NCBI GenBank assembly: GCA_035479295.1 | Contig: DATIIV010000012.1 | Location: forward strand, 65,010-129,009 | Origin: Candidatus Saccharimonadia bacterium | GTDB taxonomy: Bacteria > Patescibacteriota > Saccharimonadia > UBA4664 | Length of the DNA stretch: 64,000 bases | Direction of reading: 5' to 3' | In this document: positions 1 to 64,000 of the stretch, in pieces | Numbering within the stretch: the first letter of the stretch is position 1 | Layout: each line of letters starts with the position of its first letter | Translations under genes and position numbers: made by a program | Notes under the pieces: model-generated | Seen by the model: the letters and a program-made list of their open reading frames with translations, nothing else | What the model was told of the DNA's origin: nothing | The model's database searches: none

Positions 1-177
1 AGCCACCAAAAGTTGCAACTGGGCGTACTGGCACTGTTCCCGTTTACCTGGCCGCTCTTCTATTTCTTGGTCTGGGTCGAGTACGTCGTGCTGCTCAAGA
101 GCCTGGCCATGATTCTGCGCGGCGGCGAGATCGAGTGGCAGAGCTGGGAGCGTCGCGGCGTGGAGGAGGGGGCATGA
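1..177 (+). CDS. 3' end of a family-2 glycosyltransferase-like membrane protein (partial, start outside window)
   Basis: Frame 1 is open from base 1 to TGA at 175-177. The translation ...LFPFTWPLFYFLVWVEYVVLLKSLAMILRGGEIEWQSWERRGVEEGA is a TM helix followed by a W..W.ERRG tail, typical of C-termini of processive GT2 synthases. The stop overlaps the next start (ATGA). Confidence 0.4.
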   Translation, partial: SHQKLQLGVLALFPFTWPLFYFLVWVEYVVLLKSLAMILRGGEIEWQSWERRGVEEGA

Positions 178-1352
178 AACGCCACGAGATCATCATTTGC
201 TCCATCATCTTTTTGGCCTGCTCGCTGTTTGCGGCCGATACCGCCTCGGTAGGCTTGCGTGGGACGCACCTAGTTAATTTGCCCAAGCTCATTTGGGATC
301 AGCCCAAGGCCTATGCCGTCACCAGCCATTGTTCAAGTAAACCGGCCATCGCCGGCCTAGCCCAGGCCCAAGACGCCAGTCTGCGCAAGCTAGCCACCTA
401 CCAGACGGCCTGCGGCTCGTTTGCCAGCTCCACGCTGATGGTCTTTACCGACATGCCCAAGGACAGCAAAGAGGCCGTCACCATGGCCGACCAGATGGCT
501 ACCACGCTCAAGGAGTACCAAAAGTACCGTGTCACGCCGCTGGTGATCGTGGAGCCGGTGGCCAGTTGGGGGTTTGTGGACTTTAGCGACTTTCGCAGTG
601 GCCTGTACGATCCCTGGATCATGGCCTACTTTGCCGAGCTCAAGCACGACGGCATCACCGACAGTGCCATGGGTACCTGGGTGCCGTTTCCCGAGGCCAA
701 CCTGCCGTACTGGAACAGCCAGAGTGTTAAGCCCGAGGACTTTGGCTACCTCATCAACGATTACGTTGGCATGCAAAAACACTACTTTCCGGACTCCAAG
801 TCCAGCATTATGCTCAACTCGGCCACCTACAGTAGCACTGATTTTAACTGGGCCAACGGCGAATATATCAGCCTGATTCCGTACGTCAAGAATATTCAGC
901 ACGGTCTGGTCGATAGCTTTGGTCTGCAGGGCTTCCCTTGGGCGCCGCGAGCCAGTCAGAGCGGCAATGGCATCTATGACGCCGGCGAGTACCTCGATCC
1001 TAATCTAGCCAAAGAGGCGGCCGACTACCTGGGCGTCAAGCAAATCTGGCTCAACACCGGCTCGTTTGCGCGCAAGTACACTCTGGACGACAAAGACACC
1101 ATCACCGTTTCGCCGGAGAAGCGTAAAGATATCCTGGGCGGCGCCATCGACCAGGCTATCAAGCTCCAAAAGCAGGGCTACCAGGTCTCGATCAACCTGT
1201 TTGCCCAAGACAAGAGCACGGTCGACGAGGCCACCGACTGGTCCTACTGGGGTCCCGACGGCCCGCTGCACTCGCCGGCCGCCACCGTCTTTAACGAGTT
1301 TGCCACCAAGCTCAATCAGGCCAAGATCGGGCTGTGGATCTTTGATATTTAG
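174..1352 (+). CDS. secreted/membrane-anchored hypothetical protein, possibly a TIM-barrel glycoside-hydrolase-like enzyme
   Basis: ATG at 174 is preceded by GGAGGAGGGGG. N-terminal hydrophobic signal MKRHEIIICSIIFLACSLFAA. Long ORF with coding-like composition. PFPEAN and GFPW motifs are only suggestive of a glycosidase. Translationally coupled to the upstream GT2-like gene. Confidence 0.6.
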   Translation: MKRHEIIICSIIFLACSLFAADTASVGLRGTHLVNLPKLIWDQPKAYAVTSHCSSKPAIAGLAQAQDASLRKLATYQTACGSFASSTLMVFTDMPKDSKEAVTMADQMATTLKEYQKYRVTPLVIVEPVASWGFVDFSDFRSGLYDPWIMAYFAELKHDGITDSAMGTWVPFPEANLPYWNSQSVKPEDFGYLINDYVGMQKHYFPDSKSSIMLNSATYSSTDFNWANGEYISLIPYVKNIQHGLVDSFGLQGFPWAPRASQSGNGIYDAGEYLDPNLAKEAADYLGVKQIWLNTGSFARKYTLDDKDTITVSPEKRKDILGGAIDQAIKLQKQGYQVSINLFAQDKSTVDEATDWSYWGPDGPLHSPAATVFNEFATKLNQAKIGLWIFDI

Positions 1353-1428
1353 AGTCGACCGGCAAAAGCTCTAGCCAAGGCCCAGGTTTTGTGCTATAAA
1401 AGTTAGAGCCCGAGCCGCACCTCCACGG

Positions 1429-1504
1429 GCGCTCGTAGCTCAGTGGATAGAGCACTTGGCTTCGGACCAAGGTGTCGGGGGTTCGAGTCCCTCCGAGCGC
1501 ACCA
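1429..1504 (+). tRNA. tRNA-Arg (anticodon TCG), CCA encoded
   Basis: Hand-folded cloverleaf. Acceptor GCGCTCG/CGAGCGC, D arm GCTC-AGTGGATA-GAGC, anticodon arm CTTGG-CTTCGGA-CCAAG, T arm GGGGG-TTCGAGT-CCCTC, discriminator A plus CCA. 76 nt. Confidence 0.9.
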
Positions 1505-1537
1505 GGTATCATTTACAATTATTCGTTCCGCACACGC

Positions 1538-1614
1538 GGGCCATTAGCTCAGTTGGTTAGAGCAGGAGACTCTTAATCTCCGTGTCCAGGGTTCGAGTCC
1601 CTGATGGCCCTCCA
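1538..1614 (+). tRNA. tRNA-Lys (anticodon CTT), CCA encoded
   Basis: Acceptor GGGCCAT/ATGGCCC, D arm GCTC-AGTTGGTTA-GAGC, anticodon arm GGAGA-CTCTTAA-TCTCC, T arm CAGGG-TTCGAGT-CCCTG, then T plus CCA. 77 nt. Confidence 0.9.
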
Positions 1615-1624
1615 GGAATTATAT

Positions 1625-1650
1625 AAAAACGACTGCAAGGTCGTTTTTTT
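1625..1650 (+). terminator. intrinsic terminator after the tRNA pair
   Basis: AAAACGAC-TGCAAG-GTCGTTTTTTT: an 8-bp stem that includes an A/T tract, followed by a T run. Confidence 0.6.
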
Positions 1651-1664
1651 GTTAGGATGGAACT

Positions 1665-1934
1665 ATGTGTAGAAATATCAAACAGCTTTATAATTTTGAA
1701 CCGCACGCTACAAGCGACGAAGTACGAGCCGCGGCCACGCAGTTTGTTAGAAAGATCTCGGGCTTTCAAAAGCCGTCGGCCGCTAACGAGGCCGTCTTTA
1801 ATCGTGCCATCGATGACATCGCTCATGTTAGCCACCATCTTCTCGAAGAGCTTGTAACTCAAGCTGCGCCTCGCAACCGGGAGGTTGAGGCGGCCAAGGC
1901 TCGAGCTCGCTCTGCTCAGCGTTTTGGCACGTAA
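1665..1934 (+). CDS. DUF2277-family small protein
   Basis: The N-terminus MCRNIKQLYNFEPHATSDEVRAAATQFVRKISGFQKPSAANEAVF matches my recollection of the conserved MCRNI...PPAT..E...A..Q(F/Y)VRK.SG..KPS pattern of DUF2277. Confidence 0.75.
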   Translation: MCRNIKQLYNFEPHATSDEVRAAATQFVRKISGFQKPSAANEAVFNRAIDDIAHVSHHLLEELVTQAAPRNREVEAAKARARSAQRFGT

Positions 1935-2016
1935 TCTTGGGCGATATAGGAAGCCTCGTCTGTGGCCGTCGCTGGGCTATGACGGCGAGGTGGCGTAGTG
2001 CAGTAGCGCGCCCGAT

Positions 2017-2538
2017 TTATGGCCTGGTGCCGCTTAGCTGAGATACCCTTACGGCGCCAGAGGTGCCGTTGTGGAGTGCCAGGGCGATGCCATTGTCCTC
2101 GCACTTCACCTGGACTGCTCCGCCGTAGGCGATCGTGGCGATAACGGTGCCGCCGGTGTAGGCTGCCGTGTAATTTTGGTAGTATGGTGTGCCGGTGGAC
2201 AGGGCGCCATAGGCCGTAATATAGCCACTGCAGCCGGAGGCATCAACGGCTGTGATATTAGGCGTGCTCGGTCTGGGGGTCGGCGTGGCCGCAGCCGGCT
2301 TTGGCGTGGGAGTGGGCTGCGAAGCGGCCGGCGTGGGCGTGGGTGTCGCCGTAGCAGCTGGCGAGGATTGAGTCGGTTTCTTGTTACTCGTCTGACCGCT
2401 TGTCACAGCCACCGCATTTTTCTTTTGAGACTGAGCGACCTGAAAGGCCACAATTACCACGCCGCTTATGGCTACAACCAGGAGAATGATGAGTAACGTA
2501 CCAAAACCGGATTGATTGCTTCTGAGAGTCTTCGGCAT
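2017..2538 (-). CDS. membrane-anchored protein with Pro/Thr/Ala-rich linker and small C-terminal globular domain
   Basis: N-terminal TM GFGTLLIILLVVAISGVVIVAF, then linker PTQSSPAATATPTPTPAASQPTPTPKPAAATPTPRPSTP, then a Cys-containing C-terminal beta-rich domain. Confidence 0.65.
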   Translation of the reverse strand: MPKTLRSNQSGFGTLLIILLVVAISGVVIVAFQVAQSQKKNAVAVTSGQTSNKKPTQSSPAATATPTPTPAASQPTPTPKPAAATPTPRPSTPNITAVDASGCSGYITAYGALSTGTPYYQNYTAAYTGGTVIATIAYGGAVQVKCEDNGIALALHNGTSGAVRVSQLSGTRP

Positions 2539-2880
2539 GCTTTCCTTATAATATGCTTATGCTAGTATTGGCTATAGCAAAAAGTGGCACCAAATACACT
2601 TTAGAAATGATGATGAGCAGCGGTGTCGTTATCTCTCGGCGATTTACGGCACCGCGGGTAAGACAATGATCGGCAGGGGTAGGCGGCGCCCACCCCTGCC
2701 GGCGGTACTTAAGCGTAGCACTCGGCTGCGCCAACGATGCGAATCGGCCTAAGGCTGATGCTCTGCCTAGGTATATCGACTTCCTGAACCAGTGACGCTT
2801 TCAGCGGCAGGCGGCCAATAGTGAGGTGTGGCTGGAAATCTAGCGCGTAGCTTAGGCCATTGCTCTGCGCTATAAACCTT

Positions 2881-3354
2881 TCAGGCATCATTGATGCCGC
2901 ATTGACGCAGGGCTTCTTTTAGTGCTCCGAGCATTGGCGTAAGGACGTTTAGCCACTCGGGGCAGAGAGCAAGGGCGAGCGCAAATGCCGGCTCCGGACT
3001 TGTGCCATATGGTTTGGCCGCGACGGTTGTCGTGGTAACCGACCGCAAGTTGCCACCTAGTGCGGCTGCGAAGACCGGCTGAAGCGCTAGCTGTAGTTGT
3101 TGCATGGAGAGCTTTGTGGCACTGGTATGACCCAGGTAGTCTCTAACCTCCTCAAGGAGCTCATCGGGGCGACCGATGTGCAAGAGCGTCACATGCAGGC
3201 GGCTTGCTTTTACTGGAGTGAGTGGCAGCCCACTGTCGATAAGCCAAGTCTGGACTGTCCTGATTGTCGGTAGGCTGGCTCGGTGAATGGGGTGCTCCAC
3301 TCTCACGTGGCTTGTTCGGTCTGGCCGAAATCGGTCAGGCATGAAGCTCAGCAT
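2881..3354 (-). CDS. hypothetical protein
   Basis: 157-aa ORF. ATG at 3354 is preceded by AAAGGA with a 6-nt spacer. Only one HxT(L) motif (LHVTLLHIG), so no family call is made. Confidence 0.45.
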   Translation of the reverse strand: MLSFMPDRFRPDRTSHVRVEHPIHRASLPTIRTVQTWLIDSGLPLTPVKASRLHVTLLHIGRPDELLEEVRDYLGHTSATKLSMQQLQLALQPVFAAALGGNLRSVTTTTVAAKPYGTSPEPAFALALALCPEWLNVLTPMLGALKEALRQCGINDA

Positions 3355-3639
3355 ATGTGGTCCTTTGATGGTGGGCTTAAAAGCGCATGGATACTGTAAT
3401 GCAGGGCAACAGCCAAGTAAATATCGACGAAAGAAGACTTCTCTAACGATGCTGATTATTAGAATAAACGTTACTACGACACGCGGACTTGCTCATCCAC
3501 CACGAAATACAGGTTGAGAGGGTACCCCATAGATCGCATCACTACCGCCGGCGCCAGCTACGGCGACGAGTTCATCGTCTGGGCCGCGCAGGTCCTTCCG
3601 CGCGGTATAGATGTATAATGAAGCCAAAGGAGCAGATTT

Positions 3640-4068
3640 ATGAGCAAAACGAACCCGGTCGTACATTTTGAGATGGGCTACAAGGACCAGGCCCGCATGG
3701 TGAAGTTTTATGAGACGGTCTTTGGCTGGACGACCAATGTGATGGGGCCGGACATGGGCAACTACGTGGTGGCCCATACCACCGAGACCGACGAGAACGG
3801 CATGATTCAGACCAAGGGCGCCATCAACGGCGGCTTCTACCAAAAGACCGACGACCCGCTGAGCCAGGCACCGTCGGTGGTAGTGTCGGTAGAGGACATT
3901 CACGCTGCGATGAAGGCGGTGGAGGAGGCCGGCGGTAAGATTCTAGGCGGCATGAACGCGCAGGGCGAGCACACCCTGGAGCCGCAGATGATTCCGGGCG
4001 TTGGGCTGTGGATCTCGGTTATGGACACCGAGGACAATCGGTTCTCCCTGCTGCAAGCCAAGTCGTAG
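3640..4068 (+). CDS. VOC (glyoxalase/bleomycin-resistance/dioxygenase) family protein
   Basis: RBS AAAGGAG lies upstream. The N-terminus PVVHFEMGYKDQARMVKFYETVFGW and the C-terminal GVGLWISVMDTEDNRFSLLQ are typical VOC beta-alpha-beta modules. Confidence 0.85.
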   Translation: MSKTNPVVHFEMGYKDQARMVKFYETVFGWTTNVMGPDMGNYVVAHTTETDENGMIQTKGAINGGFYQKTDDPLSQAPSVVVSVEDIHAAMKAVEEAGGKILGGMNAQGEHTLEPQMIPGVGLWISVMDTEDNRFSLLQAKS

Positions 4069-4071
4069 CCT

Positions 4072-6300
4072 ATGCCAGAATATATCGAAATCCGAGGTGC
4101 CCGCGAAAACAACCTTAAGAACGTGTCGGTGCGCATTCCCAAGCGCCAGATCACGGTCTTTACCGGTGTGTCCGGCTCGGGTAAGTCGTCGCTGGTGTTT
4201 GATACCGTGGCGGCCGAGGCGCAGCGGTTGCTGAACGAGAACTTCAGTATGTTTGTGCGCAATTTTTTGCCGCACCTCACGCAGCCCGAGGCCGACGAGA
4301 TCAAGAATTTGAGCATGGCGGTGATCGTGGATCAGAAGCGGCTGGGTGGTGGCTCGCACTCCACCGTGGGCACGGTCACGGATATCGCGACGGCGCTGCG
4401 GCTGCTATTTTCGCGCGTGGGTAAGCCCTACATTGGCTATGCCAACCTATTTTCTTTTAACGATCCGGCCGGCATGTGCCCGGCTTGCAACGGTATGGGC
4501 CAGATGATGGCCCTGGACCGTGAGCTGGCGCTTGATACCTCTAAATCCATCGATGACGGCGCCATCAGGTTGCCGGGCTACGATGGGGGTAATGTGTGGA
4601 CCTACGGCGCCATGAAAGCCGCAGGCGTGGACACTACTAAAAAGCTCAAAGACTTCACAGCCGCCGAGATGGAAGAATTCCTGCACGGCGAGCCCCGCAA
4701 GGTCAAGGTTAACGGCATCAACCTCACCTATGAGGGTCTGGAAGGGGTCTTTACTAAAAAATACATTTTGCGCGACCTCAAAACTATGTCCGAGCGCACG
4801 CAGAAGCAGTTTGGGCCGTTCATTACCATGGGTGCCTGTAATCTCTGCCGCGGCGGGCGCCTCAGCCAAAAAGCCCTGTCAGTCAAAGTCGGCGGTCACA
4901 ATATCGCTGAGCTGGCTGCCATGCAGGTGGATGCGCTACTGGAGGTCATCAAATCGATTAAGGCGCCCGAGGCTCAGGCTATTGTGACCACGGTGCACAA
5001 CCGGCTGAGCAACCTCGTCGATATCGGTCTGGGCTACCTCAGTCTTGACCGCACCACCGATACGCTGTCGGGTGGCGAGTCGCAGCGGGTCAAGATGGTG
5101 AAGCATCTCAACGGCTCCCTGGTCGACGTCATGTACATCTTCGACGAGCCGAGTGTGGGCCTGCATCCGCGCGACGTGCATCGCCTCAACGAGCTGCTGG
5201 CCAAGCTGCGCGACGCCGGCAACACCGTCATCGTGGTGGAGCACGACCCCGACGTCATTCAGGCCGCCGACCACATCGTCGACGTCGGCCCGAAAGCCGG
5301 CAGCCAGGGCGGGGAAGTCGTGTTTGAGGGCAGCTACCACGACCTGCTCAAGGCCGATACCCTGACGGCGCGCCACCTGGGCGACCAATCGCCCATTAAG
5401 GCCACCTTCCGTCAATCCACCGGCCAGCTCGAGATCCGCGACGCCCACGCCAACAACCTGCGTCATCTCAACGTCGACATCCCCACCGGCGTCTTCACCG
5501 TCATCACCGGTGTGGCCGGCTCGGGCAAGAGCTCGCTCATCAACCAGGTATTTCTGCGCCAGCACCCCGAGGCCATCGTGGTCGACCAATCGCCCATCGG
5601 CGTCTCCACCCGCTCCAATCCGGCCACCTACACCGGCATCATGGACGTCATCCGCAAAGCCTTTGCTACGGCCAATAAGGCTGATATCGCGCTCTTTAGC
5701 TTCAATTCCAAAGGCGCCTGCGACAATTGCAAAGGCGCCGGCTTCGTCACCACCGACCTGGCCTTTCTCGACGACGCCAAACTGCCCTGCGACGTCTGCG
5801 AGGGCAAGCGCTTCAAGGCCGAGGTGCTTGAGTATAAATATCAGGGTAAGAATATCACCGAAGTGCTCGATCTCACGGTGGCCCAGGCCAACGAGTTCTT
5901 CGACCTCAAGGAAATCGCCCAAAAGCTCCAGGCCCTCAGCGACGTCGGCCTCGACTACCTGTCGCTCGGCCAACCCTTGAGCTCGCTGTCCGGCGGCGAA
6001 TGCCAGCGCCTCAAGCTGGCCTCCGAACTCCACAAACAAGGCAGCATCTACGTGCTCGACGAGCCCACTACCGGCCTGCATATGTCTGACATCGCGCGCC
6101 TCCACACCATCATCGACCGCCTCGTCGACGCTGGCAACACGGTCATCACCATCGAGCACAACCAAGAAGTCATCCGCCGCGCCGATCACATCATCGACCT
6201 CGGCCCCGAAGGCGGCAACGCCGGCGGCCAGATCATGTTTGAGGGCACGCCCGCGGAGTTGGTGAAGAGCAAGGCGGCGCTGATAGGGCGCTATCTGTGA
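4072..6300 (+). CDS. UvrA-like ABC ATPase, short class (UvrA2/DrrC-like, about 740 aa)
   Basis: Two Walker A boxes ([18 protein letters not shown]). Two signature motifs ([16 protein letters not shown]). Zinc modules CPACNGMG...CNLCRGG and CDNCKGAG...CDVCEG. At 742 aa it is too short for canonical UvrA with its UvrB-binding domain. Confidence 0.9.
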
Positions 6301-6409
6301 TCCATCTAAGATGGACCGAAAGAAGGTTCCCCATTCTAGCCAACCCCCTTACGCTTATTGACGGGCTCGCTTAATGCAGCTACTCTTAAACTAAGAAAAG
6401 GTTTGGGGG

Positions 6410-6643
6410 ATGGCAAAAAAGACTAGTTTTAAGTTTCAACTCCGTGATGTTCTTATGGCTGTCGTGCTCATTGCCCTCGCTGTTACTAACTTTGTCTGGT
6501 ACCAGACCACTCAAGGCCTGTCTATTAGCGCGGAAAATGCCGTTAAAGGCTGGGTATACTCGGAGACGCAGATCTCTAAATTAAAGCTCTGCATCGACCA
6601 GGGCACCAAGCCCTGCGATATATCGACTACGACCCAGCCGTAG
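6410..6643 (+). CDS. small single-pass membrane protein, hypothetical
   Basis: ATG is preceded by GGGGGA. TM segment VLMAVVLIALAVTNFVWY. 77 aa. Confidence 0.45.
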   Translation: MAKKTSFKFQLRDVLMAVVLIALAVTNFVWYQTTQGLSISAENAVKGWVYSETQISKLKLCIDQGTKPCDISTTTQP

Positions 6644-6690
6644 AGAGCCAGGCCGCAAAAAAAAGGCCGATGGACCTTACGGGATGAGAC

Positions 6691-8667
6691 TTACTCATCC
6701 CTCATATCGCTAATCGGACTGCGCCGCACGTTACGCAGGAGCGGCGGCAGGATGGCCACGAGGCTAATGCCGATGATGCTAGCCACGAGCCAGATGAGCT
6801 GGGCGGGGTCGAAGCCGATAAAGCTAAAGCTTTGACCGCGGTCGAACACGCCGAACGTCACCTTGGCGTAGTCGGTTACTTGAGCACTGTAGAGGGCCTG
6901 CACGGTAAACGCAATGCCAAGCCCCAAAATCAAACTGAAGGCGACAATCCGGGCCGCCACAATCAGGCTGTAGAGCAAATATACCGCCATGATGTCGCGC
7001 CGCTTGGCGCCAATAGCTCGGAACACGGCGGTTTCGCGGCGGCTATCGATGATGACTCGCGCCATGGTGGCCCAAATGATGATGCCGGCAATGAGAATGG
7101 CAAACGGCAGGGCGGTGCGCAGGGCTTTGGTTACGGTGGTGTCGATGTCGTCGGCCAGCAGGTAGTTGGATCCGTAGGGCTCGAGGGTGAAGGGCTTGCC
7201 GCAGGAGTTGGTGTCGGGCGGGCAGCCTTGCTGGTGAATAAACGACCGAGCCGCGCCCACCGAGGGGAAGCTCACAATAGCCTCGCCGATGCCGGCAGCG
7301 GTAAGCGTACTGGAGCTGAATTTGCTGGAAGCGAGCAGCACATCTTTGTGCTGGGCTGCCGCGGGGAGTTGGCCAAATAGCTGTTGCGGTATCATGGCGC
7401 CAGCGCCGTACTGCGCCCCCAGCAGCGACGACATGAAGTTGGGCAGGCTCGTTAAGGCATTGGTCTGCGGCGACACCGGCATAACGCCCACAATCATAAA
7501 GGTGAGCAGCTGGTGCTGGGGTGCCTCATAGGCGCCTAGGGCTTGGCTTAGCGCTATCTGGTCCTGCGCCGCCTTTTTCTCATCGGCCGAGCGCTTATCT
7601 TGTTTAACGGTGATATCGCCGCACGGTGCGGTGGGCGGGCTGTAGCTAAGGGCCGGAGGCACGTAGGTTTTATCGTCTTTGTGCTCGGCGGCTGCAGCTG
7701 CTGCTTGGCTCATAGTGGTGAGCTCGCTAATTTCGGCCTCGTTACGGTAGCAAGCGGTGTAGGTGGTGCCATTGAGCTTCTGCTGGAGTGCCTTCATCCA
7801 GGCAATCTGTTGGCTGGCCGAGACTGGTGGCTGCGAGATATTGTAAGACTGACCAAACAAAGTCATGGCTTCGGTCGTCGTAATCACGACGGGAATAGCG
7901 GCCAGGTTAGCTCGACGCTTATCGTTGACCGGCAGAATAAACCGTTTAATGAGGGCATCATCCACCAGCGAGTAAGACGAATTACGCACGCTGGCCGTGA
8001 GGTAGCCGTAGGTGGTTTGATCGGAGCCTTGCGGCCGGGCATTCGGCCCAAGCTTGCTTAAGTCTTCTTTGCCCCCGGCGAGGTAGCTGGTGTTGGCATA
8101 GTTGAGCGCGACGCTCTGGTTTTGGTGAAAAGCGGTGGCTCCATAGGGCGCGGCCGCGGTCTTTAAGTCCGCCAGTTTATTTTTGGCGGTGGCCACATAT
8201 TCGGTTTGGAGTTTCTGAGTGTAGAGCGGATAAACTGGTGAGTCAAAGTTAATGCGCACGCGCCGATCGGCCGGCACCGACGCCTCGGCATAAGGATTAG
8301 GCAGAAGAATCGGCGCTACACTCTGGGGGTCAAATGAGAGCTTAAGCTTCTTGGCCAGATCCTTTTGCTGGGAGATGTAAGTGGCTTGTAGAGTGGTTAA
8401 AGTGGCGATAGTAGCGGCCGACGGGCCGCCTGAGCTAAAGCCAAACACCTCGGGCGGAATGATAGGCTGAGACTTGACTAAGTATTGGCCATCTAGAGCG
8501 GTACGGGTGTAGGCGTGGGCGCTTTTGGAGATGCCGGTGGCCAGCAGGCCCGCCGCGCACAGAATACCAAACGACAGCCCCGATACCACAATGGTAATGG
8601 CGAGCATTATCCGCTTGGTGTGAAGCTTGGCCCGGGCCAGAGTGATCGTGTCGCGCAGGCTGATCAT
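6691..8667 (-). CDS. ABC transporter permease, FtsX/MacB-type with large extracytoplasmic domain
   Basis: N-terminal TM, an extracellular region of about 480 aa, then three C-terminal TM helices with an FtsX-like segment (RETAVFRAIGAKRRDIMAVYLLYSLIVAA). The start overlaps the stop of the upstream ATPase by 4 nt. Confidence 0.85.
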   Translation of the reverse strand: MISLRDTITLARAKLHTKRIMLAITIVVSGLSFGILCAAGLLATGISKSAHAYTRTALDGQYLVKSQPIIPPEVFGFSSGGPSAATIATLTTLQATYISQQKDLAKKLKLSFDPQSVAPILLPNPYAEASVPADRRVRINFDSPVYPLYTQKLQTEYVATAKNKLADLKTAAAPYGATAFHQNQSVALNYANTSYLAGGKEDLSKLGPNARPQGSDQTTYGYLTASVRNSSYSLVDDALIKRFILPVNDKRRANLAAIPVVITTTEAMTLFGQSYNISQPPVSASQQIAWMKALQQKLNGTTYTACYRNEAEISELTTMSQAAAAAAEHKDDKTYVPPALSYSPPTAPCGDITVKQDKRSADEKKAAQDQIALSQALGAYEAPQHQLLTFMIVGVMPVSPQTNALTSLPNFMSSLLGAQYGAGAMIPQQLFGQLPAAAQHKDVLLASSKFSSSTLTAAGIGEAIVSFPSVGAARSFIHQQGCPPDTNSCGKPFTLEPYGSNYLLADDIDTTVTKALRTALPFAILIAGIIIWATMARVIIDSRRETAVFRAIGAKRRDIMAVYLLYSLIVAARIVAFSLILGLGIAFTVQALYSAQVTDYAKVTFGVFDRGQSFSFIGFDPAQLIWLVASIIGISLVAILPPLLRNVRRSPISDMRDE

Positions 8668-9458
8668 ACCAGGACTCCATCGCTGAGCCGGATTTCCCGG
8701 TCGGCTTGGGCGGCAATGTCGGGGTTGTGAGTCACGATCACCACCGTGGTGCCCGCAGTGGCCCGGATATGCTTGAAGAGCTCGATGATGGCCGCGCTGT
8801 TGGTGCTATCCAAGTTGCCGGTGGGCTCGTCGGCCAGCAGGATACGGGGTTTATTAAGCAGGGCCCGGGCCACGGCCGCTCGTTGAATCTGGCCGCCCGA
8901 GAGCTGTTTGGGCAATTGCTGAGCCTGCTCCGATAACCCCACGATTTGGAGCAGCTCGCGGACTCGGGCCTGCCGGTCCGCTGGCTTAACGTGGCCAAAC
9001 ATACCCGGCACCTCCACGTTTTTGCCCAGCGGCAGAAACGGCTGCAGGTAAAAGAATTGAAACACAAAGCCAATGGTTTGATTGCGAAACTCAGCTAAAG
9101 CGGTGTCTTTGAGCCGGCTGAGGTCGTGTCCTTCAATCGTGATTTCGCCGCTGGTGGGCTTATCGAGGCCGCCCATCAGCTGCAGCAGCGTGCTTTTGCC
9201 GCTACCGCTCGCCCCGGTGAGCGCCACAAACTCACCTTCATGGATATCCAGTGACACGCCGTTGAGAGCATTCACTACTTGCTTGCCTCGCTTATATCGC
9301 TTGGCTACATCTTTTACAGACAACACCACTGGTCCGCTCGGAGCCTCCTGAGGCTTGGGCAAGGTAGCGGCTGGAGCTTGCAGTGATTGAGCCGCCAGCA
9401 CGGCATCGCCGTTAAATAACTCCAAGAAATCCCGAATTTGTTGCGGAGTGGCGGTCAT
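8664..9458 (-). CDS. ABC transporter ATP-binding protein (MacB/LolD-like)
   Basis: Walker A GASGSGKST, Q-loop, signature LSGGQIQR, Walker B ILLADEPTGNLD, H-loop VIVTHN. Confidence 0.9.
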   Translation of the reverse strand: MTATPQQIRDFLELFNGDAVLAAQSLQAPAATLPKPQEAPSGPVVLSVKDVAKRYKRGKQVVNALNGVSLDIHEGEFVALTGASGSGKSTLLQLMGGLDKPTSGEITIEGHDLSRLKDTALAEFRNQTIGFVFQFFYLQPFLPLGKNVEVPGMFGHVKPADRQARVRELLQIVGLSEQAQQLPKQLSGGQIQRAAVARALLNKPRILLADEPTGNLDSTNSAAIIELFKHIRATAGTTVVIVTHNPDIAAQADREIRLSDGVLV

Positions 9459-9522
9459 ACCGTTAAAGCCAGTTCTTCATAGCTGGTCTTATTGTAACAA
9501 GCTTACGCTTAGTTGGCTTGGG

Positions 9523-9855
9523 TTATTTAGCTGCCTGCCGCAGTCCTAGCACGCTCCCATTGGCATCCTTAATCTGCGCGATCAGTAGGCCGCCACCCAC
9601 GTCCTTGGGCTCTTGCAGCAGGGTGGCGCCGGCGTCGATCAGGGTCTGCAGGCTGGCCTTGATGTCCTCCACCTCGGCGTAGGCGATGATGGCTTGGCCG
9701 TGCGGATCGAGGCCGATCTCGAGCTCGCCGACGCGATAGCCGACGTAGTAGGGGCTGTCGGCGTAGGGCTCGGTGCCCAAAAAGGTGGTGAAGAATGCCT
9801 TGGTAGCGGCCAGATCCTGGGCGGGGTAGACGAGTACGTTAACGTTTTGAGCCAT
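9523..9855 (-). CDS. VOC/glyoxalase family protein
   Basis: 110 aa with a single VOC module: VLVYPAQDLAATKAFFTTFLG...GGGLLIAQIKDANGSVLGL. Confidence 0.8.
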   Translation of the reverse strand: MAQNVNVLVYPAQDLAATKAFFTTFLGTEPYADSPYYVGYRVGELEIGLDPHGQAIIAYAEVEDIKASLQTLIDAGATLLQEPKDVGGGLLIAQIKDANGSVLGLRQAAK

Positions 9856-9918
9856 GAGGGCCTCCTTATTACTAGTAAGTATAGCTGAGTGGGCGAGTAT
9901 TTTTGCTATACTTCACCC

Positions 9919-10872
9919 ATGAATCACGCACTTACCTCAAGAGACACAGTTGCGTCGGCTATTATTGACGTCAGTCTTCGCTCGGCTAGGGCCAAAAGCA
10001 TCTATATATTTGAGCTAGGCAATCTAAATGATCTGATGCCAAAACTCGAAGCCGAGAAGATCCGCCAAGAATTTGTGCGCCACAATACACCGATAAAACA
10101 GATAACTAATCTCCGCAGATTTACGGCGTGGACCGAAAATGCCGAGCTGACGCAGCAAAACTTGGCGGTAAAGTATGTGCCGGCGGAGAATTTTGCCATT
10201 ACGAGCGAGGTTCTAATATTTGATAATACGGTAGCGGTTTATCGCTTAGAGCCGGAGCCCTTCTACTTTGAACAGGATGACAAATCTTATGCTGACATGC
10301 TGCGCAGCTTGTTTATGAACCTCTGGCAAGTCGGTGATTCGCTTTTGCTGTCAGCTGATGGCAGTACACTAACCAAGCAATACTCACCGATCTCGTACCA
10401 GTTTAAAGAATTGCCCGTCATTCTTTACCCCGCCAAAGATGACGGACAGCTTGAAAAAGCCTTTTCTCGTAGTAAAAAAGGTGGTTTAGAAAAGTATGTA
10501 AACTCTATCTTGGAAAAAGATTACACCTACTATAAGGACGCCGACGTCATCTTGGCGTACGTCTGGAATCAGGAGAGCGTCCCGTATTGCGACATCTGGA
10601 AGATCAGTCGTAATACCATCAGTGACGACTCAGGGCTGCTCTATGATGTTAGAATCTATGCCGATCATGAGGTTACGCAGGACATGGGCGTGGCGAGCGG
10701 AAACTCCTCAATCGTGCTAACTGCCGAGGAGATGCTTCTGCGAGAATTGGTTATAAAAGATGGATTATCTTTCGTTGCGGCGGCTAACAGGGAGCTGTAT
10801 CCGGCGCGATTTCCGATTGGCTATGTGCCGGATGAGAGTTTTTACCGCGTCACGACAACTCCAGCCCAATGA
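9919..10872 (+). CDS. hypothetical protein (low-GC gene)
   Basis: Long ORF with clearly lower GC than its flanks, and no motif I recognise. The first ATG in the ORF is at 9919, while the ORF track starts at GTG 9889. Confidence 0.55.
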   Translation: MNHALTSRDTVASAIIDVSLRSARAKSIYIFELGNLNDLMPKLEAEKIRQEFVRHNTPIKQITNLRRFTAWTENAELTQQNLAVKYVPAENFAITSEVLIFDNTVAVYRLEPEPFYFEQDDKSYADMLRSLFMNLWQVGDSLLLSADGSTLTKQYSPISYQFKELPVILYPAKDDGQLEKAFSRSKKGGLEKYVNSILEKDYTYYKDADVILAYVWNQESVPYCDIWKISRNTISDDSGLLYDVRIYADHEVTQDMGVASGNSSIVLTAEEMLLRELVIKDGLSFVAAANRELYPARFPIGYVPDESFYRVTTTPAQ

Positions 10873-11123
10873 ACCAAGCACACCGAGACCGAGGAGATTT
10901 TGGCCGTCTATATTCCGTTGTGCGTTACTCCTGAGCATCGCGGCCTGCGCCTACAGGTACGGCCGCTCGATATGTTTATGGAGGAGGTTGAGGTTGATGG
11001 CCAGAAGCGGCCACGATTTCGGTACATTGGGCCGGGGCTGTAGCGCTTCGTTTATGGTTGTAGACTAGGCCTGTTTGTGGTATACAGGAGGGACTCTGTT
11101 CCGCATCTCGAGTGAGGAGAACC

Positions 11124-11348
11124 ATGGCACTTAGCAAGGGCGACCGTCTGACGACGGCACAGGCGCTGACTGGGAGCTTCGGCAACACTCTGGTTTCGGC
11201 GGGCGCGGAAGGCACTATCATCAACGTCTACGAAGCCCACTCCAATGACCCGCGCTACGTGGTCCAGTTTGACGCTGGACCGCTCATCAATGTCTACCAC
11301 CACGAGATCGTGTCGTCCGACACCTCCGACGACAAGGTGGCGGGATGA
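11124..11348 (+). CDS. small hypothetical protein
   Basis: ATG at 11124 is preceded by GAGGAG. The 74-aa product is followed by a strong hairpin terminator. Confidence 0.5.
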   Translation: MALSKGDRLTTAQALTGSFGNTLVSAGAEGTIINVYEAHSNDPRYVVQFDAGPLINVYHHEIVSSDTSDDKVAG

Positions 11349-11386
11349 TTGTTGGGCTGCGGTTGCAGTCGGTCTTTCGCATTCTG

Positions 11387-11418
11387 CTCCCGGACCAGGG
11401 TTATACCTGGTCCGGGAG
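11387..11418 (+). terminator. intrinsic terminator
   Basis: CTCCCGGACCAGG-GTTATA-CCTGGTCCGGGAG: a 13-bp perfect stem followed by TCTTTG. Confidence 0.65.
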
Positions 11419-11478
11419 TCTTTGCGCTAGGGCCGGTAAGGTGCATGATAAAGCCCCAAAGGACTGCCGCGCTGGATC

Positions 11479-11961
11479 TTGCCCCCGGTAAATCATGTTA
11501 TACTTGCCAGCGTGTCAAATTCACCTCAATCTCAGGCGCAAGAATTGGCTGACTTGCGCAATCAGTACCTGGCCAGCATGACCACGGACGACAAGCTGGC
11601 GATTATCCGCAGGAAGCGAGCTACGATTTGGCGCATCCTGCTGATAGCGGCCGTCTTTATGGTGGCGGGCGTGTTGTTCCAGGTGTTCTACGATAGTGTG
11701 CTGGCGGCCCAGCTGCCGGATACGAAGTGGGCGCACCTGGGCGGAGCCGTGGCGTTTGGTGCCACCATTTTCCTGTGGGGCTGTCTGCCGGGCTTGATTC
11801 GGCCCGATTGGTTGGTGCGCGAAGCGGCCACCAAGGCGGTGATCGCCAAACGGCATGACCTGAAAGCGGTGCATGAGGGTCGACAGAAGCGCCTGGGCTG
11901 CCTCGTCGGCTTCCCAGTTCTATTGGTCTACGCGGTGATCATCATCCATTTCTTCTTCTAG
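11479..11961 (+). CDS. hypothetical membrane protein (start uncertain)
   Basis: Four hydrophobic helices (ILLIAAVFMVAGVLFQVFY, AVAFGATIFLWGCLPGL, LGCLVGFPVLLVYAVIIIHFFF). An alternative ATG lies at 11578. Confidence 0.5.
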   Translation: MPPVNHVILASVSNSPQSQAQELADLRNQYLASMTTDDKLAIIRRKRATIWRILLIAAVFMVAGVLFQVFYDSVLAAQLPDTKWAHLGGAVAFGATIFLWGCLPGLIRPDWLVREAATKAVIAKRHDLKAVHEGRQKRLGCLVGFPVLLVYAVIIIHFFF

Positions 11962-11982
11962 CGAGAGGAACACAATAACGTA

Positions 11983-12015
11983 AGGCCGCCCGGCAGATTG
12001 TCGGGCGGCCTCTTT
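11983..12015 (+). terminator. intrinsic terminator
   Basis: AGGCCGCCCG-GCAGATTGT-CGGGCGGCCT followed by CTTTG. It overlaps the first ~50 nt of the ORF-track model 11998..13263. Confidence 0.6.
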
Positions 12016-12048
12016 GCGCCGGCTACGTCTGCCGTTACACTACCCACA

Positions 12049-13263
12049 GTGGGCAGCCTCTTTACTCTTTTTCATAGCCTAATTTTGTCGCTACATATAG
12101 CGGCTTTTCCGGTATCGCCGTTTGTTTTTTCGACCCCGCAGGTGCCCTCGACGGCCGAGAATCCCCAGCCGCTGCGGGTGGTGACGCGCGTGATCGAGCC
12201 GTTTGTGATCGATGAGGGCAACGGTAAATATAGCGGCTACAGCATGGAGCTGCTCGACCTCATCCACCAGGAGCTCAAAGAGCCGAGCCTGCCGGCGGGG
12301 CAAGATTATGCCCTGTCGCCTCAGCAAAAAGCCGTTATTAATCTGCCCTTTGCTATCGAATCCCAGCCGGCCGCTAACGCCGAGGCGCTTGTTAAAACCG
12401 TTCAGGACAACGGCGCCGATCTCGGCATCGCCAGCATCTCCATCACGCAGGATCGCGAGGCTCGGGTCGACTTTAGCCTGCCCATGTACAGCTCGGGTTT
12501 GCAGGTGATGCAAACCACCGACAAGGCGCCCGGCCCAAACATCATGACGGCGCTCGGACATATCTTGAGCCGCCCCAAAACGCCGGCGGTTCTGTGGCTA
12601 GGATTCATCGGCATGGCGACGCTAGCCACTCTTATTTACCTGTTTGAGCAGCGTCACAGCAAGAGCTTTCTGTTTGGTGAGCCGCCGCTGGTGGGCATTG
12701 GCAACGCTTTTTGGTGGGGGCTAACCGTGTTGGTGGGCCAAGAAGAAGCGCACCCGCGGTCGAGTGTGAGTCGGCTGGCGGCTACCTTAATTATGGCTAC
12801 CGGTGTAATTGTTGTAGCGCTCTTTACGGCCTCGGTGGCCTCGGACTTAACGTTGCAGCAGCTGGACGATCCCGAGCGCGGCATCGATAGTCTAAACGGC
12901 CATGTAGTGGTGACGCTCGACGGCACAACCTCCGAATCCTACCTGGACCAGAAGCGGGTTGAGCTCAAGATTAAAGCCATCAAAACAGTTGGCACCTTGG
13001 ATGACGCCTACGCTATGCTCAAGAACGGCCAGGCCGACTCGCTGGTGTACGACGCACCTGTGTTGCAGTATTATGCTAGCCACCAGGGCCGTGGCAAGTT
13101 TACGACGGTGGGGCGGCCGTTTCACTCGGAGTATTACGGCATTGTCCTGCCTCAGGGCAGCCCCTGGCGCGAGCCGATTAGTCGAGCATTGCTGACGTTG
13201 TCCGAGGACGGCACGCTCGACCACTTGGCGCAAACGTACTTGGGCGATGCTAGCAACAATTAG
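12049..13263 (+). CDS. GluR0/iGluR-like ligand-gated ion channel (periplasmic-binding-protein lobes split by a 2-TM + pore-loop module)
   Basis: SBP type-3 lobe 1 (VVTRVIEPFVIDE...GIASISITQDREARVDFSLPMYSSGLQVM). TM VLWLGFIGMATLATLIYLF. Pore-loop IGNAFWWGLTVLVGQEE. TM LAATLIMATGVIVVALFTASVASDLT. Lobe 2 (VVTLDGTTSESYL...DSLVYDAPVLQYY...YYGIVLPQGSPWREPISRALLTL). The start is uncertain: GTG 12049 is the first candidate past the terminator hairpin. Confidence 0.8.
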   Translation: MGSLFTLFHSLILSLHIAAFPVSPFVFSTPQVPSTAENPQPLRVVTRVIEPFVIDEGNGKYSGYSMELLDLIHQELKEPSLPAGQDYALSPQQKAVINLPFAIESQPAANAEALVKTVQDNGADLGIASISITQDREARVDFSLPMYSSGLQVMQTTDKAPGPNIMTALGHILSRPKTPAVLWLGFIGMATLATLIYLFEQRHSKSFLFGEPPLVGIGNAFWWGLTVLVGQEEAHPRSSVSRLAATLIMATGVIVVALFTASVASDLTLQQLDDPERGIDSLNGHVVVTLDGTTSESYLDQKRVELKIKAIKTVGTLDDAYAMLKNGQADSLVYDAPVLQYYASHQGRGKFTTVGRPFHSEYYGIVLPQGSPWREPISRALLTLSEDGTLDHLAQTYLGDASNN

Positions 13264-13286
13264 CCATAAGGAGTCTAGTCATAGCC

Positions 13287-13631
13287 ATGTCAGTGATCGA
13301 TGATTATCTACAGCAGGTGGAGCCGCCTCAACGCGCCGAGCTTGAGCGCGTGCGCCGCATCATCCAGCAGGTCGCGCCCGAGGCCGTCGAGACCATTAGC
13401 TATGCCATGCCGGCGTTTAAATATCGGGGCAAATATCTGGCGGCGTTTGCGGCCTTTAAGGACCACTTGAGTCTGTTCCCAACGGCCGAGCCGGTGGCGG
13501 CGCTGCAGACTAGGCTGGGCGACTTTGCGACCTCCAAGGGTACGATTCAATTTACGATCGATAAACCGCTGCCTGAGCCCCTGATTCGCGACCTCATGGC
13601 CCACCGCCTTCGCGCCATCGAGCAGGAGTAG
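13287..13631 (+). CDS. DUF1801 (YdhG-like) domain protein
   Basis: RBS AAGGAG. IDDYLQQVEPPQRAELERVRRIIQQVAPEAVETISYAMPAFKYRGKYLAAFAAFKDHLSLFP matches the DUF1801 pattern. Confidence 0.8.
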   Translation: MSVIDDYLQQVEPPQRAELERVRRIIQQVAPEAVETISYAMPAFKYRGKYLAAFAAFKDHLSLFPTAEPVAALQTRLGDFATSKGTIQFTIDKPLPEPLIRDLMAHRLRAIEQE

Positions 13632-13638
13632 CTGAGGT

Positions 13639-14163
13639 ATGATGAGCGCTGATCGACCCAGTCATACCCTCACCGACGACCACGGCCGCCGTATTACTAT
13701 TACCTGGATTCCGACCGATCGGCTGGAGCAGTATCGGCCGTACTTTCAGGTTTACGGCATCGTCTTTAACGCGGCCGGGCAGATCCTGCTCATCCAGGAG
13801 CACGGCGACTGGAAGATTCCTGGCGGCACGCCCGAGCCCGGCGAGACGGCCGAGCAGACGCTCTGCCGCGAGCTGCTCGAGGAGGCCGATGTGACGATTA
13901 AGCAGTGGGTGCCGGTGGGCGTGCAGCAGGTGCATTATCCGCACAATCCGCAGACGCACCAGGGCGAATTATTTTATCAGTATCGCTACGCCTGCCTGCT
14001 CGATGAGCAGTTACCCTCCACGCCCGACCCCGACGACGACGTGACGCATCCGCGGCGCTGGGTGCCGGCGGCCGAGGTGACTCGCTACGTGCAATGGGGC
14101 GAGACGGGTGCGGCACTATTCGCGGCAGCAATCGAGGTCTATCGGGCGCGATTGCAGGGTTAG
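13639..14163 (+). CDS. NUDIX hydrolase
   Basis: Nudix box GGTPEPGETAEQTLCRELLEEADV (GX5EX7REUXEEXGU). Confidence 0.9.
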   Translation: MMSADRPSHTLTDDHGRRITITWIPTDRLEQYRPYFQVYGIVFNAAGQILLIQEHGDWKIPGGTPEPGETAEQTLCRELLEEADVTIKQWVPVGVQQVHYPHNPQTHQGELFYQYRYACLLDEQLPSTPDPDDDVTHPRRWVPAAEVTRYVQWGETGAALFAAAIEVYRARLQG

Positions 14164-14229
14164 CCGTCTCTTTGCTGTGGTGCCGGCGGTGGTACACTGG
14201 GGGTAATTGAGGAGTGGACGACATTAATT

Positions 14230-14637
14230 ATGGATACAGCCAAAAACCCTAAATCGCTCAAGCAACAGGCTCTCGGCCTCATCGTTGGTCTGGCTGCACA
14301 ATACCTGCTGGGCATGGCGGCTGCCATGTTTGCGCCCTTTCCCGAGGGCCAGACCGGCGATAGCCTGTGGCCGTTTGCCTGGCAGCAGCCGATTATCGCG
14401 CTGCACATCGTGTTGGGCTTGGCGCTGCTGGCGGGTGCGGTCTATCTGGTGCTGCAGGCGCGTCGCCAGCGCGTGTGGTTGGTGCCGGCTGGCACGGGTT
14501 TGGTGGCCATTGTGGTGGCTATTATGGCTGGCTCAAGCTTTATTTCCAGCCAATCCGAGGCTTATTCGTACGTGATGGCCGTTGGCTTTTTGGCCGCTAT
14601 CTTGGCCTACGCTTGGGGCCTGTATCGGGCTAAATAG
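14230..14637 (+). CDS. hypothetical 4-TM membrane protein
   Basis: 135-aa ORF with four hydrophobic segments. The overlapping alternative-frame ORFs look like GC artefacts. Confidence 0.6.
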   Translation: MDTAKNPKSLKQQALGLIVGLAAQYLLGMAAAMFAPFPEGQTGDSLWPFAWQQPIIALHIVLGLALLAGAVYLVLQARRQRVWLVPAGTGLVAIVVAIMAGSSFISSQSEAYSYVMAVGFLAAILAYAWGLYRAK

Positions 14638-14707
14638 GCGACGCCCTGCAACCTTCTGTTTAGTCCGGCATTATACGAGTATAAGGTTGGCCTAACTCGA
14701 TGGTGGC

Positions 14708-15331
14708 ATGCTAAACGAACAAGAACTGATAGCCCGCGCCCAGGCCGATCCGCCGGCCTTTGGCGAACTATACGATCAGACCTATCCCAAGATCTCCAAC
14801 TACATTCTGCGCCGGGTGGGCGAGGTAGCGGTGGCTCAGGACCTGACGGCTGAGGTTTACATTAAGGCCATGCGCGGACTGCCGCGATACCAGTGGCGTG
14901 GGCTGCCGTTTACGGCTTGGCTCTATCGCATTGCGGCCAACGAGATTGCCGGCTACTTTCGGCGACAGCATCATGGCCTATTGTCGCTGGAGGCGTTGTA
15001 CGAGGAGCACCAGTTTGAGCCGGCCGCCGAGCTTGATCTGGAGCGCGAGCTGATCGAGAGGCAGCAGCAGGCCGAGCGCTACGCCGATTTCCGGCTGGTG
15101 CGCGATCTGCTGCAGCGGCTGCCGGCCAAGTACCAGGAAGTGCTGGCATTGCGCTACTTTGAACAGCAGCCGCTGGCCGATATCGTCATTATTACCGGCA
15201 AGAATCTTAATACCGTCAAGTCACTACTGATGCGTGGCCTGCAGCGCCTACGAACAGAGTATAATACCGCCAAAACTGCTACCCAGACGCAACCTCTGGC
15301 CCCGTCCCGCGTTATAGAGGCAGAGGAATAA
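14708..15331 (+). CDS. ECF-type RNA polymerase sigma-70 family factor
   Basis: Region 2 (AQDLTAEVYIKAMRGLPRYQWRGLPFTAWLYRIAANEIAGYFRR) and region 4 HTH (LPAKYQEVLALRYFEQQPLADIVIITGKNLNTVKSLLMRGLQRLR). Confidence 0.9.
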   Translation: MLNEQELIARAQADPPAFGELYDQTYPKISNYILRRVGEVAVAQDLTAEVYIKAMRGLPRYQWRGLPFTAWLYRIAANEIAGYFRRQHHGLLSLEALYEEHQFEPAAELDLERELIERQQQAERYADFRLVRDLLQRLPAKYQEVLALRYFEQQPLADIVIITGKNLNTVKSLLMRGLQRLRTEYNTAKTATQTQPLAPSRVIEAEE

Positions 15332-15336
15332 ATCGT

Positions 15337-15981
15337 ATGAAGAAGATATTATCCAACCCAGAGCTTACCCGGCTAACGGTGCCGACGGCGGCCATGAAGC
15401 ATCACCAAATGCATCTGAAGTATGTGCTCCTTTCCTCTGCTCAACACCAATCGACCAAACCAAACATCATTAAAACAGGATGGAACACGATCATGACCAA
15501 GAAACCACTCGTAATAGGTGGCCTCACGTTCGCTGTGGCGGCGCTAGCTCTAACGGCCGCTACCTTTATTAACCCGACTAGCTCGACGGCCTCGGCCCAG
15601 GGCGAGGCGCGCGCTAGCGTGCAGGCGCTGACTAGGCTGTCGCCAGACGACCAAGCCAAGGTAAAACAGCAGACTAGCGGCGGCATTCAGGCTGAGCTGC
15701 AAGCGGCCGAGCGGGCCCACGATGTGCAGACGTTTACGTATGACCAACTTCTGGCCCGGGATGGCGACGCCTCTGGCTTGACTCACCGTGCGGTGCCGGC
15801 TGGCTATCCCGCGCCCGATCTGCGTAGCCTTAAGTACCTGCGCTTTACCCGAACCGACGGTGGCGTGGTTACTATTGGCCTAGACGCTCAGAGCCTCCCG
15901 GTCTTTGAGTCGCTGAACGATCCAAATGCCGGTAGCGCTGATAGCGCTGTTGGCCCGAATGGTCAGGCGCCTCAGCCCTAG
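15337..15981 (+). CDS. single-pass membrane protein, putative anti-sigma factor
   Basis: Starts 5 nt after the sigma gene. Cytoplasmic N-terminus, one TM (LVIGGLTFAVAALALTAATFI), then an extracytoplasmic domain. The function is inferred from position only. Confidence 0.45.
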   Translation: MKKILSNPELTRLTVPTAAMKHHQMHLKYVLLSSAQHQSTKPNIIKTGWNTIMTKKPLVIGGLTFAVAALALTAATFINPTSSTASAQGEARASVQALTRLSPDDQAKVKQQTSGGIQAELQAAERAHDVQTFTYDQLLARDGDASGLTHRAVPAGYPAPDLRSLKYLRFTRTDGGVVTIGLDAQSLPVFESLNDPNAGSADSAVGPNGQAPQP

Positions 15982-16000
15982 CCAGCCACCAGCTTCGTAT

Positions 16001-16027
16001 AAAAGACCGGCCTCGGGCCGGTCTTTT
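16001..16027 (+). terminator. intrinsic terminator
   Basis: AAAAGACCGGCC-TCG-GGCCGGTCTTTT: a 12-bp stem with a T tract. Confidence 0.75.
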
Positions 16028-16119
16028 GCTGGGGGCGAAGGAGAGCAGAATTATTGACTTATGTCGCTCAAAGTGTTAATGTATGTAGCGCACCCGAACA
16101 AGAGAGATTGGAGCCGACC

Positions 16120-16680
16120 ATGTCAGGCAATGAGGCACTGCAGCTCTCGCCCGCAACCAGACAGCAGTGTGTCGACTGGTTGCGCGAGGTAGTCGAAGAG
16201 GCCATTCTGGCCTATCGTGCGACCCAGAACGTTTCCCCGAGTCTCAACCTCTATGCCCGCTGCCGGCAGACGGCGCATGACCGGGCGCATTACTACGGCC
16301 GGATCGCGCTGCTCCACCAGTTGGCCTACGGCAATCCAGCCGAAGACCTGGCCCAGCCGCTGAACCTGCGGCTGGACGGCAGGGCGCCCCGCGAAGGGGC
16401 GCCGGACCTCCAGCAGCTCGAGGTCATCGTCCGGCACTGGGGCGAGATGCCTCAGGTGACCGATGGGCAGTGGCCGTTATTCCAGCGGGCTGTGTTGGCC
16501 GCGGAGGCCAAGAAGCCTGAGGAGGTCGAAGAGCTGGTGTGCCAGGTGGCCGACGGCTCCAGCTCCGACAAGATCGCCCGCCGGGTGGCCTGCGTCTGGA
16601 GCTACACCCAGAACCTCCTGCCGTACTGGCGGGTCTGGACCAACAAGTACGGCGTGGACGCTCCGCTGCCGCGCATCTAG
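16120..16680 (+). CDS. hypothetical cytoplasmic protein
   Basis: ATG at 16120 follows AGAGAGATTGGAG. 186 aa with no recognised motif. Confidence 0.5.
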   Translation: MSGNEALQLSPATRQQCVDWLREVVEEAILAYRATQNVSPSLNLYARCRQTAHDRAHYYGRIALLHQLAYGNPAEDLAQPLNLRLDGRAPREGAPDLQQLEVIVRHWGEMPQVTDGQWPLFQRAVLAAEAKKPEEVEELVCQVADGSSSDKIARRVACVWSYTQNLLPYWRVWTNKYGVDAPLPRI

Positions 16681-16853
16681 CACCGGCCGCTGCCGGACCA
16701 TCTCCAACAATCTCTACACCGGCGTGCATCGAGGCGTTCCCGTTCGCGGGATCGCCTCTTTGCTTTGGCCGCCATTTACAATGTCGGCAAAAGGCCGTAG
16801 AGTATTCATCGCGTCACGCCAAGGAGGCGGGCGTCAACCAACCGTGTCGAACG

Positions 16854-17492
16854 ATGGGAGGGGTCGTGACCGGCCTCATGGTATTACTGATCATTGTGAA
16901 CGGCGCTATCAGCACCTTCAACGCCTGGTATGTCGGCAACGTCTGGCCTGAGCGCCAGGAGATGCCGTGGCCGTTGCGCTGGGTGGTTTATGCCAGCGTC
17001 ACCATGTCGGCCTGCGGCTTTACCTGGTGCTACCTGATGGCAGTAGGGCTGGCGACCGAAGCGCTCCGAAGCAATCAGCTGCCGGTACTGCACTATGTCA
17101 ACGACATTCCGCCGTCGGCCATCAATGCCCTGATGTCGTTGGGCTATCTGGCCATCATCCTGCCGGTGATCGGCTCGGGCCTAGTGATCACGGCACACGC
17201 CTGGTCGGTAGCCTGGCGCCGCCGTAGCTTTAGCAACGTGGCCGTAGCCGGCTGGGACAGCTTCGCCCAGATCTACAATGTGATCGAGGCGGTGGAGTTC
17301 ATTCCTGAGGCGCTCAGTTCGGTCGTCAACTTCTTTCGCAGCGACGACGAGGAAGACTGGGGCTACTGGGTGCTCGTAGCTCTGCTGGTCCTACTCATCG
17401 GGGGCGTCCTGACCACCTCGCTGATCGTCCGGCTCTCGGCGCGTGGCCACGTCAGGCGGGTCCAGGCGCGTTATCAGTCTCGATTTGCCTAA
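16854..17492 (+). CDS. hypothetical multi-pass membrane protein
   Basis: The first in-frame ATG of ORF 16539..17492 is at 16854. The upstream part is Arg/Pro-rich and overlaps the previous gene. There are five or so hydrophobic helices (GLMVLLIIVNGAIS, VVYASVTMSACGFTWCYLMAVGL, and others). Confidence 0.55.
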   Translation: MGGVVTGLMVLLIIVNGAISTFNAWYVGNVWPERQEMPWPLRWVVYASVTMSACGFTWCYLMAVGLATEALRSNQLPVLHYVNDIPPSAINALMSLGYLAIILPVIGSGLVITAHAWSVAWRRRSFSNVAVAGWDSFAQIYNVIEAVEFIPEALSSVVNFFRSDDEEDWGYWVLVALLVLLIGGVLTTSLIVRLSARGHVRRVQARYQSRFA

Positions 17493-17526
17493 GCGTTACG
17501 CCTGCTCGGCCGCAGTTGAACCAATG

Positions 17527-17567
17527 ATCCCGGTCGCCCCTTTGCTAAGTGGGGTGACCGGGATTTT
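17527..17567 (+). terminator. intrinsic terminator
   Basis: ATCCCGGTCGCCCC-TTTGCTAAGT-GGGGTGACCGGGAT: a 14-bp stem with one G-T pair, followed by TTT. Confidence 0.65.
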
Positions 17568-17594
17568 AGCGTTGCGGAGGGATAGCATCGCGAC

Positions 17595-17623
17595 TTGATT
17601 TATACGCAATTATATAGTATGAT
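17595..17623 (+). promoter_or_regulatory. sigma-70-like promoter
   Basis: TTGATT, a 17-nt spacer, then TATGAT, about 45 nt upstream of the 17665/17674 start codons. Confidence 0.45.
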
Positions 17624-17673
17624 ATGGCGCGGACGTTTTACGCCCCCAACTTGACAGAGAGAGGATGAGCCCG

Positions 17674-18273
17674 ATGTCCAAACGGCTCAAACTACGCCGA
17701 CGCAAGCCCAGCTCCACGCCGAGGTCCGCGTCTCGCCACCCGTTCGTACTCCGGCCCTACAAACCCACCAAGACCAAGGAACAGATCGGGGCTGAGGCCA
17801 AGGAGATAGCGGATAATAATCCCGGTCGTACCGAGCTGGCCTCGCAAGGCCTGAAGCAGCGGATGGAAGACCGGGGTCGTAGCTTTAACGCGACGCAGTT
17901 CGTCATGGGTCTGACGGCCGCGGCCGAAGTGGCGCTGTTCACGGTGTTACTTACGCTGGGTCTGACGCTCAAGCTCCAGCTGCTGGCCGCCTCGTCGATG
18001 CCGGCTCTGGTGGGGTTTATCGCCATCATGGTCGGTCTTGCGTTCAAGTGGAAGGAGATCAGCCCCAACCCCGAGCACTGCGGCAGTGAGCTGCTCAACG
18101 CCATGGGGAAGGAGGACCAGCTCGCCTGGGTCGTAGAGCAGTCTCGCCGTAGCGAGGCTCAGCGCACTGGGCTGCTCGTGATGCGCCGCTGGTTCATGCT
18201 CTCGCTCGGCTGGATCATGATCTCAGCCATCATGGCCGTTGTGGCCATCTGTCGGATCATCGCGACGATGTAG
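17674..18273 (+). CDS. hypothetical membrane protein with basic N-terminal tail
   Basis: The spacing of the AGAGAGAGG RBS favours ATG 17674 over 17665. Lys/Arg-rich N-terminus, then three or four TM helices. Confidence 0.55.
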   Translation: MSKRLKLRRRKPSSTPRSASRHPFVLRPYKPTKTKEQIGAEAKEIADNNPGRTELASQGLKQRMEDRGRSFNATQFVMGLTAAAEVALFTVLLTLGLTLKLQLLAASSMPALVGFIAIMVGLAFKWKEISPNPEHCGSELLNAMGKEDQLAWVVEQSRRSEAQRTGLLVMRRWFMLSLGWIMISAIMAVVAICRIIATM

Positions 18274-18510
18274 ATCGCGCCAAAACGCCCCTGGGGGCCG
18301 CTCTCGCAGCACTGACGCGGGAGCGGCCTGACCGCTGCAATTATTTGACCTTGGCTAAAATTAGGCAAAACCGCCGAAAGCGTGTATAATAGCCTCAATC
18401 TAGAAACAAGCCTTGTCTTGTCGATTTCGCTGAGCCACCTCACCCGTTCGTGGCACATCTCAATCTTATTCCGGAGCATATTAAAGGAAGCTTCGGGTAA
18501 GGAGATATTT

Positions 18511-18813
18511 GTGGCAGTAAAATTATTTGTAGGCTCACTGAGCTTTAGCATCGACGACGACCAGCTCAAGGAGCTGTTTGTTCCCTTTGGTACGGTGGTG
18601 AGCGCGACCATTATCATGGACCGCGACACCAACCGTTCCAAGGGTTTTGGCTTTGTCGAGATGAGCACCGACGACGAGGCTCAGGCGGCTATTAAGTCGC
18701 TGAACGGCCAGACCGTGGGCGGCCGCGCCATCGCGGTTAACATCGCCAAGCCCAAGAAGGACTTTGGCGACCGCGGCGACCGTCCGGCCTATGGTCGCGA
18801 CCGCCGCTATTAG
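18511..18813 (+). CDS. RRM-type (RNP-1) RNA-binding protein with Arg/Gly/Asp-rich tail
   Basis: GTG start at 18511 is preceded by AAGGAG. RNP2 is KLFVGSL and RNP1 is KGFGFVEM. The C-terminal tail is GDRGDRPAYGRDRRY. The upstream part of the ORF-track model is low-GC leader. Confidence 0.9.
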   Translation: MAVKLFVGSLSFSIDDDQLKELFVPFGTVVSATIIMDRDTNRSKGFGFVEMSTDDEAQAAIKSLNGQTVGGRAIAVNIAKPKKDFGDRGDRPAYGRDRRY

Positions 18814-18835
18814 TAGCCAGGCCGTTGAGCAACTA

Positions 18836-19147
18836 ATGCAGTTCTTTCTCCCTCACGCCGGCAGCGAGCCCGAGGTGGCCTACCAGCGCATCGTGGCGAT
18901 ACTCAAGAGCCAGTTTCGGCTGCCGATCATGGAACGCCGCATCTTTAGCCTGCGCTATACCAATAGCAAGCGGCGTTGGCGAGCCGAGGTGGGAGAGCTG
19001 GAGCAGCAAGAAGGATTGTACGAGATTTTGGCGATTTTTGAGTCCAAATCGTACATTATTTACACTCGCACCCGCGGTGGCAACGCCGGACCCATCATTA
19101 TGGTGGCCAAGGACGAGGTGACCGCGGTGGAGGAGTTTACCGACTAG
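18836..19147 (+). CDS. hypothetical protein
   Basis: ATG at 18836 lies 23 nt after the RRM gene stop. The 103-aa product is followed by a 14-bp hairpin. Confidence 0.5.
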   Translation: MQFFLPHAGSEPEVAYQRIVAILKSQFRLPIMERRIFSLRYTNSKRRWRAEVGELEQQEGLYEILAIFESKSYIIYTRTRGGNAGPIIMVAKDEVTAVEEFTD

Positions 19148-19167
19148 CTTGCAAGGCTGATTGTGTG

Positions 19168-19200
19168 CAGAAAATGCCGTCGAAGAGACGGCATTTTCTG
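19168..19200 (+). terminator. hairpin terminator
   Basis: CAGAAAATGCCGTC-GAAGA-GACGGCATTTTCTG: a perfect 14-bp stem. Confidence 0.6.
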
Positions 19201-19316
19201 TGTGTAATCTGTTGAGCTTGGTGTGGCGGGCCGTCATGATGGGCGATGTGAGGGGCAGCCGAGAACGAGGCGGCTTCTCATGCTCCCTAACTGTCCGACC
19301 GGCCGAAAGGCGAGGC

Positions 19317-21008
19317 ATGCGTAAGCAAATCTGGATGGCTCTGGGGGTGGCAGCAGTGTTGCTACTGCCAACCTGGGCGCCGGCGGCCGCGGCGGCCGAA
19401 CCACCACCGGCTTCGTCGATCGTGTGGCACAACTGCGCGCCGCCACCACTCGACATTCCCGATGGCGGCCAGAAGTGCGGCGAGATCGATGTGCCGCTGA
19501 ACTACCAGGACCCTCGCGGGACTCACATCGAGGTAGCGGTCTCGCGCATCGCGGCGGCCAACCCAACCAAGCGGCGCGGCGTGTTGCTGGTGAATCCGGG
19601 CGGCCCCGGCGGCTCGGGCCTGGATCTGCCGCGCGAGCTGAGTCTGTTGATGGACTCAGCGGTGCTCGATGCTTACGACATCGTGGGCTTCGATCCGCGC
19701 GGAGTGGGGCAGAGTACCCCGCTCACCTGTGGACTGACGGCGCTGCAAGCCAACCAAGCGCTGCCGCCGCTGATGCAGGATCACCGCTTTAGTGCCACCG
19801 CCACCTTTGTGCACCAGGTGGCCGACCAGTGCGCGGTGGACGGCGGCCAGATCATGCCGTACATGAACACGGCTAACACGGCCCGCGACATGGACCAGAT
19901 TCGGCGAGCGCTGGGTGAGCCCAAGATTAGTTACCTGGGGTACTCGTACGGCACGTATCTGGGCATGGTGTACGCGATGCTCTTTTCGCAGCACACCGAC
20001 CGCATGGTGATCGACAGCAACGTGGATCCAGACTGGACCTGGCGGGAGCAGTTTAACCAGTGGGGTCCAGCCGGCGCCGCGCGGTTCCCGGACTTTGCCC
20101 GGTTTGCGGCTGCCAATGATGCCACCCTACATTTGGGAGCCACGCCGGCCGCGGTGACCAACAAGTACTATCAGCTGTCGAATCAGTTGGCGGCCCATCC
20201 TCTGATGCTGCCAGATGGCACTATTCTGAACGACGCCTTCTTTTGCGAAGTTGTGTTTAGCTCTCTCTACAGCGATAGCTCATTCCCGTTCCTAGCTATG
20301 CTGTGGCAGGAGCTGAGCCAGCCGGTACTGCCGGGCGGGGCGGCGATTCAGAATACGTTGGGCGGGCTCGTGGGGCCAAGGCCGCTGGCCGGTGGACCCA
20401 CTCCGCCGCTCGTGCCGGTGGACAATCCGGTGGCCTCGGGTCTGGCGGTACTATGCAACGATGTGGCTTGGCCGCGCAATACGGCTGGGCTGCCGGATCC
20501 GGCGCATAACGTCGCCAGCTACGAGTTGGACCTGGGGCTCAGCATGGCTGCTTATCCCATGTTCGGGGCGCTCGGTCGCAACATTTGGCCCTGCGCCTAC
20601 TGGAAGAGTCCGCCAGTGGAGCCGTCGGTGCAGATTTCGGGTACCGGGCCACGCAACATTCTGATGATCCAGAATGTGCGCGACCCTGCCACGGCTTACA
20701 GCGGCGCCGTGGAGGCGCGCCAACTGCTCGGCCACCGCGCCAGCCTGGTAACGGTGCAGCAGGGCGGCCACGGTGCGGCCTACCTTACGCTCAGTCAGTG
20801 CGCTAGCGATGCCGCTACGCGCTGGCTAGTCAACGGCCTGATGCCGCCACCCAGCGGCCAGACCTGTCCGCCGCCGGGGCTCACCGCCTCGCCGCACGCC
20901 GCGCTCAGCTCTGAGGCCCCCACGCGTGGTGCAGTTGGTCCTGCCGCGACCAGCGCCCGCACCACGGCCATCCGACTCATTCAGGAGGTGATGCGACCAA
21001 GGTTCTAA
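19317..21008 (+). CDS. secreted alpha/beta hydrolase, tripeptidyl-aminopeptidase (S33, TAP-like) family
   Basis: Signal peptide MRKQIWMALGVAAVLLLPTWAPAAAAA. Oxyanion region VNPGGPGGSG. Nucleophile elbow GYSYGTYLG. The C-terminal NVRDPATAY...GGHG region is typical of TAP-like C-terminal domains. Confidence 0.8.
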   Translation: MRKQIWMALGVAAVLLLPTWAPAAAAAEPPPASSIVWHNCAPPPLDIPDGGQKCGEIDVPLNYQDPRGTHIEVAVSRIAAANPTKRRGVLLVNPGGPGGSGLDLPRELSLLMDSAVLDAYDIVGFDPRGVGQSTPLTCGLTALQANQALPPLMQDHRFSATATFVHQVADQCAVDGGQIMPYMNTANTARDMDQIRRALGEPKISYLGYSYGTYLGMVYAMLFSQHTDRMVIDSNVDPDWTWREQFNQWGPAGAARFPDFARFAAANDATLHLGATPAAVTNKYYQLSNQLAAHPLMLPDGTILNDAFFCEVVFSSLYSDSSFPFLAMLWQELSQPVLPGGAAIQNTLGGLVGPRPLAGGPTPPLVPVDNPVASGLAVLCNDVAWPRNTAGLPDPAHNVASYELDLGLSMAAYPMFGALGRNIWPCAYWKSPPVEPSVQISGTGPRNILMIQNVRDPATAYSGAVEARQLLGHRASLVTVQQGGHGAAYLTLSQCASDAATRWLVNGLMPPPSGQTCPPPGLTASPHAALSSEAPTRGAVGPAATSARTTAIRLIQEVMRPRF

Positions 21009-21043
21009 GCCAGTAGTTCAATACGCAGACAGTGCAAACACAG

Positions 21044-21076
21044 CCCTGCTGGGACTTCGGTTCCAGCAGGGTCTTT
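21044..21076 (+). terminator. intrinsic terminator
   Basis: CCCTGCTGGGA-CTTCGG-TTCCAGCAGGG followed by TCTTTG. Confidence 0.6.
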
Positions 21077-21252
21077 GCTTGGCCATAGTAACAGCACCAT
21101 TCTTTTCATTTGGAAATATTGACAGCTTCTTGATAGCATTCTACGAGCCAACAAATTTTACTCAAGAACGGAGCGCAATTTTGGGAATAGTCTCCTAACA
21201 TACAACTTATGCTTATAAGTATGATGCTCCCGTACTAACCAGGAGACCGTTC

Positions 21253-22347
21253 ATGAAAAAACTGACCATAAAATTAATGCTGGCCCAGCTGCTAGCCATC
21301 GGTTCGCTGATGGTGGCCGGTCTTGGCACCGCCTCGGCCGCCACGCCCAATGCAGCGGCTGCGCTTAAGGCTACGCCCAGCGCCCCCGCGGCCGACCGCA
21401 ATGCGCTGCTCGCCCCCAGCCTAGCCAAGCCCCACGCGGTGGCCTCGCCGGCTATCACCTACACCGTGAGTCTAACTGCCAGCTCGACCTCGCTCTGGCC
21501 CACGCAGTACACCACGCTAACTGCCACCACCAACTCCAACGTCGGCCCGACGCCGTACTACCTGGAGATCTTCGACGCCAGCACCGGCGGCTCGGTGGCC
21601 ATCTGTGGCACCGGCACTACCTGTAGCGCCTCGGTAACGCAGACGGCTGCCACCACCCACTACTACCGGGCGTATGTGGCGTACTACTCGACCACCAATC
21701 CGCCGACCGGCATTCAGGCCGCCAGCGGCTACGTGGGTGTCACTTGGAAGAGCGTGGGCGTTACGCTGAGCGTTAATCCCAGCACCGTCAACGTGGGCGC
21801 CAGCAGCACGCTGAGCACCGTGACCACGGCCGACATCGGCCCCAGCCCGTTCTGGACTCAGATCTTTGACCTCAACACCGGCGCTCGTGTGGGCGTGTGT
21901 GGCTTTGGCACCACTTGCTCGGCTACGGTGAGCCAATCGGTGGCCACCACGCACAAGTTCGTGGCCTACGTGGCCAGCTACGGCACCAGCCTGCCGCTAG
22001 CTAATGTGCAAGCTACCTCGCTGGCCAACTATGTGACCTGGTCGAACGCCGGCTACCGCCTAAGCCTCACGACCACGCGCACCAGCGTTGGCCACGACAC
22101 CGTGACGGCTACGAGCAACATCAACGTTGGCCCGACGCCTTGGTACATCGAGATTTTTAACGTCAACACCGGCGCCCGCATCGCGGTCTGTGGCTTTGGT
22201 ACCACCTGCTCGGCCAATGTGGCGTTGAACTACGGTGCCAACAACTTCGTGGCCTTCACCTCGTCGTACGACACGGCGCTGCCGCCGGCCAACATCCAGG
22301 CCAGCTCCAAGGTAGTGACGGACAACTACTTCATCTTCATTCCGTAA
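21253..22347 (+). CDS. secreted protein made of three ~98-aa tandem repeat domains
   Basis: RBS AGGAGA. Signal peptide ending ASA|ATP. Three repeats each contain GP(T/S)P(Y/F/W)(Y/W).(E/Q)IF(D/N)..TG....(I/V)CG.GTTCSA. Confidence 0.8.
   Translation: MKKLTIKLMLAQLLAIGSLMVAGLGTASAATPNAAAALKATPSAPAADRNALLAPSLAKPHAVASPAITYTVSLTASSTSLWPTQYTTLTATTNSNVGPTPYYLEIFDASTGGSVAICGTGTTCSASVTQTAATTHYYRAYVAYYSTTNPPTGIQAASGYVGVTWKSVGVTLSVNPSTVNVGASSTLSTVTTADIGPSPFWTQIFDLNTGARVGVCGFGTTCSATVSQSVATTHKFVAYVASYGTSLPLANVQATSLANYVTWSNAGYRLSLTTTRTSVGHDTVTATSNINVGPTPWYIEIFNVNTGARIAVCGFGTTCSANVALNYGANNFVAFTSSYDTALPPANIQASSKVVTDNYFIFIP
21454..22323 (+). repeat. 3 x ~294-nt in-frame tandem coding repeat
   Basis: The repeat landmarks GPTPYYLEIFD (aa 98), GPSPFWTQIFD (aa 196) and GPTPWYIEIFN (aa 293) give a 97-98 aa period. 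Each unit has a CG.GTTCS pair of cysteines. Confidence 0.75.
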
Positions 22348-22372
22348 GCTGATCTTGGCTTCGTAATGTAGC

Positions 22373-22398
22373 AAGGCTCCCCTGACGAGGGGAGCCTT
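22373..22398 (+). terminator. hairpin terminator
   Basis: AAGGCTCCCC-TGACGA-GGGGAGCCTT, then CGCGTTTGCG. Confidence 0.55.
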
Positions 22399-22457
22399 CG
22401 CGTTTGCGTGAGGCTGAGGTGGTTGTTAGGATAGGAAGAACTAAGAGGGTCAAGGTA

Positions 22458-23480
22458 ATGCCGATAATGCCACGAGTAAGCCAAGCACACATCGGCATGG
22501 TCGATGCTGGCGGCACCCACACGCGGGTGGTGGTAGCGACCGAGTCTGGCCGCGAGGTGTACGCCGAGGTGTTTGCGAGTCATGAGTATGCCGGCCTGGA
22601 TGAGGTACTGACGACGGCGTTTGAGGCGGCGGGTGTGGTGCCGGGGCGAATGGCCTTTGGTCTGGCTGGGCCGTACAATAGTGAGCGTGGCCGGCTGCGG
22701 TTTGGTAACCGGCCCGAGTGGCCCGACTTTGATCTGGCCGCCACTGAGCAGCGCTGGGGCTGCCGCGGCCGGGTCTGCAACGATGTGGAGTTGCAGGCGG
22801 CGGCCGCGGCTGCTACGGCGCCGGAACATTTGGTTACCCTCAAGCCGGGCCGCCTCTGGCCAGCCGGTCGCACCGTGGTGCTAACGCTTAGCACCGGGCT
22901 AGGCGTGGCCTTGGCCGAGGCCGGGCACACCATCGCCACTGAGTTTGGCTCCGAGGGCGTGGTGCCGCTGACCGACGACGAGGCCGACCTTGCTCGGTTC
23001 GTGGCGGCCGACGGCGGCACACCGTATGCACCCATCGGCGGCATTCTCGATGGCGGCAGCGGTTTTGGCCGGGCGCACGCCTGGCTGCTGGCTCGCGGCG
23101 AGCACCCGGCCGCAGCTACCCGGGCCCAGCTGGACAAGCTGCGGGCGGCCGGCGCCGATCCCGGTCCCGCCATTACCGCCGCGGCCGCCCACGATCCCTT
23201 TGCCGGCCGCATTATGCGCACCATGGGCGGCTTGTACGGCACCTACCTGCGCCAGCTCATGAACGCGCTGCAGCCCACCGCCGGCCTGCACCTAGTGGGT
23301 GCCGTCAATCAAGCAGCGGCCGAGTTCTGGGCCGATCCAGCGCATTCGCCGCTCCTCGAGCGCCTAACCGACCCTCGCCTTGATTATGCCGACGAAGTAG
23401 CCGGCTTCACCCTCATCCTTAATCGTGATCCCCAATTGGCTCGCCGCGGTGGTTTGGCGCTAGCTCGGTCTATTACGTAG
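22458..23480 (+). CDS. glk: glucokinase-family (Glk-like, ASKHA fold) sugar kinase
   Basis: Phosphate-1 motif MVDAGGTHTRV (compare E. coli GDVGGTNAR), then NDVELQA (NDF.A), STGLGVA (GTGLGV), and the C-terminal LVGAVN. Start is ATG 22458 or 22467. Confidence 0.6.
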   Translation: MPIMPRVSQAHIGMVDAGGTHTRVVVATESGREVYAEVFASHEYAGLDEVLTTAFEAAGVVPGRMAFGLAGPYNSERGRLRFGNRPEWPDFDLAATEQRWGCRGRVCNDVELQAAAAAATAPEHLVTLKPGRLWPAGRTVVLTLSTGLGVALAEAGHTIATEFGSEGVVPLTDDEADLARFVAADGGTPYAPIGGILDGGSGFGRAHAWLLARGEHPAAATRAQLDKLRAAGADPGPAITAAAAHDPFAGRIMRTMGGLYGTYLRQLMNALQPTAGLHLVGAVNQAAAEFWADPAHSPLLERLTDPRLDYADEVAGFTLILNRDPQLARRGGLALARSIT

Positions 23481-23530
23481 CTTCGGTGCGTCCGCCAAAC
23501 CACTTACGCAAGTAGTGCTATACTTTAGGC

Positions 23531-24283
23531 ATGGCCATTCCAATTCCTCTTACCGGAATCTCTCAGCTTCTCGACTGCATCTTTCTGTTTGTAGCCTGGA
23601 GTTTAGTGGGTCAGCGCCTTAAGCAGGCCGGCGACCAAGCTATCATCACGGTTGGCCATATTTACCGCTACTTTGGCTATTTTGTTCTTTTTAATATCTT
23701 CATGACACTACCATACGCGGTGCTCTACCTTCGCCCGGACTGGTTTCCGGCCGCTATGGGCTGGGGGTATGTGGTGGCTAATATATTCTTGGTTATCTCG
23801 CTCTCTCATTTGTCGCGAATGGTGGCGCAAATGGTGCCGCAGTGGAGCAGCAAAGAACCCCTCATTCATGGTCTTTGGGTGGTGATTAATGTGGTCCTGA
23901 CCGGCCTTAATGTGGTGTATGTGGCTATTCTGGCCCAGCCGGGCTACGATAACGCCAGCGGCGTGACGCGGTTCCACATCCCCGGCGGCCTGGGCGCCAC
24001 GCTGGGCATGATTAGCCTCTTGGCTTACTTGCCGGCGCTCGTGCTCTTCGTTATGAACGCCGTTAAGGGCCACGGTGATCAGCGCCGTCGATCGATCTTG
24101 CTGGCGGCCGGTATGCTGCTTATTATGGTGGTGGGGCCGCTGCACGCGGTAGCCGCTAACTGGGAGGTATTTTTGCTAGCCGACGCCCTCAATGTCGTCA
24201 GCTTGGTGCTATTAGCCGGCGGCGTGCTGTATCGTATTGGCTCCAGCCTGGCCGCTTCGCCCCAGCCGGCTTCGGTCCGCTAG
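23531..24283 (+). CDS. 7-TM membrane protein, unknown family (paralog 1)
   Basis: Seven hydrophobic helices in 250 aa. Colinear similarity to the next gene: W..GQR(L/M)(K/R)Q, (A/M)(M/A)(G)WGYVV..IFL, F(V/I)(M/V)NA(V/F)K..G..R.RS..L, GPLH.VA.NW, L.AD.....S.....G.G(V)(L/V)YR(I/L). Confidence 0.75.
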   Translation: MAIPIPLTGISQLLDCIFLFVAWSLVGQRLKQAGDQAIITVGHIYRYFGYFVLFNIFMTLPYAVLYLRPDWFPAAMGWGYVVANIFLVISLSHLSRMVAQMVPQWSSKEPLIHGLWVVINVVLTGLNVVYVAILAQPGYDNASGVTRFHIPGGLGATLGMISLLAYLPALVLFVMNAVKGHGDQRRRSILLAAGMLLIMVVGPLHAVAANWEVFLLADALNVVSLVLLAGGVLYRIGSSLAASPQPASVR

Positions 24284-24347
24284 CTTTTTCTAGCTTTGGG
24301 TCGCTTCATCCATTAGAATAAGCGTAATAAGACAGGAAAAAGGCTTC

Positions 24348-25106
24348 ATGGACATCCCATTAACCGCCATAACAACCGCCATCGGCGTCCTCGTCATGTT
24401 TGGCGCCTGGTTCTTTGTGGGGCAGCGCATGAGGCAGAGCCACGTCGCCGTTCTGCGCCCCGTGCAGCTGTTCAACCAATTCTTTTTGAGCATGGCCGTC
24501 TTCTTTACCATCATGGCCGTGCCGCATATCTGGCTGTTCATCGACCCGAGCCAGTTCCCGATCTGGATGGCCTGGGGTTATGTGGTTGGCCACATTTTCT
24601 TGTACCTGGCCTTCATTAATATCATCCGCATGACCTTTACCATCGTGCCCAAGCTGACGCCCAAGGCGCCGTTGGCCGTAGGGGCCGCTATCGTCGTTAC
24701 CGTGGCGGTCACCATCATTAATGCCGTTACTATGATCTTTGGCACGCGCCCCAGCTACGACTACGTGCAGCATGTCACCCAGTTTAACGCCTCGCCGATT
24801 GTGGGCGCTTCCATTGGGATCTTTGCGGCGCTGGCGGTCTTTCCGCCGGCCATCTTATTTATTGTTAACGCCTTTAAGGCGCAGGGCAATCGGCGGGTGC
24901 GGTCGCTCATTCTGGGCATTGGGCTCATTTTGCTTATGACGGCTGGCCCACTGCACGATGTGGCCAAGAACTGGCAGACTTACATGCTGGCTGATATCTT
25001 CTCGATCTTGAGCATCATCGTCACCGGCACCGGCGTCGTCTACCGCCTGGAGCAGAGCCTCACCGTGGAGCCGCAGCCCGTGCCCGCCCCTACAGCTGGT
25101 CGATGA
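24348..25106 (+). CDS. 7-TM membrane protein, unknown family (paralog 2)
   Basis: 252 aa with the same helix pattern and motifs as 23531..24283. The 3' end overlaps the convergent histidine kinase gene by 17 nt. Confidence 0.75.
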   Translation: MDIPLTAITTAIGVLVMFGAWFFVGQRMRQSHVAVLRPVQLFNQFFLSMAVFFTIMAVPHIWLFIDPSQFPIWMAWGYVVGHIFLYLAFINIIRMTFTIVPKLTPKAPLAVGAAIVVTVAVTIINAVTMIFGTRPSYDYVQHVTQFNASPIVGASIGIFAALAVFPPAILFIVNAFKAQGNRRVRSLILGIGLILLMTAGPLHDVAKNWQTYMLADIFSILSIIVTGTGVVYRLEQSLTVEPQPVPAPTAGR

Positions 25107-26754
25107 GCGTCGACACCTCGGCCTCGACTACCTTGGCGTGGTCGCGCTGCAGCTGGCTAAACGGTGGCACTTCTAGGTAAAAGGTCGAGCCATGGTTGAG
25201 CGTACTCTTGCACCAGACCTTGGCGTTGAGTCGCTCGGCCAGCTCGAGGCAGAGGTACAGGCCGAGGCCGGTGCCGCCGGTCTCGCGAGTCCGGTAGTCC
25301 TCTGAGCGGTAGAATTTGGTGAATAAGTGGCGCTGGTCGCTGGCCGAGATGCCGATGCCGCTATCTTGCACGGCAAAGAGTACGCCGCCGTTTTGGCTTG
25401 GTGCAGCCTTAACAATGATGCCGCCCTCCTGGGTGTACTTCATGGCGTTGGTCAGGTAGTTCTGTAGCACCTCATGAATGTGGTGCTCGGTGGAGAGTAT
25501 GGAGGGTGTGTTGGGCAGCAACACGAGCTTGAGCGACAGGTTCTTCTCCTTGGCCTGGGGCATAAAGTCGTTGACCAACTGTTCGAGCAACAGCTTGGGA
25601 TTAACTGGCCGCAGCTGAATCGGAATAGTATCGTCTTGGGCCTGCGACAGGGTGGTGAGGTCGCGCACGATGCTGCCCAAAAAGACCGTATTGCGGTGCG
25701 CCTGCTCGAGCAAGAGGGTCAGCTGTGACGATAGCTGAGGCTTGGCTAGTAGGGCCGTTGATAGTGCGGCTTCCACAATAGTGAGCGGCGTGCGCAGTTC
25801 GTGCGAGGCCACGGCGATAAACTCTTCGCGCTGCTGATCGAGCGACTTCTCCTTGGTAATATCGCGGCCCACGATAATGTAGTTGATGGCGCCGGCCGCC
25901 CCCAACCGCACAGGCGTAATACTAATATCTAGGTCGGTGATGCTGCCGTCGGGGGCCGCATAGCCCAGATCGCGGCGCTGTTGAGGATCGGTGTTGCCTT
26001 GGGCGAGCTCTACCAGGGAGACGGCCTGCTTGGAGCGGCGCTGGAGCGGCAGTACCTTGGTGAGGTCGCGGCCGCGCAGCTCACCTTTGGCGCTCACGAG
26101 CGCTTGGGCGGCTCCATTGTGCAGAATAATCCGGCCGCGGTCATCAATCATAAAGATGGCGTCGTTGAGGCTATTAACCAGATTGAGCAATCGCTCGCGC
26201 TCGGTCTGGTTGTCGCGACTCAGCGCCTCTAGCTCGTGGCGCTCTTGGCGCTCGGCCCGCGTGAGCCGCTCCACAAATACTCCAATGATCAGCAGTACGA
26301 GCAGACTAATGGCGATGGTGCGCGGTTCGCTTAAGCTTAGGGGTTTGAAGGGCGCCCACATGGCGGTCGGAATCAGGGCTAAGGCTTGGCCGGCAATAAC
26401 GCCGAGTGAGCCGCGCAGACCATACCAATACGCCGCCGAGATAATCATAAAGACCAGAAAGGCCGAGTAGGGGGTGGAGATGCTCCCCACCAGGAGCAGC
26501 AGTGCCGCCACAAACAAGTTATCGAGCACGAGCATGGTAATGCGCGACGAGAGCAGGCGCAATCGGCCAAAGTTGGGCAGATAGTGCAGCATGTTGTAGG
26601 CCGCCGACACGCACATGAGGCCGTATAAGAACAGGCTCTGGGGCTGATCTGGCGGTATCGTAATGAGCGCCGTGCCGATGGTGAGCCAACGCACCTGGCG
26701 CGTTACGCGCTCGTAGTTGGCGGCTTTGTGGAGGGCTCGACCGTGGTTGTCCAT
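25090..26754 (-). CDS. sensor histidine kinase (multi-TM N-terminus, PAS-like, HisKA, HATPase_c)
   Basis: H-box FIAVASHELRTPLT, N-box LQNYLTNAMKYT, G1 VQDSGIGI, G2 GGTGLGLYLC. Five or six N-terminal TM helices. A PAS-like segment (IFMIDDRGRIILHNGAAQ). Confidence 0.9.
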   Translation of the reverse strand: MDNHGRALHKAANYERVTRQVRWLTIGTALITIPPDQPQSLFLYGLMCVSAAYNMLHYLPNFGRLRLLSSRITMLVLDNLFVAALLLLVGSISTPYSAFLVFMIISAAYWYGLRGSLGVIAGQALALIPTAMWAPFKPLSLSEPRTIAISLLVLLIIGVFVERLTRAERQERHELEALSRDNQTERERLLNLVNSLNDAIFMIDDRGRIILHNGAAQALVSAKGELRGRDLTKVLPLQRRSKQAVSLVELAQGNTDPQQRRDLGYAAPDGSITDLDISITPVRLGAAGAINYIIVGRDITKEKSLDQQREEFIAVASHELRTPLTIVEAALSTALLAKPQLSSQLTLLLEQAHRNTVFLGSIVRDLTTLSQAQDDTIPIQLRPVNPKLLLEQLVNDFMPQAKEKNLSLKLVLLPNTPSILSTEHHIHEVLQNYLTNAMKYTQEGGIIVKAAPSQNGGVLFAVQDSGIGISASDQRHLFTKFYRSEDYRTRETGGTGLGLYLCLELAERLNAKVWCKSTLNHGSTFYLEVPPFSQLQRDHAKVVEAEVSTLIDQL

Positions 26755-26757
26755 GGG

Positions 26758-27165
26758 CTACTCAGACTCGAGCGTCGGCGCCTCTTTGGCCGGCAGGTTC
26801 AGGTGCTGGCGCAGGCGAGCCATGACATCGGCAATAACGACCTGCGACTTCACCAGATAATCGTCGGCACCCAGCTCTTTGGCCCGGGCCTGATCGTTGG
26901 CTTGACCCAGCGCCGACAGAATCACGATCTTAATGCGGCTCGTCTCGGGCGTATGGCGCAGAATATCCAGCACGTCAAAGCCGTTGAGGCGCGGCATCAT
27001 AATATCGAGCAGGATCAGATTGGGCTTAAAGTCGCGGGCAGCCTGCAGCGCCTCTTCGCCATTACTGCAATGCTTTACCTCGAAGCCCTCGGCCTCCATG
27101 CGCATTTGGTAGAGGCTGGCTAGGGTGAGGTCGTCTTCGACCAGTAGGATGCGGGGTTGACTCAT
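26758..27165 (-). CDS. receiver-only (CheY-like) response regulator
   Basis: ILLVEDD, phospho-acceptor context LILLDIMMPRLNGFDVL, IVILSAL, and DDYLVKS (conserved Lys). At 135 aa there is no output domain. Confidence 0.9.
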   Translation of the reverse strand: MSQPRILLVEDDLTLASLYQMRMEAEGFEVKHCSNGEEALQAARDFKPNLILLDIMMPRLNGFDVLDILRHTPETSRIKIVILSALGQANDQARAKELGADDYLVKSQVVIADVMARLRQHLNLPAKEAPTLESE

Positions 27166-27259
27166 AGGTTCCTCTTAATCGTGGCCGGCCTCAAGCCGGT
27201 AACGCTTTCTGAAATTATTTTACCATGCCGAAGCCATGGGGCAATTGGGTGATTGGCGA

Positions 27260-29263
27260 TTATCGGAGTGAGGTTGGCGGTTTGGGTCGGCGCCATAGCC
27301 AGTGGTGCAGGGTTAGGCTGATGCCGCCGAGCAGGCCCAGGCTGAGGCCAATCAGCGAGGCGTTGACGGCCGTCTTGTTGCCCTTAAGCGGCGCAAAGAG
27401 TAGGTTGCGAATGGTCTGGAGGGGCGACAGGTTGTTCTGTACGTCGACGCGCCGGCTGGCTATTTGGGTCTGGCCGCTGGGCGTGGTGGTGACGGCCGTG
27501 ACGGTGTGCTGGCCGTTGGTGAGGTAGGTAGTGTCGAGCTGATTGCCAGTGGTAACGGGCGTGCCGTCGACTTTAATGATGGTGTGGCCGCGGCTGCCCG
27601 GCGTGCCCAGGCTGATGGTGCCGCCCACCACGGGCTGGGCACCGGCCGGAATGGGTACCGGCGTGCTGGTGCCGGGCGGCGTAATGGTAATGGGGTTGCC
27701 GCTGCCCGGCGCCGGGCTGGGCGAGGGGCTGGGGTTGGGCGGTGCCTGGGTCTGTACGGTGAGGTTGGCCCGGGCCGAGGCGTTGCCGGCGGCGTCGTAG
27801 GCCTCCACCTGAAAGGTGTAGTTGGTGGAGGCCGCCAGATTCTGGGCGAGGTAGCTGGTGCCGGCCTGGTCGGCCACGCGGCTGCCGCCCTGGTACACGC
27901 GGTAGCCGCGCACACCCACATTGTCGCTGGCGGCGTTCCAGGCCAGGCTAATCTGGGCGTTGGTAATGAGCGTGGCGCGCAGGCTGCCCGGCACCGACGG
28001 CGCCTGGGTGTCGCCGGGATTGGGCGTCGCGGTGGGCGGAGTCGTGGGCGTGGGAGTGTGGGTGGGCACCGGAGTTGGCGTGGGGGTATGAGTGGGGACG
28101 GGCGTGGGCGCTGTGGTTGGGGGAGGCGTTGGTGCGGGAGTGGTCGCGGCCAGGCTGTGGGCATAGTTCCAAATCAGCTGCCCCAGCGCATCGATGTTCG
28201 TGGGGTTGCCCGAGCTATTAACGGCCACATTGTAGAATGGCCCGCCGCCGTTCACAAACTCAAATCCGCTCAGGCCGTTGCCGTGCCAGGGCAGAATGCC
28301 CACGCCCAACCCCGGTGCCACGCTAAAGGCCGCCTGGGTGCCGGCCTGCAGCAGCGGGTTGTCGCCGGAGCTATCGCCATCGATCCAGCCGGTCTCGCCA
28401 ATCATCAGCGGCAGGTTTTGGCCGTGCATGGCCTGAATAAAGCTGCTTAGCTGGCTGCTCTTATTGGCCCAATTGCCATACACATGCACCGAGAACGCTA
28501 CATTACCGTAACTATTTTTTAACCCCGGTCCATACTGCAAAAAGGCGCTCTGACTATGCCAATCGCCGCCGTAACTCTGCTCCTGGCCGCAGTTTGAGCC
28601 ATCGTACACAATCATATTTTGGGCGCCGGTGGCTCGAATAGCACTCGAGTAATCGTTCATCATGTTGGTCCAGGTGCTGTCGGCATTGCCACTGCCAGGC
28701 TCATTATATAAGTTGAACCAGACGTAAGGATTCGTCTTGTAACGATTAGCTTTGTCGATCCACCAGGTCTTAATGGCGGCGTAGTCGGTGCCATTAACGT
28801 AACCGCAATCGGCACGGGGGTGCATGTCTATCATCACCACCATATGGCGGTTGGTGTACTCGGTGACGATGCCGTCCAGGTCGTTATTAACGCCCGAGAT
28901 GCCGGGGGTGACGCCGGCGTTGTACTGCGACGGATTCTCGGGGCCGCTGTCGAGCTCGCTGTTGAGGCGGATGATGTTCCACTTCCAGGCGGCCTGGGCC
29001 GGCCCGCTCTCGCCCAGGGTGGGGTTACCCCACACAAAGTGCGGCCCGTCCAAGTTGGTCCCCACCGGCGTAAAGACGGCGCCATTGGGGTCGATAATTT
29101 GCCAGCCGCTGAGGTGAAAAGTGCCGGCCGCGAGGCTGTGGCGCACCACGTACAGGCCCGCGACGACGGTGAGCGCCACCACCGCCGCCATGGCCACTAA
29201 GCTCCAGCGGCTGGTTAGTCGAAGACGCCCGAGAGCGATTTTGGAGCGGCGCTTACGCCTCAT
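27260..29263 (-). CDS. glycoside hydrolase family 5 enzyme with PT-linker, FN3 domain, second beta domain and C-terminal TM anchor
   Basis: Start is ATG 29263 (MRRKRRSKIALG...) with an N-terminal signal anchor. GH5 motifs are FNLYNEPG (acid/base), SVHVYG and MIGETGW (nucleophile). FN3 is PSVPGSLRATLITNAQISLAWNAASDNVGVRGYRVY...YTFQVEAYDAAGN. The C-terminal segment is LIGLSLGLLGGISLTLHHWLWRRPK. Confidence 0.85.
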   Translation of the reverse strand: MRRKRRSKIALGRLRLTSRWSLVAMAAVVALTVVAGLYVVRHSLAAGTFHLSGWQIIDPNGAVFTPVGTNLDGPHFVWGNPTLGESGPAQAAWKWNIIRLNSELDSGPENPSQYNAGVTPGISGVNNDLDGIVTEYTNRHMVVMIDMHPRADCGYVNGTDYAAIKTWWIDKANRYKTNPYVWFNLYNEPGSGNADSTWTNMMNDYSSAIRATGAQNMIVYDGSNCGQEQSYGGDWHSQSAFLQYGPGLKNSYGNVAFSVHVYGNWANKSSQLSSFIQAMHGQNLPLMIGETGWIDGDSSGDNPLLQAGTQAAFSVAPGLGVGILPWHGNGLSGFEFVNGGGPFYNVAVNSSGNPTNIDALGQLIWNYAHSLAATTPAPTPPPTTAPTPVPTHTPTPTPVPTHTPTPTTPPTATPNPGDTQAPSVPGSLRATLITNAQISLAWNAASDNVGVRGYRVYQGGSRVADQAGTSYLAQNLAASTNYTFQVEAYDAAGNASARANLTVQTQAPPNPSPSPSPAPGSGNPITITPPGTSTPVPIPAGAQPVVGGTISLGTPGSRGHTIIKVDGTPVTTGNQLDTTYLTNGQHTVTAVTTTPSGQTQIASRRVDVQNNLSPLQTIRNLLFAPLKGNKTAVNASLIGLSLGLLGGISLTLHHWLWRRPKPPTSLR
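28017..28150 (-). repeat. Pro/Thr-rich linker-coding low-complexity repeat
   Basis: Encodes TPAPTPPPTTAPTPVPTHTPTPTPVPTHTPTPTTPPTATP, with the unit TPTPVPTHTP duplicated. Confidence 0.7.
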
Positions 29264-29379
29264 TGTGGTCCCTATTAATGTGCTTATGATTATATACTGC
29301 CTGCCCAGCAGTTGACGAATGCGGTTAAATGGGGGATTATGGGCGGTGCCTTGTACCGAATGTACGGGAGTAATTAGAC

Positions 29380-30366
29380 GTGACAGCTTACGCAGAAGTG
29401 GCCGATGGCCACTGGGTCCGTCCCTCATTTAGCGCCTATGAACTTGAGGTGGCGGAGCGAATTCTAGCCGGCTATTCTCACAAGGTGTTGGCGCAGTGGC
29501 GTGCCCAATGCGTGGGCGCGGAACGAACGGATACGTCGATCACTTCGGTGCTGACTCGCTTGGGCCGGTTGGTTGCACGAGGCGATTCGATTCGCCTGAC
29601 GGTCATCATGGCGGAGCTGAGCTTAATTAAGCTGCCGAATGTGCAGCCCTGGGAAACTGATGCCTTGATGGAATCGGGCCTCAGTTTTGCCTGGGAACAG
29701 ATCCTGGAGCTGGCCATGAATGGCTGCAGCGCTCAACAGATCGCGACGAGGCTAAACCTCAGCTTCTCGCAGGTTCGAGGGCGGATCAGAATGTTACGCT
29801 ACTCCGGCGCGTTTAGGCAGTCTAGACTAATCCGACAGGTGGCAGTTTGGCTGACAACGAGATCTTTCATTCCGGACCGGCTTTCGAAGCGGCCGGTGGT
29901 TCAGGGGCCTCTGCTCTGGCATTACCTGATGGGCTACGATGAAGTGGAGACTCAGAGGCGACTTAACTGCGTCCCGTGGGTGGTGCCAACTTGGACAGCT
30001 CAAATGTTGACGCGCCTGAGAGAGACCTCGCTACTCAGAAGTTGTTTGGACGGCGTGAATAGCGGTAGGCTGCGGCTACCCTATCCACTGCGAGGATCCG
30101 TGGAGGCGCTGACTAAGCAGCCGCTTAGCTCTCGGTGCGTGGAGGAGCTGCGCGATCACGTGATGCGCGCTCGGAATATGACCCTTCAGCAGCAGGCTGC
30201 ACTACGTCAGCCTCAGCCTGATTGGCACGACATCTGTCGTGAGGTGCGCGTCGATACGCCCTGGCAGGCCCTGATGGTTGGGGCGGGTTATGTGTCTAGG
30301 CTAGATCAGTGTGGTGCTTTGGCGCCTCCGAACGCCTACAAGGGAGACGCACAGAATGGCAGCTAG
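29380..30366 (+). CDS. protein of about four tandem LuxR/GerE-type HTH-like modules (paralog 1)
   Basis: GTG start after GGGAG. The best module is LSFAWEQILELAMNGCSAQQIATRLNLSFSQVRGRIRMLR. Three more degenerate modules are colinear with the next gene, for example GPLLWHYLMGYDEVETQRRL and TPWQALMVGAGYVSRL. Confidence 0.6.
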   Translation: MTAYAEVADGHWVRPSFSAYELEVAERILAGYSHKVLAQWRAQCVGAERTDTSITSVLTRLGRLVARGDSIRLTVIMAELSLIKLPNVQPWETDALMESGLSFAWEQILELAMNGCSAQQIATRLNLSFSQVRGRIRMLRYSGAFRQSRLIRQVAVWLTTRSFIPDRLSKRPVVQGPLLWHYLMGYDEVETQRRLNCVPWVVPTWTAQMLTRLRETSLLRSCLDGVNSGRLRLPYPLRGSVEALTKQPLSSRCVEELRDHVMRARNMTLQQQAALRQPQPDWHDICREVRVDTPWQALMVGAGYVSRLDQCGALAPPNAYKGDAQNGS

Positions 30367-31258
30367 CGATCTCGCTTGGGAGAATCCCTCGGAGCGACAG
30401 ATCTGCCAGCTTGTACTGGAGGGGAACAGCATACTTGGCATTGCCGAGCAGCTGGGACTGAGCCCCGGTGGCGTCAGAAGCAAGCTCAACCGAGTTCATA
30501 CCAGAACTGGCATTCACGGCCGGTCAGCGATGATCTTAGCGCTGACCGAAGCGGGCGTTCTAACCGTGCCGATCAGCCGAGCCCAGCAGCTAAAGACCTC
30601 TCCGGCGGTAATTCAATCTGACCCTTTCTGGTTGTTGCTAGCGGAGATATCGATGCTGGACGTCAGTCTCGGCTGGCTCAACAGTGCCTCTGGTCGCTCG
30701 GTTAAGCAGATTGACAAGCTGTGTGGCCGAGTTACTCGATTAATGCATAAGGCACACCCGGGTAGGTCCGTGCTTAACCAGATGGCAATCGATCGTGCTA
30801 TCCTGGGATCGATCCAACTGCCGCAGGCATCTCAACTGCAGCTGGTTTGGGGGCCGCTGCTATGGTACCTGCTGATGGGCTATGCGCCGCAGGAAATAGC
30901 CCTTGCTCTTTGCAAGAAAGGTTGGGTGATACCGGCGAAGAGATTAGTGGATCAATGGCTGGTGCGTTTGTGGAAGCAATGCGGCAGCGCTGGTGTGGCC
31001 CCGACACTCGTGCGGCTCGTGCGGCAGCGTCAGGTGCAGCTGCCCTATGTGCTGCAGCGGGCCACTGATCGGCTGAAGTTCATGGTGCCGGATGCTGCGC
31101 TGAGCGAGCAGTTAGATCAATGTTACGATACACTGGTGCGGCGGAGTCTGCCGCTGGGCGTTAACCTTAAAGACCAGTTTGGGCTCTGCGACCGCCTGGG
31201 AGTGGCCAATCCCTGGCAGGCTATGTTGGTGGCCGCCTATTTGGGGCGGCTGCGGTAA
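30356..31258 (+). CDS. protein of about four tandem LuxR/GerE-type HTH-like modules (paralog 2)
   Basis: ATG at 30356 follows AGGGAG and overlaps the upstream stop by 11 nt. The canonical module is PSERQICQLVLEGNSILGIAEQLGLSPGGVRSKLNRVHTRTGIHGRSAMILALTEAGVL. Further modules are GPLLWYLLMGYAPQEIALAL... and ...LCDRLGVANPWQAMLVAAYLGRL. Confidence 0.7.
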   Translation: MAASDLAWENPSERQICQLVLEGNSILGIAEQLGLSPGGVRSKLNRVHTRTGIHGRSAMILALTEAGVLTVPISRAQQLKTSPAVIQSDPFWLLLAEISMLDVSLGWLNSASGRSVKQIDKLCGRVTRLMHKAHPGRSVLNQMAIDRAILGSIQLPQASQLQLVWGPLLWYLLMGYAPQEIALALCKKGWVIPAKRLVDQWLVRLWKQCGSAGVAPTLVRLVRQRQVQLPYVLQRATDRLKFMVPDAALSEQLDQCYDTLVRRSLPLGVNLKDQFGLCDRLGVANPWQAMLVAAYLGRLR

Positions 31259-31260
31259 CT

Positions 31261-31292
31261 AGGGCGGGGAGGCATTCGTGCCTCCCCGCCCT
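31261..31292. terminator. bidirectional hairpin terminator between convergent genes
   Basis: AGGGCGGGGAGGCA-TTCG-TGCCTCCCCGCCCT: a 14-bp perfect stem with a TTCG tetraloop, followed by TAACCATTTTT. Confidence 0.75.
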
Positions 31293-31315
31293 TAACCATT
31301 TTTAGGCGTCGCTTG

Positions 31316-32113
31316 CTACACCTCCACCGTCTTTATCGTCCACATATCCCAGGCCAGGCCGCGATTGCCCAGGTAGGCGAACGGCAGGTAAAAATACCCC
31401 TTATCGCCCCAACCGGTGCCCCAAGAGTTGCGGCCAATGAACTGCTGCTTGGTCTGGTCGTAGCCCACAATCAGTACGGCGTGGCCGCCCAGCAGTTTCT
31501 CGCTCTTGTGGGGCAGAGGAATGACGCCGGTCGTATTAGCGGCTGGGCTCTCAAAGCTCTCATACACTGAGATACCGGTAATGAACGGGTAGCCGCTAGC
31601 TAGGCAGGCCAGCATATCGCCGAAGGGATTGAGGTGATGGGTGACGATGCGCTGATAGGTAAGGGCTTGATTTTTTTCGGCTTCATCAAAGCACTTTTTG
31701 GTAGGCTTAACGGTAAACTTGGTAATGTCGTAAGGCCAATCCGTCTCGGGTGCGCTCCCAATCTTAACGAGAACTTTAACACCATCGCGCAGCCGGGCGC
31801 CGGCATCGCTGTTAACCGTGCCTTCCACATCGCGCTCGTTCCAGTAAATAAAAAGACGGCTCGGTGTCATAAAGGCCTTGCCCTCTTGGTGGCGGTCAAA
31901 GTCGAAAGCGGCGGCCAGCGCGTTAGCGGTGCAGCTGCCCAAGTGGCCTTGGTTGTAAATGGGCGGACATTTGTGGCGCAGATCGGCCTGGGGCGGCAGG
32001 GGAGCGGCTACTTGGGCTAGGGCGGCCGTGCCGTCAAAGATGTGGTCCCGTTGGTCGGGTAGGTCGGGTAGCCAGCCGAGGCCGTGGTTTTGAGGAGTAA
32101 CGTTGTGTGCCAT
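31316..32113 (-). CDS. papain-like (C1 family) cysteine peptidase, no signal peptide (paralog 1)
   Basis: Catalytic context NQGHLGSCTANAL (Gln/Cys), GGHAVLIVGYD (His) and GRNSWGTGWGDKGYFYLP (Asn-Ser-Trp). The N-terminus has no hydrophobic signal. Confidence 0.9.
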   Translation of the reverse strand: MAHNVTPQNHGLGWLPDLPDQRDHIFDGTAALAQVAAPLPPQADLRHKCPPIYNQGHLGSCTANALAAAFDFDRHQEGKAFMTPSRLFIYWNERDVEGTVNSDAGARLRDGVKVLVKIGSAPETDWPYDITKFTVKPTKKCFDEAEKNQALTYQRIVTHHLNPFGDMLACLASGYPFITGISVYESFESPAANTTGVIPLPHKSEKLLGGHAVLIVGYDQTKQQFIGRNSWGTGWGDKGYFYLPFAYLGNRGLAWDMWTIKTVEV

Positions 32114-32283
32114 AATGAGCCCTCATTTACGATGCTTGAATTATTTATTCTAGGCCTCAGCAGCGGTGGCGGGATTGGGCACATTGGCGATTAAATAGGC
32201 TTAAGCCGCCGAACAATTGGGCAAACCGGCTCTGGCGCGAGGGCGGGGTTAGGTCTAGGCTAAGGCCTAATCAAGCGACGTTT

Positions 32284-32679
32284 ATGGCATTGCGAATTCT
32301 GATTGTCGAAGATTCGGTTAGCATTCGTATGTTGTACCAGGAGGTGCTACACAAGGCGGGCTATGAGGTCGAGGTGGCGACGGACGGCCAGGTAGCCTTG
32401 AGGCTGGCTCAGGCGCAGCCGTTCGACTGTATTGTGGTTGACATGTTGATGCCAAACCTTGATGGGCTGGCCTTTCTTAAGGCCTTTGATTGTCGACGTC
32501 ATCCCAAGACGCGCGTGATCATGGCCAGCAACTTGGACGATCCGCAGAAACGCGAGCAGGCGCTGGCGCTGGGTGCGGCCGCCTACATCATCAAGGCCGA
32601 GGTGTCGTTGCCGGAGTTATTGCGCAAGATTGATCCGACGCGGCCTGCTCCCGGAGCTTCGGCCGAGGGCGTGCATTAA
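32284..32679 (+). CDS. receiver-only response regulator
   Basis: ILIVEDS, CIVVDMLMPNLDGLAFL, VIMASNL, AAYIIKAE. 131 aa, ending 30 nt before zwf. Confidence 0.9.
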   Translation: MALRILIVEDSVSIRMLYQEVLHKAGYEVEVATDGQVALRLAQAQPFDCIVVDMLMPNLDGLAFLKAFDCRRHPKTRVIMASNLDDPQKREQALALGAAAYIIKAEVSLPELLRKIDPTRPAPGASAEGVH

Positions 32680-32709
32680 CCTCGTCCGCATGGTAATCTG
32701 GGCGATAGA

Positions 32710-34035
32710 ATGGATGATATTCAGTCTCAGCCTATCTTTTTGATTATTGTTGGCATCTCGGGCGATTTGGCGCGTCGCAAGCTCTTGCCGGCTCTGCGCC
32801 AGATTGCGGCGGCGGGTGAGTTGCCACGCGAGTTTCGGGTTATCGGCATCACCCGCCGGCAGCTCAATGTGGCCAGCCTAACGGCCGGCGATGCCTTTTT
32901 GGCCGCGCACCTGGAGCTCTACCAAATGGATCTGGCCGAAGTCGCGGCCTACGACGGCCTTAAGCGACATCTGGCACAGCTCGAGCAGCAGTTGGGCGGC
33001 GCGGCTCAGCGGCTGTATTATCTCTCGGTGCCGCCGCAGGTGTCTGGGCCAATCGTGCAATTATTGGGCGAGTCTGGCTTAGCGGCTATGCCAGACAGTA
33101 AGTTGCTGCTCGAGAAGCCGTTTGGCACCGATCTCGCTTCGGCTGAGGACTTTATTGCCCACACCCAGCGCCACTTTACCGAGGACCAAATCTACCGCAT
33201 CGACCACTACTTGGCCAAAGAGATGGCTCAGAATCTGCTGGTATTTCGGGGCGGCAATGCGCTGTTTCGGCGCACCTGGAACCATGAGTTTATCGAGCGC
33301 ATCGAGCTGCTGGCCAGCGAAGAGATCGGCATTGAGGGTCGCTCGGCCTTTTACGAGCAGACCGGCGCGCTGCGCGATTTGGTGCAGAGCCACCTGCTGC
33401 AGCTGGCGGCTCTCACGCTCATGGAGGTCCCGCCGGCCGGCGACGAGACCCAGCTGCGGGCGGCCCGGCTCGCCGCCTTGCAGGCGCTGCAGCCGCCGGT
33501 CGATAGTACGCGGGATGTGCGCCGCGGCCAGTATATTGGCTACCGGGCCGAGGTGGCCAACCCCGCTAGTGCCACCGAGACGTTTGTATCGCTGACGCTC
33601 CGATCGCACGATCCGCGCTGGCAGGGTGTGCCCATTACGCTCACAACCGGCAAAGGCCTGGCGCGCAAAACCACCGAAATTCGAATTCATTATCGTCAGA
33701 GCGAGGCCGACGAAGCCAATGAGCTGGTGCTGCGCGTGCAGCCGCGCGAGGGCATCGAGCTTGATCTGTGGGCCAAGCGACCCGGCTACGACCATCGGCT
33801 CGAACGCGTGCCGCTCGAGTTTGCCTACAGCCGTCACTTCGACTCGCTGCCGGAGGCCTACGAGCGCGTGCTGGTCGACGCCATGCGGTCGCGCCGCAGT
33901 CTGTTTGCTTCGAGCGAGGAGGTACTGGCCTCGTGGCGCATCCTGGCGCCGGTGCAGCGGGCTTGGGGCATGAGCGATAAAGACTTAATCCTCTATCCGC
34001 TTGGCAGTGAGCCGGCCGCCGTCATTGGTCGGTAA
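32710..34035 (+). CDS. zwf: glucose-6-phosphate 1-dehydrogenase
   Basis: Dinucleotide-binding IVGISGDLARRKLLPAL, active-site RIDHYLAKE, and EKPFG. At 441 aa it is shorter than typical Zwf. Confidence 0.9.
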   Translation: MDDIQSQPIFLIIVGISGDLARRKLLPALRQIAAAGELPREFRVIGITRRQLNVASLTAGDAFLAAHLELYQMDLAEVAAYDGLKRHLAQLEQQLGGAAQRLYYLSVPPQVSGPIVQLLGESGLAAMPDSKLLLEKPFGTDLASAEDFIAHTQRHFTEDQIYRIDHYLAKEMAQNLLVFRGGNALFRRTWNHEFIERIELLASEEIGIEGRSAFYEQTGALRDLVQSHLLQLAALTLMEVPPAGDETQLRAARLAALQALQPPVDSTRDVRRGQYIGYRAEVANPASATETFVSLTLRSHDPRWQGVPITLTTGKGLARKTTEIRIHYRQSEADEANELVLRVQPREGIELDLWAKRPGYDHRLERVPLEFAYSRHFDSLPEAYERVLVDAMRSRRSLFASSEEVLASWRILAPVQRAWGMSDKDLILYPLGSEPAAVIGR

Positions 34036-34750
34036 TCGCTGCCATAAAGGCCGCTGCAATCGCTGCATAACCTCGCTCGTTGGGATGGAATCGGTCGGCG
34101 GCTAGCTTGCCCGTCCAGGGCAGGGCAAAGGCCGGCCCCATATCTGCTATTTTGAGTCCACGCTGCTGAGCCTGTCGATGCAGAAGCCGGCTGGCCGCTC
34201 GGTAGCGCAACACCGGTGCTAGCAGCGGCGGAATGTTAGGTCGGGCAAAGATATCGGCTACCACGGCGCCGTGTGGCAGCTGCATGAGCAAATGGTCGAG
34301 CCGCCGGAGCAGATGGCGGCGACCGCCGGGCTGAACCAAATCGTTGGAGCCGATCATAACGGTGATCAGATCGGGCCGGAGGCCCAGCTGATCCAGCACC
34401 GGCAGTTGATGATCGATCACGTCCTGAATTCGCCCACCACTAACCGATAGATTGATGAGTCGGTAGCTCCGACCGACCGCAGCTAGCCGTGCGTGGGCCT
34501 GGCCGACCCAGCCGCGGTCGTAGGCCGGGGCGCCAATGCCCTGCGACATCGAGTCGCCGAGTACCACCCACAGCCGGCCCGACCCACCAAGGGCTTGCTC
34601 ATTGGCTTGGTGCCAGGCCGCCGCATACGGCTCTGCTTGGTCTTGCACGGCTCGAAGCGACGGCCACAACTGCCGCAGTAACCGCCGTCCCAAGGCCAAG
34701 CTTGGGTGTAGGGGAGTGCGCCGCTGATAGGAGTTGGTCGCCAAAGCCAC
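34022..34750 (-). CDS. SGNH/GDSL-family hydrolase (esterase/lipase-like)
   Basis: Block I VVLGDSMSQGIG, block III IGSNDL, block V DRFHPNERGY. The GTG start is 8 nt downstream of the histidine kinase stop, suggesting the same operon. Confidence 0.8.
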   Translation of the reverse strand: MALATNSYQRRTPLHPSLALGRRLLRQLWPSLRAVQDQAEPYAAAWHQANEQALGGSGRLWVVLGDSMSQGIGAPAYDRGWVGQAHARLAAVGRSYRLINLSVSGGRIQDVIDHQLPVLDQLGLRPDLITVMIGSNDLVQPGGRRHLLRRLDHLLMQLPHGAVVADIFARPNIPPLLAPVLRYRAASRLLHRQAQQRGLKIADMGPAFALPWTGKLAADRFHPNERGYAAIAAAFMAAITDQ

Positions 34751-34758
34751 GGGCCGGT

Positions 34759-36987
34759 TTAGCTCTGGGCGGCGGCGCCAGACTCAGCCGTTTTGGCTCT
34801 AGCCTTAGCTTCGGCCGCTGCTCCGTTGGGTTGCGGCAGCACAATTACCGAAGTGGTCTTAAGCGGCAGCGCGAAGCCAAAGATGCTACCCTTGCCCTCC
34901 TCGGACTTAAAAATAATCGAGCCACCTTGGTCCTCGATCACGCGCTTAGCTAGGTACAAGCCCAAGCCGGTGCCGTCCGGCCGCTCGGCCTTGGCGTTCT
35001 CGGCCCGGTAAAACTTGGAGAACAGGTGACGCTTCTCGTTCTCTGGCACGCCAATGCCGCTATCGATTACCAGCACCTCGGCAGCGCCCTCAGACTCGCG
35101 CACCTCCACCGTGACGCTGCCCTTGGGCGTGTAGTAAATGGCATTATCGATAAAATTCATAATCACCTGGCGCGTCTTGCTCTCGTCGATCGACAGCATG
35201 GGCAGCGGCTTGTCGGGCTGCTTAAAGATGAGTTCCAGCTTCTTGCGCTCGGCGCTCGGCCGCAGCTGCTGCACCTCCTGCTGGGCCAGCTCGCTCAAGT
35301 CCACCGGCTGGCGCTGAATCATAAACCGCCCCGAGCTCAGTCGCGACACATTCAGCAGATCGCTCGACATCGACACCATCCGCTCGGCCGCCTCTAGCGC
35401 GTAGTTAACATACTCGCGCTGCTTCACCGTCATGTTGGCCTGGTCGTCATCGAGCGCCATCGACAAGTAGCCGGTAATGGCGGTCAGCGGCGTGCCCAGC
35501 TGGTGCGACGCCATCGAGATGAAGTCGTCTTTGGTCTTATCCAGCACCTGCAAGTTGCGGTTGGCGGTGCGCAGTCGGTGCGTCGCATTGCGAATCCGCT
35601 CCTGCAGCGTGGCGTTAAAGTGGGCGATCTCTTCGTAGGATTTAGCGTTCTCAATCGCTACGGCTAGTTCTTTGCGGACGATATCGAGCAGCGTCAGATC
35701 CTGGCCCGAATACATTTCGCCACTCATCTTGTAGCCCAGGAAGAGATAGCCCACTAGCTCTTTCTCGGTGCTTAACCTAATAATGACGCCTAGGCCATGC
35801 TCCTCTAGGAATGATTTGGTTGCACCGGGCTCAAGCTCATCTGCTACCAAGGTGCTAGCGTTAATGTGCTCTAAATCCTTGTAGGTAAGTTTATAACGGG
35901 GCTCGTCACCAATGAATGTACGACTATAAATACTGTTGTTCTCGACAATGATGATTTGACCAGTAGCGATGCGCAATGACCAACAGAGCGTGCGCAATGA
36001 CTTCTTGAGGAGCGGTTCAAGTAAGAGCTCTGAAGTCAGAATCTCGCTTAAATCATCGAGCACGATCTGACTGTCGTAGCGATCTCGAAAGAATATGCTG
36101 TCGGTGACCTTCTCGAACAGTCGGCGTAAAGGCTGAAAGGTAATGGCTAGAAATAGCGCCAGGGCAACAAAGACACCAGTTTGGGCTAGCGGGATATTAT
36201 TCTGAAAGAGAATGTTGCTTGCCGCTAGGATGGTAATTCCATACAGGCCAATAAAAGTTGTAAGAAGCAAAAGATAGGCAACTGATCGGGCGACGGCTAG
36301 CCTGATACTAAAGAGTCGATGCTTAACGATAGCGTACGAGACCGACCCCACCAAGAAAACGGTTAGCAATGGGCCGATGCGCGATATGTCCCAGTTGCCG
36401 ACGATAGCCGGAATGACAATGTTTGTGAGCACAGCCAAGATAATAAAACCCGCTATTCCCAGCATAATAAGACGAGTTTGAGCGCGAAGCCGCAAGTCGA
36501 TTCCAGTGTTCCGGTACAGCTTCCAGAGGTAGTAGCAAGATAGTCCAAACATCACCAAGATGAAAATGGGGTAGAGAGTATAAAGGCTGCCGAGAGCAAC
36601 GTTGGTTCCTCCGTCGGGCCGCTTTGAGACGGGACCAACCACGAAATCGCTTAAAGAGAAGATGGTGCCAGCAATAATAATGACGGCACTAACAAGCTGT
36701 CTCCGCTTGCTGGCGCTTTGTTTGCCGCCAAAGTAAAACGCAAACAACGTTATGGTGGCTAACACGAGAAAACCGGCGCCAAAGTCAAGGCGAGCAAAGA
36801 ACTGATCAAGGCCAAGCGTGGGAGCTCGGTCGGTAAGATAATTGAAGATCGTCCAGGCGGTGATTGACAGGGAGATGCCAAAAAACGCCCGACTCTCGGC
36901 TCGCTGAGGGTTACGCATAAACACGAGCGAGCCGAGAGCCAAATTGCTTACTGAGGCGAGTATGAGGATGGCGAGGTCAAATATCAT
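34759..36987 (-). CDS. multi-TM + GAF sensor histidine kinase (HisKA_7TM/PrsK-like architecture), paralog A
   Basis: About nine N-terminal TM helices (MIFDLAILILASVSNLALGSLVFMRNP...). GAF-like block (LVGYLFLGYKMSGEMYSGQDLTLLDIVRKELAVAIENAKSYEEI). H-box FISMASHQLGTPLT, N-box NFIDNAIYYT, DSGIGV, GTGLGLYLAK. ATGA overlap with the upstream gene. Confidence 0.9.
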   Translation of the reverse strand: MIFDLAILILASVSNLALGSLVFMRNPQRAESRAFFGISLSITAWTIFNYLTDRAPTLGLDQFFARLDFGAGFLVLATITLFAFYFGGKQSASKRRQLVSAVIIIAGTIFSLSDFVVGPVSKRPDGGTNVALGSLYTLYPIFILVMFGLSCYYLWKLYRNTGIDLRLRAQTRLIMLGIAGFIILAVLTNIVIPAIVGNWDISRIGPLLTVFLVGSVSYAIVKHRLFSIRLAVARSVAYLLLLTTFIGLYGITILAASNILFQNNIPLAQTGVFVALALFLAITFQPLRRLFEKVTDSIFFRDRYDSQIVLDDLSEILTSELLLEPLLKKSLRTLCWSLRIATGQIIIVENNSIYSRTFIGDEPRYKLTYKDLEHINASTLVADELEPGATKSFLEEHGLGVIIRLSTEKELVGYLFLGYKMSGEMYSGQDLTLLDIVRKELAVAIENAKSYEEIAHFNATLQERIRNATHRLRTANRNLQVLDKTKDDFISMASHQLGTPLTAITGYLSMALDDDQANMTVKQREYVNYALEAAERMVSMSSDLLNVSRLSSGRFMIQRQPVDLSELAQQEVQQLRPSAERKKLELIFKQPDKPLPMLSIDESKTRQVIMNFIDNAIYYTPKGSVTVEVRESEGAAEVLVIDSGIGVPENEKRHLFSKFYRAENAKAERPDGTGLGLYLAKRVIEDQGGSIIFKSEEGKGSIFGFALPLKTTSVIVLPQPNGAAAEAKARAKTAESGAAAQS

Positions 36988-37796
36988 GCGGGCGTAGGTC
37001 CTGTAAATGCTGGAAACTTGAAGACTTCTTGAAGACCCTCGCCCCGGAACAGCCAGCCAAATCGCTTTGGGTCATTAACGCAAAGGCGCGCCATCCAGTC
37101 CTCGATATCCACCCAAACGGGCAGGCTCAGACTTGAACCAAGGTAAGGCTTCCAACCTATCCCCTCGTAGTAGCTAAAGGGTTCACCAAGTCTGCGCTTG
37201 AAGCTGTTGTGAGCGGACTCATCAACTATTGTAACCCAATAGCGAGCAGCTTGCTCTAGTGTATACTTACATGCCATGTGGTAGATCGCCTTGGCGATCC
37301 GGCCCGAGTATGCGTGGCGATGGTAGGCCGGGACTACCCCCATTGTCACCATGTCTAGCGTAGTTTTGGGGCCAAAGTCGACAGCAGCGGCTTGTAGCGC
37401 CTGAGTTAGCGGTAGGTTCCAGTACCGACCAGGCTCGCTTGACTCGATGTCGGTGAGGCTTTTAAAGCCGAGGGGCGACCGTCTGATCACTCGCAACATT
37501 CCGGCTGGTAGACCGTTTGCATGGTCGATAAGGATAAAGAATGTGCTGTAGGGATCATATGGCCCATACTCTCTCTCTAGATCCTCTGGCGTGTCCCCGT
37601 AGAAAGCGAATACGTCCGCCTCCGCCAACCGCGCGACTGGCAATGCCCAGTGCGGTGTGCCGGTTTGGGGCTCGATGCGATAGACGCCAAATGGCTGCGA
37701 TGGCGCGGCATTACCCTGGTCCATGAGGCGGCGAATCAGGTCCTTAGAGCGAATCGTCTCTTCCCACTGTTCTCGCACTAGCCCCGTAGCGACCAC
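36984..37796 (-). CDS. GNAT/LuxI-fold N-acyltransferase-like protein (tentative), cassette A
   Basis: ARLAEADVFAFYGDTPEDLEREYGPYDPYSTFFILIDHANGLPAGMLRVI parallels the LuxI/NAS block (R..VF....W....E.D.YD..S.H....G...G..R). A later segment is DMVTMGVVPAYHR...IAKAIYHMACKYTLEQAARYWVTIVD...FKRRLGEPF. The GTG start shares one base with the upstream stop (TAGTG). Confidence 0.5.
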   Translation of the reverse strand: MVATGLVREQWEETIRSKDLIRRLMDQGNAAPSQPFGVYRIEPQTGTPHWALPVARLAEADVFAFYGDTPEDLEREYGPYDPYSTFFILIDHANGLPAGMLRVIRRSPLGFKSLTDIESSEPGRYWNLPLTQALQAAAVDFGPKTTLDMVTMGVVPAYHRHAYSGRIAKAIYHMACKYTLEQAARYWVTIVDESAHNSFKRRLGEPFSYYEGIGWKPYLGSSLSLPVWVDIEDWMARLCVNDPKRFGWLFRGEGLQEVFKFPAFTGPTPA

Positions 37797-38137
37797 TAGG
37801 TCTCCTTAAACTCGATGTGTGAAGCCTTGAAATAACGCTGAGTAAACTCCACAGCGTTATTCACATTGAAAGCCTTGCAGGTATATATGTCAACGCTAAA
37901 GAAGAGGCGCGGTTGCTCCCAGGCGTATAGGTGAGCCCCCGATGTTTCCCAGTGAATCCAGCCAGCCCAGCCGTAGAGGTCTGAGCGGTGTGTCACCGGT
38001 TTGATGAGTGCTGTCATGCCTGTTACGACAGAGAGCTGTTCAAGGTAGTCTTTAATTTGGGCATCATCAATAGGTTGGGCGCAATAGCCCTCAATAATAA
38101 GCCGCTGCCGGTATATCTCCGGCGCTAGATCCCTCAC
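37796..38137 (-). CDS. S-adenosylmethionine-decarboxylase-like (AdoMet_dc fold) small protein
   Basis: GTG start after AAGGAG with an 8-nt spacer. At 113 aa it is colinear with small bacterial SpeD/SpeH: RLIIEGYCAQPID aligns with ELYGC, WIHWETSGAHLYAWEQ aligns with the (L)AESHISIHTWPE processing/active-site strand, and FFSVDIYTCKAF aligns with AALDVFTCG. Confidence 0.55.
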   Translation of the reverse strand: MRDLAPEIYRQRLIIEGYCAQPIDDAQIKDYLEQLSVVTGMTALIKPVTHRSDLYGWAGWIHWETSGAHLYAWEQPRLFFSVDIYTCKAFNVNNAVEFTQRYFKASHIEFKET

Positions 38138-38215
38138 CCCATAGCTCCTTGTTCAGGCCCATCATACTCTTCTTAGGACCGCTAAGTCTACGTAAAAAGA
38201 TGAAATTAAAGCGTT

Positions 38216-38623
38216 TTACGCCGCCCCAGCTGCTCCCGGAATCTCGTCCTTGGTATAGCCCGCCAAGATGCCGCGGACGATCTCCTCGACCTGCTTGGGC
38301 TTGTGCTCGCTCTTGATGATGTAGCGGACGGCGCCGAGCTCGAGGGCGGTCTGGACGTCGCTGTTGCCGGCCAGGTTGGTGAGCACCACCACCGGAAGAT
38401 TGGCCACGGCCGGATCGGCCTTGAGCTGCTTGAGCACCTCCATGCCGTTAAGCTTGGGCATCATGATGTCGAGCAGAATGAGCGTGGGGTTAACCGAGCG
38501 TGCTTTGTCGAGGCCCTCTTGGCCGTCGGTGGCCAGTTCAACCTCGTAATTATTCGAGGCAAAGATCGTCTGATACATCCGCGAGAGTAAGGCGTCATCT
38601 TCGATGATTAGAATCTTAGGCAC
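38216..38623 (-). CDS. receiver-only response regulator (cassette A)
   Basis: ILIIEDD, LILLDIMMPKLNGMEVL, VVVLTNL, VRYIIKSE. The preferred start is GTG 38623 with GAGG 8 nt upstream. Alternative ATG starts lie at 38650 and 38734. Confidence 0.85.
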   Translation of the reverse strand: MPKILIIEDDALLSRMYQTIFASNNYEVELATDGQEGLDKARSVNPTLILLDIMMPKLNGMEVLKQLKADPAVANLPVVVLTNLAGNSDVQTALELGAVRYIIKSEHKPKQVEEIVRGILAGYTKDEIPGAAGAA

Positions 38624-38737
38624 ACTGAAAACCTCATTTACGCCCATCATACACGAGGCAAGCGAGAAGCGGAAGCCCTTAAGCATAAGCTTTATCAAAG
38701 GACAAATTTCGCGGTTGAGCCGATGGAGCGGCAAATG

Positions 38738-39106
38738 TTAGGACAGGAACGTGAGCGCGCAGGCCGCAAAGATGATGGCAATATCGCGAAAGGTGATGTC
38801 GAGCGAGCCGAGGTTGACTACCATAATGGCCACGGTGGTGGCGGCCGTCACGATGGCGGCGTACTGGCCGCGCCAGCCGGTGAGCAGCCAGATGGCCAGC
38901 GCCGCCTGGAAGGCCGAGAAGCCAGCCAACAGCAGGCTAGCCGGCGCCAGGTGTCGCAGCATGAGGGGCAGGTAGCCGATCCAGTTGTTGGGGTAGAGCG
39001 TGGCGGCCACGGCGGCGTAGGCAAACACGGCTGCGAGACCCAGCCGCAGCAAAAATCGGGCTCGCAGCACCTGGCGGGCGGTGGGCAGGGGGCGTAGTTG
39101 CTTCAT
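38738..39106 (-). CDS. small 4-TM membrane protein (possibly DoxX-like)
   Basis: 122 aa with four hydrophobic helices. The family assignment is tentative. Confidence 0.55.
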   Translation of the reverse strand: MKQLRPLPTARQVLRARFLLRLGLAAVFAYAAVAATLYPNNWIGYLPLMLRHLAPASLLLAGFSAFQAALAIWLLTGWRGQYAAIVTAATTVAIMVVNLGSLDITFRDIAIIFAACALTFLS

Positions 39107-39180
39107 GGCTGCATTATACTGCTTATGCTCAATAAGAGTTAGTGTTATGATGGCCGTACGGGGCTAATAAGAGGACGATT

Positions 39181-39603
39181 ATGAAGAATAAGAACGTTAT
39201 TATAACGCTCGTGGTAGCGATTATTATCGTGGTAGCGGTAGCAATTTATCTGGCTATGGCCGGAGGCAAAACCACCGGTAGCCCAATGGCTTCGGCCTCG
39301 CCGACGCCGCAAGCGGTGCCGAGTAGTCAGGCCGTGTCCACTATTAAGTACAATGTCTCGGGCGGCTTTAGTCCTAGCTCGGTCACTATTAAGTCGGGCC
39401 AGGCTATCACCTTTACGAATGATTCGGCCGACGAGATTCAGGTCGACTCCGATCCGCACCCCACGCACACCGATAATCCCGAGCTGAATGTGGGCACCAT
39501 TGCGGCTGGGCAGAGCCAGACCATTAAGCTAACCACCGCCGGCAGCTGGGGCTACCACAACCACCTCAACCCGAGCGACAAGGGGCGCGTGATCGTACAG
39601 TAG
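39181..39603 (+). CDS. membrane-anchored cupredoxin-fold-like protein lacking the Cys ligand
   Basis: N-terminal TM. A beta-sandwich-like C-terminus with FSPSSVTIKSGQAITFTNDS, DSDPHPTH and GSWGYHNHLNPSDKG. His-rich motifs are present but there is no Cys. Confidence 0.5.
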   Translation: MKNKNVIITLVVAIIIVVAVAIYLAMAGGKTTGSPMASASPTPQAVPSSQAVSTIKYNVSGGFSPSSVTIKSGQAITFTNDSADEIQVDSDPHPTHTDNPELNVGTIAAGQSQTIKLTTAGSWGYHNHLNPSDKGRVIVQ

Positions 39604-39607
39604 GCGA

Positions 39608-39638
39608 GGCCGGCCGGGCAAGAGACGCCCGGCCGGCC
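39608..39638. terminator. bidirectional hairpin terminator
   Basis: GGCCGGCCGGGC-AAGAGAC-GCCCGGCCGGCC: a 12-bp stem between convergent genes. Confidence 0.7.
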
Positions 39639-39658
39639 ATAATTTGGTGGTTACGCTT

Positions 39659-40444
39659 CTATGCCTCCACGAGCTTGATGGTCCACAGATCGGAGGTCAG
39701 CTCGCGATCGGTGAGGTAGGCGAGCGGCAGGTAAAAGTAGCCGGCGTCGCCCCAGCGCTTGCCCCACGAGTTGCGGCAGATGAAGTAGCCAGCGGCCATG
39801 TCGTAGCCCACCACCAGGATGGCGTGGCCACCCAGGAGCTCCTCGTTGGGCTTCGGCACGGGAATGACGCCGGTGCGGTTGGCCTCGTCGCTCTCAAAGC
39901 TGGCGTAGACCGCGATGCCGGCCACGAACGGGCGGCCGGCCGCCAAGCAGCTGCGCATGTTGGTGTCGTCGCTCGTTACCTTGATGCGAGCGTACGACAG
40001 CACCTGGTTGGAGAGCGCGTCAGCGTAGCACTGGGCGGACGGCTTGACGGTGAAGCGGCTGATGTCGTACAGCCACTCGCTCTCGGGCGGCACGCCCAGC
40101 TTGGCCAGAACCTTCATGCCGTCGCGAAGGTAGGCGCCGGCGTCGGTGTCGACGGTGCCCTCGCGTGCGCGCTCATTGTAGTAAATGAACAGCCGGCTCG
40201 GGCCGATGGGCTCCTGACCCTGCCGGCGACGCTCCATGTCGTAGGCCGCCGCCAGCGCGTTGGCGGTGCAGCTGCCCAGCTGGCCCTGGTCGTACACGTC
40301 CGGGCAGTCCGGGCGCAGGTCGATGCTATTGGGCAGCTGCGAGGGGCGGATGTCTAGGCCGGCGCGGTCGAACTTGTGGTCGCGGGGGTCGCGCGGATCG
40401 GGGATATTCCCGAGGCCGTGGCCGCGGGGCGTTACGAGCGCCAT
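39659..40444 (-). CDS. papain-like (C1 family) cysteine peptidase, no signal peptide (paralog 2)
   Basis: DQGQLGSCTANAL, GGHAILVVGYD, CRNSWGKRWGDAGYFYLP. Colinear with 31316..32113 and roughly two-thirds identical by eye. Confidence 0.9.
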   Translation of the reverse strand: MALVTPRGHGLGNIPDPRDPRDHKFDRAGLDIRPSQLPNSIDLRPDCPDVYDQGQLGSCTANALAAAYDMERRRQGQEPIGPSRLFIYYNERAREGTVDTDAGAYLRDGMKVLAKLGVPPESEWLYDISRFTVKPSAQCYADALSNQVLSYARIKVTSDDTNMRSCLAAGRPFVAGIAVYASFESDEANRTGVIPVPKPNEELLGGHAILVVGYDMAAGYFICRNSWGKRWGDAGYFYLPLAYLTDRELTSDLWTIKLVEA

Positions 40445-40617
40445 AGAGGCTCCTCGATGTGGGACGGATGGGTGGCGGCGCCAAGGGCACCGTGGTTGTT
40501 ACATTACGATCTTAATTATGGCTTAGGGTAGGACAATTAATGCAAAATCCACAGATCTCTACCAGCTCAAGTTTGGGCGGAATTATCTTGCGCTACTGGG
40601 GCTGCTAATGATAGGGC

Positions 40618-40646
40618 TCGACAGCCATAAATCGATCCGCTATAGT
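40618..40646 (+). promoter_or_regulatory. sigma-70-like promoter
   Basis: TCGACA, a 17-nt spacer, then TATAGT, about 58 nt upstream of ATG 40704. Confidence 0.4.
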
Positions 40647-40703
40647 ATCAGGCGCCTTACTTTTGGCGTGGCATTCGCGCAGCATTACCGGTATGCTACA
40701 ACC

Positions 40704-42362
40704 ATGAACATAGCGGATGAACTCAAAAAGATACTCCAAGGCGAGGTTGACGATGCGCCGGCCACACTGCAAACCTATAGCCACGATGCCAGCCTCTTTG
40801 AGGTGAAGCCTCAGGTGGTGGCCTACCCCAAGGTGGCGGCCGATGTCGAGGCGCTGGTTAAGTTTGTGGCTGAGCACAAGGCCGAGCAGCCGAATCTGTC
40901 CATTACCGCTCGCAGCGCCGGCACCGATATGAGCGGTGGCGCCATCAACGACAGCATCATCGCCGACTTTAACCGCCACTTTACGGCCATCGAGGATGTC
41001 TCGGCCGACGAAGGCCACGCGCAGCCGGGCGTATTTTACCGCGACTTCGAGAAGGCCACGCTGGCCCAGGGCGCACTCATGCCCAGCTACCCGGCGAGCC
41101 GCGAGCTCTGCACCATCGGTGGCATGGTTAATAACGACTCGGGCGGCGAGAAGTCGCTCGAGTACGGCAAGACGCAAAACTTCATCAACGAGCTTAAATT
41201 CGTCTTTGCCGACGGCAAGGAGCGAGTGGTGCGGCCGCTCAACCGTGCCGAACTCGATGCCAAGATGAAGCAAGATGACTTTGAGGGCGAGGTCTACCGC
41301 AAGACCTTCGCGCTGGTGGACGGCCACTACGACCAGCTTAAGGCCGCTAAGCCGCACGTCACCAAGAATTCCACCGGCTACCATATTTGGGACGTTTGGG
41401 ATCGCGAGACTGGCATCTTTGACCTCACCAAAGTCATCGCCGGCGCCCAGGGCACGCTCGGCTTCGTTACCGATATTAAGTTCCGGCTGGTGCCGGCCCG
41501 GCCGCACTCTGGTCTGCTGGTGATGTTCTTGCACGACATCGACCGGCTGGGCGAGATTGTGCCTAAAGTGCTTGAATACAAGCCGGCCACCTTCGAGTCG
41601 TTCGACGATGTGACGCTGTGGCTGTCGATCAAGTTTATGCCGTCGTTCCTCAAGGTGCTCGGGCCGCTGCGTTTCATTAAGCTTCTCATTAGCCTCATTC
41701 CGGATGGCTTTATGCTCCTCAATGGCGTTCCCAAGCTCATTTTAATGGTTGAGTTTAACGGCGAGACTCGCGACGAAGTGCGGACCAGGATTAAAGCCTT
41801 ACACAAAGAGCTCCATCTCAAACACAGTTACTACGAGATCACCGCCACCGAAGAAGATCCCACCGAAGAGTCGTCCGAGAAGTACTGGCTGATGCGCCGC
41901 CAGAGCTTTCAATTACTGCGCAGCAAAGTCAAAGATAAGCATACGGCGCCGTTTATCGACGACCTGGTGGTGCCGCCGGAGCACCTCACGGAGTTCTTGC
42001 CCAAGATGCGGGCCATCATTAAAAAGTACGAGCTGTTTGCCACCATCGCCGGCCACATGGGCGACGGCAACTTCCACATTATTCCGCTTATGAAGCTCGA
42101 AGATCCCAAGGAGCGGGCCAAGCTGCAGCCGGCCATGAAGGAGACCAACGAGCTGGTGCTGAGCTTTGGCGGTGTGTTAAGCGGCGAGCACAACGACGGC
42201 ATGATTCGCGGGCCGTGGCTGCAGCAGGCCTATGGCGATGAAATTTACGAGATTTTTCGCCAGACCAAAGCCATCTTTGATCCGCAGGGCATCTTTAATC
42301 CCCATAAAAAGGCTACGGCCGACTGGGATTGGAGCATGAGCCACGTGCGGCAGTCGTTTTAG
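40704..42362 (+). CDS. FAD-linked oxidase (GlcD/D-lactate dehydrogenase-like)
   Basis: FAD_binding_4 region (ITARSAGTDMSGGAI, ELCTIGGMVNNDSGGEKSLEYG). C-terminal FAD-oxidase_C region (ATIAGHMGDGNFH, SGEHNDGMIR, IFDPQGIFNPHK). The first plausible ATG is at 40704. Confidence 0.9.
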   Translation: MNIADELKKILQGEVDDAPATLQTYSHDASLFEVKPQVVAYPKVAADVEALVKFVAEHKAEQPNLSITARSAGTDMSGGAINDSIIADFNRHFTAIEDVSADEGHAQPGVFYRDFEKATLAQGALMPSYPASRELCTIGGMVNNDSGGEKSLEYGKTQNFINELKFVFADGKERVVRPLNRAELDAKMKQDDFEGEVYRKTFALVDGHYDQLKAAKPHVTKNSTGYHIWDVWDRETGIFDLTKVIAGAQGTLGFVTDIKFRLVPARPHSGLLVMFLHDIDRLGEIVPKVLEYKPATFESFDDVTLWLSIKFMPSFLKVLGPLRFIKLLISLIPDGFMLLNGVPKLILMVEFNGETRDEVRTRIKALHKELHLKHSYYEITATEEDPTEESSEKYWLMRRQSFQLLRSKVKDKHTAPFIDDLVVPPEHLTEFLPKMRAIIKKYELFATIAGHMGDGNFHIIPLMKLEDPKERAKLQPAMKETNELVLSFGGVLSGEHNDGMIRGPWLQQAYGDEIYEIFRQTKAIFDPQGIFNPHKKATADWDWSMSHVRQSF

Positions 42363-42373
42363 CTTAAGCTAAT

Positions 42374-42403
42374 GGGGGATCTGGAATTGGGTCCAGATCC
42401 CCC
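42374..42403. terminator. bidirectional hairpin terminator
   Basis: GGGGGATCTGGA-ATTGGG-TCCAGATCCCCC: a 12-bp perfect stem between convergent genes. Confidence 0.65.
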
Positions 42404-42418
42404 GGTTGGGTGAGTGGC

Positions 42419-42847
42419 TCAGGGCCATTTGGGTTTATCGTACAGCGGCAGGTCCAGCCTCACCACGTCGGCGTTGGGGTTGCGGCGGACGAAGCCAAAG
42501 CGCAGCCTTCCGGTGATCAGCCCCCGATTTGTCTGGACGGCCAAGCTGCAGCTCTGGCCACAGGTAGCGCAGTCTTGATCGGTCCGCGGGAAGTTATTCC
42601 AGAGCACACCCTCCTTGGGGCTAGGCTGAGGCGGTCGGTGGCTGAGTATTGCGGCGAGCTGGTTGAGCACAGCCTTGGCGGTGGCACATTCTGTGATGGG
42701 CTGGCCGCCGCCGCAGACGGCATAAGGGTCGCTGTTGTAGACGAGGGTAACACTGGATCCTGGTACCGATACCTCGCTCGAGTCGTTGTTCATGAGGCGG
42801 GGCTTGCCATCAATGGCGAACGTGGGGTCGGGGCCTGATTCGTCCAC
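42419..42847 (-). CDS. hypothetical Cys-containing protein
   Basis: The minus-strand 142-aa ORF has a balanced composition. The equal-length plus-strand ORF is G/A/V/R-rich, typical of an antisense shadow. No family is recognised. Confidence 0.45.
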   Translation of the reverse strand: MDESGPDPTFAIDGKPRLMNNDSSEVSVPGSSVTLVYNSDPYAVCGGGQPITECATAKAVLNQLAAILSHRPPQPSPKEGVLWNNFPRTDQDCATCGQSCSLAVQTNRGLITGRLRFGFVRRNPNADVVRLDLPLYDKPKWP

Positions 42848-42914
42848 GGGTCAGATTATACGGCCAATGGCGCCGGTTGGGTAAGAGCGAAAATATTTAT
42901 CTGTGTCATAACTA

Positions 42915-42966
42915 GTTGTATCCTACAACCATTTCGCTCCCGTGAAGGAGGTTGTATAGTACAACC
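42915..42966. promoter_or_regulatory. two copies of a GTTGTA-N3-TACAAC palindrome (putative operator pair)
   Basis: GTTGTATCCTACAAC at 42915-42929 and GTTGTATAGTACAAC at 42951-42965, with centres 36 bp apart. They sit in the divergent intergenic region between 42419..42847 (-) and ndh (+). Confidence 0.5.
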
Positions 42967-43052
42967 TTTTGGCAAACTAGGCTCGATAGTCTGGCCGCCT
43001 ACGCCGCAGCAACGGTAGACGCCGCCAGCTATACCGCCTATGATGGGACGTA

Positions 43053-44252
43053 ATGACAGACGCGAAGCCTAAAACGAATGTAGTGGTGGTGGGCGGCGGC
43101 TTTGGCGGCGTGCGGGCGGCCCGAGGCCTGGCGCGGCAGCCCGGGGTGAGCGTTACGCTCATTTCGAGCCATACTCATTTTGCCTACTACCCGCAGCTCT
43201 ACCATGCGGCCACCGGCGGTGTGCGCAGCGAGGCGGCTCTGCGCCTGGGCGAACTGCTAGCTGGAGTGCCGGTGCGATTGGTGCACGACACTGCCACCAC
43301 CTTTGATCCCGAGGCGCGTACGGTCACGACGGCCAGCGGCACGGTTTATCCCTACGATGAGCTAGTATTGGCTTTGGGTAGCGTTACTAATTACTTTGGC
43401 ATCGAGGGGCTCCAAGAATTTTCGTACGATATTAAGACGATCGACGGAGCCGAGCGATTTAAGCGCCACCTGCACGATCAATTGATTGCCGAGCAACGGC
43501 CGGAGCTGCACTACGTGATCGTGGGCGGCGGCCCTACCGGCATCGAGCTGGCGGCGGCGCTCAGCCAGTATGTTGGCCAGATTGTGGCGCAGCATGGGGT
43601 GCGGCGACCCAAGTACCAGGTGGATCTGGTGGAGGGCGCGCCGCGGTTGCTGCCGCGCCTGCCCGAGGCCTTTGCCCGGCGCATTCAGCGGCAGCTGGAG
43701 CGGCTGGGCGTGCGCGTCATGACCGGCGCGGTGGTGGAGGCCGAGACGGCCGAGACGCTGCGGCTCAAGGGTCAGTCCATTACCAGCCACACCGTGGTGT
43801 GGACGGCCGGGGTGAGCAATAATCCCTTCTTTGCCGACAATGCGGCGCACTTTAATCTGGCCAAGAACCATCGAGTGGAGGTGAACGAGCAGCTGGAGGC
43901 GCGGCCGCACGTGTATGTCATTGGCGATAATGCTAACACCCAGTACGCCGGCCTGGCCCAGACGGCGCTCGACAACGCCGACTTTGTGGTGGCTGATGTG
44001 GCGCGTAAGCGACGGCGGGTGGCGCGCTCAGCCTATCGCCCCAAGGCACCGATCACGGTGATCCCGGTGGGCACCGGCTGGGCGGCGGTGCAGTGGGGCG
44101 GCCTGCAATTATTTGGCTATGTCGGCTGGATCCTGCGCCGTTTGGCCGACCTGGTCGGTTACGCCGACGTGGAGAGCTGGCCGCGAGCCCTGGGCGTGTG
44201 GCTGCGTGACGGCCGCCACGAGGATCAGTGCGCCATCTGCGACCATACCTAG
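43053..44252 (+). CDS. ndh: type II NADH dehydrogenase (NDH-2) / FAD-dependent pyridine nucleotide-disulfide oxidoreductase
   Basis: First Rossmann motif VVVVGGGFGGVRAA, second VIVGGGPTGIELAA, and the C-terminal VIGDNA motif. Confidence 0.8.
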   Translation: MTDAKPKTNVVVVGGGFGGVRAARGLARQPGVSVTLISSHTHFAYYPQLYHAATGGVRSEAALRLGELLAGVPVRLVHDTATTFDPEARTVTTASGTVYPYDELVLALGSVTNYFGIEGLQEFSYDIKTIDGAERFKRHLHDQLIAEQRPELHYVIVGGGPTGIELAAALSQYVGQIVAQHGVRRPKYQVDLVEGAPRLLPRLPEAFARRIQRQLERLGVRVMTGAVVEAETAETLRLKGQSITSHTVVWTAGVSNNPFFADNAAHFNLAKNHRVEVNEQLEARPHVYVIGDNANTQYAGLAQTALDNADFVVADVARKRRRVARSAYRPKAPITVIPVGTGWAAVQWGGLQLFGYVGWILRRLADLVGYADVESWPRALGVWLRDGRHEDQCAICDHT

Positions 44253-44328
44253 GCGGGGCGACCACCCAAGAGTATAGTAATTGAGGCCTGCCGCCGGCAG
44301 GTTTTTCGGCTCGTCGAAAAGAGGTGGC

Positions 44329-44910
44329 ATGCAGGAGTTAGCGGTTAAGTGGCGCTGGCTATGGCGCAGCAAGGTAGCCTGGCGCGATCTGCCTTGGGCC
44401 AAGCTGGCTCGAGTTGTGGCGCAGGCCTGGTGGGACGGTCCGCGCGCCGACAGCCTCAAGGCCATCGGAGAGGCCGGCTGCGTGGCTGTGTTCTGCTCGT
44501 CGCAGCGAGCCAATCAGGGTATGGCGCAGTACATGACCCAGGCCGATCCAGACATCTTGCAGGCGCTCACCTGGTATGTGTCGCCGGAGGTGCTCTGGCT
44601 ATTTAGCCACTACGGCTCGGTTGAAGATACTGTTCCGTTGCTTGAGTCGCCCAGCCCAGGTACGCATGAGGGAACGGCCTGGGTAACCGAGCGTATGCGA
44701 GAGCAGGATGAAGTGATCGTGGCAGTAGTAGCTGCGCCGTGCCACCTGCCACGCATTCGGGCCTGTTTCGAGACGCTGGGGGTACGGGTGGTGGTGCCGC
44801 GCGGCCTACGCTCTATCGGCTGGTCCGACTACCCGCTGCACTGGCTGAAATGGCGACTGCGCGAGATCGTGGTGGTCCTGGCCTACGCTCGGCAGGGCTA
44901 CATTCGCTAG
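44329..44910 (+). CDS. DUF218 (YdcF/ElyC/SanA-like) domain protein
   Basis: ATG at 44329 follows AGAGGTGG. The segment VIVAVVAAPCHLPRIRACFETLGVRVV resembles the DUF218 (V)T...H..R....F...G pattern. Confidence 0.5.
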   Translation: MQELAVKWRWLWRSKVAWRDLPWAKLARVVAQAWWDGPRADSLKAIGEAGCVAVFCSSQRANQGMAQYMTQADPDILQALTWYVSPEVLWLFSHYGSVEDTVPLLESPSPGTHEGTAWVTERMREQDEVIVAVVAAPCHLPRIRACFETLGVRVVVPRGLRSIGWSDYPLHWLKWRLREIVVVLAYARQGYIR

Positions 44911-44979
44911 ATATTTACGGCAGTGGAACGGCCAGATTGCTGGGCCGTTCCACTGCTTAGCTCGCTAAAGCGCGCCAAA

Positions 44980-46242
44980 ATGCGATTAATCAGGCATAAT
45001 CATATAATGAACAATCCCGCTATCTCGCGTCTCACCTGGCTCGTTTATCTACAGCAGTTCACTAGCGAGTGCATGCCGATCTACCCGTTCTACGCCATTA
45101 TGTTTGTGCAGCGTAGTGGGCTGAGTGTGGCGCAGGTGAGCGCGCTCTTTGCGATCTGGATTCTGGTGGCCCTGGTCAGCGAGATCCCGACCGGGTTGCT
45201 GGCCGATCGCTTCTCGCGGCGGTCGGTTCTAGTGGTCTCTAAATTAATGCAGGCCGCCGCCTTCTTGACCTGGTGGCTCTATCCTGGATTCACTGGTTAT
45301 GCAGTCGGTTTTGTGCTGTGGGGCGTGGGTTATGCCTTTAACTCGGGGGCGTTTCAGGCTTACGTTTACGAGGAGATGGCGGCGCTTGGGGCGATCAAGC
45401 AGTTTACCAAGGTCTTTAGCCGCTCGCAGAGTCTCGCTCTCGTAGGCATGGTAGTAGCCTACGCGGGCGCTAGCCTGGTTGGCTCGCGCAATTACGCGGT
45501 CTTGCTGATCTCGAGCCTGGTCATTAGTCTGTTGTCGGCGGCCGTGGCAGCGGCTTTTCCGGCCGAGACCAGGCGTCATACGCCCAGCGAGGCCAAGAAG
45601 CTGGCCGGCCTGCGCAGTACTCTGGCCGAGGTGGCGAGCTCACCACTGCTGCAGCGGCTGGTTATTAGTGTGGCCATCGTGGTGGCTATTGGCTCGGCGC
45701 TCGAGGAGTACGTGCCGCTGTATTACCAGACCATGGGCGCGGTCGATCGGTTTATTCCTGGGCTACTCATCATTGGTCTGGCGCTCTCGGCCTACCTGTC
45801 GTGGCGGGTCGATAAGCTGGAGCGGCTGGGTGCTCAGTGGCGGGCATTATTGGTAGTGGTAGCAGGTGCGGCCGTGCTGGTTACTAGCTATGCGGGCGGG
45901 GCACTGGCGATTATTGGTCTGTTTACCTTTATGCGCTTAATTAATGTTACGAAATTGCTTTACGAAGCGTCATTGCAGCATAGTGTGGCCGGTCCGAGCC
46001 GGGCTACGATTAGCTCACTGCCTACATTTATCGCTGAATGCTTGTCGTTGGCACTAGTGGCAGTGTATGGTTGGGCCTCGCGGTTTGGCGGTAATGTCGG
46101 CTCCATGCGAGTAATCGGCGGCATTGTGATCGGGCTGGGTGGAGTGATGGCGCTGGTGTGGTTACGGCGGAGCTTGCCTCAGCCGGGGCCAGCGGCGGCT
46201 CCTGTTGTGAGCGCCACCGATGAAATGCATGATAAGTTTTAG
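44980..46242 (+). CDS. MFS-type transporter
   Basis: About 12 hydrophobic helices. The loop 2-3 motif GLLADRFSRR is MFS-like. Start is ATG 44980 or 45007. Confidence 0.75.
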   Translation: MRLIRHNHIMNNPAISRLTWLVYLQQFTSECMPIYPFYAIMFVQRSGLSVAQVSALFAIWILVALVSEIPTGLLADRFSRRSVLVVSKLMQAAAFLTWWLYPGFTGYAVGFVLWGVGYAFNSGAFQAYVYEEMAALGAIKQFTKVFSRSQSLALVGMVVAYAGASLVGSRNYAVLLISSLVISLLSAAVAAAFPAETRRHTPSEAKKLAGLRSTLAEVASSPLLQRLVISVAIVVAIGSALEEYVPLYYQTMGAVDRFIPGLLIIGLALSAYLSWRVDKLERLGAQWRALLVVVAGAAVLVTSYAGGALAIIGLFTFMRLINVTKLLYEASLQHSVAGPSRATISSLPTFIAECLSLALVAVYGWASRFGGNVGSMRVIGGIVIGLGGVMALVWLRRSLPQPGPAAAPVVSATDEMHDKF

Positions 46243-46256
46243 GGTAGAATAGAGGT

Positions 46257-48107
46257 GTGTTGAAGCTAGCTTGGTCAGAGAATTATCGTCGATTAACAGG
46301 TGTGGCGCTGTATGCGCTGCTGGCCTTGGTGCTGTTTGTGGTAGGGCAGGGGGCAGCGGTTCAGGTTGTGTTGCTGGTGGGCTCACTGGTGGCGGTCAGT
46401 CCGCTCATCGTTGACATGATTAAAGAGGTTCGCGGCGGCAATTATGGCATTGATCTGCTAGCCGTAACGGCGATTCTGGCCTCGCTGGCGCTGCACGAAT
46501 TTTTGGTAGCTACGGTGATTTTGCTAATGCTGACCGGCGGTGAGGCGCTCGAGGCTTATGCGCAGGAGCACGCCAAAAAGGAATTGAGTGATCTGCTCGA
46601 TCGGGCGCCCAAGACGGCTCATCGCTACGACGGCGATGAGCTGCATGACGTGCCGGTGAACCAGGTGCGGGTGGGTGATCGGCTACTGATTAAGCCGGGC
46701 GAGACGGTGCCGGTGGACGCGGTGGTGATCGACGGCGCCTCGAGCTTTGACGAGGCGGCCATTACTGGCGAGAGCCTGCCGGTGGACAAGGCGGTGGGGC
46801 AGGACGTGGTGAGCGGGTCGGTGAATACCACTCGGCCGGTGACCGTGACGGCCAGCCACACGAGCGCCGAGAGCCAGTACCAGCAGATCGTACAGCTGGT
46901 GCGCCAGGCGGCCTCGAGCCGCAGCCCGCTGGTGCGCCTGGCCGATCGCTACAGCGTGCCGTTTACGATCATTAGCCTAGGGCTGGCGGGCGTGGCTTGG
47001 GCCTTAAGCGGCCAGGCCTTGCGGGCGCTAGAGGTGCTGGTTGTGGCGACGCCCTGCCCACTGCTGCTGGCGACGCCGGTGGCGATCGTCTCGGGCATGA
47101 GTCGGGCGGCGCGCCATGGCATTATCGTTAAGAGCGGTGCGGCGCTGGAGCAGTTGGCGCGGCTGCGGGCGGTGGCGTTTGACAAGACGGGCACATTGAC
47201 CAAGGGCGAGCCCAAAGTTGATCGAGTTAAGCCGGTGGCTGGCGGTGATGAAGCGGAGCTGCTAGCTACTCTGGCGGCGCTCGAGCAATCATCCAATCAC
47301 ATCTTGGCCCAAGCGGTGGTAGCGGCGGCTCAGGCGCGCGGCCTCAAGCTGCCAGCCAAGGTGGAGCAACTCAGGGAGGAGCCGGGCAGTGGCTTGGTGG
47401 CTACGGTGGATGGCCGCGTGGTGGTGGCCGGCCGGCCGCAGTGGCTGCAGAGCCATGGGGTAGAGTTGCCGGCCGGCCTGCCCACCGACCAGACGGTGGC
47501 GCACGTAGCCATCGCTGGCCGTTACGCCGGCTCGGTTAGCTTTGCCGACCAGGTGCGGCCGGAGACCAAGGCTACGCTGCGCGAGCTGGCCGACCTGGGC
47601 ATTCGCAAAACGCTCATGCTCACCGGCGACCAGGCCGGCGTCGCCCGGCGCATCGCTCACCAGGTCGGCCTCACCGACGTGCAGGCCGAGCTGCGGCCGG
47701 CGGCCAAACTGGCTGCCATTAAGGCGCTAGAGGCACACCACCAGCCGGCCGCCATGGTCGGCGACGGCGTCAACGACGCGCCCACCCTAGCCGCCGCCGA
47801 CGTCGGCATCGCCCTGGGTGCCCGCGGCTCCACCGCCGCCAGCGAGTCGGCCGACGTCGTCATCATGCTCGACGACCTGGCGCGCGTGCCGCTGGCCATC
47901 CACATCGCCCGCCGCGCTATCCTCATCGCCAACCAGAGTATCCTGGTCGGCATCGGCCTCAGCATTGTGCTTATGCTTATCGCCATGACCGGCGTTATCC
48001 CGCCGGTGTACGGCGCCCTGCTGCAAGAGGCGGTGGACGTGGCCGTCATCTTGAATGCGTTGCGGGCGCGGTCGGGGCGATTAGTGGGGCGAAAACAGGT
48101 CAGCTAG
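46257..48107 (+). CDS. P1B-type heavy-metal-translocating ATPase without N-terminal metal-binding domain
   Basis: TGES (AITGESLP), a TM6 PCP motif (VVATPCPLLLATP), phosphorylation site DKTGTLT, and hinge GDGVNDAP. There is no CxxC N-terminal domain. Start is GTG 46257 or TTG 46260. Confidence 0.9.
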   Translation: MLKLAWSENYRRLTGVALYALLALVLFVVGQGAAVQVVLLVGSLVAVSPLIVDMIKEVRGGNYGIDLLAVTAILASLALHEFLVATVILLMLTGGEALEAYAQEHAKKELSDLLDRAPKTAHRYDGDELHDVPVNQVRVGDRLLIKPGETVPVDAVVIDGASSFDEAAITGESLPVDKAVGQDVVSGSVNTTRPVTVTASHTSAESQYQQIVQLVRQAASSRSPLVRLADRYSVPFTIISLGLAGVAWALSGQALRALEVLVVATPCPLLLATPVAIVSGMSRAARHGIIVKSGAALEQLARLRAVAFDKTGTLTKGEPKVDRVKPVAGGDEAELLATLAALEQSSNHILAQAVVAAAQARGLKLPAKVEQLREEPGSGLVATVDGRVVVAGRPQWLQSHGVELPAGLPTDQTVAHVAIAGRYAGSVSFADQVRPETKATLRELADLGIRKTLMLTGDQAGVARRIAHQVGLTDVQAELRPAAKLAAIKALEAHHQPAAMVGDGVNDAPTLAAADVGIALGARGSTAASESADVVIMLDDLARVPLAIHIARRAILIANQSILVGIGLSIVLMLIAMTGVIPPVYGALLQEAVDVAVILNALRARSGRLVGRKQVS

Positions 48108-48268
48108 GCGTCGCGCTTCGTTAAAAACCCAGCAAGCTCTAACGTGCTCAATTATCTGTCTCCTTTGCCAATAAAATCATCATCCACAAACGCCTCAAGC
48201 CCATGATGGGTCTAGGCATATTGGCTGTGCGCTTGAGTTTAGCAAGCATAAGTACAAATTAATGGTTA

Positions 48269-48299
48269 GCGCACCGGCAGCAGATCGCCGCCGGTGCGC
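48269..48299 (-). terminator. hairpin terminator downstream of 48312..48695
   Basis: GCGCACCGGC-(11 nt)-GCCGGTGCGC: a 10-bp stem directly after the minus-strand stop, followed by AT-rich sequence. Confidence 0.55.
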
Positions 48300-48311
48300 G
48301 ACACCTCGGGT

Positions 48312-48695
48312 TTAGCCCAGAAGACGTTCCATCTGCGCCCGTGCCGAGTCGGACAACTTCAACTCCTCGACGACGATGTCCTCGTGGGTGGCAATCATCT
48401 CTCTGTCCGCTAGGAACTTCCCGGCGGGCCCGTGCTGATTGTGAGGGTACTCACAGGCCACGACGATGTAGTCGACACCGAAGGTCCCTACCCCTATGCG
48501 CGCCGTCATGGTGTAGACGGCGGGGCCGATGTCGACCGAGACGTAGTATCGATTGTCGTCTGTCTGGTTGTTGGGGCGCCAGGTGTAGTCGCAGAGAGCA
48601 ACCAGGCTCCCAACGCAGGGCGGCGGCAGTTGCTTCAGCCAGTCGTGCGCCAAGGGACGCGGGACGCGGGCAACGTAACCCCTGTACCTTTCCAT
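48312..48695 (-). CDS. hypothetical protein
   Basis: 127-aa ORF with balanced composition, followed by a terminator. No family is recognised. Confidence 0.5.
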   Translation of the reverse strand: MERYRGYVARVPRPLAHDWLKQLPPPCVGSLVALCDYTWRPNNQTDDNRYYVSVDIGPAVYTMTARIGVGTFGVDYIVVACEYPHNQHGPAGKFLADREMIATHEDIVVEELKLSDSARAQMERLLG

Positions 48696-48770
48696 TGAAT
48701 CTCCAAGAAACGAACGGCTTGGTGCCAGAGAGGACGATGACAGATTCTAATAAGTCTGTCAAGAATCAAG

Positions 48771-49340
48771 CTACGACGACGCCATCACCTTGCGGCGATG
48801 TGCCGCCACTCGCTCCCGAGTTGCACAGCGGGGCGAACAATAGTTGCGGCCACCGCCCTTGCCGAGATCAATGAACGGCCGCTCACATGTGGTAGCGGCG
48901 CATATGCCGCCAGGGCTACGCTGCTTGTCTGCCAGAAGTAGGGCCAGTGCTAAAGCCGAGGATGCTGCAAACCACTCCGCCCAGGGGGCATGATCATTGC
49001 TATCCACATGCAGGTGCCAGGCAGAAGTATTGTGTGCGCTAAGTCGTGGTATCGCGGCGTACTCACTAAGAATCGCATTTAGTAGAGCTGCGATAACGCC
49101 GACATCTTGCGCAGTGAATACCGCATATAGCTTGTCTGATGCAGCTTTTAGGTCAACTAAATCGGCAGCGGCGACCTTGCTTTGCTCGCCGTAGCCCTCC
49201 AGGACTTTATTCAACTGGTCGCTCAGCGCTTGGGGATCAAGTTGCGCTTTATTTTGCAAAACAAACAAAACATCAGCCGCACGCTTTGCAGCATGCGTTG
49301 CAGAACCGAGCGGCAACATTGATGTATTTGTCTTTTCCAC
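48771..49340 (-). CDS. CGNR zinc-finger (ABATE-domain) putative regulator
   Basis: The C-terminal CAATTCERPFIDLGKGGGRNYCSPRCATRERVAAHRRK matches the C..C...F.D.S....R.(W/Y)CS..C(G/A)(N/T)R pattern. Divergent from an MFS gene. Confidence 0.75.
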   Translation of the reverse strand: MEKTNTSMLPLGSATHAAKRAADVLFVLQNKAQLDPQALSDQLNKVLEGYGEQSKVAAADLVDLKAASDKLYAVFTAQDVGVIAALLNAILSEYAAIPRLSAHNTSAWHLHVDSNDHAPWAEWFAASSALALALLLADKQRSPGGICAATTCERPFIDLGKGGGRNYCSPRCATRERVAAHRRKVMASS

Positions 49341-49363
49341 ATGCGTAATATATCATACGTAAC

Positions 49364-50551
49364 GTGAATAATAAAGAAATACGTTACAACCTAACACGCT
49401 ACCTGTTTGGTGCGCTGCCAGCTCGGCTTGGTGACGAAATGTCTGGCCAGGCAATTTTACTTATGGGACTTGCTGCGACACAGACCGTATTCCTCGGTTC
49501 TACATTACTTGCTGGGCTAACATTTTCAGCTGCTCTTGGCGGTCCATTGCTTGGAGCTATTTTAGACCGCGCCCAACAGCCGGGCAGGGTTTTAGCCGGA
49601 GCATTGGGTCTCTATGCTGGGCTCATCGCGCTCATCGCACTTTCGCTAGGGCATGTGCCGGTATGGGCTTCCATAGTGATAGCGTTAGCAGCCGGGTTCT
49701 TTATGCCTGCCATCTCCGGCGGCTGGTCATCGCGCCTAAAGTCGTTCGTTGCCGATGAACAGATGACCCGGGCGAGCGCGATTGATGCTACAACCTTTAA
49801 CATCGCTGGTCTCGTCGGGCCGGCGCTTGCCGGGTTGGTTGCAGCGATGCTTGGCGCTCACTGGGCGATTGCCGTTTTGGTGACACTGCTGGTCGCGGCG
49901 CTGCCTATGGCATGGCTGCTGCCCAAGCGTCCCAAATCGACCAAACAGTCTCACAATACTTCATTGTGGCGAGACATGAGCGATGGATTCAAAGTAATTA
50001 TCACAAATAAGGCTCTGTTTAGGATTACGCTAACGTCCCTCATCTCGTATATGGGAATCGGCATGCTGTGGGTGATCTGTCCCTTAGTTGGCAAAGAGGT
50101 GTTTGGCAATGCCGGATATGGTGGCGTTTTGATGTCCGTACTATCCATCGGCGCGCTCGTTGCGACTGTTGCTTATGCTAAGTGGCCTATGCGTTACAGC
50201 CCAGATGCTGTCGCTTTTGGAGCCACCCTAGCATTAGGTATTGCGATGCTCGTGCTAGCATTTGCTGGCAACATCATCATTACCCTGATTGCTATGTTGA
50301 TAGCCGGGCTAGCCGACGGCCCTCAGCTTGCAGCTATCTTTGCGGTGCGGCATCGTGAAGCGCCTGAGCGCTCACGGAGCCAAGTATTTACAACGGGCGC
50401 AAGTTTGAAGATTACGATGGCTGCTCTGGGTGCGGTCTTGGCCGGGCAACTGGCTGGCATTTCGCTCTTGGTTATGGTCCTTATTGCGGCTTTCGTCCAG
50501 ATTATGGCGGCAATCTCATTCGTCCTTTCCTCGCGAAGTTCAGCTCGCTAG
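49364..50551 (+). CDS. MFS-type transporter
   Basis: About 12 hydrophobic helices in 395 aa, divergently paired with the CGNR regulator. Confidence 0.75.
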   Translation: MNNKEIRYNLTRYLFGALPARLGDEMSGQAILLMGLAATQTVFLGSTLLAGLTFSAALGGPLLGAILDRAQQPGRVLAGALGLYAGLIALIALSLGHVPVWASIVIALAAGFFMPAISGGWSSRLKSFVADEQMTRASAIDATTFNIAGLVGPALAGLVAAMLGAHWAIAVLVTLLVAALPMAWLLPKRPKSTKQSHNTSLWRDMSDGFKVIITNKALFRITLTSLISYMGIGMLWVICPLVGKEVFGNAGYGGVLMSVLSIGALVATVAYAKWPMRYSPDAVAFGATLALGIAMLVLAFAGNIIITLIAMLIAGLADGPQLAAIFAVRHREAPERSRSQVFTTGASLKITMAALGAVLAGQLAGISLLVMVLIAAFVQIMAAISFVLSSRSSAR

Positions 50552-50678
50552 GATTAGTTAGCGATGTTTCGGGCTAAGCCTCGCACCATGAAGTTCAGAC
50601 ATGTCTTTACACTTGTTGCCAAATTAGCCATTCTCCCCCAAACATGCGATAATACAGCGCTATGAGCGAGCGTAATTT

Positions 50679-51461
50679 ATGACGAAATTGTTGGCTGGCA
50701 AGGATGTGGCCGGATTCATTCAGGAGCGCCACGCCCAGACGGTGCGAGGCCTTCTGGTTGCGCCCAAATTGGCGATTGTGCGCCAGGGCGCCACGCCGGC
50801 TACCGATGCCTATCTGCGCGTTAAGAAGCAGTACGGCGCCGATATCGGTGTGATGGTTGATACTTACACCGAGGCGCCGGCCGATCTGATGGCCCGCATT
50901 GCCGCGCTCAACGCCGACCCCAGCGTCACCGGTATTATCGTGCAGCTGCCGTTTGCCGATCAGCCGGACCTGGCTGAGCAAGCGCTGGCGGCGGTGGCGC
51001 CGGCCAAAGATGTGGACGGCCTGAGCCCCCACTCACCATTTGAGGCCGCCACTCCCAAGGCTATTCTGTGGCTGCTGGCGGCCTACAACGTTGACCTGAG
51101 TGGCCGCCGCATCGCCGTGGTGGGGCAGGGCCGGCTGGTCGGCGCGCCACTGGCCGACCGCCTCGACGCCAGTGGCCATGACGTGGCGCGCCTCGACGAG
51201 CACACACCCAACCTGGCCGCCGCCCTGCACGACGCCGGCGCTATTATCACCGCCACCGGCCAGCCCGGCCTCATCACCTCGGCCATGGTAGCCGACGGCG
51301 CCATCGTGGTCGACGCCGCCTCGCCCCGCAGCGACCTGGCCCGCGACCTCTTCGACCGCGCCGACCTCATCATCACGCCCAATCCCGGCGGCGTCGGCCC
51401 CATGACCGTGGCGTCATTATTCGACAATTTACTGATTGCGGCGCAGACTCGTCATCCCTAA
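50679..51461 (+). CDS. folD: bifunctional methylenetetrahydrofolate dehydrogenase/cyclohydrolase
   Basis: LLAGKDVA, YLRVKKQ...GI, GIIVQLPF, DVDGL, VVGQGRLVGAPLA, PGGVGPMT. Confidence 0.8.
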   Translation: MTKLLAGKDVAGFIQERHAQTVRGLLVAPKLAIVRQGATPATDAYLRVKKQYGADIGVMVDTYTEAPADLMARIAALNADPSVTGIIVQLPFADQPDLAEQALAAVAPAKDVDGLSPHSPFEAATPKAILWLLAAYNVDLSGRRIAVVGQGRLVGAPLADRLDASGHDVARLDEHTPNLAAALHDAGAIITATGQPGLITSAMVADGAIVVDAASPRSDLARDLFDRADLIITPNPGGVGPMTVASLFDNLLIAAQTRHP

Positions 51462-51912
51462 GCTATCTGTCTCTAGCTAAGGCAGCGCTCATATTGTAGT
51501 ATCGTTTCGGGCCAGGACCGCTAGGTTTTGGCCGCCATCTCCTAACTTACTCAGAGATGAGGTTAGTGTGTCGCGCCCTCGTTGGCCCTGAACCGCCACC
51601 CCCGCCCGAAACAGCTCAAGACTTGGAGGTAGAACTAGAGCCGGACCCCGATACGCTCTCGGCTCTCGACGGTCTGCCGCCGGGCGATCACGTCGCCTGG
51701 CTCGATGCCCATGATCCCAACGCTAGATAGGATCGAGATGTCGCATACCAAGGCACGCGGAACGGCCAACAATCCCCGACCGGGAAGTGAGAGGGGTGTG
51801 GGCTCCAGCCAGACCTCCACCTCCACTACCTCCTCCTCGGTCACCAAATAACAAGCATTCGCCTAGCGATTCTTCTCGCTGGTTGCCCGTCGGGCCTGGT
51901 GGCTCGGCCGGT

Positions 51913-52299
51913 CTAAACCTTCTTGGCTAGTAGCGCCTTTACCCGCTCCGTCACCTCTTTGGGCGTCATCTCGGCCTTCACAATGTAGTCGTCGGCGGCC
52001 ATTTTGTAGACGCGCGTGGCCGTCTCGGTGTCGCCCATGTTGGTTAGCACGACCACTTTAGCGTCGCGCCCATTGGCCTGAGAACGCAGCTTTTGCAGCA
52101 TCTCCAAGCCATTCATATTGGGCATCATCAAATCGAGCAAAATAATATCAGGTGCAAACGACTCAATTAATTCCAGTCCACCGGCGCCATCGCCGGCCGT
52201 GGCCACCTCGTAGCCCTCATTCTCAAACTTCACCCGATACATCTGCACGATCGCCATGTCGTCCTCGATGATCGCCACTTTGACTTTTTGGTCACTCAT
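51913..52299 (-). CDS. receiver-only response regulator
   Basis: VAIIEDD, IILLDLMMPNMNGLEML, VVVLTNM, DDYIVKAE. 128 aa. Confidence 0.9.
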   Translation of the reverse strand: MSDQKVKVAIIEDDMAIVQMYRVKFENEGYEVATAGDGAGGLELIESFAPDIILLDLMMPNMNGLEMLQKLRSQANGRDAKVVVLTNMGDTETATRVYKMAADDYIVKAEMTPKEVTERVKALLAKKV

Positions 52300-52362
52300 A
52301 TCTGTAGTTTATAACGCGATTTAACCATAAGCAATTATTTCTCAGCTAATTTGTAGCTGCTG

Positions 52363-53010
52363 CTACTCGATAGGCAGACGATAGATGCGGTTAAGAATCT
52401 GGAGAGCAGTAAGCTTCTCTGCTGCCTCCAGCGGCTTGCCCACCGTAATGGCATAAGAAGGCCATAGCCATCGGCCGCGGCACCACTCGATGTGCACTGG
52501 AATTATCTTTACTTGAGGAGTCTTGGCTAGAACTTCAATGCCGCTTCGGGGCCGAATCTTATGCGGTGTGCGCTTGCCCTCAGGAAAGATCATGATAGAT
52601 TGGTGGTGTTTCAGAAACAGCTGGGCTGCAGTGAGGCCATAAATGTAAGAGGCATTGGCGCTAGCCGGGAAAGCTCCAAACGCAAAGAGGAAGTGACGTA
52701 GGAACTTGTCGAAGAGGGCGTTATGGGCAAAAAAGCGGAGAGGTGCTAGGCCGGCAAGGATGCCTGGTGGAAGTGCGACGCAAATTATAAACGGGTCAAA
52801 CATGCTCTGGTGATTTGCTGCAACTATATAGCAATGATCAGGACTAATATCACCAGGCTGGAGGTTGACTCTAGTCCGATGCGGTAGCAAGTGGGTAATG
52901 AGGCGAATTGGCCAGTAAAGGACGCGCTGACTGAGTAAGATCACGCGAAGACGGCCAGGCGATAAAAGCGAGTCAAGGGACGCAAAAGATTTTACTTGAG
53001 TAGCCGACAT
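52363..53010 (-). CDS. PlsC-family (lysophospholipid/1-acyl-glycerol-3-phosphate-type) acyltransferase
   Basis: HX4D motif in VAANHQSMFDPFI and motif III IFPEGKRT. 215 aa. Confidence 0.75.
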   Translation of the reverse strand: MSATQVKSFASLDSLLSPGRLRVILLSQRVLYWPIRLITHLLPHRTRVNLQPGDISPDHCYIVAANHQSMFDPFIICVALPPGILAGLAPLRFFAHNALFDKFLRHFLFAFGAFPASANASYIYGLTAAQLFLKHHQSIMIFPEGKRTPHKIRPRSGIEVLAKTPQVKIIPVHIEWCRGRWLWPSYAITVGKPLEAAEKLTALQILNRIYRLPIE

Positions 53011-53018
53011 CGGTAAAA

Positions 53019-53049
53019 TTGATGATATGTAATTGCGTAATTATATAAT
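53019..53049 (+). promoter_or_regulatory. sigma-70-like promoter in an AT-rich divergent intergenic region
   Basis: TTGATG, a 17-nt spacer, then TATATA (or TATAAT with 19 nt). The 83-bp intergenic region has very low GC, unlike the rest of the window. Confidence 0.45.
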
Positions 53050-53093
53050 AATATTAAAGGCAATGCAAGATGCAAAATGAGGAGTAATAGATA

Positions 53094-53807
53094 GTGACAA
53101 ACAGGCAGGAGGGGGCGGCTGAGTCGGGGAAAGGGGGACTTGGCTCGAGGCATTTGCATTTTGAGGAGCATGGACTGGTCTTTCGCGAGTTAACAGCAGA
53201 GGCCGATTTTAGGGCCGCTTATCGGCTGCGTTATAAAATCTGTGTAGAGCAGCTGCATTGGGTGCAGGGGGTTCCCGAAGAGCAGCTTGAGTACGATGAT
53301 TATGATAAGTACTCGTACCACTTTGGCTGTTTTAGGGAGAGTAAGCTTATAGGGTATATGCGTATGACGCCAGAAGATAATTCCGTGGGCACCATGAGCC
53401 GCGACCACTTTGGCCATCTCTGGCAAATTGACCCTCAGTACCCTACCCACGAAACGGCTGACCTATCCCGACTCTTGGTGGATCGGCCCTATCTGCATAA
53501 ACCCTTGCTGCTGCGGCGAATTCTGATTGGTTTATACCGACTGGCCTACGGAAGGGCAGAATTGAGTCGGCCGCGCATTCGGTATTGGTATTTTATTACC
53601 ACGGGACGCTTGCTTAAGGCTTTAAGATGGCAGTTAGGCTTACCCGTCAAAGTGTTTGGCCACGATCAGACCTCAGATGGCAAAACCACCTATGCAGTCG
53701 GCCTCGATTTACAGCGGGGTCGCCGGAGACTCGCTATCCTCGCACCTTGGCGTCTTATCTACTTTGCCAGGGCTAAGCGGCTTCAACGCGATAATGAGCG
53801 TCCATAG
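53094..53807 (+). CDS. LuxI/N-acyl-amino-acid-synthase-fold acyltransferase (OlsB-like / exosortase-associated-acyltransferase-like), cassette B
   Basis: GTG start 9 nt after GAGGAG. FRELTAEADFRAAYRLRYKICVEQLHWVQGVPEEQLEYDDYDKYSYHFGCFRESKLIGYMRM reproduces the conserved block of autoinducer-synthase/NAS families. A later segment is ETADLSRLLVDRPY...WYFITTGRLLKALRWQLGLP. Confidence 0.65.
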   Translation: MTNRQEGAAESGKGGLGSRHLHFEEHGLVFRELTAEADFRAAYRLRYKICVEQLHWVQGVPEEQLEYDDYDKYSYHFGCFRESKLIGYMRMTPEDNSVGTMSRDHFGHLWQIDPQYPTHETADLSRLLVDRPYLHKPLLLRRILIGLYRLAYGRAELSRPRIRYWYFITTGRLLKALRWQLGLPVKVFGHDQTSDGKTTYAVGLDLQRGRRRLAILAPWRLIYFARAKRLQRDNERP

Positions 53808-53844
53808 TATCAACTTAAGCAAAAGAGCTATAGAATAAAGATTA

Positions 53845-56013
53845 ATGGATTATCGGGCATTACTTCTATTTTTAGTAACGGCTGCGAATCTTTTCCTGGG
53901 TCTTGCCGTTTACTTTCGCAATCCTCGCAATCGCCAGTATATCTATTATTTTGCTTTTGCCTCATCGATAGCGCTCTGGACCTTAACCAACGGGCTCTAT
54001 CAGATTTTCCCGCCGCGCCTCCTTTTATCGATGGCGCTTTTGAGCTATGCCAGTGCCATCCTTATGGCCACCTTTTTCCTGCTGTTTAACCGTGAGTTTA
54101 CCAAAATTAAGCTAGGTCCTGACTGGCTGATCCTGCTTGTGGGCGGCCTAATGGCCTTAGTCGCGCTCAAACCTGGCGTACTAGCCTCCTCGATCGCTGC
54201 TGATCGCTCCATTGTTACTACTCCGGGAATCGCTGTTATGGCCATCTTGCTGGTTGGGTTTCTGTCGTGGGGCTTATTACTGTTGGTTGCATCGTTGCGC
54301 CGAGCTCGAGGCTTAGTCCGCACTCAGCTGCAGTTTATGTTGGCTGGTATGACAACTGCCGCCTTAATGGGGGTGCTATTTAACTTAGCACTACCGGTAA
54401 TGGGCCATATTTATACCTATGTTTATCTCGGCCCCGACTTCACGACTTTTTACGTCGCTGCCATTGCCTACAGCGTTATTCGGCAGCGTCTCTTTAACTT
54501 ACGGGTAGCTATTGCTCGGACGATAGCGTATCTTTTGGTCTTAACGGCTATGGCTGGCATGTACATTGCGGCTATTTTAAGTATAACTTCATACTTCTTG
54601 CCGTCGGGTCGGATCTCTGGCAGCCAAAATCTGATCTCGACCGTCGTAGCGATTGTACTGGTTTTCACCTTCCAACCCCTCCGCCGCTTCTTTGAGCGCG
54701 TTACCGACAGTGTGTTTTATCGTGATCGGTACGATTCGCAGGTGGTGTTGAATGAGTTCAGCAAGGTGCTGGTGTCGGAGCTGGATCTGGATCGGATTCT
54801 GCGCCGCAGCCTCAGTCAGCTGTGCCGCGACGTGCACATTCAGTTTGGGCAGCTGGTGATCTTTAATCAGGACCGAGTGTACCGGGTGGAGCACTTTGGG
54901 CCGCTGCCCAAGCGGCTGATGGTGGCGCCGGAGCTGCGGCGGCTGGATGAGTCGCTGCTGGTGGCCGATGAGCTTGAGGCCGGCGAGCGCAAGACCATCA
55001 TGGACGAGCACGCCGTGCGTGTATCGGTGCGGCTGGCCACCCGCGATGAGTTCGTGGGCTACCTGCTGCTGGGCGATAAGCTGTCGGGCGATATTTACTC
55101 CAACCAAGACATTGAGCTGCTGGAGATTATCGGTAAGGAGCTGGCCGTGGCGATTCTGAATGCCAAGGCCTATGCCGAGATCGAGGCTTTTAACCGCACA
55201 CTGCAGGAGCGGGTCGATCACGCCACCAATCGACTGCGCGTGGCTAACCGCCACCTCAAAGAGCTTGATAAAGCCAAAGATGAGTTTATTAGCATGGCCT
55301 CGCACCAGCTGCGCACGCCGCTCACTACCATTAAGGGCTATCTGAGCATGATGCTGGAGGGCGATGCCGGGCGTCTCACCGCCGCCCAGAAGCAGTTTGC
55401 CGGCTACGCTTTTAGCTCGTCGGAGCGCATGGTTAACCTCATCTCCGACCTGCTTAATGTAAGCCGCCTAAGTGCCGGCCGTTTTCTGATTCAAACCAAG
55501 CCCACCGATATGGTGGCGATGGTGGCCGACGAGGTGCGTCAGCTGCAGAGCCATGCCGCGGCTAAGCACATTAGCCTCATCTTTGAGCAGCCACCAGCTG
55601 ACTTTCCGCTGGTGGAGATCGATGAGAACAAGACGCGCCAAGTCATCATGAACTTTATCGACAACGCCATTTACTACACCCAGACCGGCAGCGTGCGGGT
55701 GCGGCTTACCTTGGCCGGGCCGATCGTGCGGCTCGAGGTCATCGACACTGGCATTGGCGTGCCAGCAGCCGAGAAGCGCCACCTGTTCACCAAATTTTAC
55801 CGGGCCGAGAATGCCCAGGTGGTGCGGCCAGACGGTACCGGTCTAGGTCTGTATTTGGCCAAACGAGTGGTGGAAGATCAAGATGGTACAATACTATTTA
55901 GTAGCACCGAAGGCAAGGGTTCGGTGTTTGGATTTGAGCTACCGATTAAGCCCCGCCACAAGTCGGCGCCCAAATCGGCCAACGATAAGCAGAAGGAAAA
56001 CCAGCATGGCTAA
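53845..56013 (+). CDS. multi-TM + GAF sensor histidine kinase (HisKA_7TM/PrsK-like architecture), paralog B
   Basis: About nine TM helices (MDYRALLLFLVTAANLFLGLAVYFRNP...). GAF-like block (FVGYLLLGDKLSGDIYSNQDIELLEIIGKELAVAILNAKAYAEI). H-box FISMASHQLRTPLT, NFIDNAIYYT, DTGIGV, GTGLGLYLAK. Colinear with 34759..36987. Confidence 0.9.
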   Translation: MDYRALLLFLVTAANLFLGLAVYFRNPRNRQYIYYFAFASSIALWTLTNGLYQIFPPRLLLSMALLSYASAILMATFFLLFNREFTKIKLGPDWLILLVGGLMALVALKPGVLASSIAADRSIVTTPGIAVMAILLVGFLSWGLLLLVASLRRARGLVRTQLQFMLAGMTTAALMGVLFNLALPVMGHIYTYVYLGPDFTTFYVAAIAYSVIRQRLFNLRVAIARTIAYLLVLTAMAGMYIAAILSITSYFLPSGRISGSQNLISTVVAIVLVFTFQPLRRFFERVTDSVFYRDRYDSQVVLNEFSKVLVSELDLDRILRRSLSQLCRDVHIQFGQLVIFNQDRVYRVEHFGPLPKRLMVAPELRRLDESLLVADELEAGERKTIMDEHAVRVSVRLATRDEFVGYLLLGDKLSGDIYSNQDIELLEIIGKELAVAILNAKAYAEIEAFNRTLQERVDHATNRLRVANRHLKELDKAKDEFISMASHQLRTPLTTIKGYLSMMLEGDAGRLTAAQKQFAGYAFSSSERMVNLISDLLNVSRLSAGRFLIQTKPTDMVAMVADEVRQLQSHAAAKHISLIFEQPPADFPLVEIDENKTRQVIMNFIDNAIYYTQTGSVRVRLTLAGPIVRLEVIDTGIGVPAAEKRHLFTKFYRAENAQVVRPDGTGLGLYLAKRVVEDQDGTILFSSTEGKGSVFGFELPIKPRHKSAPKSANDKQKENQHG

Positions 56014-56455
56014 CACTGATACCGCCCATCAACCGGCCCAGCTGGGGGCCGGCAAGATCATCTTAATCGCCGAGGACGATCCGTTTATTTCGCGCATGTA
56101 CGAGATCAAACTGCAGGGCGCTGGCTTTACGGTTATCGTTAAGAATAATGGTCGCGACGCCTTTGAGGCTATTAAGTCTGAGCATCCGAGCCTGGCCGTC
56201 CTCGACATTAATATGCCCGAGCTGAGCGGTCTTGAGGTATTATCGGCACTACAGAGCGACGGCTTTGATCTGACGACCATGCCGGTAATCGTGCTAACCA
56301 ATTCGTCGGAGCTGTCGGATCGCAAAAAGGCGCTCAGCTACGGCGCCGAGTACCTGGTAAAGGCCGAGCTCACGCCGCGCGAGGTGCTTAATATGATCGA
56401 CGCCAAGCTCGGCCTCGACCCTGGCGACAGCGAGGCTAAGCCGGCCGATGCTTAG
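56006..56455 (+). CDS. receiver-only response regulator (cassette B)
   Basis: ATG at 56006 overlaps the kinase stop by 8 nt. ILIAEDD, LAVLDINMPELSGLEVL, VIVLTNS, EYLVKAE. Confidence 0.9.
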   Translation: MANTDTAHQPAQLGAGKIILIAEDDPFISRMYEIKLQGAGFTVIVKNNGRDAFEAIKSEHPSLAVLDINMPELSGLEVLSALQSDGFDLTTMPVIVLTNSSELSDRKKALSYGAEYLVKAELTPREVLNMIDAKLGLDPGDSEAKPADA

Positions 56456-56627
56456 CGCACTGCTCTTGGCGGTGGTGGTCTTCGCGGCCAGTTTTGTAGC
56501 CTTAATGGCCGTCGAAAAGCTGATTCACCGCTGGACCTACAACCCCGACCGGAGTTATCGCTGGGGCGTGTGGCTGTTCTCGAGTTTATTCGCAGTTTAT
56601 GCGTTTGTGACGGCGTTAGGCCGGTAA
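56448..56627 (+). CDS. 59-aa two-TM membrane peptide (not in ORF track because it is under 60 aa)
   Basis: The ATG overlaps the response-regulator stop (ATGCTTAG). Translation is MLSALLLAVVVFAASFVALMAVEKLIHRWTYNPDRSYRWGVWLFSSLFAVYAFVTALGR. This gives two hydrophobic helices flanking a basic/aromatic loop. Confidence 0.45.
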   Translation: MLSALLLAVVVFAASFVALMAVEKLIHRWTYNPDRSYRWGVWLFSSLFAVYAFVTALGR

Positions 56628-56678
56628 GGTTAACTCCGTTTTATAGCTAGCAGCCTGAATCTCAAAACCCCTCGTCTC

Positions 56679-56765
56679 GGCGCTTCCTGCCTTATAGTTC
56701 TCCCGTGAGGACTGTCTGAGCAAAGCGAGTTTCCGCAACGGGAGAACTATAAGGCAGGAAGCGCC
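56679..56765. repeat. perfect 28-bp inverted repeat with 31-nt spacer
   Basis: GGCGCTTCCTGCCTTATAGTTCTCCCGT (56679-56706) pairs with ACGGGAGAACTATAAGGCAGGAAGCGCC (56738-56765). Imperfect outer arms (CTGAATCTCAAAACC / GGTTTGAGGCTCAG) extend the structure. Confidence 0.85.
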
Positions 56766-56807
56766 TGGAACTAGGCAGAAGTGGTTTGAGGCTCAGATCT
56801 AGCAGTA

Positions 56808-56842
56808 TTGACTTAAGCATACATTAAACATACAATGTATGT
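56808..56842 (+). promoter_or_regulatory. strong sigma-70 promoter with overlapping palindromic operator for the TA operon
   Basis: TTGACT (56808-13), a 17-nt spacer, then TACAAT (56831-36). The palindrome ACATAC-AAT-GTATGT (56828-42) overlaps the -10. The ATG is only 9 nt after the -10 hexamer. Confidence 0.6.
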
Positions 56843-56845
56843 ATT

Positions 56846-57130
56846 ATGAGTAATGTTCTATTAACCATCAAAACCGATCCAGATACTAAAGAGCAGCTCA
56901 AGGCCTTTGCGGCAGAGCTGGGCGTATCAAGTACGGCTTTTGTAAATATGGTTGTAAAGCAGGCGCTTCGTGATCGTCGCGTGGTGCTAAGCACCGACCT
57001 GGAGCCAACAGCCTACTTAGAAGACATCATGCGCCAGGCCGAGGCAGATTACCTGGTTGACCGCGACATCACCCACACCAAGGGGAACCGAGACACTCTA
57101 TCGCATTTAGATAGTCTTATGAGCAAGTAG
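56846..57130 (+). CDS. RelB/DinJ-type (ribbon-helix-helix) antitoxin
   Basis: LLTIKTDPDTKEQLKAFAAELGVSSTAFVNMVVKQAL is a typical RHH N-terminus. It ends 1 nt before the toxin gene, in low-GC sequence. Confidence 0.75.
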   Translation: MSNVLLTIKTDPDTKEQLKAFAAELGVSSTAFVNMVVKQALRDRRVVLSTDLEPTAYLEDIMRQAEADYLVDRDITHTKGNRDTLSHLDSLMSK

Positions 57131-57131
57131 C

Positions 57132-57392
57132 TTGAAGGTCGATTTTACTAAGTCGTTCGATAAGCAATTTACAAAGCTGACGCATAAGCGCCAAGAACAG
57201 GCCAAAGCGGCCGTCGCATTGTTTTTGCACGATGCCCTGCACCCGGTATTGCGCAATCACGCCCTAAGAGGCGAGTGGAAAGGCTACCACAGTATTAGTG
57301 CTGGTGGTGATCTACGCTTGCATTTTAAGATGGTCGACGAGAATACGGCGTTATTTGTGGCAGCAGGAAGCCATAGTCAACTTTATAAATAG
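57132..57392 (+). CDS. RelE/YafQ-family mRNA-interferase toxin
   Basis: TTG start. FDKQFTKL...LRNHALRGEWKGYHSISAGGDLRLHF...VAAGSHSQLY matches the RelE/YafQ pattern. Confidence 0.75.
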   Translation: MKVDFTKSFDKQFTKLTHKRQEQAKAAVALFLHDALHPVLRNHALRGEWKGYHSISAGGDLRLHFKMVDENTALFVAAGSHSQLYK

Positions 57393-57419
57393 CAGGTCTA
57401 CCTTATACTTATTTAGAGC

Positions 57420-58505
57420 TTACGGCAGACTAAGCGTGTCGCGAAGGCGCCGCAAGGTGTAGGGCTGGCCGGGCAGCTGATATTGGCCTGGTGCGGTAGT
57501 AACGGCCGTAGCGTAGCCGGCCTCTTGCACGATCTGGATGGTGGTGGCGTTGTAGTTGCCGTAGGGGTAGGCAAAGTCGCGGATGGGGTGGCCGAGCTCT
57601 TGCTCGAGCTGAGTCTTGGAGTCGATAATCTCGTGGCGCTGGTCGTCGGCGCTGAGGCTCGCCAGATTGGGGTGGTCCAGGGTGTGGCCGCCAATGGTAA
57701 TGAGCCCCGAGCGATCGAGCGTACGTACCTGATCCCAGCTCAGGTAGGCGTCGCCACAGCCACCCGGCGGTTGGACGGGATCGTTGTAGCGGCGGCCCGC
57801 GCCGATACACCAATTGCTCTTAGCGCCTCCATTAATGATGTAGTAAGTGGCCCTCATATGGTGCTGCTGCAACAAGGTAAAGGCTTGCATCTGGTTGGCA
57901 AAGCCATCGTCGAAGGTTAGGACGACGGGCTTGGCCGGCAGCAAATTGTTGCCAGCCAGCGCCGCTGCCACCTGGTCGAGGCCAATGGTGGTGTAGCCGT
58001 GCTGCTCCAGGTACTCCAGCTGCTGCTCGAAGTTGGGCGGGGTATAGTGATAGAGCACGATGGGGATGAAGAGCTCGCCGGCTACCGCGGATGCAGACGA
58101 GTTCGGGATGGGCCCCTTAACGGCTTCGTTAGCGGCATCGGTGAGCCGGTTGTTCCACTGCGTGAGCGAAGCTCGTAGCGAAGCAATGGATTGCTGAGCA
58201 GCGGTAAATCGACCTTGCGCAAGGTCTAATTGAATGCTGGCCAGGGTGCTACTAAGAGTTTTGGGACTTACGAGTTCCAGATGAGCCTTGGTCTGGCGGG
58301 CCTCGAAGTCTTTGACCGCTCGAGTAGCGGCGCCGAGCGAGACCCGCAGCGCATGCGGCGCCTGTGATGGGCCGGCGACTGCATCGGGGGCGGGCAGCGT
58401 TAGCGCCACCATGGCGCCACTACCCAGCAGGGCCAACCCGACTAAGCTAAAACATATCATTTTTTTGGCCCGCCCTAAGCTAAGGCCGCGCAACGAAAAG
58501 CCCAT
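57420..58505 (-). CDS. membrane-anchored polysaccharide deacetylase (NodB homology domain)
   Basis: N-terminal TM. NodB motifs VVLTFDDGF, ATYYIING and GGHTLDHPNL. Confidence 0.85.
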   Translation of the reverse strand: MGFSLRGLSLGRAKKMICFSLVGLALLGSGAMVALTLPAPDAVAGPSQAPHALRVSLGAATRAVKDFEARQTKAHLELVSPKTLSSTLASIQLDLAQGRFTAAQQSIASLRASLTQWNNRLTDAANEAVKGPIPNSSASAVAGELFIPIVLYHYTPPNFEQQLEYLEQHGYTTIGLDQVAAALAGNNLLPAKPVVLTFDDGFANQMQAFTLLQQHHMRATYYIINGGAKSNWCIGAGRRYNDPVQPPGGCGDAYLSWDQVRTLDRSGLITIGGHTLDHPNLASLSADDQRHEIIDSKTQLEQELGHPIRDFAYPYGNYNATTIQIVQEAGYATAVTTAPGQYQLPGQPYTLRRLRDTLSLP

Positions 58506-58514
58506 TGAATTCCA

Positions 58515-59069
58515 TTATAGGGCGTGCGAGCTAGGCGTGGCAACGCTTGGTGCGGTACTAATGGCCTGCAGGTGCCGCCGCCACTCCAGGTAAACCAGCC
58601 AGGCCACGATGGCGTCAAAGCCGGTTAGCAGGGCTAGCCCCAGCGAGTGGTCGTAGCCGACCCGGTAGGCCTGATAGGCAATAAAGAGCAGCAGAAAGCC
58701 AATCGCCCAAGGATACAGATGATAATGCTGGCGCAATAGCGCAATGGCCAGGCCGAGCTTTATGGCGCCGTGGCCCAGTAGGTACAGGGCCGCTAGCAGC
58801 GCAAAACCCGGCGTCAAATGATTGTCGAGCGCCGTAATAGCCTGAGCGATAAAAGCGTGGTGGTCGTCGGCCAGCTCGTAAATGGCCAGCCCAGCCCAGC
58901 CGTGCAGCTTGCTAATGGGCACGATGAGCAGAAACAGGCCACCCATCATCTCGATGAGGCCGTCGAAGCCCTTGATGGCTACCGCGATGCGGAAGAGCCA
59001 GTCGAGCACGGGTTGTGGTATCAGGCGTTTCACAGCTAATAGCTTAGCGGTTGTTGCCGGATTACTCAA
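58515..59069 (-). CDS. DUF2127-like membrane protein
   Basis: Four TM helices with RIAVAIKGFDGLIEMMGGLFLL and YLLGHGAIKLGLAIALL, resembling DUF2127. Confidence 0.6.
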   Translation of the reverse strand: MSNPATTAKLLAVKRLIPQPVLDWLFRIAVAIKGFDGLIEMMGGLFLLIVPISKLHGWAGLAIYELADDHHAFIAQAITALDNHLTPGFALLAALYLLGHGAIKLGLAIALLRQHYHLYPWAIGFLLLFIAYQAYRVGYDHSLGLALLTGFDAIVAWLVYLEWRRHLQAISTAPSVATPSSHAL

Positions 59070-59150
59070 GGCGGAGTAGACTAGAGGGCGTCCTTTGCGA
59101 CTGCGCAGAGGGCTTTCGTTCCCTTACGTTCGCCAAAGTTGGGATGAATT

Positions 59151-59342
59151 GTGGGTTTAGGTGAGTTCATCACGGGAGCCAGAAAGGTCGTTCAGGCAGT
59201 GAACGGCGGGACTGGCGGCGGTGATGCTAAGGACGAATGTGTCGTCTGCGGCAAGCAGATTCGCAAGCACCGTAAGATGACCGGCGAAGGCCGCGTCTGC
59301 TCTGTGGCCTGCGCGCACTTTTGGGTTGAGAACATGAGCTAA
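59151..59342 (+). CDS. small putative zinc-ribbon protein
   Basis: 63 aa with a GTG start. CVVCGKQIRKHRKMTGEGRVCSVACAHF supplies four cysteines. The coding status is uncertain. Confidence 0.35.
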   Translation: MGLGEFITGARKVVQAVNGGTGGGDAKDECVVCGKQIRKHRKMTGEGRVCSVACAHFWVENMS

Positions 59343-59450
59343 CCTTTGCCGGGCGCTTCGCCGCGCAGCCTCATAGCCGCTCGCTCCACCGGCTTCGCCC
59401 TAGTATCAGATTCTGATTCGATATTGAGGCGAGGTCGATCGAGTTCTAAG

Positions 59451-59864
59451 CTATCGACTGCGGTGGTGCCGCTTGAGCCGGGCGACGCCCAGACGGACTT
59501 CCTGGCGGTCGATGAGCTCCTCGGCGCGCTGCAGGGCGTGCTTGTCTTTGGCCTTGGCCTTGAGGTCGCGCGCCTTGGTGAGTGCGGCTTGGATCTCTGA
59601 CTCGATCAGCTCATCGGCGTGCTCGGCTTCGTCGGCCAGCAGGCGCACACGGTCGGGGTTGACCTCCAACAGGCCGCCAAAAATGGCAAACAGCTCGGCC
59701 TGGCCGTGCCGCGGGCGAATAATAACGGGGCCCGCCAGCACTATGCTGGTGAGCGGTTCGTGGTGGGGCAGCACGCCGATCTGGCCGGCGGCCGTGCGCA
59801 GACTCACCTCGGCAATCTCGCCGTGGTACTTGGCGCCGGTGAGCGTGAGTAGCTCGAACTGCAC
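59451..59864 (-). CDS. atpC: F0F1 ATP synthase subunit epsilon
   Basis: Lies directly downstream of atpD. The N-terminal beta-sandwich (AEVSLRTAAGQIGVLPHHEPL) and C-terminal helical hairpin are present. Confidence 0.9.
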   Translation of the reverse strand: MQFELLTLTGAKYHGEIAEVSLRTAAGQIGVLPHHEPLTSIVLAGPVIIRPRHGQAELFAIFGGLLEVNPDRVRLLADEAEHADELIESEIQAALTKARDLKAKAKDKHALQRAEELIDRQEVRLGVARLKRHHRSR

Positions 59865-59865
59865 G

Positions 59866-62126
<2,261 letters not shown>

Positions 62127-62128
62127 GG

Positions 62129-63672
<1,544 letters not shown>

Positions 63673-63676
<4 letters not shown>

Positions 63677-64000
63677 GCGTCAACTCCTTCAACTAACTTT
63701 GCCAGCCGGTGACGTACCGTAGCGTCGAGTTCGGCGGTGGGGATTTCGAGACGGACGCCACCGATGACGGCCGGCTCCACTAAGGCCTCGAGCTCGAGCT
63801 CGCGAGCGCCGGTGGCCTGACGCAAAAACGCCTCCACGGAGCCGCGCACCGTGGTCGAGAGCGGCCGGGCCGTGGTAACGCGAGCGTAAACGTAGCCGCG
63901 CTCCGCCAGCACTTTGGCGACATCGCGGGCCAGGTAGCTAGCCTGGCGCGGCCGGCCGCAGCTCACCAACCAAGCAGCCGCCGACTGTACGGCGGCCGGC
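63673..64000 (-). CDS. atpH: F0F1 ATP synthase subunit delta (OSCP), 5' end outside window
   Basis: The frame is open to the window edge. C-terminal OSCP-like [28 protein letters not shown] overlap with atpA. Confidence 0.8.

Follow-up and report, generated by a model that had tools for sequence, protein, structure and literature searches.

Genes and domains at the two kinase loci

The window analysed here is the whole stretch of 64,000 nucleotides from a Candidatus Saccharimonadia contig (DATIIV010000012.1), and its mean GC is 0.588. Saccharimonadia (TM7, CPR) have very small genomes and live as episymbionts on host bacteria; to our knowledge, little has been learned about how they sense partners or kin. 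Two paralogous sensor kinase genes, kinA and kinB, lie in the window together with enzyme genes and stand-alone response regulators, as follows.

34759..36987, minus strand: kinA, 742 aa; HisKA_7TM at aa 8-228, HisKA at 486-553, HATPase_c at 601-710 (Pfam)
34759..35630, minus strand: high-GC3 catalytic core of kinA, codons 453-742; GC 0.602, GC3 about 0.84
35631..36987, minus strand: low-GC3 part of kinA, codons 1-452 (7TM, linker, GAF-like); GC 0.492, GC3 about 0.57
aa 229-452 of kinA, minus strand: linker and GAF-like region; some Saccharimonadia homologues carry GAF matches PF01590/PF13492
36984..37796, minus strand: GNAT-fold gene of 270 aa (hyp270), directly upstream of kinA with a 4-nt overlap; GC3 0.61
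37796..38137, minus strand: AdoMet_dc-like gene (S-adenosylmethionine decarboxylase family), 113 aa; PF02675 at 44.6 bits, GC3 0.59
35631..38137: block A, GC 0.516; AdoMetDC-like gene, GNAT-fold gene and kinA codons 1-452
38216..38686, minus strand: stand-alone receiver response regulator (Pfam Response_reg), GC3 0.76; bounds block A upstream
51913..52299, minus strand: stand-alone receiver response regulator (Pfam), divergent from kinB; anchors block B on its left side and is conserved
52363..53010, minus strand: PlsC-family acyltransferase within block B, 215 aa; PF01553 at 46.9 bits, GC3 0.53
53094..53807, plus strand: GNAT (Acetyltransf_5), 237 aa, directly upstream of kinB; GC3 0.56
52313..54664: block B, GC 0.494; PlsC gene, GNAT gene and kinB codons 1-273
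53845..56013, plus strand: kinB, 722 aa; HisKA_7TM at aa 10-219, linker, GAF-like, HisKA at 477-545, HATPase_c at 593-702
54665..56013, plus strand: conserved part of kinB from codon 274 to the end (linker end, GAF-like, HisKA, HATPase_c); GC 0.579
56006..56455, plus strand: stand-alone receiver response regulator (Pfam), 149 aa, overlapping the kinB stop codon

The two kinases are 44% identical. Both score above the 28.6-bit cut-off of the Pfam family PF16927 (HisKA_7TM; 36.1 bits for kinA and 29.6 bits for kinB), and their HisKA (54.7 and 65.1 bits) and HATPase_c (84.4 and 83.5 bits) domains are matched in Pfam. Full-length kinA homologues were found across Saccharimonadia. The NCBI gene call of kinB (P0086) is 649 aa long. 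The four regulators near the kinases are all stand-alone receiver domains of 128-156 aa, and Pfam and the gene calls gave no DNA-binding response regulator among them as a possible output. The regulator upstream of block A is called as a gene of 156 aa in L001. The one divergent from kinB is 90% identical in L020 and 79% identical at the DNA level to the nearest genome, L084, and its type stands upstream in 57 of 80 loci; the one downstream of kinB is conserved with L084 at the DNA level and is called as a gene in L088. Within the blocks the genes are separated by gaps of 84, 38 and 79 nt or overlap by 1-4 nt (two cases), and by the ORF coordinates there is no room between them for a separate small peptide-precursor ORF of the agrD/comX type.

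The earlier note, which was made from the sequence, had called the neighbours of the kinases acyltransferase-like; both upstream genes proved to be GNAT-fold and FeeM/LuxI-like, including hyp270, which matches nothing in Pfam or NCBIfam. By hhalign, hyp270 is related to the kinB-type GNAT group with a probability of 82% (E 1e-5). Its AlphaFold model (pLDDT 84.7) gave, among the matches listed, the top target-normalised TM-scores with FeeM (2g0b, 0.70-0.73) and scores of 0.57-0.59 with the AHL synthase BjaI. Direct homology between hyp270 and the kinB GNAT was not significant in BLASTP (E 0.16), and the relation was recovered only via intermediates, profiles and structure. The kinB GNAT itself matches Acetyltransf_5 at 32 bits (cut-off 22.4) and adjoins the PlsC gene, a combination considered as a candidate OlsB/OlsA pair for aminolipid synthesis of the ornithine-lipid type; its scores were 20.9 bits for Autoind_synth PF00765 (cut-off 24), 17.5 for the OlsB equivalog (cut-off 350) and 43.7 bits for the exosortase-associated acyltransferase TIGR03694 (E 2e-11, cut-off 111.95). 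Similarly, the N-terminal half of kinB aligns over 424 residues with PrsK TIGR02916 (E 1.9e-6, 26.8 against a cut-off of 300), and that of kinA weakly with LuxN NF041945 (E 1.5e-5, 23.3 bits against 1550). No match to the LuxI, LuxN, PrsK, OlsB or exosortase-associated acyltransferase families thus reaches its threshold. Across loci, the slot upstream of the kinase is occupied by very different enzymes (ThiF, methyltransferases, hydrolases, UbiA); therefore, a reading of this slot as a single signal synthase may be too narrow.

Composition break within the kinase genes

The earlier note had counted GC by hand in eight 60-nt samples and described a drop inside both kinases, at the junction between sensor and kinase core. 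All eight counts were reproduced exactly, with 0.65 (35041-35100), 0.483 (36301-36360) and 0.45 (36541-36600) in the kinA region, 0.50 (53881-53940) and 0.733 (55681-55740) in kinB, and 0.467 (37201-37260), 0.50 (53201-53260) and 0.483 (52561-52620) in the adjoining acyltransferase-like and PlsC-like genes, whose low GC it had also pointed out. Along kinA, GC3 rises from about 0.57 to about 0.84 with a step at codon 453 (0.46-0.66 over codons 1-450 and 0.76-0.92 over codons 451-700), and GC2 is flat at about 0.38. Along kinB, GC3 rises from about 0.55 to about 0.75 at codon 250-300 (0.44-0.66 over codons 1-300, afterwards mostly 0.68-0.88), again with a flat GC2. A change-point test controlled for amino acid and codon family placed the step at codon 453 in kinA (T=6.3) and at codon 250 in kinB (T=6.0), both with a permutation p<0.001. 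The drop described by the note is therefore real and takes the form of a GC3 step that survives amino-acid control; GC3 is not flat in the kinases after this correction. Relative to the local background, the amino-acid-controlled GC3 residual of kinA is +0.12 in the core, −0.10 in the TM region, and −0.17 in both the linker and the GAF-like region. Among the 39 genes given the change-point test, kinA and kinB rank 1st and 3rd, and GC3 heterogeneity inside genes turned out to be common in the window, so the kinases represent the extreme of a distribution and are not unique.

The position of the break was only partly as the note had it. A break does lie inside both kinases; the junction, however, is not the same in the two, as the step of kinA falls between the GAF-like domain and HisKA, and that of kinB falls at the end of the 7TM/linker, ahead of the GAF-like domain. 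The low GC3 also crosses the gene borders from the kinases into the enzyme genes, forming two low-GC blocks of 2.4-2.5 kb. Block B is the lowest-GC 2.4 kb stretch of the window, at the 0.2nd percentile of its 2.4 kb GC windows, and block A falls at the 2.2nd percentile. Elsewhere in the window, GC3 is highest in the ATP synthase genes, and many genes have a lower GC3 in their first 60-120 codons. The other low-GC3 DNA is also accessory and comprises a CGNR-zf plus MFS insert and what is probably a toxin-antitoxin pair, neither of which occurs in L084/L085.

Exchange of sensors and enzymes against the kinase core

The earlier note had proposed that enzyme and sensor modules are joined to a conserved kinase core, and comparison with related genomes bears this out. 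The nearest genome has the kinB locus in synteny, with 76-79% identity on either side of block B, whereas block B itself has no detectable similarity there (blastn against L084/L085), indicating that different DNA occupies the locus. In L020, the PlsC protein is only 43% identical, next to a response regulator that is 90% identical. By comparing kinB with two homologues, we found that P0028 shares 21% identity in the TM region, 87% in the GAF-like region and 86% in the core, and the corresponding values for P0038 are 47%, 71% and 79%. The TM region of kinB was closer to P0038 than to P0028 in 2000 of 2000 bootstraps, and the reverse held for GAF plus core in 2000 of 2000; the congruence of sensor and core relationships, which the note had wanted checked, is thus lacking in these identity-based comparisons, which were used rather than full maximum-likelihood phylogenies. 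A scan of metagenomes for closer relatives of the kinB core returned none above 79% identity in GAF plus core.

The incongruence extends to the whole 178-member family. The nearest neighbour by 7TM is the same as that by GAF plus core in only 16 of 171 sequences, and in 52 cases the nearest neighbour by GAF plus core is >75% identical and its TM region <35% identical. Given the core, the upstream enzyme co-varies with the TM region (partial Mantel r=0.61, p=5e-4); given the TM region, its correlation with the core is r=0.12. The best relatives of the kinB GNAT, which all came from contigs chosen through the best TM matches, are found in L086 (55%) and L087 (39.5%), each upstream of a kinase, and these two kinases have the 7TM nearest to that of kinB; tblastn with this GNAT against 80 genome loci gave no match at E 1e-5. 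These observations show that the modules were reshuffled many times among Saccharimonadia, enzyme and sensor together, with the core having a different history, and that this reshuffling accompanies conserved flanks, formed at one end by the divergent response-regulator gene and at the other by the interior of the kinase. In this genome, as in relatives across the class, no other DNA of the region is as exchangeable or deviates as far in composition as the sensor modules with their adjoining enzymes. The species is represented by one MAG and one sequencing run, and the variation is that seen between species or genera.

Which lineage swapped its block at the kinB locus is ambiguous. A cassette of the kinB type is also present at the partly syntenic L086 locus, with the same downstream response regulator and Polysacc_deac_1 gene, so the change may have taken place in the L084 lineage instead. 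Neither meaningful flanking repeats at the blocks nor an integrase or transposase among the Pfam-scanned neighbours was found. The idea that the cores of kinA and kinB owe their high GC3 to gene conversion between them found no support (longest exact match 17 nt, DNA identity 67%, dS 1.29).

Block A behaves differently from block B. Its AdoMetDC-like gene, GNAT gene and TM region are common to the related genome L083, where the portion 36263-38150 is 70% identical in DNA; similarity is absent over kinA codons ~242-409 and resumes in the core at 72.6%. The break in TM similarity (about codon 242) and the GC3 step (codon 453) therefore lie at different positions. Against the kinA orthologue P0002, the TM region is 77% identical, more than the core, and the GAF-like region 42%. 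Synonymous divergence of block A from L083 is saturated (dS about 2.4), which makes the block old, and it is still GC3-poor. The AdoMetDC-like gene is 65-70% identical in L004, L008, L035 and L080, always adjoined by a hyp270-type gene, and its dN is 0.09. Since this gene and the kinA TM region are both conserved and yet GC3-poor, the effect is regional and not site-level.

Cause of the low GC3 and possible role of the modules

The composition pattern is shared by the family. Core GC3 exceeds TM GC3 in 59 of 61 homologues, and the family residuals against local background are −0.075 for the upstream gene, −0.071 for the TM region and +0.056 for the core, the last being present in hosts of any GC. 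The deficit grows with background GC3 (rho −0.71 and −0.75) and crosses zero near GC3 0.30. A regression from the other 47 loci predicts −0.19 at the GC3 of this genome, and −0.10 to −0.18 was observed. The direction of the pattern was replicated in 14 metagenome loci, and in 44 of 49 loci the GC3 residual of each segment tracks the closeness of that segment's nearest relative.

The note had suggested horizontal acquisition as the cause of the low GC. Recent import of both blocks from lower-GC donors, still un-ameliorated, would fit the atypical composition of the blocks, the missing counterpart of block B in the nearest genome, the accessory nature of the other low-GC3 stretches of the window and the lower GC of most sampled Saccharimonadia loci (median background GC3 0.47). 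However, block A has kept its low GC3 over a saturated synonymous distance, the kinB cassette type is GC3-poor also in L086, and neither flanking repeats at the blocks nor an integrase among the neighbours scanned with Pfam was found. Moreover, the deficit is family-wide, with the zero-crossing at 0.30 and not at the pool median of 0.47, and low-GC hosts show no positive GC3 excess in their modules. This family-wide deficit, scaled with host GC, and the persistence of low GC in the old block A mean that the drop is a standing signature and no proof of recent import; acquisition as the cause is not established, and we consider it unlikely that recent import alone explains the drop.

Selection on codons acting without recombination, either site by site for translational accuracy (Akashi-type) or as expression-linked codon bias, could draw on the positive core residual in hosts of every GC, on the top GC3 of the ATP synthase genes and on the conserved columns, whose GC3 residual lies 0.04-0.05 above that of variable columns within segments (p=0.03 and 0.0008). 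This effect is far below the step of 0.2-0.3, though; the deficit takes in whole neighbouring genes, among them the conserved AdoMetDC-like gene, as well as the kinA TM region, and non-homologous replacement and incongruent similarities would be left unexplained, which makes this account quite improbable. Poorer still are the chances of amino-acid composition, membrane-protein coding bias or an N-terminal rare-codon ramp for membrane insertion. Leu, Ile, Phe and Val abound in the TM regions, where hydrophobic, T-rich codons would lower GC, the first codons of many genes are low in GC3, and the pooled TM-helix residual of the other membrane proteins in the window is slightly negative (−0.038). 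In the kinases, in contrast, this residual is −0.17 and −0.23; GC2 is flat, the step remains under control for amino acid and codon family, and TM GC3 equals or exceeds non-TM GC3 in most other polytopic proteins (the FtsX-like protein, 16539-17492, 17665-18273 and 58515-59069). Low GC3 also covers the soluble GAF-like region of kinA and soluble enzyme genes in both blocks. We therefore rejected such a bias, which the note had allowed as a contributor. An artefact of assembly or binning, in which strains or species of differing GC were mis-joined in conserved kinase genes, has the least to recommend it. The source is metagenome-assembled and the conserved cores are plausible mis-join points, but separate Logan assemblies of SRR9179560 match 52015-55319 and 33382-39987 with 0 mismatches and span all junctions, making a chimera unlikely; reading frames and family architecture are intact, and dozens of unrelated assemblies show this GC3 pattern as well.

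Overall, the best explanation is probably that the GC break marks the border between a reshuffled hypervariable module and a conserved core, with the low GC3 as a standing signature of the module. Such a module combines the 7TM with one or two genes of small-molecule enzymes and extends in kinA over the linker and the GAF-like region; it may be exchanged by homologous recombination in the conserved flanks. The likeliest cause of the low GC3, judging from its scaling and zero-crossing, would be that a GC3-raising force acts more weakly on cassette DNA, which would have few recombination partners; this force may be GC-biased gene conversion tied to homologous recombination, selection, or both, and occasional import from mostly lower-GC relatives may add to the deficit. 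As to function, the enzyme may make or modify a lipid-like or other small molecule that the adjacent 7TM senses in the membrane, acting as signal synthase and receptor, and the signal would pass from the 7TM through the GAF-like domain, HisKA and HATPase_c to the stand-alone receiver proteins.

The loci resemble polymorphic loci of the agr/comQXP type, and we propose them as a non-peptide analogue of these specificity cassettes. In agr, the hypervariable stretch comprises the signal-processing enzyme and the membrane sensor of the kinase, while the catalytic part of the kinase is conserved (PMC10482373). Staphylococcal agr (agrB-agrD-agrC, groups I-IV), whose enzyme and sensor form specificity pairs, has the same anatomy and the same enzyme/sensor co-variation as the blocks described here. 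The two differ in their enzymes (AgrB peptidases against GNAT-fold plus PlsC or AdoMetDC-like proteins), in the peptide precursor of agr, for which there is none between the abutting or overlapping genes here, in their kinases (HPK10 against 7TM, GAF-like and a HisKA-type core) and in their regulators (LytTR against stand-alone receivers); the variation here is between species or genera, and the signal is putative. Bacillus subtilis comQXPA likewise has the gene of a modifying enzyme directly upstream of a polytopic kinase with a variable N-terminal part, but ComQ transfers an isoprenyl group to the ComX peptide, whereas the loci here lack a peptide gene and their chemistry differs. The variable part of comQXP is GC-poor, a point to which we give no weight in the argument.

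Two further systems resemble the arrangement in other respects. In LuxM/LuxN and LuxI-type systems, the acylated small molecule produced by a GNAT-fold acyl-transfer enzyme is read by a polytopic membrane histidine kinase; LuxN, however, is a hybrid kinase without GAF, and AHL chemistry is only putative here, with matches far below the cut-offs. In the PEP-CTERM/exosortase system, a FeeM-like N-acyl amino acid synthase family (TIGR03694) is linked in the genome to a multi-TM GAF kinase (PrsK), a pairing that the arrangement here resembles; both scores given above lie far below the cut-offs, and the Pfam-scanned subset of window proteins includes no exosortase, PEP-CTERM protein or PrsR-type regulator. 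The literature searched yielded no description of the arrangement in Saccharibacteria.

A wider and more tentative reading, which we hold to be possible but not the likelier case, is that Saccharimonadia possess class-wide ancient allelic cassettes, in which a variable enzyme would make a cue for the matching 7TM in kin or host recognition, and that the GC3 trough reflects suppressed recombination. The cue would be a lipid or small molecule specific to the lineage, made here by a FeeM/LuxI-like GNAT that PlsC or AdoMetDC-like proteins assist, and at other loci by a ThiF-like enzyme, a methyltransferase, a hydrolase or a prenyltransferase; the cassettes perhaps persist across species. If the pairs are signal and receptor, they offer a testable handle on cell-cell or host recognition in a lineage of the candidate phyla radiation, and the principle of polymorphic specificity cassettes would reach beyond the peptide systems of Firmicutes.

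Independent of function, the intragenic GC3 step at a domain border is a usable marker of module exchange, and low GC in such modules need not imply recent transfer. Accessory DNA is AT-richer than core DNA in bacterial genomes, for which GC-biased gene conversion is a hypothesis. The variable DNA is GC-poorer here too, including the other low-GC3 stretches of the window; what differs from this general core-versus-accessory contrast is that the boundary lies mid-gene and recurs at domain borders across a protein family.

A GC3 step inside two paralogous kinases

The earlier note reported a GC drop within two paralogous 7TM histidine kinases of the window (overall GC 58.8%), the flagged ORF kinA and its paralogue kinB. 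Every one of its hand counts on 60-nt samples was reproduced, which confirmed that the drop is real.

34759-36987, minus strand: kinA, 742 aa
53845-56013, plus strand: kinB, 722 aa

The two proteins share the same domain order, a HisKA_7TM N-terminus, a GAF-like middle, and the HisKA and HATPase_c domains that form the core, and are 44% identical over the full length; the middle is called GAF-like because homologous family members have GAF hits in Pfam. Both kinase types co-occur in other Saccharimonadia (P0012 and P0051, apparently on one contig; P0002 and P0028, one of each type, in one sample), so kinA and kinB are old paralogues. The NCBI protein for kinB (P0086, 649 aa) is 73 residues shorter than the ORF, and both the similarity of its N-terminus to the family member P0021 (MDIPSLLLFLVTATNLLLGL...) and the gene call in locus L088 support the full 722-aa start.

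The first 450 codons of kinA have a GC3 of about 0.57 and codons 451-700 one of about 0.84, while GC2 stays constant at about 0.38. The first 300 codons of kinB have a GC3 of about 0.55, and beyond them it is mostly 0.68-0.88. When the genes of the window itself were used to calculate the expected GC3 per amino acid and codon family and a change-point scan was applied, the steps persisted at codon 453 of kinA (T=6.3) and codon 250 of kinB (T=6.0; permutation p<0.001 each), showing that GC3 is not flat even under amino acid control. The note had placed the break at the sensor-to-core junction of both kinases. A step is present in both, but not at the same junction, because it lies between the GAF-like region and HisKA in kinA and between the 7TM-linker and the GAF-like region in kinB.

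The two change points are the first and third strongest among 39 window genes, and significant GC3 heterogeneity, mostly 5'-proximal, was also found in many other window genes; kinA and kinB are therefore extreme but not unique. In a third histidine kinase (25090-26754, minus strand, PAS-HisKA-HATPase_c, 554 aa), GC3 is high throughout (0.77) and the scan gave no significant change point (p=0.24), which shows that the break is not general to the kinases of this genome. In most genes where a change point is significant, the first 60-120 codons are the part with lower GC3, as in 27260-29428, 16539-17492, 46257-48107, and 57420-58505, and over-extended ORF starts or signal peptides may lie behind part of this pattern.

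Exchangeable cassettes of enzyme and sensor

The low GC continues from the sensor part of each kinase into the genes upstream, forming two blocks.

35631-38137: block A, GC 0.516; AdoMet_dc-like gene, hyp270 (270 aa, without Pfam hits), and kinA codons 1-452
52313-54664: block B, GC 0.494; PlsC-family acyltransferase, GNAT, and kinB codons 1-273

Block B is the lowest-GC 2.4 kb of the window, and the far edge of each block is marked by a stand-alone receiver-domain gene of normal GC3 (0.72-0.76). Across the family, an ORF ends just upstream of the kinase in 53/66 loci, and a divergent stand-alone receiver gene is found 1.5-5 kb upstream in 57/80. Logan assemblies match both blocks and all junctions with 0 mismatches.

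A related genome (sample SRR22279394, GCA_029288275.1; GC of the locus about 0.55) has orthologous counterparts of the kinA and kinB loci. Its kinB locus, L084, is extensively syntenic, with 76-79% blastn identity on both sides covering the response regulator gene, kinB from codon 274, and the downstream response regulator, followed farther out by the P-type ATPase and the ATP synthase operon. Between them, however, 52313-54664 has no detectable blastn similarity to the 2.1 kb at the same place in L084, which encodes a membrane protein of 141 aa, a second protein of 230 aa, and a 7TM region unlike that of kinB. The edges of this non-homologous interval coincide with those of block B, and the GC3 change point falls within about 25 codons. 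The kinA locus keeps the same upstream gene order, and conservation at 70% DNA identity covers the AdoMetDC-like gene, hyp270, and kinA codons 1-242; codons ~242-409 show no DNA similarity to the related genome, and the core resumes at 72.6%. Protein identity between kinA and its orthologue P0002 is 77% in the TM segment, 57% in the linker, 42% in GAF, and 72% in the core. No flanking repeats or mobility genes were found at the blocks, which is consistent with replacement through homologous recombination within the conserved flanking sequences.

An ORF for a predicted membrane protein of 59 aa (56448-56627, plus strand) overlaps the end of the response regulator gene downstream of kinB. Since its position and DNA similarity are kept in L084 (5758-5937), the kinB operon probably includes it as a genuine small gene.

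The acyltransferase-like character that the note gave to the neighbors of both kinases held up. The GNAT of block B is assigned by Pfam (Acetyltransf_5), with sub-threshold matches to Autoind_synth and exosortase-acyltransferase. For hyp270, a BLAST link to the 230-aa protein of L084 (E 3e-7) and a profile-profile match to the kinB-type GNAT group (probability 82%, E 1e-5, 151 columns) agree with an AlphaFold model of GNAT fold (pLDDT 84.7, pTM 0.85). Among the matches listed, this model has its best target-normalized TM-scores with FeeM, an N-acyl amino acid synthase (2g0b, 0.70-0.73); acetyltransferases of the GCN5/PCAF type (~0.6-0.66) come next, ahead of the AHL synthase BjaI (0.57-0.59). 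The profile and fold evidence thus places predicted FeeM/LuxI-like GNAT enzymes directly upstream of both kinases. The GNAT and PlsC genes of block B also resemble an OlsB/OlsA-type aminolipid pair; the OlsB equivalog score is far under threshold. The N-terminal halves give weak sub-threshold matches, kinA to LuxN and kinB to PrsK, which are leads rather than family memberships.

Sensor and core have incongruent relationships. kinB is 21% identical to P0028 in TM versus 87% in GAF and 86% in the core, while the values are 47%, 71%, and 79% for P0038 and 41%, 58%, and 68% for P0021. In column bootstraps, the kinB TM was closer to P0038 than to P0028 in 2000/2000 replicates, and GAF plus core gave the reverse in 2000/2000. 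The relative closest to kinA in TM and core is P0002, which in GAF is less similar to it than several unrelated members are (bootstrap support 2-5%). In the family alignment (178 sequences, including kinA and kinB; 171 scorable), only 16/171 have the same nearest neighbor for TM and for GAF plus core, and in 52 cases the GAF-plus-core nearest neighbor is more than 75% identical (maximum 92%) with TM below 35%, the family baseline. These mismatches indicate that, as judged from the alignments, sensor-module exchange or replacement is a general property of this kinase family.

The upstream enzyme travels with the sensor. The only significant relatives of the kinB GNAT are the genes upstream of P0038 (55%) and P0021 (39.5%), the two kinases with the most kinB-like TM, while its similarity to the gene upstream of the core-closest P0028 is marginal (25% over 141 aa, E 0.005). 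In a comparison of 1378 locus pairs, upstream-protein similarity had a partial Mantel correlation of 0.61 with TM after control for core (p=5e-4), versus 0.12 with core after control for TM and 0.08 with GAF after control for core; there was no correlation between the identities in TM and in core (rho -0.16). The note's proposal of synthase and sensor modules on a conserved kinase core is largely right. In the kinA cassette type, the AdoMetDC-like gene is 65-70% identical at distant loci, and the GNAT and TM are each about 30%. Across the family (loci L003-L087), the position just upstream of the kinase is taken by quite diverse enzymes, among them ThiF-like (10/51) and GNAT/FeeM-like proteins, methyltransferases, alpha/beta hydrolases, a UbiA prenyltransferase, LPG_synthase_C, and nitroreductase. 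Two loci with a Saccharimonadia-type kinase are titled 'Nevskiaceae bacterium' (L004, DATLCF010000001.1, which also has an AdoMetDC-like and hyp270-type cassette) and 'Candidatus Parcubacteria bacterium' (L063, JAEYSX010000003.1); these MAGs may carry incorrect taxonomic names.

This anatomy matches that of the polymorphic specificity loci agr and comQXP in two defining features, a variable block made of an enzyme and the kinase sensor part, and enzyme-sensor co-variation; the agr hypervariable region is located in agrB, agrD, and agrC (PMC10482373). However, agr and comQXP have a peptide-precursor gene and a DNA-binding regulator, both absent at the cassettes. No description of such an arrangement in Saccharibacteria was found in the literature searched.

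Causes of the low GC3

The note allowed for a contribution of membrane-protein coding bias, and we rejected this explanation. On the amino-acid-controlled measure, other membrane proteins of the window have a residual of -0.04 in TM-helix codons (+0.005 in non-TM codons), versus -0.17 and -0.23 for kinA and kinB, and in most polytopic window proteins TM GC3 at least equals their own non-TM GC3. Moreover, the low GC3 in kinA includes the soluble GAF-like region, and at both loci it continues into adjacent soluble enzyme genes.

The note also allowed for horizontal acquisition; as a recent event, this is not supported as the explanation of the low GC. Compared with the related genome, synonymous divergence has reached saturation (dS 1-2.4), so block A has long been resident, yet it is still GC3-poor. 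The deficit is not peculiar to the source genome: core GC3 exceeds TM GC3 in 59/61 full-length homologues from genome assemblies (mean +0.135), and the kinB cassette type is GC3-poor also in L086, a locus of its closest TM matches. Relative to their own locus background, the mean amino-acid-controlled residuals are -0.075 for the upstream gene, -0.071 for TM, -0.043 for the linker, -0.023 for GAF, and +0.056 for the core, and 14 metagenome loci point in the same direction (TM -0.081, core +0.044). Both the upstream and the TM deficit become larger as background GC3 rises (rho -0.71 and -0.75), and both are close to zero in low-GC hosts. When the other 47 loci were used for a regression, the line crossed zero at a background GC3 of 0.30, well under the sample median of 0.47, and predicted -0.19 at the background of the source genome (0.73), where -0.10 to -0.18 was observed. 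In 44/49 loci, the GC3 residual of a segment follows the similarity of its closest relative. Conserved sequence inside the blocks, such as the AdoMetDC-like gene and the kinA TM, is still GC3-poor, and a site-level codon effect is present but small (0.04-0.05). The family-wide deficit, the age of block A, and the small site effect together argue for a regional and persistent cause rather than un-ameliorated recent import. We prefer the reading that a GC-raising force would act more weakly on the cassettes, whose DNA has few homologous partners; candidates for this force are selection, GC-biased gene conversion linked to homologous recombination, or both, and import from lower-GC relatives could make a secondary contribution.

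Other GC-poor accessory DNA in the window

Two further low-GC3 stretches, 48771-50551 and 56846-57392, are accessory with respect to the related genome.

48771-49340, minus strand: CGNR zinc-finger regulator, GC3 ~0.53-0.54
49364-50551, plus strand: MFS transporter, GC3 ~0.53-0.54
56846-57130, plus strand: small ORF, 94 aa
57132-57392, plus strand: adjacent small ORF, 86 aa

The CGNR and MFS genes occupy 2.6 kb between the P-type ATPase and THF dehydrogenase genes, where the counterpart in locus L085 of the related genome is 0.75 kb with an LssY_C gene; 48771-50551 is a further GC-poor accessory insert. Two ORFs without a Pfam hit, 9889-10872 (plus strand, 327 aa, GC3 0.54) and 1557-1862 (minus strand, 101 aa, GC3 0.52), may be more accessory DNA, or the latter may not be a gene.

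The adjacent small ORFs, located between the kinB operon and a polysaccharide deacetylase gene, belong to a patch of low GC (0.47-0.51). The interval 56628-57415 has no blastn similarity to L084, where one ORF of 91 aa is all that separates the 59-aa gene from the deacetylase gene. Judged by eye, the pair looks like a RelB/DinJ-type antitoxin and a RelE/YafQ-type toxin.

Follow-up and report, generated by a model that had tools for sequence, protein, structure and literature searches.

The AdoMetDC-like gene analysed here lies in a 64-kb window of a Candidatus Saccharimonadia contig, where an open reading frame for a 113-aa protein (37796..38137, minus strand) begins at a GTG codon, with an AAGGAG sequence seven nucleotides 5′ of the start. 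The next gene downstream, encoding a 270-aa GNAT-fold protein hereafter called the partner (36984..37796, minus strand), starts with a GTG on the last base of the stop codon of the first gene (TAGTG). The end of the partner gene in turn overlaps by 4 nt the start of the gene of a 742-aa sensor histidine kinase (34759..36987, minus strand), which is composed of a 7TM region (HisKA_7TM in Pfam), a middle region that is GAF in the orthologues from loci L001 and L092, and HisKA and HATPase_c domains. The operon partners named in a preliminary description of this DNA, an acyltransferase-like protein and a kinase, are thus both translationally coupled, by overlaps of 1 nt and 4 nt. On the other side, 78 nt upstream of the AdoMetDC-like gene, lies a single-domain CheY-like response regulator of 156 aa as called (38216..38686, minus strand; Response_reg, 85.7 bits), and between these two genes a consensus scan placed a weak promoter-like site, TAGACT-18-TATGAT (38161..38190, minus strand); the scan returned five sites against 2.7 ± 1.8 expected, which is not above chance, and terminator counts were likewise no higher than in shuffled sequences. 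A 242-aa SGNH/GDSL hydrolase (34022..34750, minus strand; Pfam Lipase_GDSL) follows 8 nt past the kinase stop. It may close the operon, though only in the present lineage, and it was not a recurrent neighbour in the 80 loci compared.

The 113-aa protein had been read as an AdoMet-decarboxylase-fold protein colinear with SpeH, and both profile and structure comparisons bore this out. Its match to PF02675 (AdoMet_dc) scored 44.6 bits against a GA of 25 (E 2e-11), with residues 16–112 covering profile positions 5–103 of 107. The AlphaFold (AF2) model, with a pLDDT of 96, was matched by Foldseek to the Thermotoga maritima AdoMetDC structures 1tmi, 1vr7 and 1tlu with TM-scores of 0.78–0.81 and r.m.s.d. 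values of 2.2–2.4 Å (E 8e-9 to 5e-8, ~20% identity). As modelled, the protein is a member of the class 1b AdoMetDC fold, and it is colinear with T. maritima SpeH (TM0655; 1TLU/1TMI/1VR7) from end to end; the two have in common the strands Gly-x-x-Gly and Asp-x-(F/Y)-Thr-Cys, the Ser and, as far as sequence can tell, the arrangement in two half-sites. The relation to AdoMetDC is visible only by Pfam, hhalign and fold search: phmmer with the protein alone found nothing relevant in the PDB, a narrow family profile gave only spurious RRM-domain matches there (E ~0.05), and BLAST with T. maritima SpeH did not recover the gene. Homologues numbered 2,546 (~2,500 clusters at 90% identity), the best 120 at ~70% identity, and 358 matching stretches were found across GTDB species-representative genomes; a tblastn search of 50,697 phage records found none near the window protein and one marginal match for P0195. 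The clade is distinct and very conserved, and is marked by the motifs DLAP.I.RQRL.IEG and GWAGWIHWETSGAH.YAW...FFSVDIYTCK.F.

Residues 60–73 of the protein read WIHWETSGAHLYAW (codons 37919..37960, minus strand), a central strand-turn-strand that contains the putative cleavage bond T65/S66 (codons 37940..37945) along with two invariant residues, H69 and Y71. As the preliminary description had noted, the Glu here is followed by Thr-Ser-Gly and the canonical E-S-H motif is absent. In an hhalign alignment (78%), S66 paired with T. maritima Ser63, and C87 within DIYTCK (codon 37877..37879, minus strand) paired with the catalytic Cys83; counting from the conserved Gly ten residues upstream also put S66 at the Ser63 position. 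The Ser, suspected earlier of being shifted, therefore occupies its canonical place, and it is the Glu that is displaced, standing one residue further from the Ser than in SpeH. S66 could also be aligned with the processing Ser of SpeDC, hhalign placing ETS on ETS. Nor is the site uniquely rewritten, as had been proposed, since the ornithine decarboxylase (ODC) domain of D. phosphitoxidans SpeDC self-cleaves at the Ser of QLIETS/LISGHFAN, an identical E-T-S, and its S229A mutant showed no detectable ODC activity (PMC10407285), giving a Thr-Ser processing bond a direct precedent in the fold. Of 201 unique sequences, 200 carry S66, and the same count holds for H69 and for C87. If cleaved at T65/S66, the protein would yield chains with calculated masses of 7,576.6 Da (residues 1–65) and 5,688.3 Da (pyruvoyl 66–113).

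Several residues that define AdoMetDC are altered. The Glu directly before the Ser contacts the adenine of SAM (PMC1282579); the equivalent of T. maritima E62 is T65 here, and is Thr in 95% of the sequences, otherwise Ser or Ala. The Pro of W-P-E, which is conserved across all bona fide AdoMetDCs (PMC10407285), is absent, its position being filled by E/D74 in the clade. In the gapless SpeH alignment, Tyr71 falls at the position of His68 (Ser+5), which is essential for AdoMetDC processing (PMC10407285), Ala58 falls at Ser55, and the invariant His stands at Ser+3. A gapped SpeDC alignment sets H69 on the catalytic His, and as it does so only by way of a two-residue gap, the His68 equivalent could be either H69 or Y71; H69 is replaced in ~40% of the more divergent single-domain relatives. 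In addition, the TIGR03330 SpeH equivalog scored 20.4 bits, below its curated cutoff of 75.65. Unlike in SpeH/SpeD, no spermidine synthase partner was seen within the 64-kb window, where tblastn with an E. coli SpeE query returned nothing (best E 1.8), and neither the annotated ±10 kb nor the recurrent neighbours of the 80 loci included speE or polyamine genes; the earlier statement that polyamine enzymes are absent from the window thus stands. Public databases label members of the clade S-adenosylmethionine decarboxylase, via Pfam. Given an equivalog score of about 20 bits, the loss of both the adenine-contacting Glu and the WPE Pro, and no speE nearby, this label is almost certainly wrong; it calls for correction, and the clade offers an enzyme activity still to be found.

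The clade resembles SpeDC, a group of pyruvoyl-dependent L-ornithine decarboxylases that arose from class 1b AdoMetDC (Li, Liang, Phillips & Michael 2023), in its fold family, its Glu-Thr-Ser site, the position of the Ser 10 residues from a conserved Gly, a Cys ~20 residues downstream and the loss of the adenine-contacting Glu (PMC10407285). By contrast, among the SpeDC diagnostic residues at S−5, S−1, S+6 and C−6, positions inferred from the sequences in Fig. S5 of PMC10407285, only the Thr (S−1) is shared, with I61, A72 and S81 replacing Gln (S−5), Phe (S+6) and Tyr (C−6), respectively. The clade further differs from SpeDC in its Tyr at S+5, its invariant His at S+3, a Ser-to-Cys spacing of 21 rather than 20, and invariant Trp-rich motifs and an N-terminal DLAP.I.RQRL.IEG of its own. 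With three of the four diagnostic residues missing and no speD/speE, casdh/casdc or hss neighbours, membership of the clade in SpeDC was rejected. Assignment to the SpeDA pyruvoyl arginine decarboxylases, whose central region departs little from bona fide AdoMetDC except in lacking the Pro, was rejected as well, the central motif WIHWETSGAHLYAWEQP differing from VVVISESHLTIHTWPE at most positions.

The partner is the next gene downstream of the AdoMetDC-like gene in 71 of 77 loci, and the two are fused in at least three clean cases (P0158, P0159 and P0160), and also in P0162 and P0153. Its best structural matches were FeeM and LuxI-type synthases, which place it in the FeeM/LuxI-type branch of GNAT-fold proteins as a variant. 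At the sequence level, none of 31 partner sequences matched PF00765 (Autoind_synth) at E ≤ 0.1, PF13444 (Acetyltransf_5) and PF21926 (FeeM) matched only sporadically among these 31, and hhalign of the partner against a LasI/TofI/BjaI/RpaI profile gave a non-significant 14%; the invariant LuxI Arg (R101, A6 numbering) is Thr151 in the partner. Unlike LuxI and FeeM, the partner is ~70–90 residues longer, with an N-terminal helical extension, and relies on an AdoMetDC-fold protein, whether encoded on its own or fused to it; we know of no LuxI or FeeM system that needs one. Median identity of the AdoMetDC-like protein was 65–69% within and between phyla, with 65% between the Saccharibacteria and Actinomycetota proteins, against 29–39% for the partner.

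A sensor was encoded within 2.5 kb in 60 of 62 eligible loci; it was a kinase in 19 of them and a membrane GGDEF-EAL protein in 41, and both sensor-less loci also had no partner. Of all 80 loci, 25 were of the kinase type, mostly labelled Saccharibacteria, the GGDEF-EAL version being that of Actinomycetota. A response-regulator cluster, usually divergent in orientation, recurred in 26 loci, of which 24 were of the kinase type. Clustering of all ORFs from the 80 loci revealed no acyl carrier protein, ligase, exporter or speE that recurs across both lineage types. The neighbours are those given in the preliminary description, which had under-called the context: in both phyla the AdoMetDC-like protein is found together with a FeeM/LuxI-like enzyme and a membrane sensor. 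Where LuxI systems have LuxR, the sensor here is either the 7TM kinase or the GGDEF-EAL protein. An hhalign comparison of the 7TM input region of the kinase with the multi-pass N-terminus of the GGDEF-EAL protein gave a probability of 0.2%, and with no detectable shared input domain, there is no support for one type of receptor reading one ligand in both. Sensor adjacency might also reflect regulation of the gene pair rather than sensing of its product. Bernard et al. 2020 described 18 LuxI homologues adjoining a sensory kinase in CPR bacteria, Saccharibacteria among them, and put these forward as complete quorum-sensing systems (PMC7567580). Some of these LuxI-kinase pairs may be the same cassette, although that report makes no mention of a decarboxylase, the Actinomycetota GGDEF-EAL version, fusions or tandem forms (PMC7567580).

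Because it is paired with an autoinducer-synthase-like acyltransferase beside a membrane sensor, the AdoMetDC-like protein looks like a part of a small-molecule signalling cassette of Saccharibacteria and Actinomycetota rather than a polyamine enzyme. The likeliest reading, to which we give a probability of roughly 45%, is that it is a self-processing pyruvoyl decarboxylase that feeds an N-acyltransferase making a signal-like molecule. The proenzyme would dimerise and cleave itself at T65/S66, as SpeDC does at its E-T-S, into a 7.6-kDa β chain and a 5.7-kDa α chain bearing an N-terminal pyruvoyl group. The pyruvoyl enzyme would then decarboxylate an amino acid, probably one other than SAM given the Thr in place of the adenine-contacting Glu and the missing WPE Pro, and the partner would N-acylate the resulting amine from an acyl-CoA or acyl-ACP donor. 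More speculatively, the N-acyl amine might act as a membrane-partitioning signal, read in Saccharibacteria by the 7TM-GAF kinase and the CheY-like regulator and in Actinomycetota by the multi-pass GGDEF-EAL protein.

Relatives with two AdoMetDC-like domains in tandem bear on whether such a protein would be catalytic at all. In their C-terminal domain, S66 and G67 were kept in 25/25 sequences, as was C87 (25/25), together with H62, W63, E64 and R10-Q11-R12. In the N-terminal domain, by contrast, C87 was found in 0/25, and the residues kept were H69, Y71 and W73 (24/25 each) and D74 (23/25); position 58 of this domain, which in the gapless hhalign register is the canonical Ser55 site, was Ser in 22/25, Ser55 of T. 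maritima AdoMetDC being a processing residue. The division of Ser/Cys and His/Tyr/Asp between the two domains argues for a live composite active site. Its elements make up two half-sites that complement each other, as they do in dimers of canonical AdoMetDC, and the split agrees with the published one, with Ser/Cys in one half of AdoMetDC and His/Glu in the other (PMC1282579). The tandem relatives resemble the eukaryotic class 2 AdoMetDC and the V. vadensis fusion of SpeD with a degraded SpeDC in joining two class 1b units of which only one keeps the self-cleavage Ser and the Cys (PMC10407285). Unlike class 2 AdoMetDC, whose C-terminal domain has no self-cleavage site (PMC10407285), they represent an independent event in a different clade, and it is their C-terminal unit that keeps Ser/Cys. 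The tandem-type locus L092 carries the same 7TM-GAF kinase type; a 292-aa protein beside its tandem gene was considered as a diverged partner, for which hmmsearch and Pfam gave no match and hhalign gave 3%.

These relatives also weigh on the best surviving alternative, in which the protein is a non-catalytic module that does not self-process and serves the GNAT or the sensor as a subunit for ligand binding or activation, with the trypanosome prozyme and the spermine synthase N-terminal domain as parallels. The Tyr and Ala found at the essential His68 and at Ser55 in the gapless SpeH alignment would fit such a role, as would the appearance of the prozyme heterodimer and spermine synthase among the Foldseek matches of the protein; an obligate regulatory subunit might well be fused or tightly coupled to the partner, and very high conservation can stem from multiple binding partners. 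However, known non-catalytic AdoMetDC homologues have lost both the Ser and the Cys, whereas here S66 and C87 are retained almost without exception, and in the tandem relatives the pair is kept in exactly one domain, with the His/Tyr/Asp set in the other. A degraded SpeD2 domain without the processing Ser and Cys has been described (PMC10407285). Of the three options offered in the preliminary description (a shifted Ser, a different mechanism or a non-catalytic module), the last is accordingly the least favoured, and we consider it unlikely.

A further reading, which we also regard as unlikely and rank just after the non-catalytic one, keeps a pyruvoyl decarboxylase and returns it to polyamine metabolism, as an arginine, ornithine or lysine decarboxylase like SpeDA or SpeDC, with the GNAT acylating a polyamine for homeostasis or detoxification as SpeG or PaiA does and the sensors merely regulating the operon. 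The E-T-S site is common to SpeDC ODCs, and AdoMetDC homologues have repeatedly turned into arginine decarboxylases (ADCs) or ODCs, with cases among CPR bacteria and Actinomycetota (PMC10407285). The GNAT proteins that Foldseek matched to the partner also included two polyamine acetyltransferases, SpeG and PaiA. The clade, unlike SpeDC, stands beside a FeeM/LuxI-like GNAT and sensors and does not cluster with speD/speE, casdh/casdc or hss.

It is improbable that SAM itself is the substrate, with the protein binding or decarboxylating SAM and the LuxI-like partner acylating SAM or decarboxylated SAM into a new autoinducer, as a two-component analogue of an AHL synthase. SAM is the ancestral ligand of the fold; LuxI-type enzymes, which take SAM as amine donor, are among the closest structural matches of the partner, and the clade retains an acidic residue, E/D74, as the His strand ends on its C-terminal side, the location of the ribose-binding Glu in AdoMetDC. 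However, the Thr at the adenine-contacting Glu is shared with the non-SAM SpeDC enzymes, the diagnostic WPE Pro is gone and the SpeH equivalog score lies far under its cutoff. In addition, the core family has Ser at position 52, which in the gapless hhalign register corresponds to T. maritima position 49, an adenine-stacking Phe. We give very little credence to an ordinary SpeD/SpeH with speE elsewhere in the genome, which has the Pfam-derived database annotation in its favour and the equivalog score, the missed T. maritima SpeH BLAST and the altered SAM-contact residues against it, or to a toxin-antitoxin or defence pair with a GNAT toxin, which a small gene overlapping a GNAT ORF and the GNAT toxin 7byy among the partner Foldseek matches might suggest, but PADLOC models matched neither the AdoMetDC-like protein nor the partner, conservation is far higher in the small protein than in the GNAT, and the pair is fused in several lineages and always chromosomal beside sensors.

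To return to the preferred reading, a pyruvoyl decarboxylase feeding an N-acyltransferase, its novelty appears to lie in the genomic context, namely the GNAT pairing and the membrane sensor. To our knowledge, every AdoMetDC-fold enzyme described so far decarboxylates SAM, arginine or ornithine in polyamine metabolism, signalling of the acyl-homoserine-lactone type has not been established for Actinomycetota, and chemical communication has been little studied in the genome-reduced Saccharibacteria. As the protein is coupled both with a membrane sensor and with a protein resembling autoinducer synthases, the cassette is a concrete candidate, open to experimental test, for a small-molecule signalling system of a new type. 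A bolder and rather doubtful extension is that the two proteins form a new autoinducer synthase, making an N-acyl-amine or SAM-derived signal with dedicated sensors, in which the GGDEF-EAL protein would control c-di-GMP and the signal would provide a channel shared by episymbiont and host. TM7x and other cultivated Saccharibacteria live as epibionts on Actinomyces (PMC6166536), and given this lifestyle and the 65% identity across phyla, the same molecule could link the episymbiont and host lineages. Cultured carriers of the cassette exist in Blastococcus, Modestobacter, Geodermatophilus and Trujillonella, so that its biochemistry and genetics are feasible now.

The 113-aa AdoMetDC-like ORF (37796..38137, minus strand) begins at a GTG codon with an AAGGAG box 7 bases upstream, and residues 60–73 translate to WIHWETSGAHLYAW, the processing strand reported in the preliminary description, whose placement of the protein in the AdoMetDC family is also confirmed. 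The Pfam AdoMet_dc profile was matched over almost its whole length at 44.6 bits (E 2e-11; curated threshold 25 bits), and an AlphaFold model of the protein, with 26 homologues in the input and a pLDDT of 96, had T. maritima AdoMetDC structures as its top structural matches (TM 0.78–0.81, ~20% identity). The NCBIfam SpeH equivalog score was 20.4 bits against a cutoff of 75.65, and sequence searches of solved structures with phmmer and a narrow family profile recovered no AdoMetDC.

Profile-profile alignment with T. maritima, A. aeolicus and B. subtilis-like SpeH (probability 78%) placed S66 on the pyruvoyl-precursor Ser63, C87 on Cys83, D83 on Asp79, T65 on Glu62, A58 on Ser55 and Y71 on His68, with the family-invariant H69 two residues before Y71 on the same strand. 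Since S66 lies exactly at the canonical position, ten residues after the conserved upstream Gly, the processing Ser is not shifted, contrary to one of the options raised in the preliminary description. A Glu-Thr-Ser site is also seen in the SpeD-SpeDC fusion of D. phosphitoxidans characterized by the Michael laboratory, in which the ODC domain self-cleaves at the Ser of QLIETS|LISGHFAN...YLDVFSC and the SpeDC S229A mutant has undetectable ODC activity (PMC10407285, main-text table and Fig. S5), making Glu-Thr-Ser a proven self-processing site in the AdoMetDC fold. The ETS motif of the window family pairs with that of SpeDC in hhalign, but the window family has just the Thr of the diagnostic Gln, Thr, Phe and Tyr, carries Tyr rather than His at Ser+5 and has a Ser-to-Cys spacing of 21 rather than 20, and on these sequence features is distinct from SpeDC. 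The His register is ambiguous, because Y71 falls on His68 in the SpeH alignment whereas H69 falls on the catalytic His in the SpeDC alignment, in which a two-residue gap is opened.

The family comprises 2,546 clusters at 90% identity, with matches to 358 stretches in the species-representative genomes of GTDB, and the median identity of the AdoMetDC-like protein is 65% between kinase-type and GGDEF-type loci and 68–69% within each type. Residues 56–90 are nearly frozen among 201 unique sequences, with S66, H69 and C87 each present in 200 and D83, W60 and H62 in all 201. In an exhaustive HMMER search for divergent relatives (568 clusters at 50% identity, E ≤ 1e-3), S66-G67, Y71, W73, D83, Y85-T86-C87-K88, R10-Q11-R12 and E16 were kept, and E64, T65 and H69 were variable. 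Twenty-five representatives of this set are tandem duplications (~160–580 aa, mostly 225–255 aa). Their C-terminal unit retains R10-Q11-R12, H62-W63-E64-T65-S66-G67 and Y85-T86-C87-K88, with Ser66 and Gly67 in 25/25 and Cys87 in 25/25, but no longer has H69 or Y71. The N-terminal unit retains E16, S52, G56 and D83, with H69, Y71 and W73 each in 24/25, D74 in 23/25 and Ser at position 58 (the canonical Ser55 site under the SpeH-alignment register) in 22/25, with Pro in place of H62 and Cys87 in 0/25. In AdoMetDC, one half of the beta-sandwich contributes the pyruvoyl Ser and the protonating Cys, and the other half contributes the processing His together with a Glu at the end of the His strand (PMC1282579). 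The complementary retention in the tandem units fits this two-half architecture and thus provides strong evolutionary evidence for a functional composite active site; the two-domain relatives also parallel, independently, how eukaryotic class 2 AdoMetDC originated. The same division of Ser/Cys and His/Tyr between units speaks against the non-catalytic reading raised in the preliminary description, and a non-catalytic subunit is in our view unlikely. Instead, the way residues are conserved and the precedent set by SpeDC suggest that the proenzyme would dimerise and self-cleave between T65 and S66 to yield a pyruvoyl enzyme, and such self-processing of the window protein seems likely.

At the Glu position directly before the Ser, the window protein carries Thr, as do SpeDC ODCs. 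A polyamine-type ADC or ODC working with an acetylating GNAT is rather unlikely in our estimate. As first noted for the window, no spermidine synthase was found, with no tblastn match in the 64 kb (best E 1.8 with an approximate E. coli SpeE bait), none in the annotated ±10 kb and none among the recurrent neighbours of 80 loci. Position 52, the equivalent of T. maritima Phe49 under the SpeH-alignment register, is Ser in the window family, and Phe49 presumably stacks on adenine. We take the Glu directly before the Ser to be the adenine-contacting Glu of AdoMetDC (PMC1282579), and the Pro that every bona fide AdoMetDC has in W-P-E (PMC10407285) is absent from its position. Judged by these residues, SAM is probably not the substrate, and a SAM-based route resembling AHL synthesis appears improbable. 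An ordinary SpeD or a toxin-antitoxin pair, with PADLOC negative, is together very improbable. The lost SAM contacts suggest instead that the pyruvoyl enzyme would decarboxylate an amino acid other than SAM.

The adjacent GNAT-fold partner (36984..37796, minus strand) would then N-acylate the resulting amine, as its fold, coupling and fusions suggest. Among 31 partner members, Acetyltransf_5 was matched in two, FeeM in one and the LuxI family profile in none. Alignment with the LuxI profile (hhalign 14%) was colinear and paired invariant charged residues of LuxI with those of the partner (E42 with E76, R67 with R102, E98 with D148), but LuxI R101 corresponds to Thr151. Because this sequence support is thin, we do not file the partner under either family and say that it would work like a FeeM/LuxI-type synthase at the fold level. 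Functional coupling is supported by natural fusions of the two proteins in separate 50%-identity clusters, with P0158, P0159 and P0160 full length and both domains present in P0162 and P0153; these five proteins represent mutually divergent lineages. If the fused domain self-cleaves, the GNAT would bear the pyruvoyl alpha chain N-terminally. We give the decarboxylase-plus-acyltransferase pathway as a whole a probability of roughly 0.45.

A sensor lies within 2.5 kb in 60 of the 62 loci whose flanking sequence was sufficient, and both sensor-less loci also lack the partner. In 19/62, the Saccharibacteria-type loci including the window (kinase 34759..36987, minus strand), it is a 7TM(HisKA_7TM)-GAF-HisKA-HATPase histidine kinase, usually alongside a single-domain response regulator. 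In 41/62, all Actinomycetota-type, with Blastococcus, Modestobacter, Geodermatophilus and Trujillonella as cultured carriers, it is a GGDEF-EAL protein whose N-terminal ~330 aa form a multi-pass domain without a Pfam match. The tandem-type gene of another lineage (protein P0181, L092:2498-3229) again lies between a response regulator, accompanied by an unannotated 292-aa protein, and a kinase of the 7TM-GAF type. No shared input domain was detected between the two sensor types, nor any further gene family recurrent in both lineage types among the neighbours of 80 loci. Speculatively, from adjacency, the membrane sensor might detect the product; support decreases from self-cleavage to sensing, and a signalling role for the cassette is a tentative possibility.

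We found no paper on the AdoMetDC-like clade or its pairing with the GNAT partner. Bernard et al. 2020 (PMC7567580) described 18 CPR LuxI homologues adjoining sensory kinases, some in Saccharibacteria, without mentioning a decarboxylase, and these loci may overlap with the cassette. The E-T-S site was already known from SpeDC; what appears new is the clade itself, with Tyr at Ser+5 and His at Ser+3, its extreme conservation and independent tandem-fusion forms and, most of all, the fact that in two phyla it is obligately linked to membrane sensors and to an enzyme resembling autoinducer synthases. That the cassette is a new signalling system is a realistic but unproven chance.

In the window, an SGNH/GDSL hydrolase (34022..34750, minus strand), restricted to this lineage, begins 8 nt past the stop codon of the kinase gene; it might belong to the operon as an additional member, for instance as an esterase or amidase that acts on the product. 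The cassette region is flanked by two genes for papain-like C1 peptidases (39659..40444, minus strand, and about 31316..32113), and the window also has a second CheY-like single-domain response regulator (about 32284..32679) and a small cupredoxin-like protein (39181..39603, plus strand) whose N-terminus includes a hydrophobic segment. One related locus of the kinase type, on a contig of 505 kb, has a heliorhodopsin gene (L004:3826-4956) ~4 kb upstream of the cassette, and two Patescibacteria loci (L032:7261-11642 and L063:7174-11633) carry two tandem 7TM kinase paralogues after the partner gene.

The divergent single-domain relative P0195 (L094:3373-3777, L095:6001-6405, L096:1446-1850) has a Glu-Ser site (HWKESGMH...DIYTCKKF) and neither partner nor sensor at its loci. 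Its contigs, with many small unannotated ORFs and SET-domain, dCMP deaminase, Clp protease and sigma-factor genes, look phage-like; no close match was found among annotated phage genomes. A clade member with 66% identity (L082:61-399) lies at one end of a contig whose bin is assigned to a Woesearchaeota archaeon, where no partner was detected, and could reflect mis-binning or cross-domain transfer. Orphan Actinomycetota copies without partner or sensor occur in L018 and L088 (6001-6333 in each), the latter being a second copy in a MAG that carries a complete cassette in L072.

Follow-up and report, generated by a model that had tools for sequence, protein, structure and literature searches.

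A LuxI/NAS-fold acyltransferase gene next to a 7TM histidine kinase gene in a Saccharimonadia genome: a candidate acyl-signalling module

Organization of cassette B and of a paralogous module

The window, a 64,000-nucleotide stretch of DNA from a Candidatus Saccharimonadia MAG (CPR/Patescibacteria), contains the gene cluster examined here, cassette B (Table 1). Each of the six ORFs described in an earlier sequence-only reading was present at the coordinates it gave. The divergent intergenic region was also found to be very AT-rich as claimed (26.5% GC compared to ~58% for the window). Sigma-70-like hexamer pairs, which are consensus matches only, occur on both of its strands (ATGATA-16-TATAAT on the plus strand and TTTGCA-17-TATTAT on the minus strand), and an imperfect palindrome extends from 53027 to 53054. 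An AGGAG sequence lies 9 nt upstream of the acyltransferase GTG start. Both of the 8-nt start/stop overlaps noted previously were observed, one at the kinase/RR2 junction (ATGGCTAA) and the other at the RR2/59-aa ORF junction (ATGCTTAG); kinase/RR junctions overlap in the related loci L001 and L004 too. The tight translational coupling of synthase to kinase that had been claimed was not borne out, as a 37-nt gap without overlap separates these two genes.

Table 1. Features of cassettes B and A in the window
Feature	Coordinates	Strand	Remarks
Cassette B
RR1, 128-aa receiver-only response regulator	51913-52299	-	Response_reg 89.5 bits
PlsC/LPLAT-family acyltransferase, 215 aa	52363-53010	-	PF01553 46.9 bits; divergent from GNAT gene
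AT-rich divergent intergenic region, 83 bp	53011-53093		promoter-like sites, both strands
LuxI/NAS-fold GNAT acyltransferase, 237 aa, putative acyl-signal synthase	53094-53807	+	GTG start
Sensor histidine kinase, 722 aa	53845-56013	+	HisKA_7TM, HisKA, HATPase_c
RR2, 149-aa receiver-only response regulator	56006-56455	+	Response_reg 74 bits, residues 19-131
59-aa ORF, accessory, reality uncertain	56448-56627	+	two hydrophobic segments
Cassette A (34759-38734)
REC-only response regulator	38216-38734	-
AdoMet-decarboxylase-like protein, 113 aa	37796-38137	-	AdoMet_dc 44.6 bits
GNAT, 270 aa	36984-37796	-	AF2 model
7TM kinase, 742 aa	34759-36987	-	HisKA_7TM 36 bits

RR1 and RR2 are both receiver-only, in agreement with the sequence-only reading; a Pfam search of RR2 identified Response_reg and no output domain. 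No DNA-binding regulator is encoded in cassette B, which counts against a signalling role, and receiver-only regulators cannot by themselves provide transcriptional control. Between genomes RR1 shares 82–87% identity, compared to only 42–54% for the GNAT. The 59-aa ORF matched no family among Pfam and TIGRFAM-type models. It shares 47% identity with a 60-aa ORF at the equivalent position of L004 and has no counterpart in L001 or L007, so that it cannot be retained as a core component of the plus-strand unit.

Cassette A lies 16 kb from cassette B. Its 270-aa protein had no Pfam match; however, the AF2 model (pLDDT 85) adopts a GNAT fold, with the top TM-scores obtained for FeeM (0.70–0.73, target-length normalised) followed by BjaI. 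The stop of this GNAT gene overlaps the kinase start (36984–36987), and another locus, L017, keeps the same order of GNAT then kinase with overlapping genes. The kinases of the two cassettes are 45% identical over their full length (28% in the TM region, 49% in the GAF-like region and 62% in the core). With both cassettes in one genome, the arrangement resembles parallel signalling channels.

Family and fold relations of the acyltransferase and kinase

In a Pfam search the 237-aa acyltransferase matched Acetyltransf_5 (PF13444) above the cut-off (32 bits, cut-off 22.4) but fell below those of Autoind_synth (20.9 bits, cut-off 24) and FeeM (17.8 bits, cut-off 27). The match to TIGR03694, confined to the N-terminal half, was also below its cut-off (43.7 bits, E 2e-11, cut-off 112), as were those to the AHL-synthase equivalogs. 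Hence, of the profiles named in the sequence-only reading, Acetyltransf_5 was matched above its cut-off and Autoind_synth and TIGR03694 below theirs, and these shortfalls weigh against a signal synthase. The OlsB model scored 17.5 bits, its cut-off being 350. Of 26 members of the acyltransferase family, all matched TIGR03694, 15–16 matched AHL-synthase models and only 6 matched OlsB. In NCBI the identical protein is recorded as 'GNAT family N-acyltransferase [Candidatus Saccharimonadia bacterium]'.

The family profile matched LasI at 3.6e-15 over nearly the full LasI length, with values of 1e-12 to 4e-15 for LasI, TofI, EsaI and BjaI; the same profile did not match FeeM. A further profile match, P0028, is a canonical LuxI whose gene converges on a LuxR gene, indicating that the family borders true AHL synthases. 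When the AF2 model of the acyltransferase (pLDDT 81) was compared by Foldseek, the top ten matches were all AHL synthases. Between 170 and 186 residues aligned with the extended LuxI/FeeM subclass, compared to ~140 with generic GNATs. No OlsB structure was among the PDB matches, and as regards aminolipid enzymes the structural comparison is therefore one-sided. Seven of the nine LuxI signature residues are retained (R46, W56, D68, D71, R90, S125 and R126); the two changes, C50 for F27 and D123 for E101 (LasI numbering), are a point against a signalling function. From the model and the family profile we conclude that the predicted structure is that of the LuxI/NAS subclass of GNATs, as the sequence-only reading had proposed.

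The kinase exceeded the HisKA_7TM cut-off (29.6 bits, cut-off 28.6), and hydropathy analysis identified 7–9 TM segments within about residues 1–285, which upholds the earlier description of a polytopic kinase. A GAF-like linker (about residues 286–450) precedes HisKA (65 bits) and HATPase_c (83.5 bits). The GAF assignment is less secure than the multi-TM one, as GAF_2 was matched weakly (E 0.049) and a profile built on residues 290–450 yielded weak matches (E between 0.011 and about 0.3), among which GAF domains ranked best (DevS, 0.011). The suggested relation to PrsK was recovered as the best curated-family match of the sensor part, albeit a weak one (TIGR02916, 27 bits, residues 13–442). 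The sensor region of the cassette A kinase weakly matched LuxN, a sensor kinase for AHLs. PrsK and LuxN were the only curated-family matches of these respective regions, and at 24–27 bits both may partly mirror hydrophobic composition.

Conservation of gene order across loci

The genes of cassette B are kept in equal order on independent metagenomic contigs. In each of the seven informative loci (the window, L001, L004, L007/L008, L011, L013 and L016), over which enzyme identity declines from 57% to about 26–28%, a HisKA_7TM kinase gene lies directly downstream of the enzyme gene. The adjacency predicted for relatives is thus present, and its persistence across deep divergence favours a synthase–receptor pair. 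In L013 the two genes abut or nearly abut. Identities to the window proteins for the enzyme, TM domain, GAF-like region and core, respectively, were 54, 46, 72 and 80% in L001, 40, 41, 59 and 68% in L007, and 33, 39, 44 and 58% in L016. This pattern is suggestive of co-divergence of the kinase TM domain with the enzyme, the GAF-like and catalytic parts being more conserved; it is only suggestive because catalytic cores are in general slower to evolve than TM domains.

The PlsC-like protein carries the NHQSMFD (HX4D) and FPEGKR motifs and scored 47.6 bits with TIGR00530, below the cut-off. Its gene adjoins the enzyme gene in four of eight loci (the window, L001, L004 and L013, in the last of which both genes run in one direction, 5 nt apart) and is absent from this position in L005, L007 and L016. 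We conclude that it is a recurrent, not an obligatory, partner of the GNAT gene. An EgtD-like methyltransferase gene and a 117–120-aa ORF lie between PlsC and the RR1 counterpart in L001 and L004; neither is present between the PlsC-like gene and RR1 in the window. MacB_PCD/FtsX and ABC_tran genes are found directly upstream of the enzyme gene in L004 and L016, and the enzyme gene is tandemly duplicated in L004.

A proposed signalling module and its alternatives

Cassette B is quite possibly, if short of probably, a quorum-sensing-like module composed of a putative acyl-signal synthase and a membrane receptor. With the fold and family relations, gene order, junctions, conservation and divergence pattern as a basis, we infer its substrate, product, ligand sensing and output as follows. 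The GNAT would take its acyl chain from acyl-CoA or acyl-ACP and attach it to the amine of a substrate of the amino-acid type, possibly SAM, which AHL synthases use, or else a different amino acid or amine. The resulting lipophilic N-acyl signal would enter the membrane by partitioning, and some relatives may secrete it through a MacB-type ABC exporter. The 7TM domain of the co-transcribed kinase would sense the signal, and the GAF-like linker would pass its state to the HisKA/HATPase core. The kinase would then phosphorylate CheY-like RR2, to which it is translationally coupled, and perhaps RR1 as well; the output may be a phosphorelay or a non-transcriptional response. An accessory role may fall to the PlsC-like acyltransferase, which could add a second acyl group or handle the acyl donor.

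The main alternative, which we consider somewhat unlikely, is a two-step aminolipid pathway of the OlsB/OlsA (or GlsB/GlsA) type. In the first step the GNAT would attach a 3-hydroxy fatty acid to an amino acid by N-acylation; O-acylation by the PlsC-like enzyme would then yield a membrane lipid, whose head group the EgtD-like methyltransferase would modify in relatives. The kinase would monitor the state of the membrane or its lipids and not a diffusible signal. PF13444 is common to aminolipid N-acyltransferases and PF01553 is the OlsA domain (PMC11631085). Both are above cut-off in cassette B, and the PlsC-like protein has kept its HX4D and PEG motifs. Moreover, the PlsC–GNAT adjacency extends to the distant L013 and to Taylorbacteria, its occurrence in half of the loci fits two steps at least as well as signalling, and the methyltransferase that follows PlsC in L001 and L004 is SAM-dependent. 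However, the OlsB score is far below its cut-off and few family members match that model, the closest matches by structure and by profile are LuxI and not aminolipid enzymes (subject to the one-sided comparison), and PlsC is missing beside the enzyme in three loci whereas the kinase is always there. The ols and gls genes are not known to share an operon with a dedicated polytopic kinase gene, and the receiver-only regulators lack direct transcriptional control. An aminolipid pathway under two-component control, the second proposal of the sequence-only reading, is consequently the weaker one.

Saccharimonadia are host-dependent epibionts, which makes sensing of a host cue plausible. The GNAT could be functionally linked to a kinase that senses an external, host-derived cue without making a signal itself. 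It might acylate a protein, an envelope component or a peptide, such as the products of small ORFs that the window, L004 and L016 carry close to the RR, or it might inactivate a host metabolite or an exogenous amine. The great diversity of GNAT acceptors and the failure of the window enzyme to reach any specific family cut-off are in keeping with such roles, but we judge them clearly unlikely, as the fold matches the extended LuxI/FeeM subclass specifically, the enzyme retains the LuxI amino-substrate residues and the small ORFs are not kept across loci. Very improbable is a chance placement of an ordinary GNAT and PlsC beside an ordinary two-component system. The window is rich in two-component genes (its 64 kb encode three kinases and five REC-only RRs); nevertheless, the GNAT-then-7TM-kinase order in seven informative loci whose enzymes share as little as 26% identity, the near-abutting genes of L013 and the independent recurrence of this order with overlapping genes in cassette A and L017 effectively refute fortuitous adjacency.

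A chemical-signalling circuit encoded by cassette B in a CPR bacterium is plausible on sequence grounds. Operons that join a synthase to a polytopic kinase include LuxM/LuxN, AinS/AinR and CqsA/CqsS. The synthase–receptor proposal of the sequence-only reading is favoured by the conserved adjacency, while its assertion that such a pair had not been described was overstated. Bernard et al. (2020) catalogued in silico 18 syntenies of a LuxI homolog with a sensor kinase in CPR genomes, including two from Saccharibacteria (PMC7567580, Table S4), some with an HdtS/PlsC-family gene nearby, and proposed these as complete QS systems. Their work constitutes an independent published prediction of the enzyme–kinase pairing in CPR.

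Organisation of cassette B and the fold of its acyltransferase

All six ORFs that the sequence-only reading had assigned to cassette B were found where it had placed them: a receiver-only (REC-only) response regulator (RR1) and a PlsC-like gene on the minus strand, and a 237-aa acyltransferase of the GNAT fold superfamily, a 722-aa histidine kinase, a second REC-only response regulator (RR2) and a 59-aa ORF on the plus strand. The region separating the two divergent units is indeed very AT-rich, with 26.5% GC over 83 bp compared to a window average of about 58%. It contains sigma-70-like hexamer pairs on both strands, and AGGAG lies 9 nt 5' of the acyltransferase GTG start (53094). No convincing operator repeat was found in these 83 bp, the best candidate being a 71% palindrome, and an Rfam scan of positions 51400-57500 returned no RNA element, only one sub-threshold chance match to a miRNA. 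RR2 shares its first 8 nt with the end of the kinase gene (ATGGCTAA), and the 59-aa ORF in turn shares its first 8 nt with the end of RR2 (ATGCTTAG); both overlaps had been read correctly. The proposed tight translational coupling of synthase to kinase is not literal in the window, because these two genes of cassette B are 37 nt apart. The GNAT stop overlaps the kinase start in cassette A, the paralogous module of the window, and the two genes abut in L013, a contig from a Patescibacteria MAG, on which the kinase frame stays open back to roughly the GNAT stop.

Positions of features in the window and on contigs carrying relatives (L numbers)
Feature	Sequence	Position	Strand	Remark
421-aa protein, solute-binding, Lig_chan and Lig_chan-Glu_bd domains	window	11998-13263	+	GluR0-like
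Third two-component pair	window	25090-27165	-	PAS-HisKA-HATPase kinase, REC-only regulator
GH5 cellulase with fn3 domain; two papain-family (Peptidase_C1) cysteine proteases	window	27260-29428, 31316-32113, 39659-40444	-	all three
Orphan REC-only regulator	window	32284-32679	+	
742-aa HisKA_7TM kinase	window	34759-36987	-	cassette A
270-aa protein	window	36984-37796	-	cassette A; no Pfam match
AdoMet_dc-like 113-aa protein	window	37796-38137	-	cassette A; 44.6 bits
REC-only regulator	window	38216-38734	-	cassette A
RR1	window	51913-52299	-	cassette B
Divergent intergenic region	window	53011-53093		cassette B
Acyltransferase residues 1 to 17-20	window	53094-53160	+	cassette B
94-aa ORF and 86-aa YafQ_toxin match	window	56846-57392	+	directly 3' of cassette B
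EgtD-like methyltransferase (Methyltransf_33, 410 aa) and 117-120-aa ORF	L001	5444-7209	-	between PlsC-like gene and RR1
EgtD-like methyltransferase (Methyltransf_33, 410 aa) and 117-120-aa ORF	L004	2177-4036	-	between PlsC-like gene and RR1
MacB_PCD/FtsX permease and ABC ATPase	L004	4993-7828	+	directly upstream of GNAT
MacB_PCD/FtsX permease and ABC ATPase	L016	4033-5840	+	directly upstream of GNAT

Several further features of the locus were recorded. Conservation is lacking in the N-terminal 17-20 residues of the acyltransferase, where model confidence is also low, and an in-frame TTG at codon 21, directly before the conserved block, is an alternative to the GTG start taken by the NCBI annotation. 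G+C content drops to 48-55% at 52000-55000 (cassette B) and 35000-38000 (cassette A) compared to a window average of about 58-60%, which may stem from TM-rich coding sequence or from horizontal acquisition. RR1 keeps 82-87% identity between genomes whose adjoining GNATs share only 42-54% and whose kinases share about 64%, which points to a much tighter constraint on this single-domain receiver than on the remainder of the locus. Downstream of cassette B, an 86-aa protein matching YafQ_toxin (40 bits) and the preceding 94-aa ORF, which has no Pfam match, are likely a type II toxin-antitoxin pair.

The acyltransferase passed the cut-off of Acetyltransf_5 (PF13444; 32 bits, cut-off 22.4). The sequence-only reading had also named Autoind_synth (PF00765) and TIGR03694 as models for this enzyme, and here it fell short: Autoind_synth scored 20.9 bits (cut-off 24), and TIGR03694 (PEP-CTERM/exosortase-associated acyltransferase, NAS), although the best NCBIfam match at 43.7 bits (E 2e-11), spanned only residues 35-133, the N-terminal half, and was far below its cut-off of 111.95. 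FeeM (17.8 bits, cut-off 27), AHserLSynTraI (15.8 bits, cut-off 250) and the OlsB model NF052554 (17.5 bits over 44 residues only, cut-off 350) failed as well.

The proposed LuxI/NAS-type fold was borne out by structure and by family profiles. An AlphaFold2 model built from six homologs had a mean pLDDT of 81, and the top 10 Foldseek matches were all AHL synthases, which places the enzyme in their extended GNAT fold. A full-library profile search with the acyltransferase family recovered 923 representatives at E<=1e-3. The 26-sequence profile of the nearest of these matched LasI, TofI, EsaI and BjaI over nearly their full length (4e-15 to 1e-12) and did not match FeeM at E<=1; with a narrower Saccharimonadia profile TofI, RpaI and BjaI were still matched at about 1e-3. 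All 26 members match TIGR03694, which is the best curated model for each of them; 15-16 match AHL-synthase models and only 6 match OlsB, and PF00765 is matched by 19 of the 26 wider family members at E<=0.01. The LuxI signature R-x3-F-x5-W...D-x2-D...R...E-x-S-R (LasI R23, F27, W33, D44, D47, R70, E101, S103, R104) aligns with R46, C50, W56, D68, D71, R90, D123, S125 and R126. Seven of the nine residues are identical, the exceptions being C50 for F27 and D123 for E101, both shared by all or nearly all members of the Saccharimonadia clade. As TIGR03694 matches the same N-terminal region, the signature residues may not be SAM-specific.

An identical protein in NCBI comes from a Candidatus Saccharimonadia MAG, which places the window in a CPR genome. 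The acyltransferase clade is very small: of 5.8 billion clusters at 90% identity it accounts for six. The taxonomic breadth of the family rests on the 923-representative search, since a word-index search for homologs with the profile of 26 sequences gave just 8 proteins. A scan of genome contigs with the close-family alignment yielded no confirmed relative, and a metagenome-contig scan yielded none beyond one contig already among the loci. We conclude that the enzyme is a LuxI/NAS-fold N-acyltransferase assignable to no characterised equivalog.

The kinase, its receivers and the second module

The domain layout proposed for the kinase, with membrane helices followed by GAF and HisKA/HATPase domains, stands for the domains that passed Pfam cut-offs, namely HisKA_7TM (29.6 bits, cut-off 28.6), HisKA and HATPase_c. 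Residues 1-285 form a multi-pass region, for which a hydropathy scan counted 7-9 helices. The GAF assignment comes from weak but mutually consistent matches: GAF_2 matched residues 313-437 with E 0.049, and a five-sequence profile of residues 290-450 gave only weak matches (E 0.011 to about 0.3), headed by GAF domains (DevS at 0.011, 3o5y, 3k2n and NlH2). PrsK (TIGR02916), suggested earlier as a model for this protein, was the best curated match of the sensor half, aligned over residues 13-442, and failed with 27 bits against a cut-off of 300. The sensor half of the cassette A kinase matched Vibrio LuxN with 24.6 bits (cut-off 1550), and the LuxN model was not matched by the cassette B sensor region. 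Both the PrsK and the LuxN matches may be inflated by hydrophobic composition. Membership of the LuxI, TIGR03694, OlsB, PrsK and LuxN families was rejected for the cassette B proteins, every one of these curated cut-offs having been failed.

The Pfam scan detected no receiver domain in either cassette kinase. RR1 and RR2 are receiver-only in Pfam and NCBIfam, in agreement with the earlier claim of no DNA-binding output, and a DNA-binding output domain was present in none of the window's scanned response regulators. The locus holds no Autoind_bind protein as a LuxR-type receptor; the neighbour of the enzyme is a histidine kinase. With a third two-component pair and an orphan regulator, the 64 kb contain five receiver-only regulators in total.

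Cassette A lies 16 kb from cassette B, and the two kinases are 45% identical. Its 270-aa protein was confidently modelled as a GNAT (pLDDT 85). By TM-score normalised to target length FeeM ranked first (0.70-0.73) and BjaI next, and in sequence the match to the cassette B enzyme was weak (E 0.017, 191 residues aligned). The order of response regulator, AdoMet_dc, GNAT and kinase is kept in L017, whose GNAT is 62% identical. The order of GNAT and kinase in cassette A makes "GNAT then 7TM kinase" a repeated design in this genome. The presence of a SAM-decarboxylase-like gene beside an enzyme of LuxI/FeeM fold may mean that the amine substrate is an unusual one. Elsewhere in the window, the 421-aa protein is a prokaryotic glutamate-receptor channel of the GluR0 kind in a CPR (Patescibacteria) genome, and the GH5 cellulase and Peptidase_C1 proteins may be secreted hydrolases for an epibiotic or scavenging lifestyle.

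Neighbourhoods in relatives and the choice between signal and lipid

The acyltransferase-kinase adjacency noted by the sequence-only reading holds up in relatives, being kept in seven loci with the window included. These are all the loci with downstream sequence in the CPR-type branch, and the 7TM kinase is the invariant neighbour of the enzyme. Contigs L006, L010 and L015 were too short for any neighbouring genes to be read.

Gene order in relatives and identity (%) to the window acyltransferase and to parts of the window kinase
Locus	Enzyme	Kinase TM	GAF-like	Core	Arrangement
L001	54	46	72	80	one strand: RR, 117 aa, EgtD-like methyltransferase, PlsC; other: GNAT, 7TM kinase, RR
L004	52	45	72	80	L001 order with upstream MacB_PCD, ABC_tran and second GNAT paralog; 60-aa ORF after RR
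L005	42				FolD, RR1, then divergent GNAT; without PlsC
L007/L008 (kinase values, L007)	40	41	59	68	GNAT, 7TM kinase, RR; without PlsC
L016	33	39	44	58	MacB/FtsX, ABC_tran, GNAT, 7TM kinase, two small ORFs, RR; without PlsC
L013	28	24	-	38	PlsC, GNAT (5-nt gap), 7TM kinase without GAF
L011	26				GNAT, then gene homologous to kinase residues 1-216 (E 1e-24)
L014	24-26				canonical LuxI (P0028) convergent with LuxR gene

The PlsC-like gene adjoins the enzyme in four of eight loci (window, L001, L004 and L013) and was rejected as an obligatory partner, since it is not beside the enzyme in L005, L007 or L016. A core role for the 59-aa ORF, for example as signal precursor, was discarded because the ORF is missing in L001 and L007. 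A MacB-type exporter occurs in two of the eight loci (L004 and L016), and the tandem GNAT paralog of L004 (P0011, 265 aa) is 34% identical. The L013 enzyme carries the NCBI name acyl-homoserine-lactone synthase, and the canonical LuxI next to a LuxR gene in L014 indicates that the acyltransferase family borders true AHL synthases. In the two closest relatives, L001 and L004, the PlsC-like gene and RR1 are separated by a SAM-dependent methyltransferase and a 117-120-aa ORF of no family. Both are missing from the window, where this gap is 63 bp. L001 also has a SAH hydrolase and a PfkB kinase within a few kb.

The unit that does not vary is enzyme, polytopic kinase and receiver. Read most economically, and we hold this tentatively at a little under even chances, the unit would pair a signal synthase with the membrane receptor for its signal; product, ligand and output are our inference. 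The LuxI/NAS fold of the enzyme and the duplicated module point this way, as do the exporter genes and tandem enzyme duplication in relatives, and the locus lacks the DNA-binding regulator of a simple regulated biosynthetic operon. The pattern of divergence adds to this: across the alignments the kinase membrane domain diverges along with the enzyme while other kinase parts are held, as expected of a specificity-determining ligand site, but this is only suggestive because TM regions generally evolve fast. Its chief competitor, which we regard as unlikely, is an aminolipid pathway of the OlsB/OlsA kind. A PlsC partner recurs beside the enzyme, the HX4D motif (NHQSMFD) and FPEGKR are readable in the translation of the window's PlsC-like gene, and the adjacency of PF13444 (32 bits) and PF01553 (46.9 bits) is a pairing typical of aminolipid synthesis (OlsB/OlsA and GlsB/GlsA; PMC11631085). 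However, the earlier proposal of such a pathway fails as an OlsB equivalog match (17.5 bits against 350), PlsC is lost in three relatives, and it is the kinase that stays constant beside the enzyme. Compared to the OlsB/OlsA and GlsB/GlsA pairs, in which a PF13444 N-acyltransferase likewise adjoins a PF01553 O-acyltransferase, the cassette B enzyme leaves OlsB models unmatched, and its relatives do not require the pair and always have a dedicated kinase attached. The signal and aminolipid readings are not exclusive, as a 3-hydroxyacyl product could receive its second acyl chain from PlsC.

Taking the signal-synthase reading of both cassettes together, Saccharimonadia would run at least two parallel private channels, each pairing a LuxI/FeeM-fold enzyme with a co-evolving 7TM-GAF kinase; we consider this joint proposal doubtful. 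The signals would be new N-acyl amines or amino acids and not classical AHLs, and that of cassette A may come from a decarboxylated substrate supplied by the AdoMet-decarboxylase-like enzyme. The kinase would bind its signal inside the membrane, and the CheY-like receivers would relay to a non-transcriptional output, e.g. pili or host attachment. If true, a LuxI-fold synthase would for the first time be paired with a histidine-kinase receptor, and signalling chemistry would for the first time have been demonstrated in a CPR epibiont.

Significance and comparison with known systems

CPR bacteria are ultra-small epibionts, and to our knowledge the literature names no signalling molecule of theirs and says next to nothing on how they sense hosts and each other. 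Cassette B matters mainly as a clean experimental entry into CPR signalling, since it is a compact and tractable candidate with one 237-aa enzyme, one kinase and a second module for comparison within one genome. Should the pairing prove real, the signal chemistry of LuxI-fold enzymes would extend to 7TM-GAF histidine kinases and to a lineage where it was only predicted, and the poorly understood TIGR03694/PrsK pair of PEP-CTERM systems might be clarified. If the product is instead a membrane aminolipid, the locus bears on membrane building by lipid-scavenging CPR cells.

With the LuxI AHL synthases (LasI, TofI, EsaI, BjaI, RpaI and MesI) the enzyme shares nearly full-length profile homology and the residues R, W, D-x2-D, R and S-R, but it falls below the Pfam cut-off and differs in F27->C and E101->D. 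In LuxI/LuxR systems the receptor is of the LuxR type, whereas the partner here is a histidine kinase. TIGR03694 and PrsK of PEP-CTERM systems are the best curated models for the enzyme and the kinase sensor and share the layout of multiple TM helices, GAF and kinase, although cassette B scores far below both cut-offs (43.7 against 112 and 27 against 300). The partner of PrsK is the sigma-54-type PrsR, while the cassette B regulators are REC-only and include no PrsR. We know of no exosortase context for the Saccharimonadia lineage, and exosortase was unmatched among the roughly 45 of 68 candidate ORFs of the 64-kb window that were scanned against Pfam. In the LuxM/LuxN, AinS/AinR and CqsA/CqsS systems of Vibrio, the synthase gene adjoins a polytopic kinase that binds the lipophilic product in its TM domain, and Vibrio genomes carry several parallel quorum-sensing channels. 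Their kinases are hybrid and feed LuxU/LuxO, and LuxM/AinS and CqsA are not of the LuxI fold. The cassettes share this synthase-next-to-kinase layout and, in cassette A, a weak LuxN match of the sensor, but their kinases are non-hybrid, with a GAF-like linker and stand-alone receivers.

The closest precedent is the screen of CPR and DPANN genomes by Bernard et al. 2020 (mSystems, PMC7567580), which makes the earlier statement that such a synthase-kinase pair was not described an overstatement. Their Table S4 lists these syntenies in Giovannoni-, Kerfeld-, Nomura-, Ryan-, Taylor-, Uhr-, Vogel- and Yonathbacteria, WWE3 and two Saccharibacteria; the Taylorbacteria entry has an HdtS/PlsC-family gene three genes away, and several of the kinases matched a CqsS sensory-domain HMM. 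The authors put these syntenies forward as complete quorum-sensing systems (PMC7567580). Like their entries, cassette B is known from genes alone and combines a CPR genome with a LuxI-like GNAT gene adjoining that of a multi-TM sensor kinase. The kinases of the two Saccharibacteria entries are 2 and 4 genes away, whereas that of cassette B is adjacent, and the catalogue is without a GAF-like linker, REC-only outputs, TM co-divergence, a MacB exporter or a second AdoMet_dc-GNAT-kinase module. Our literature searches found no experimental study of CPR/Saccharibacteria LuxI-like enzymes. The pairing in cassette B is therefore an already predicted kind of system. What is new in the window is a very small, divergent Saccharimonadia clade, with the enzyme's fold confirmed structurally; to this come a GAF-like linker, outputs that are REC-only, the co-divergence pattern, the exporter association and the second, AdoMet_dc-containing module.
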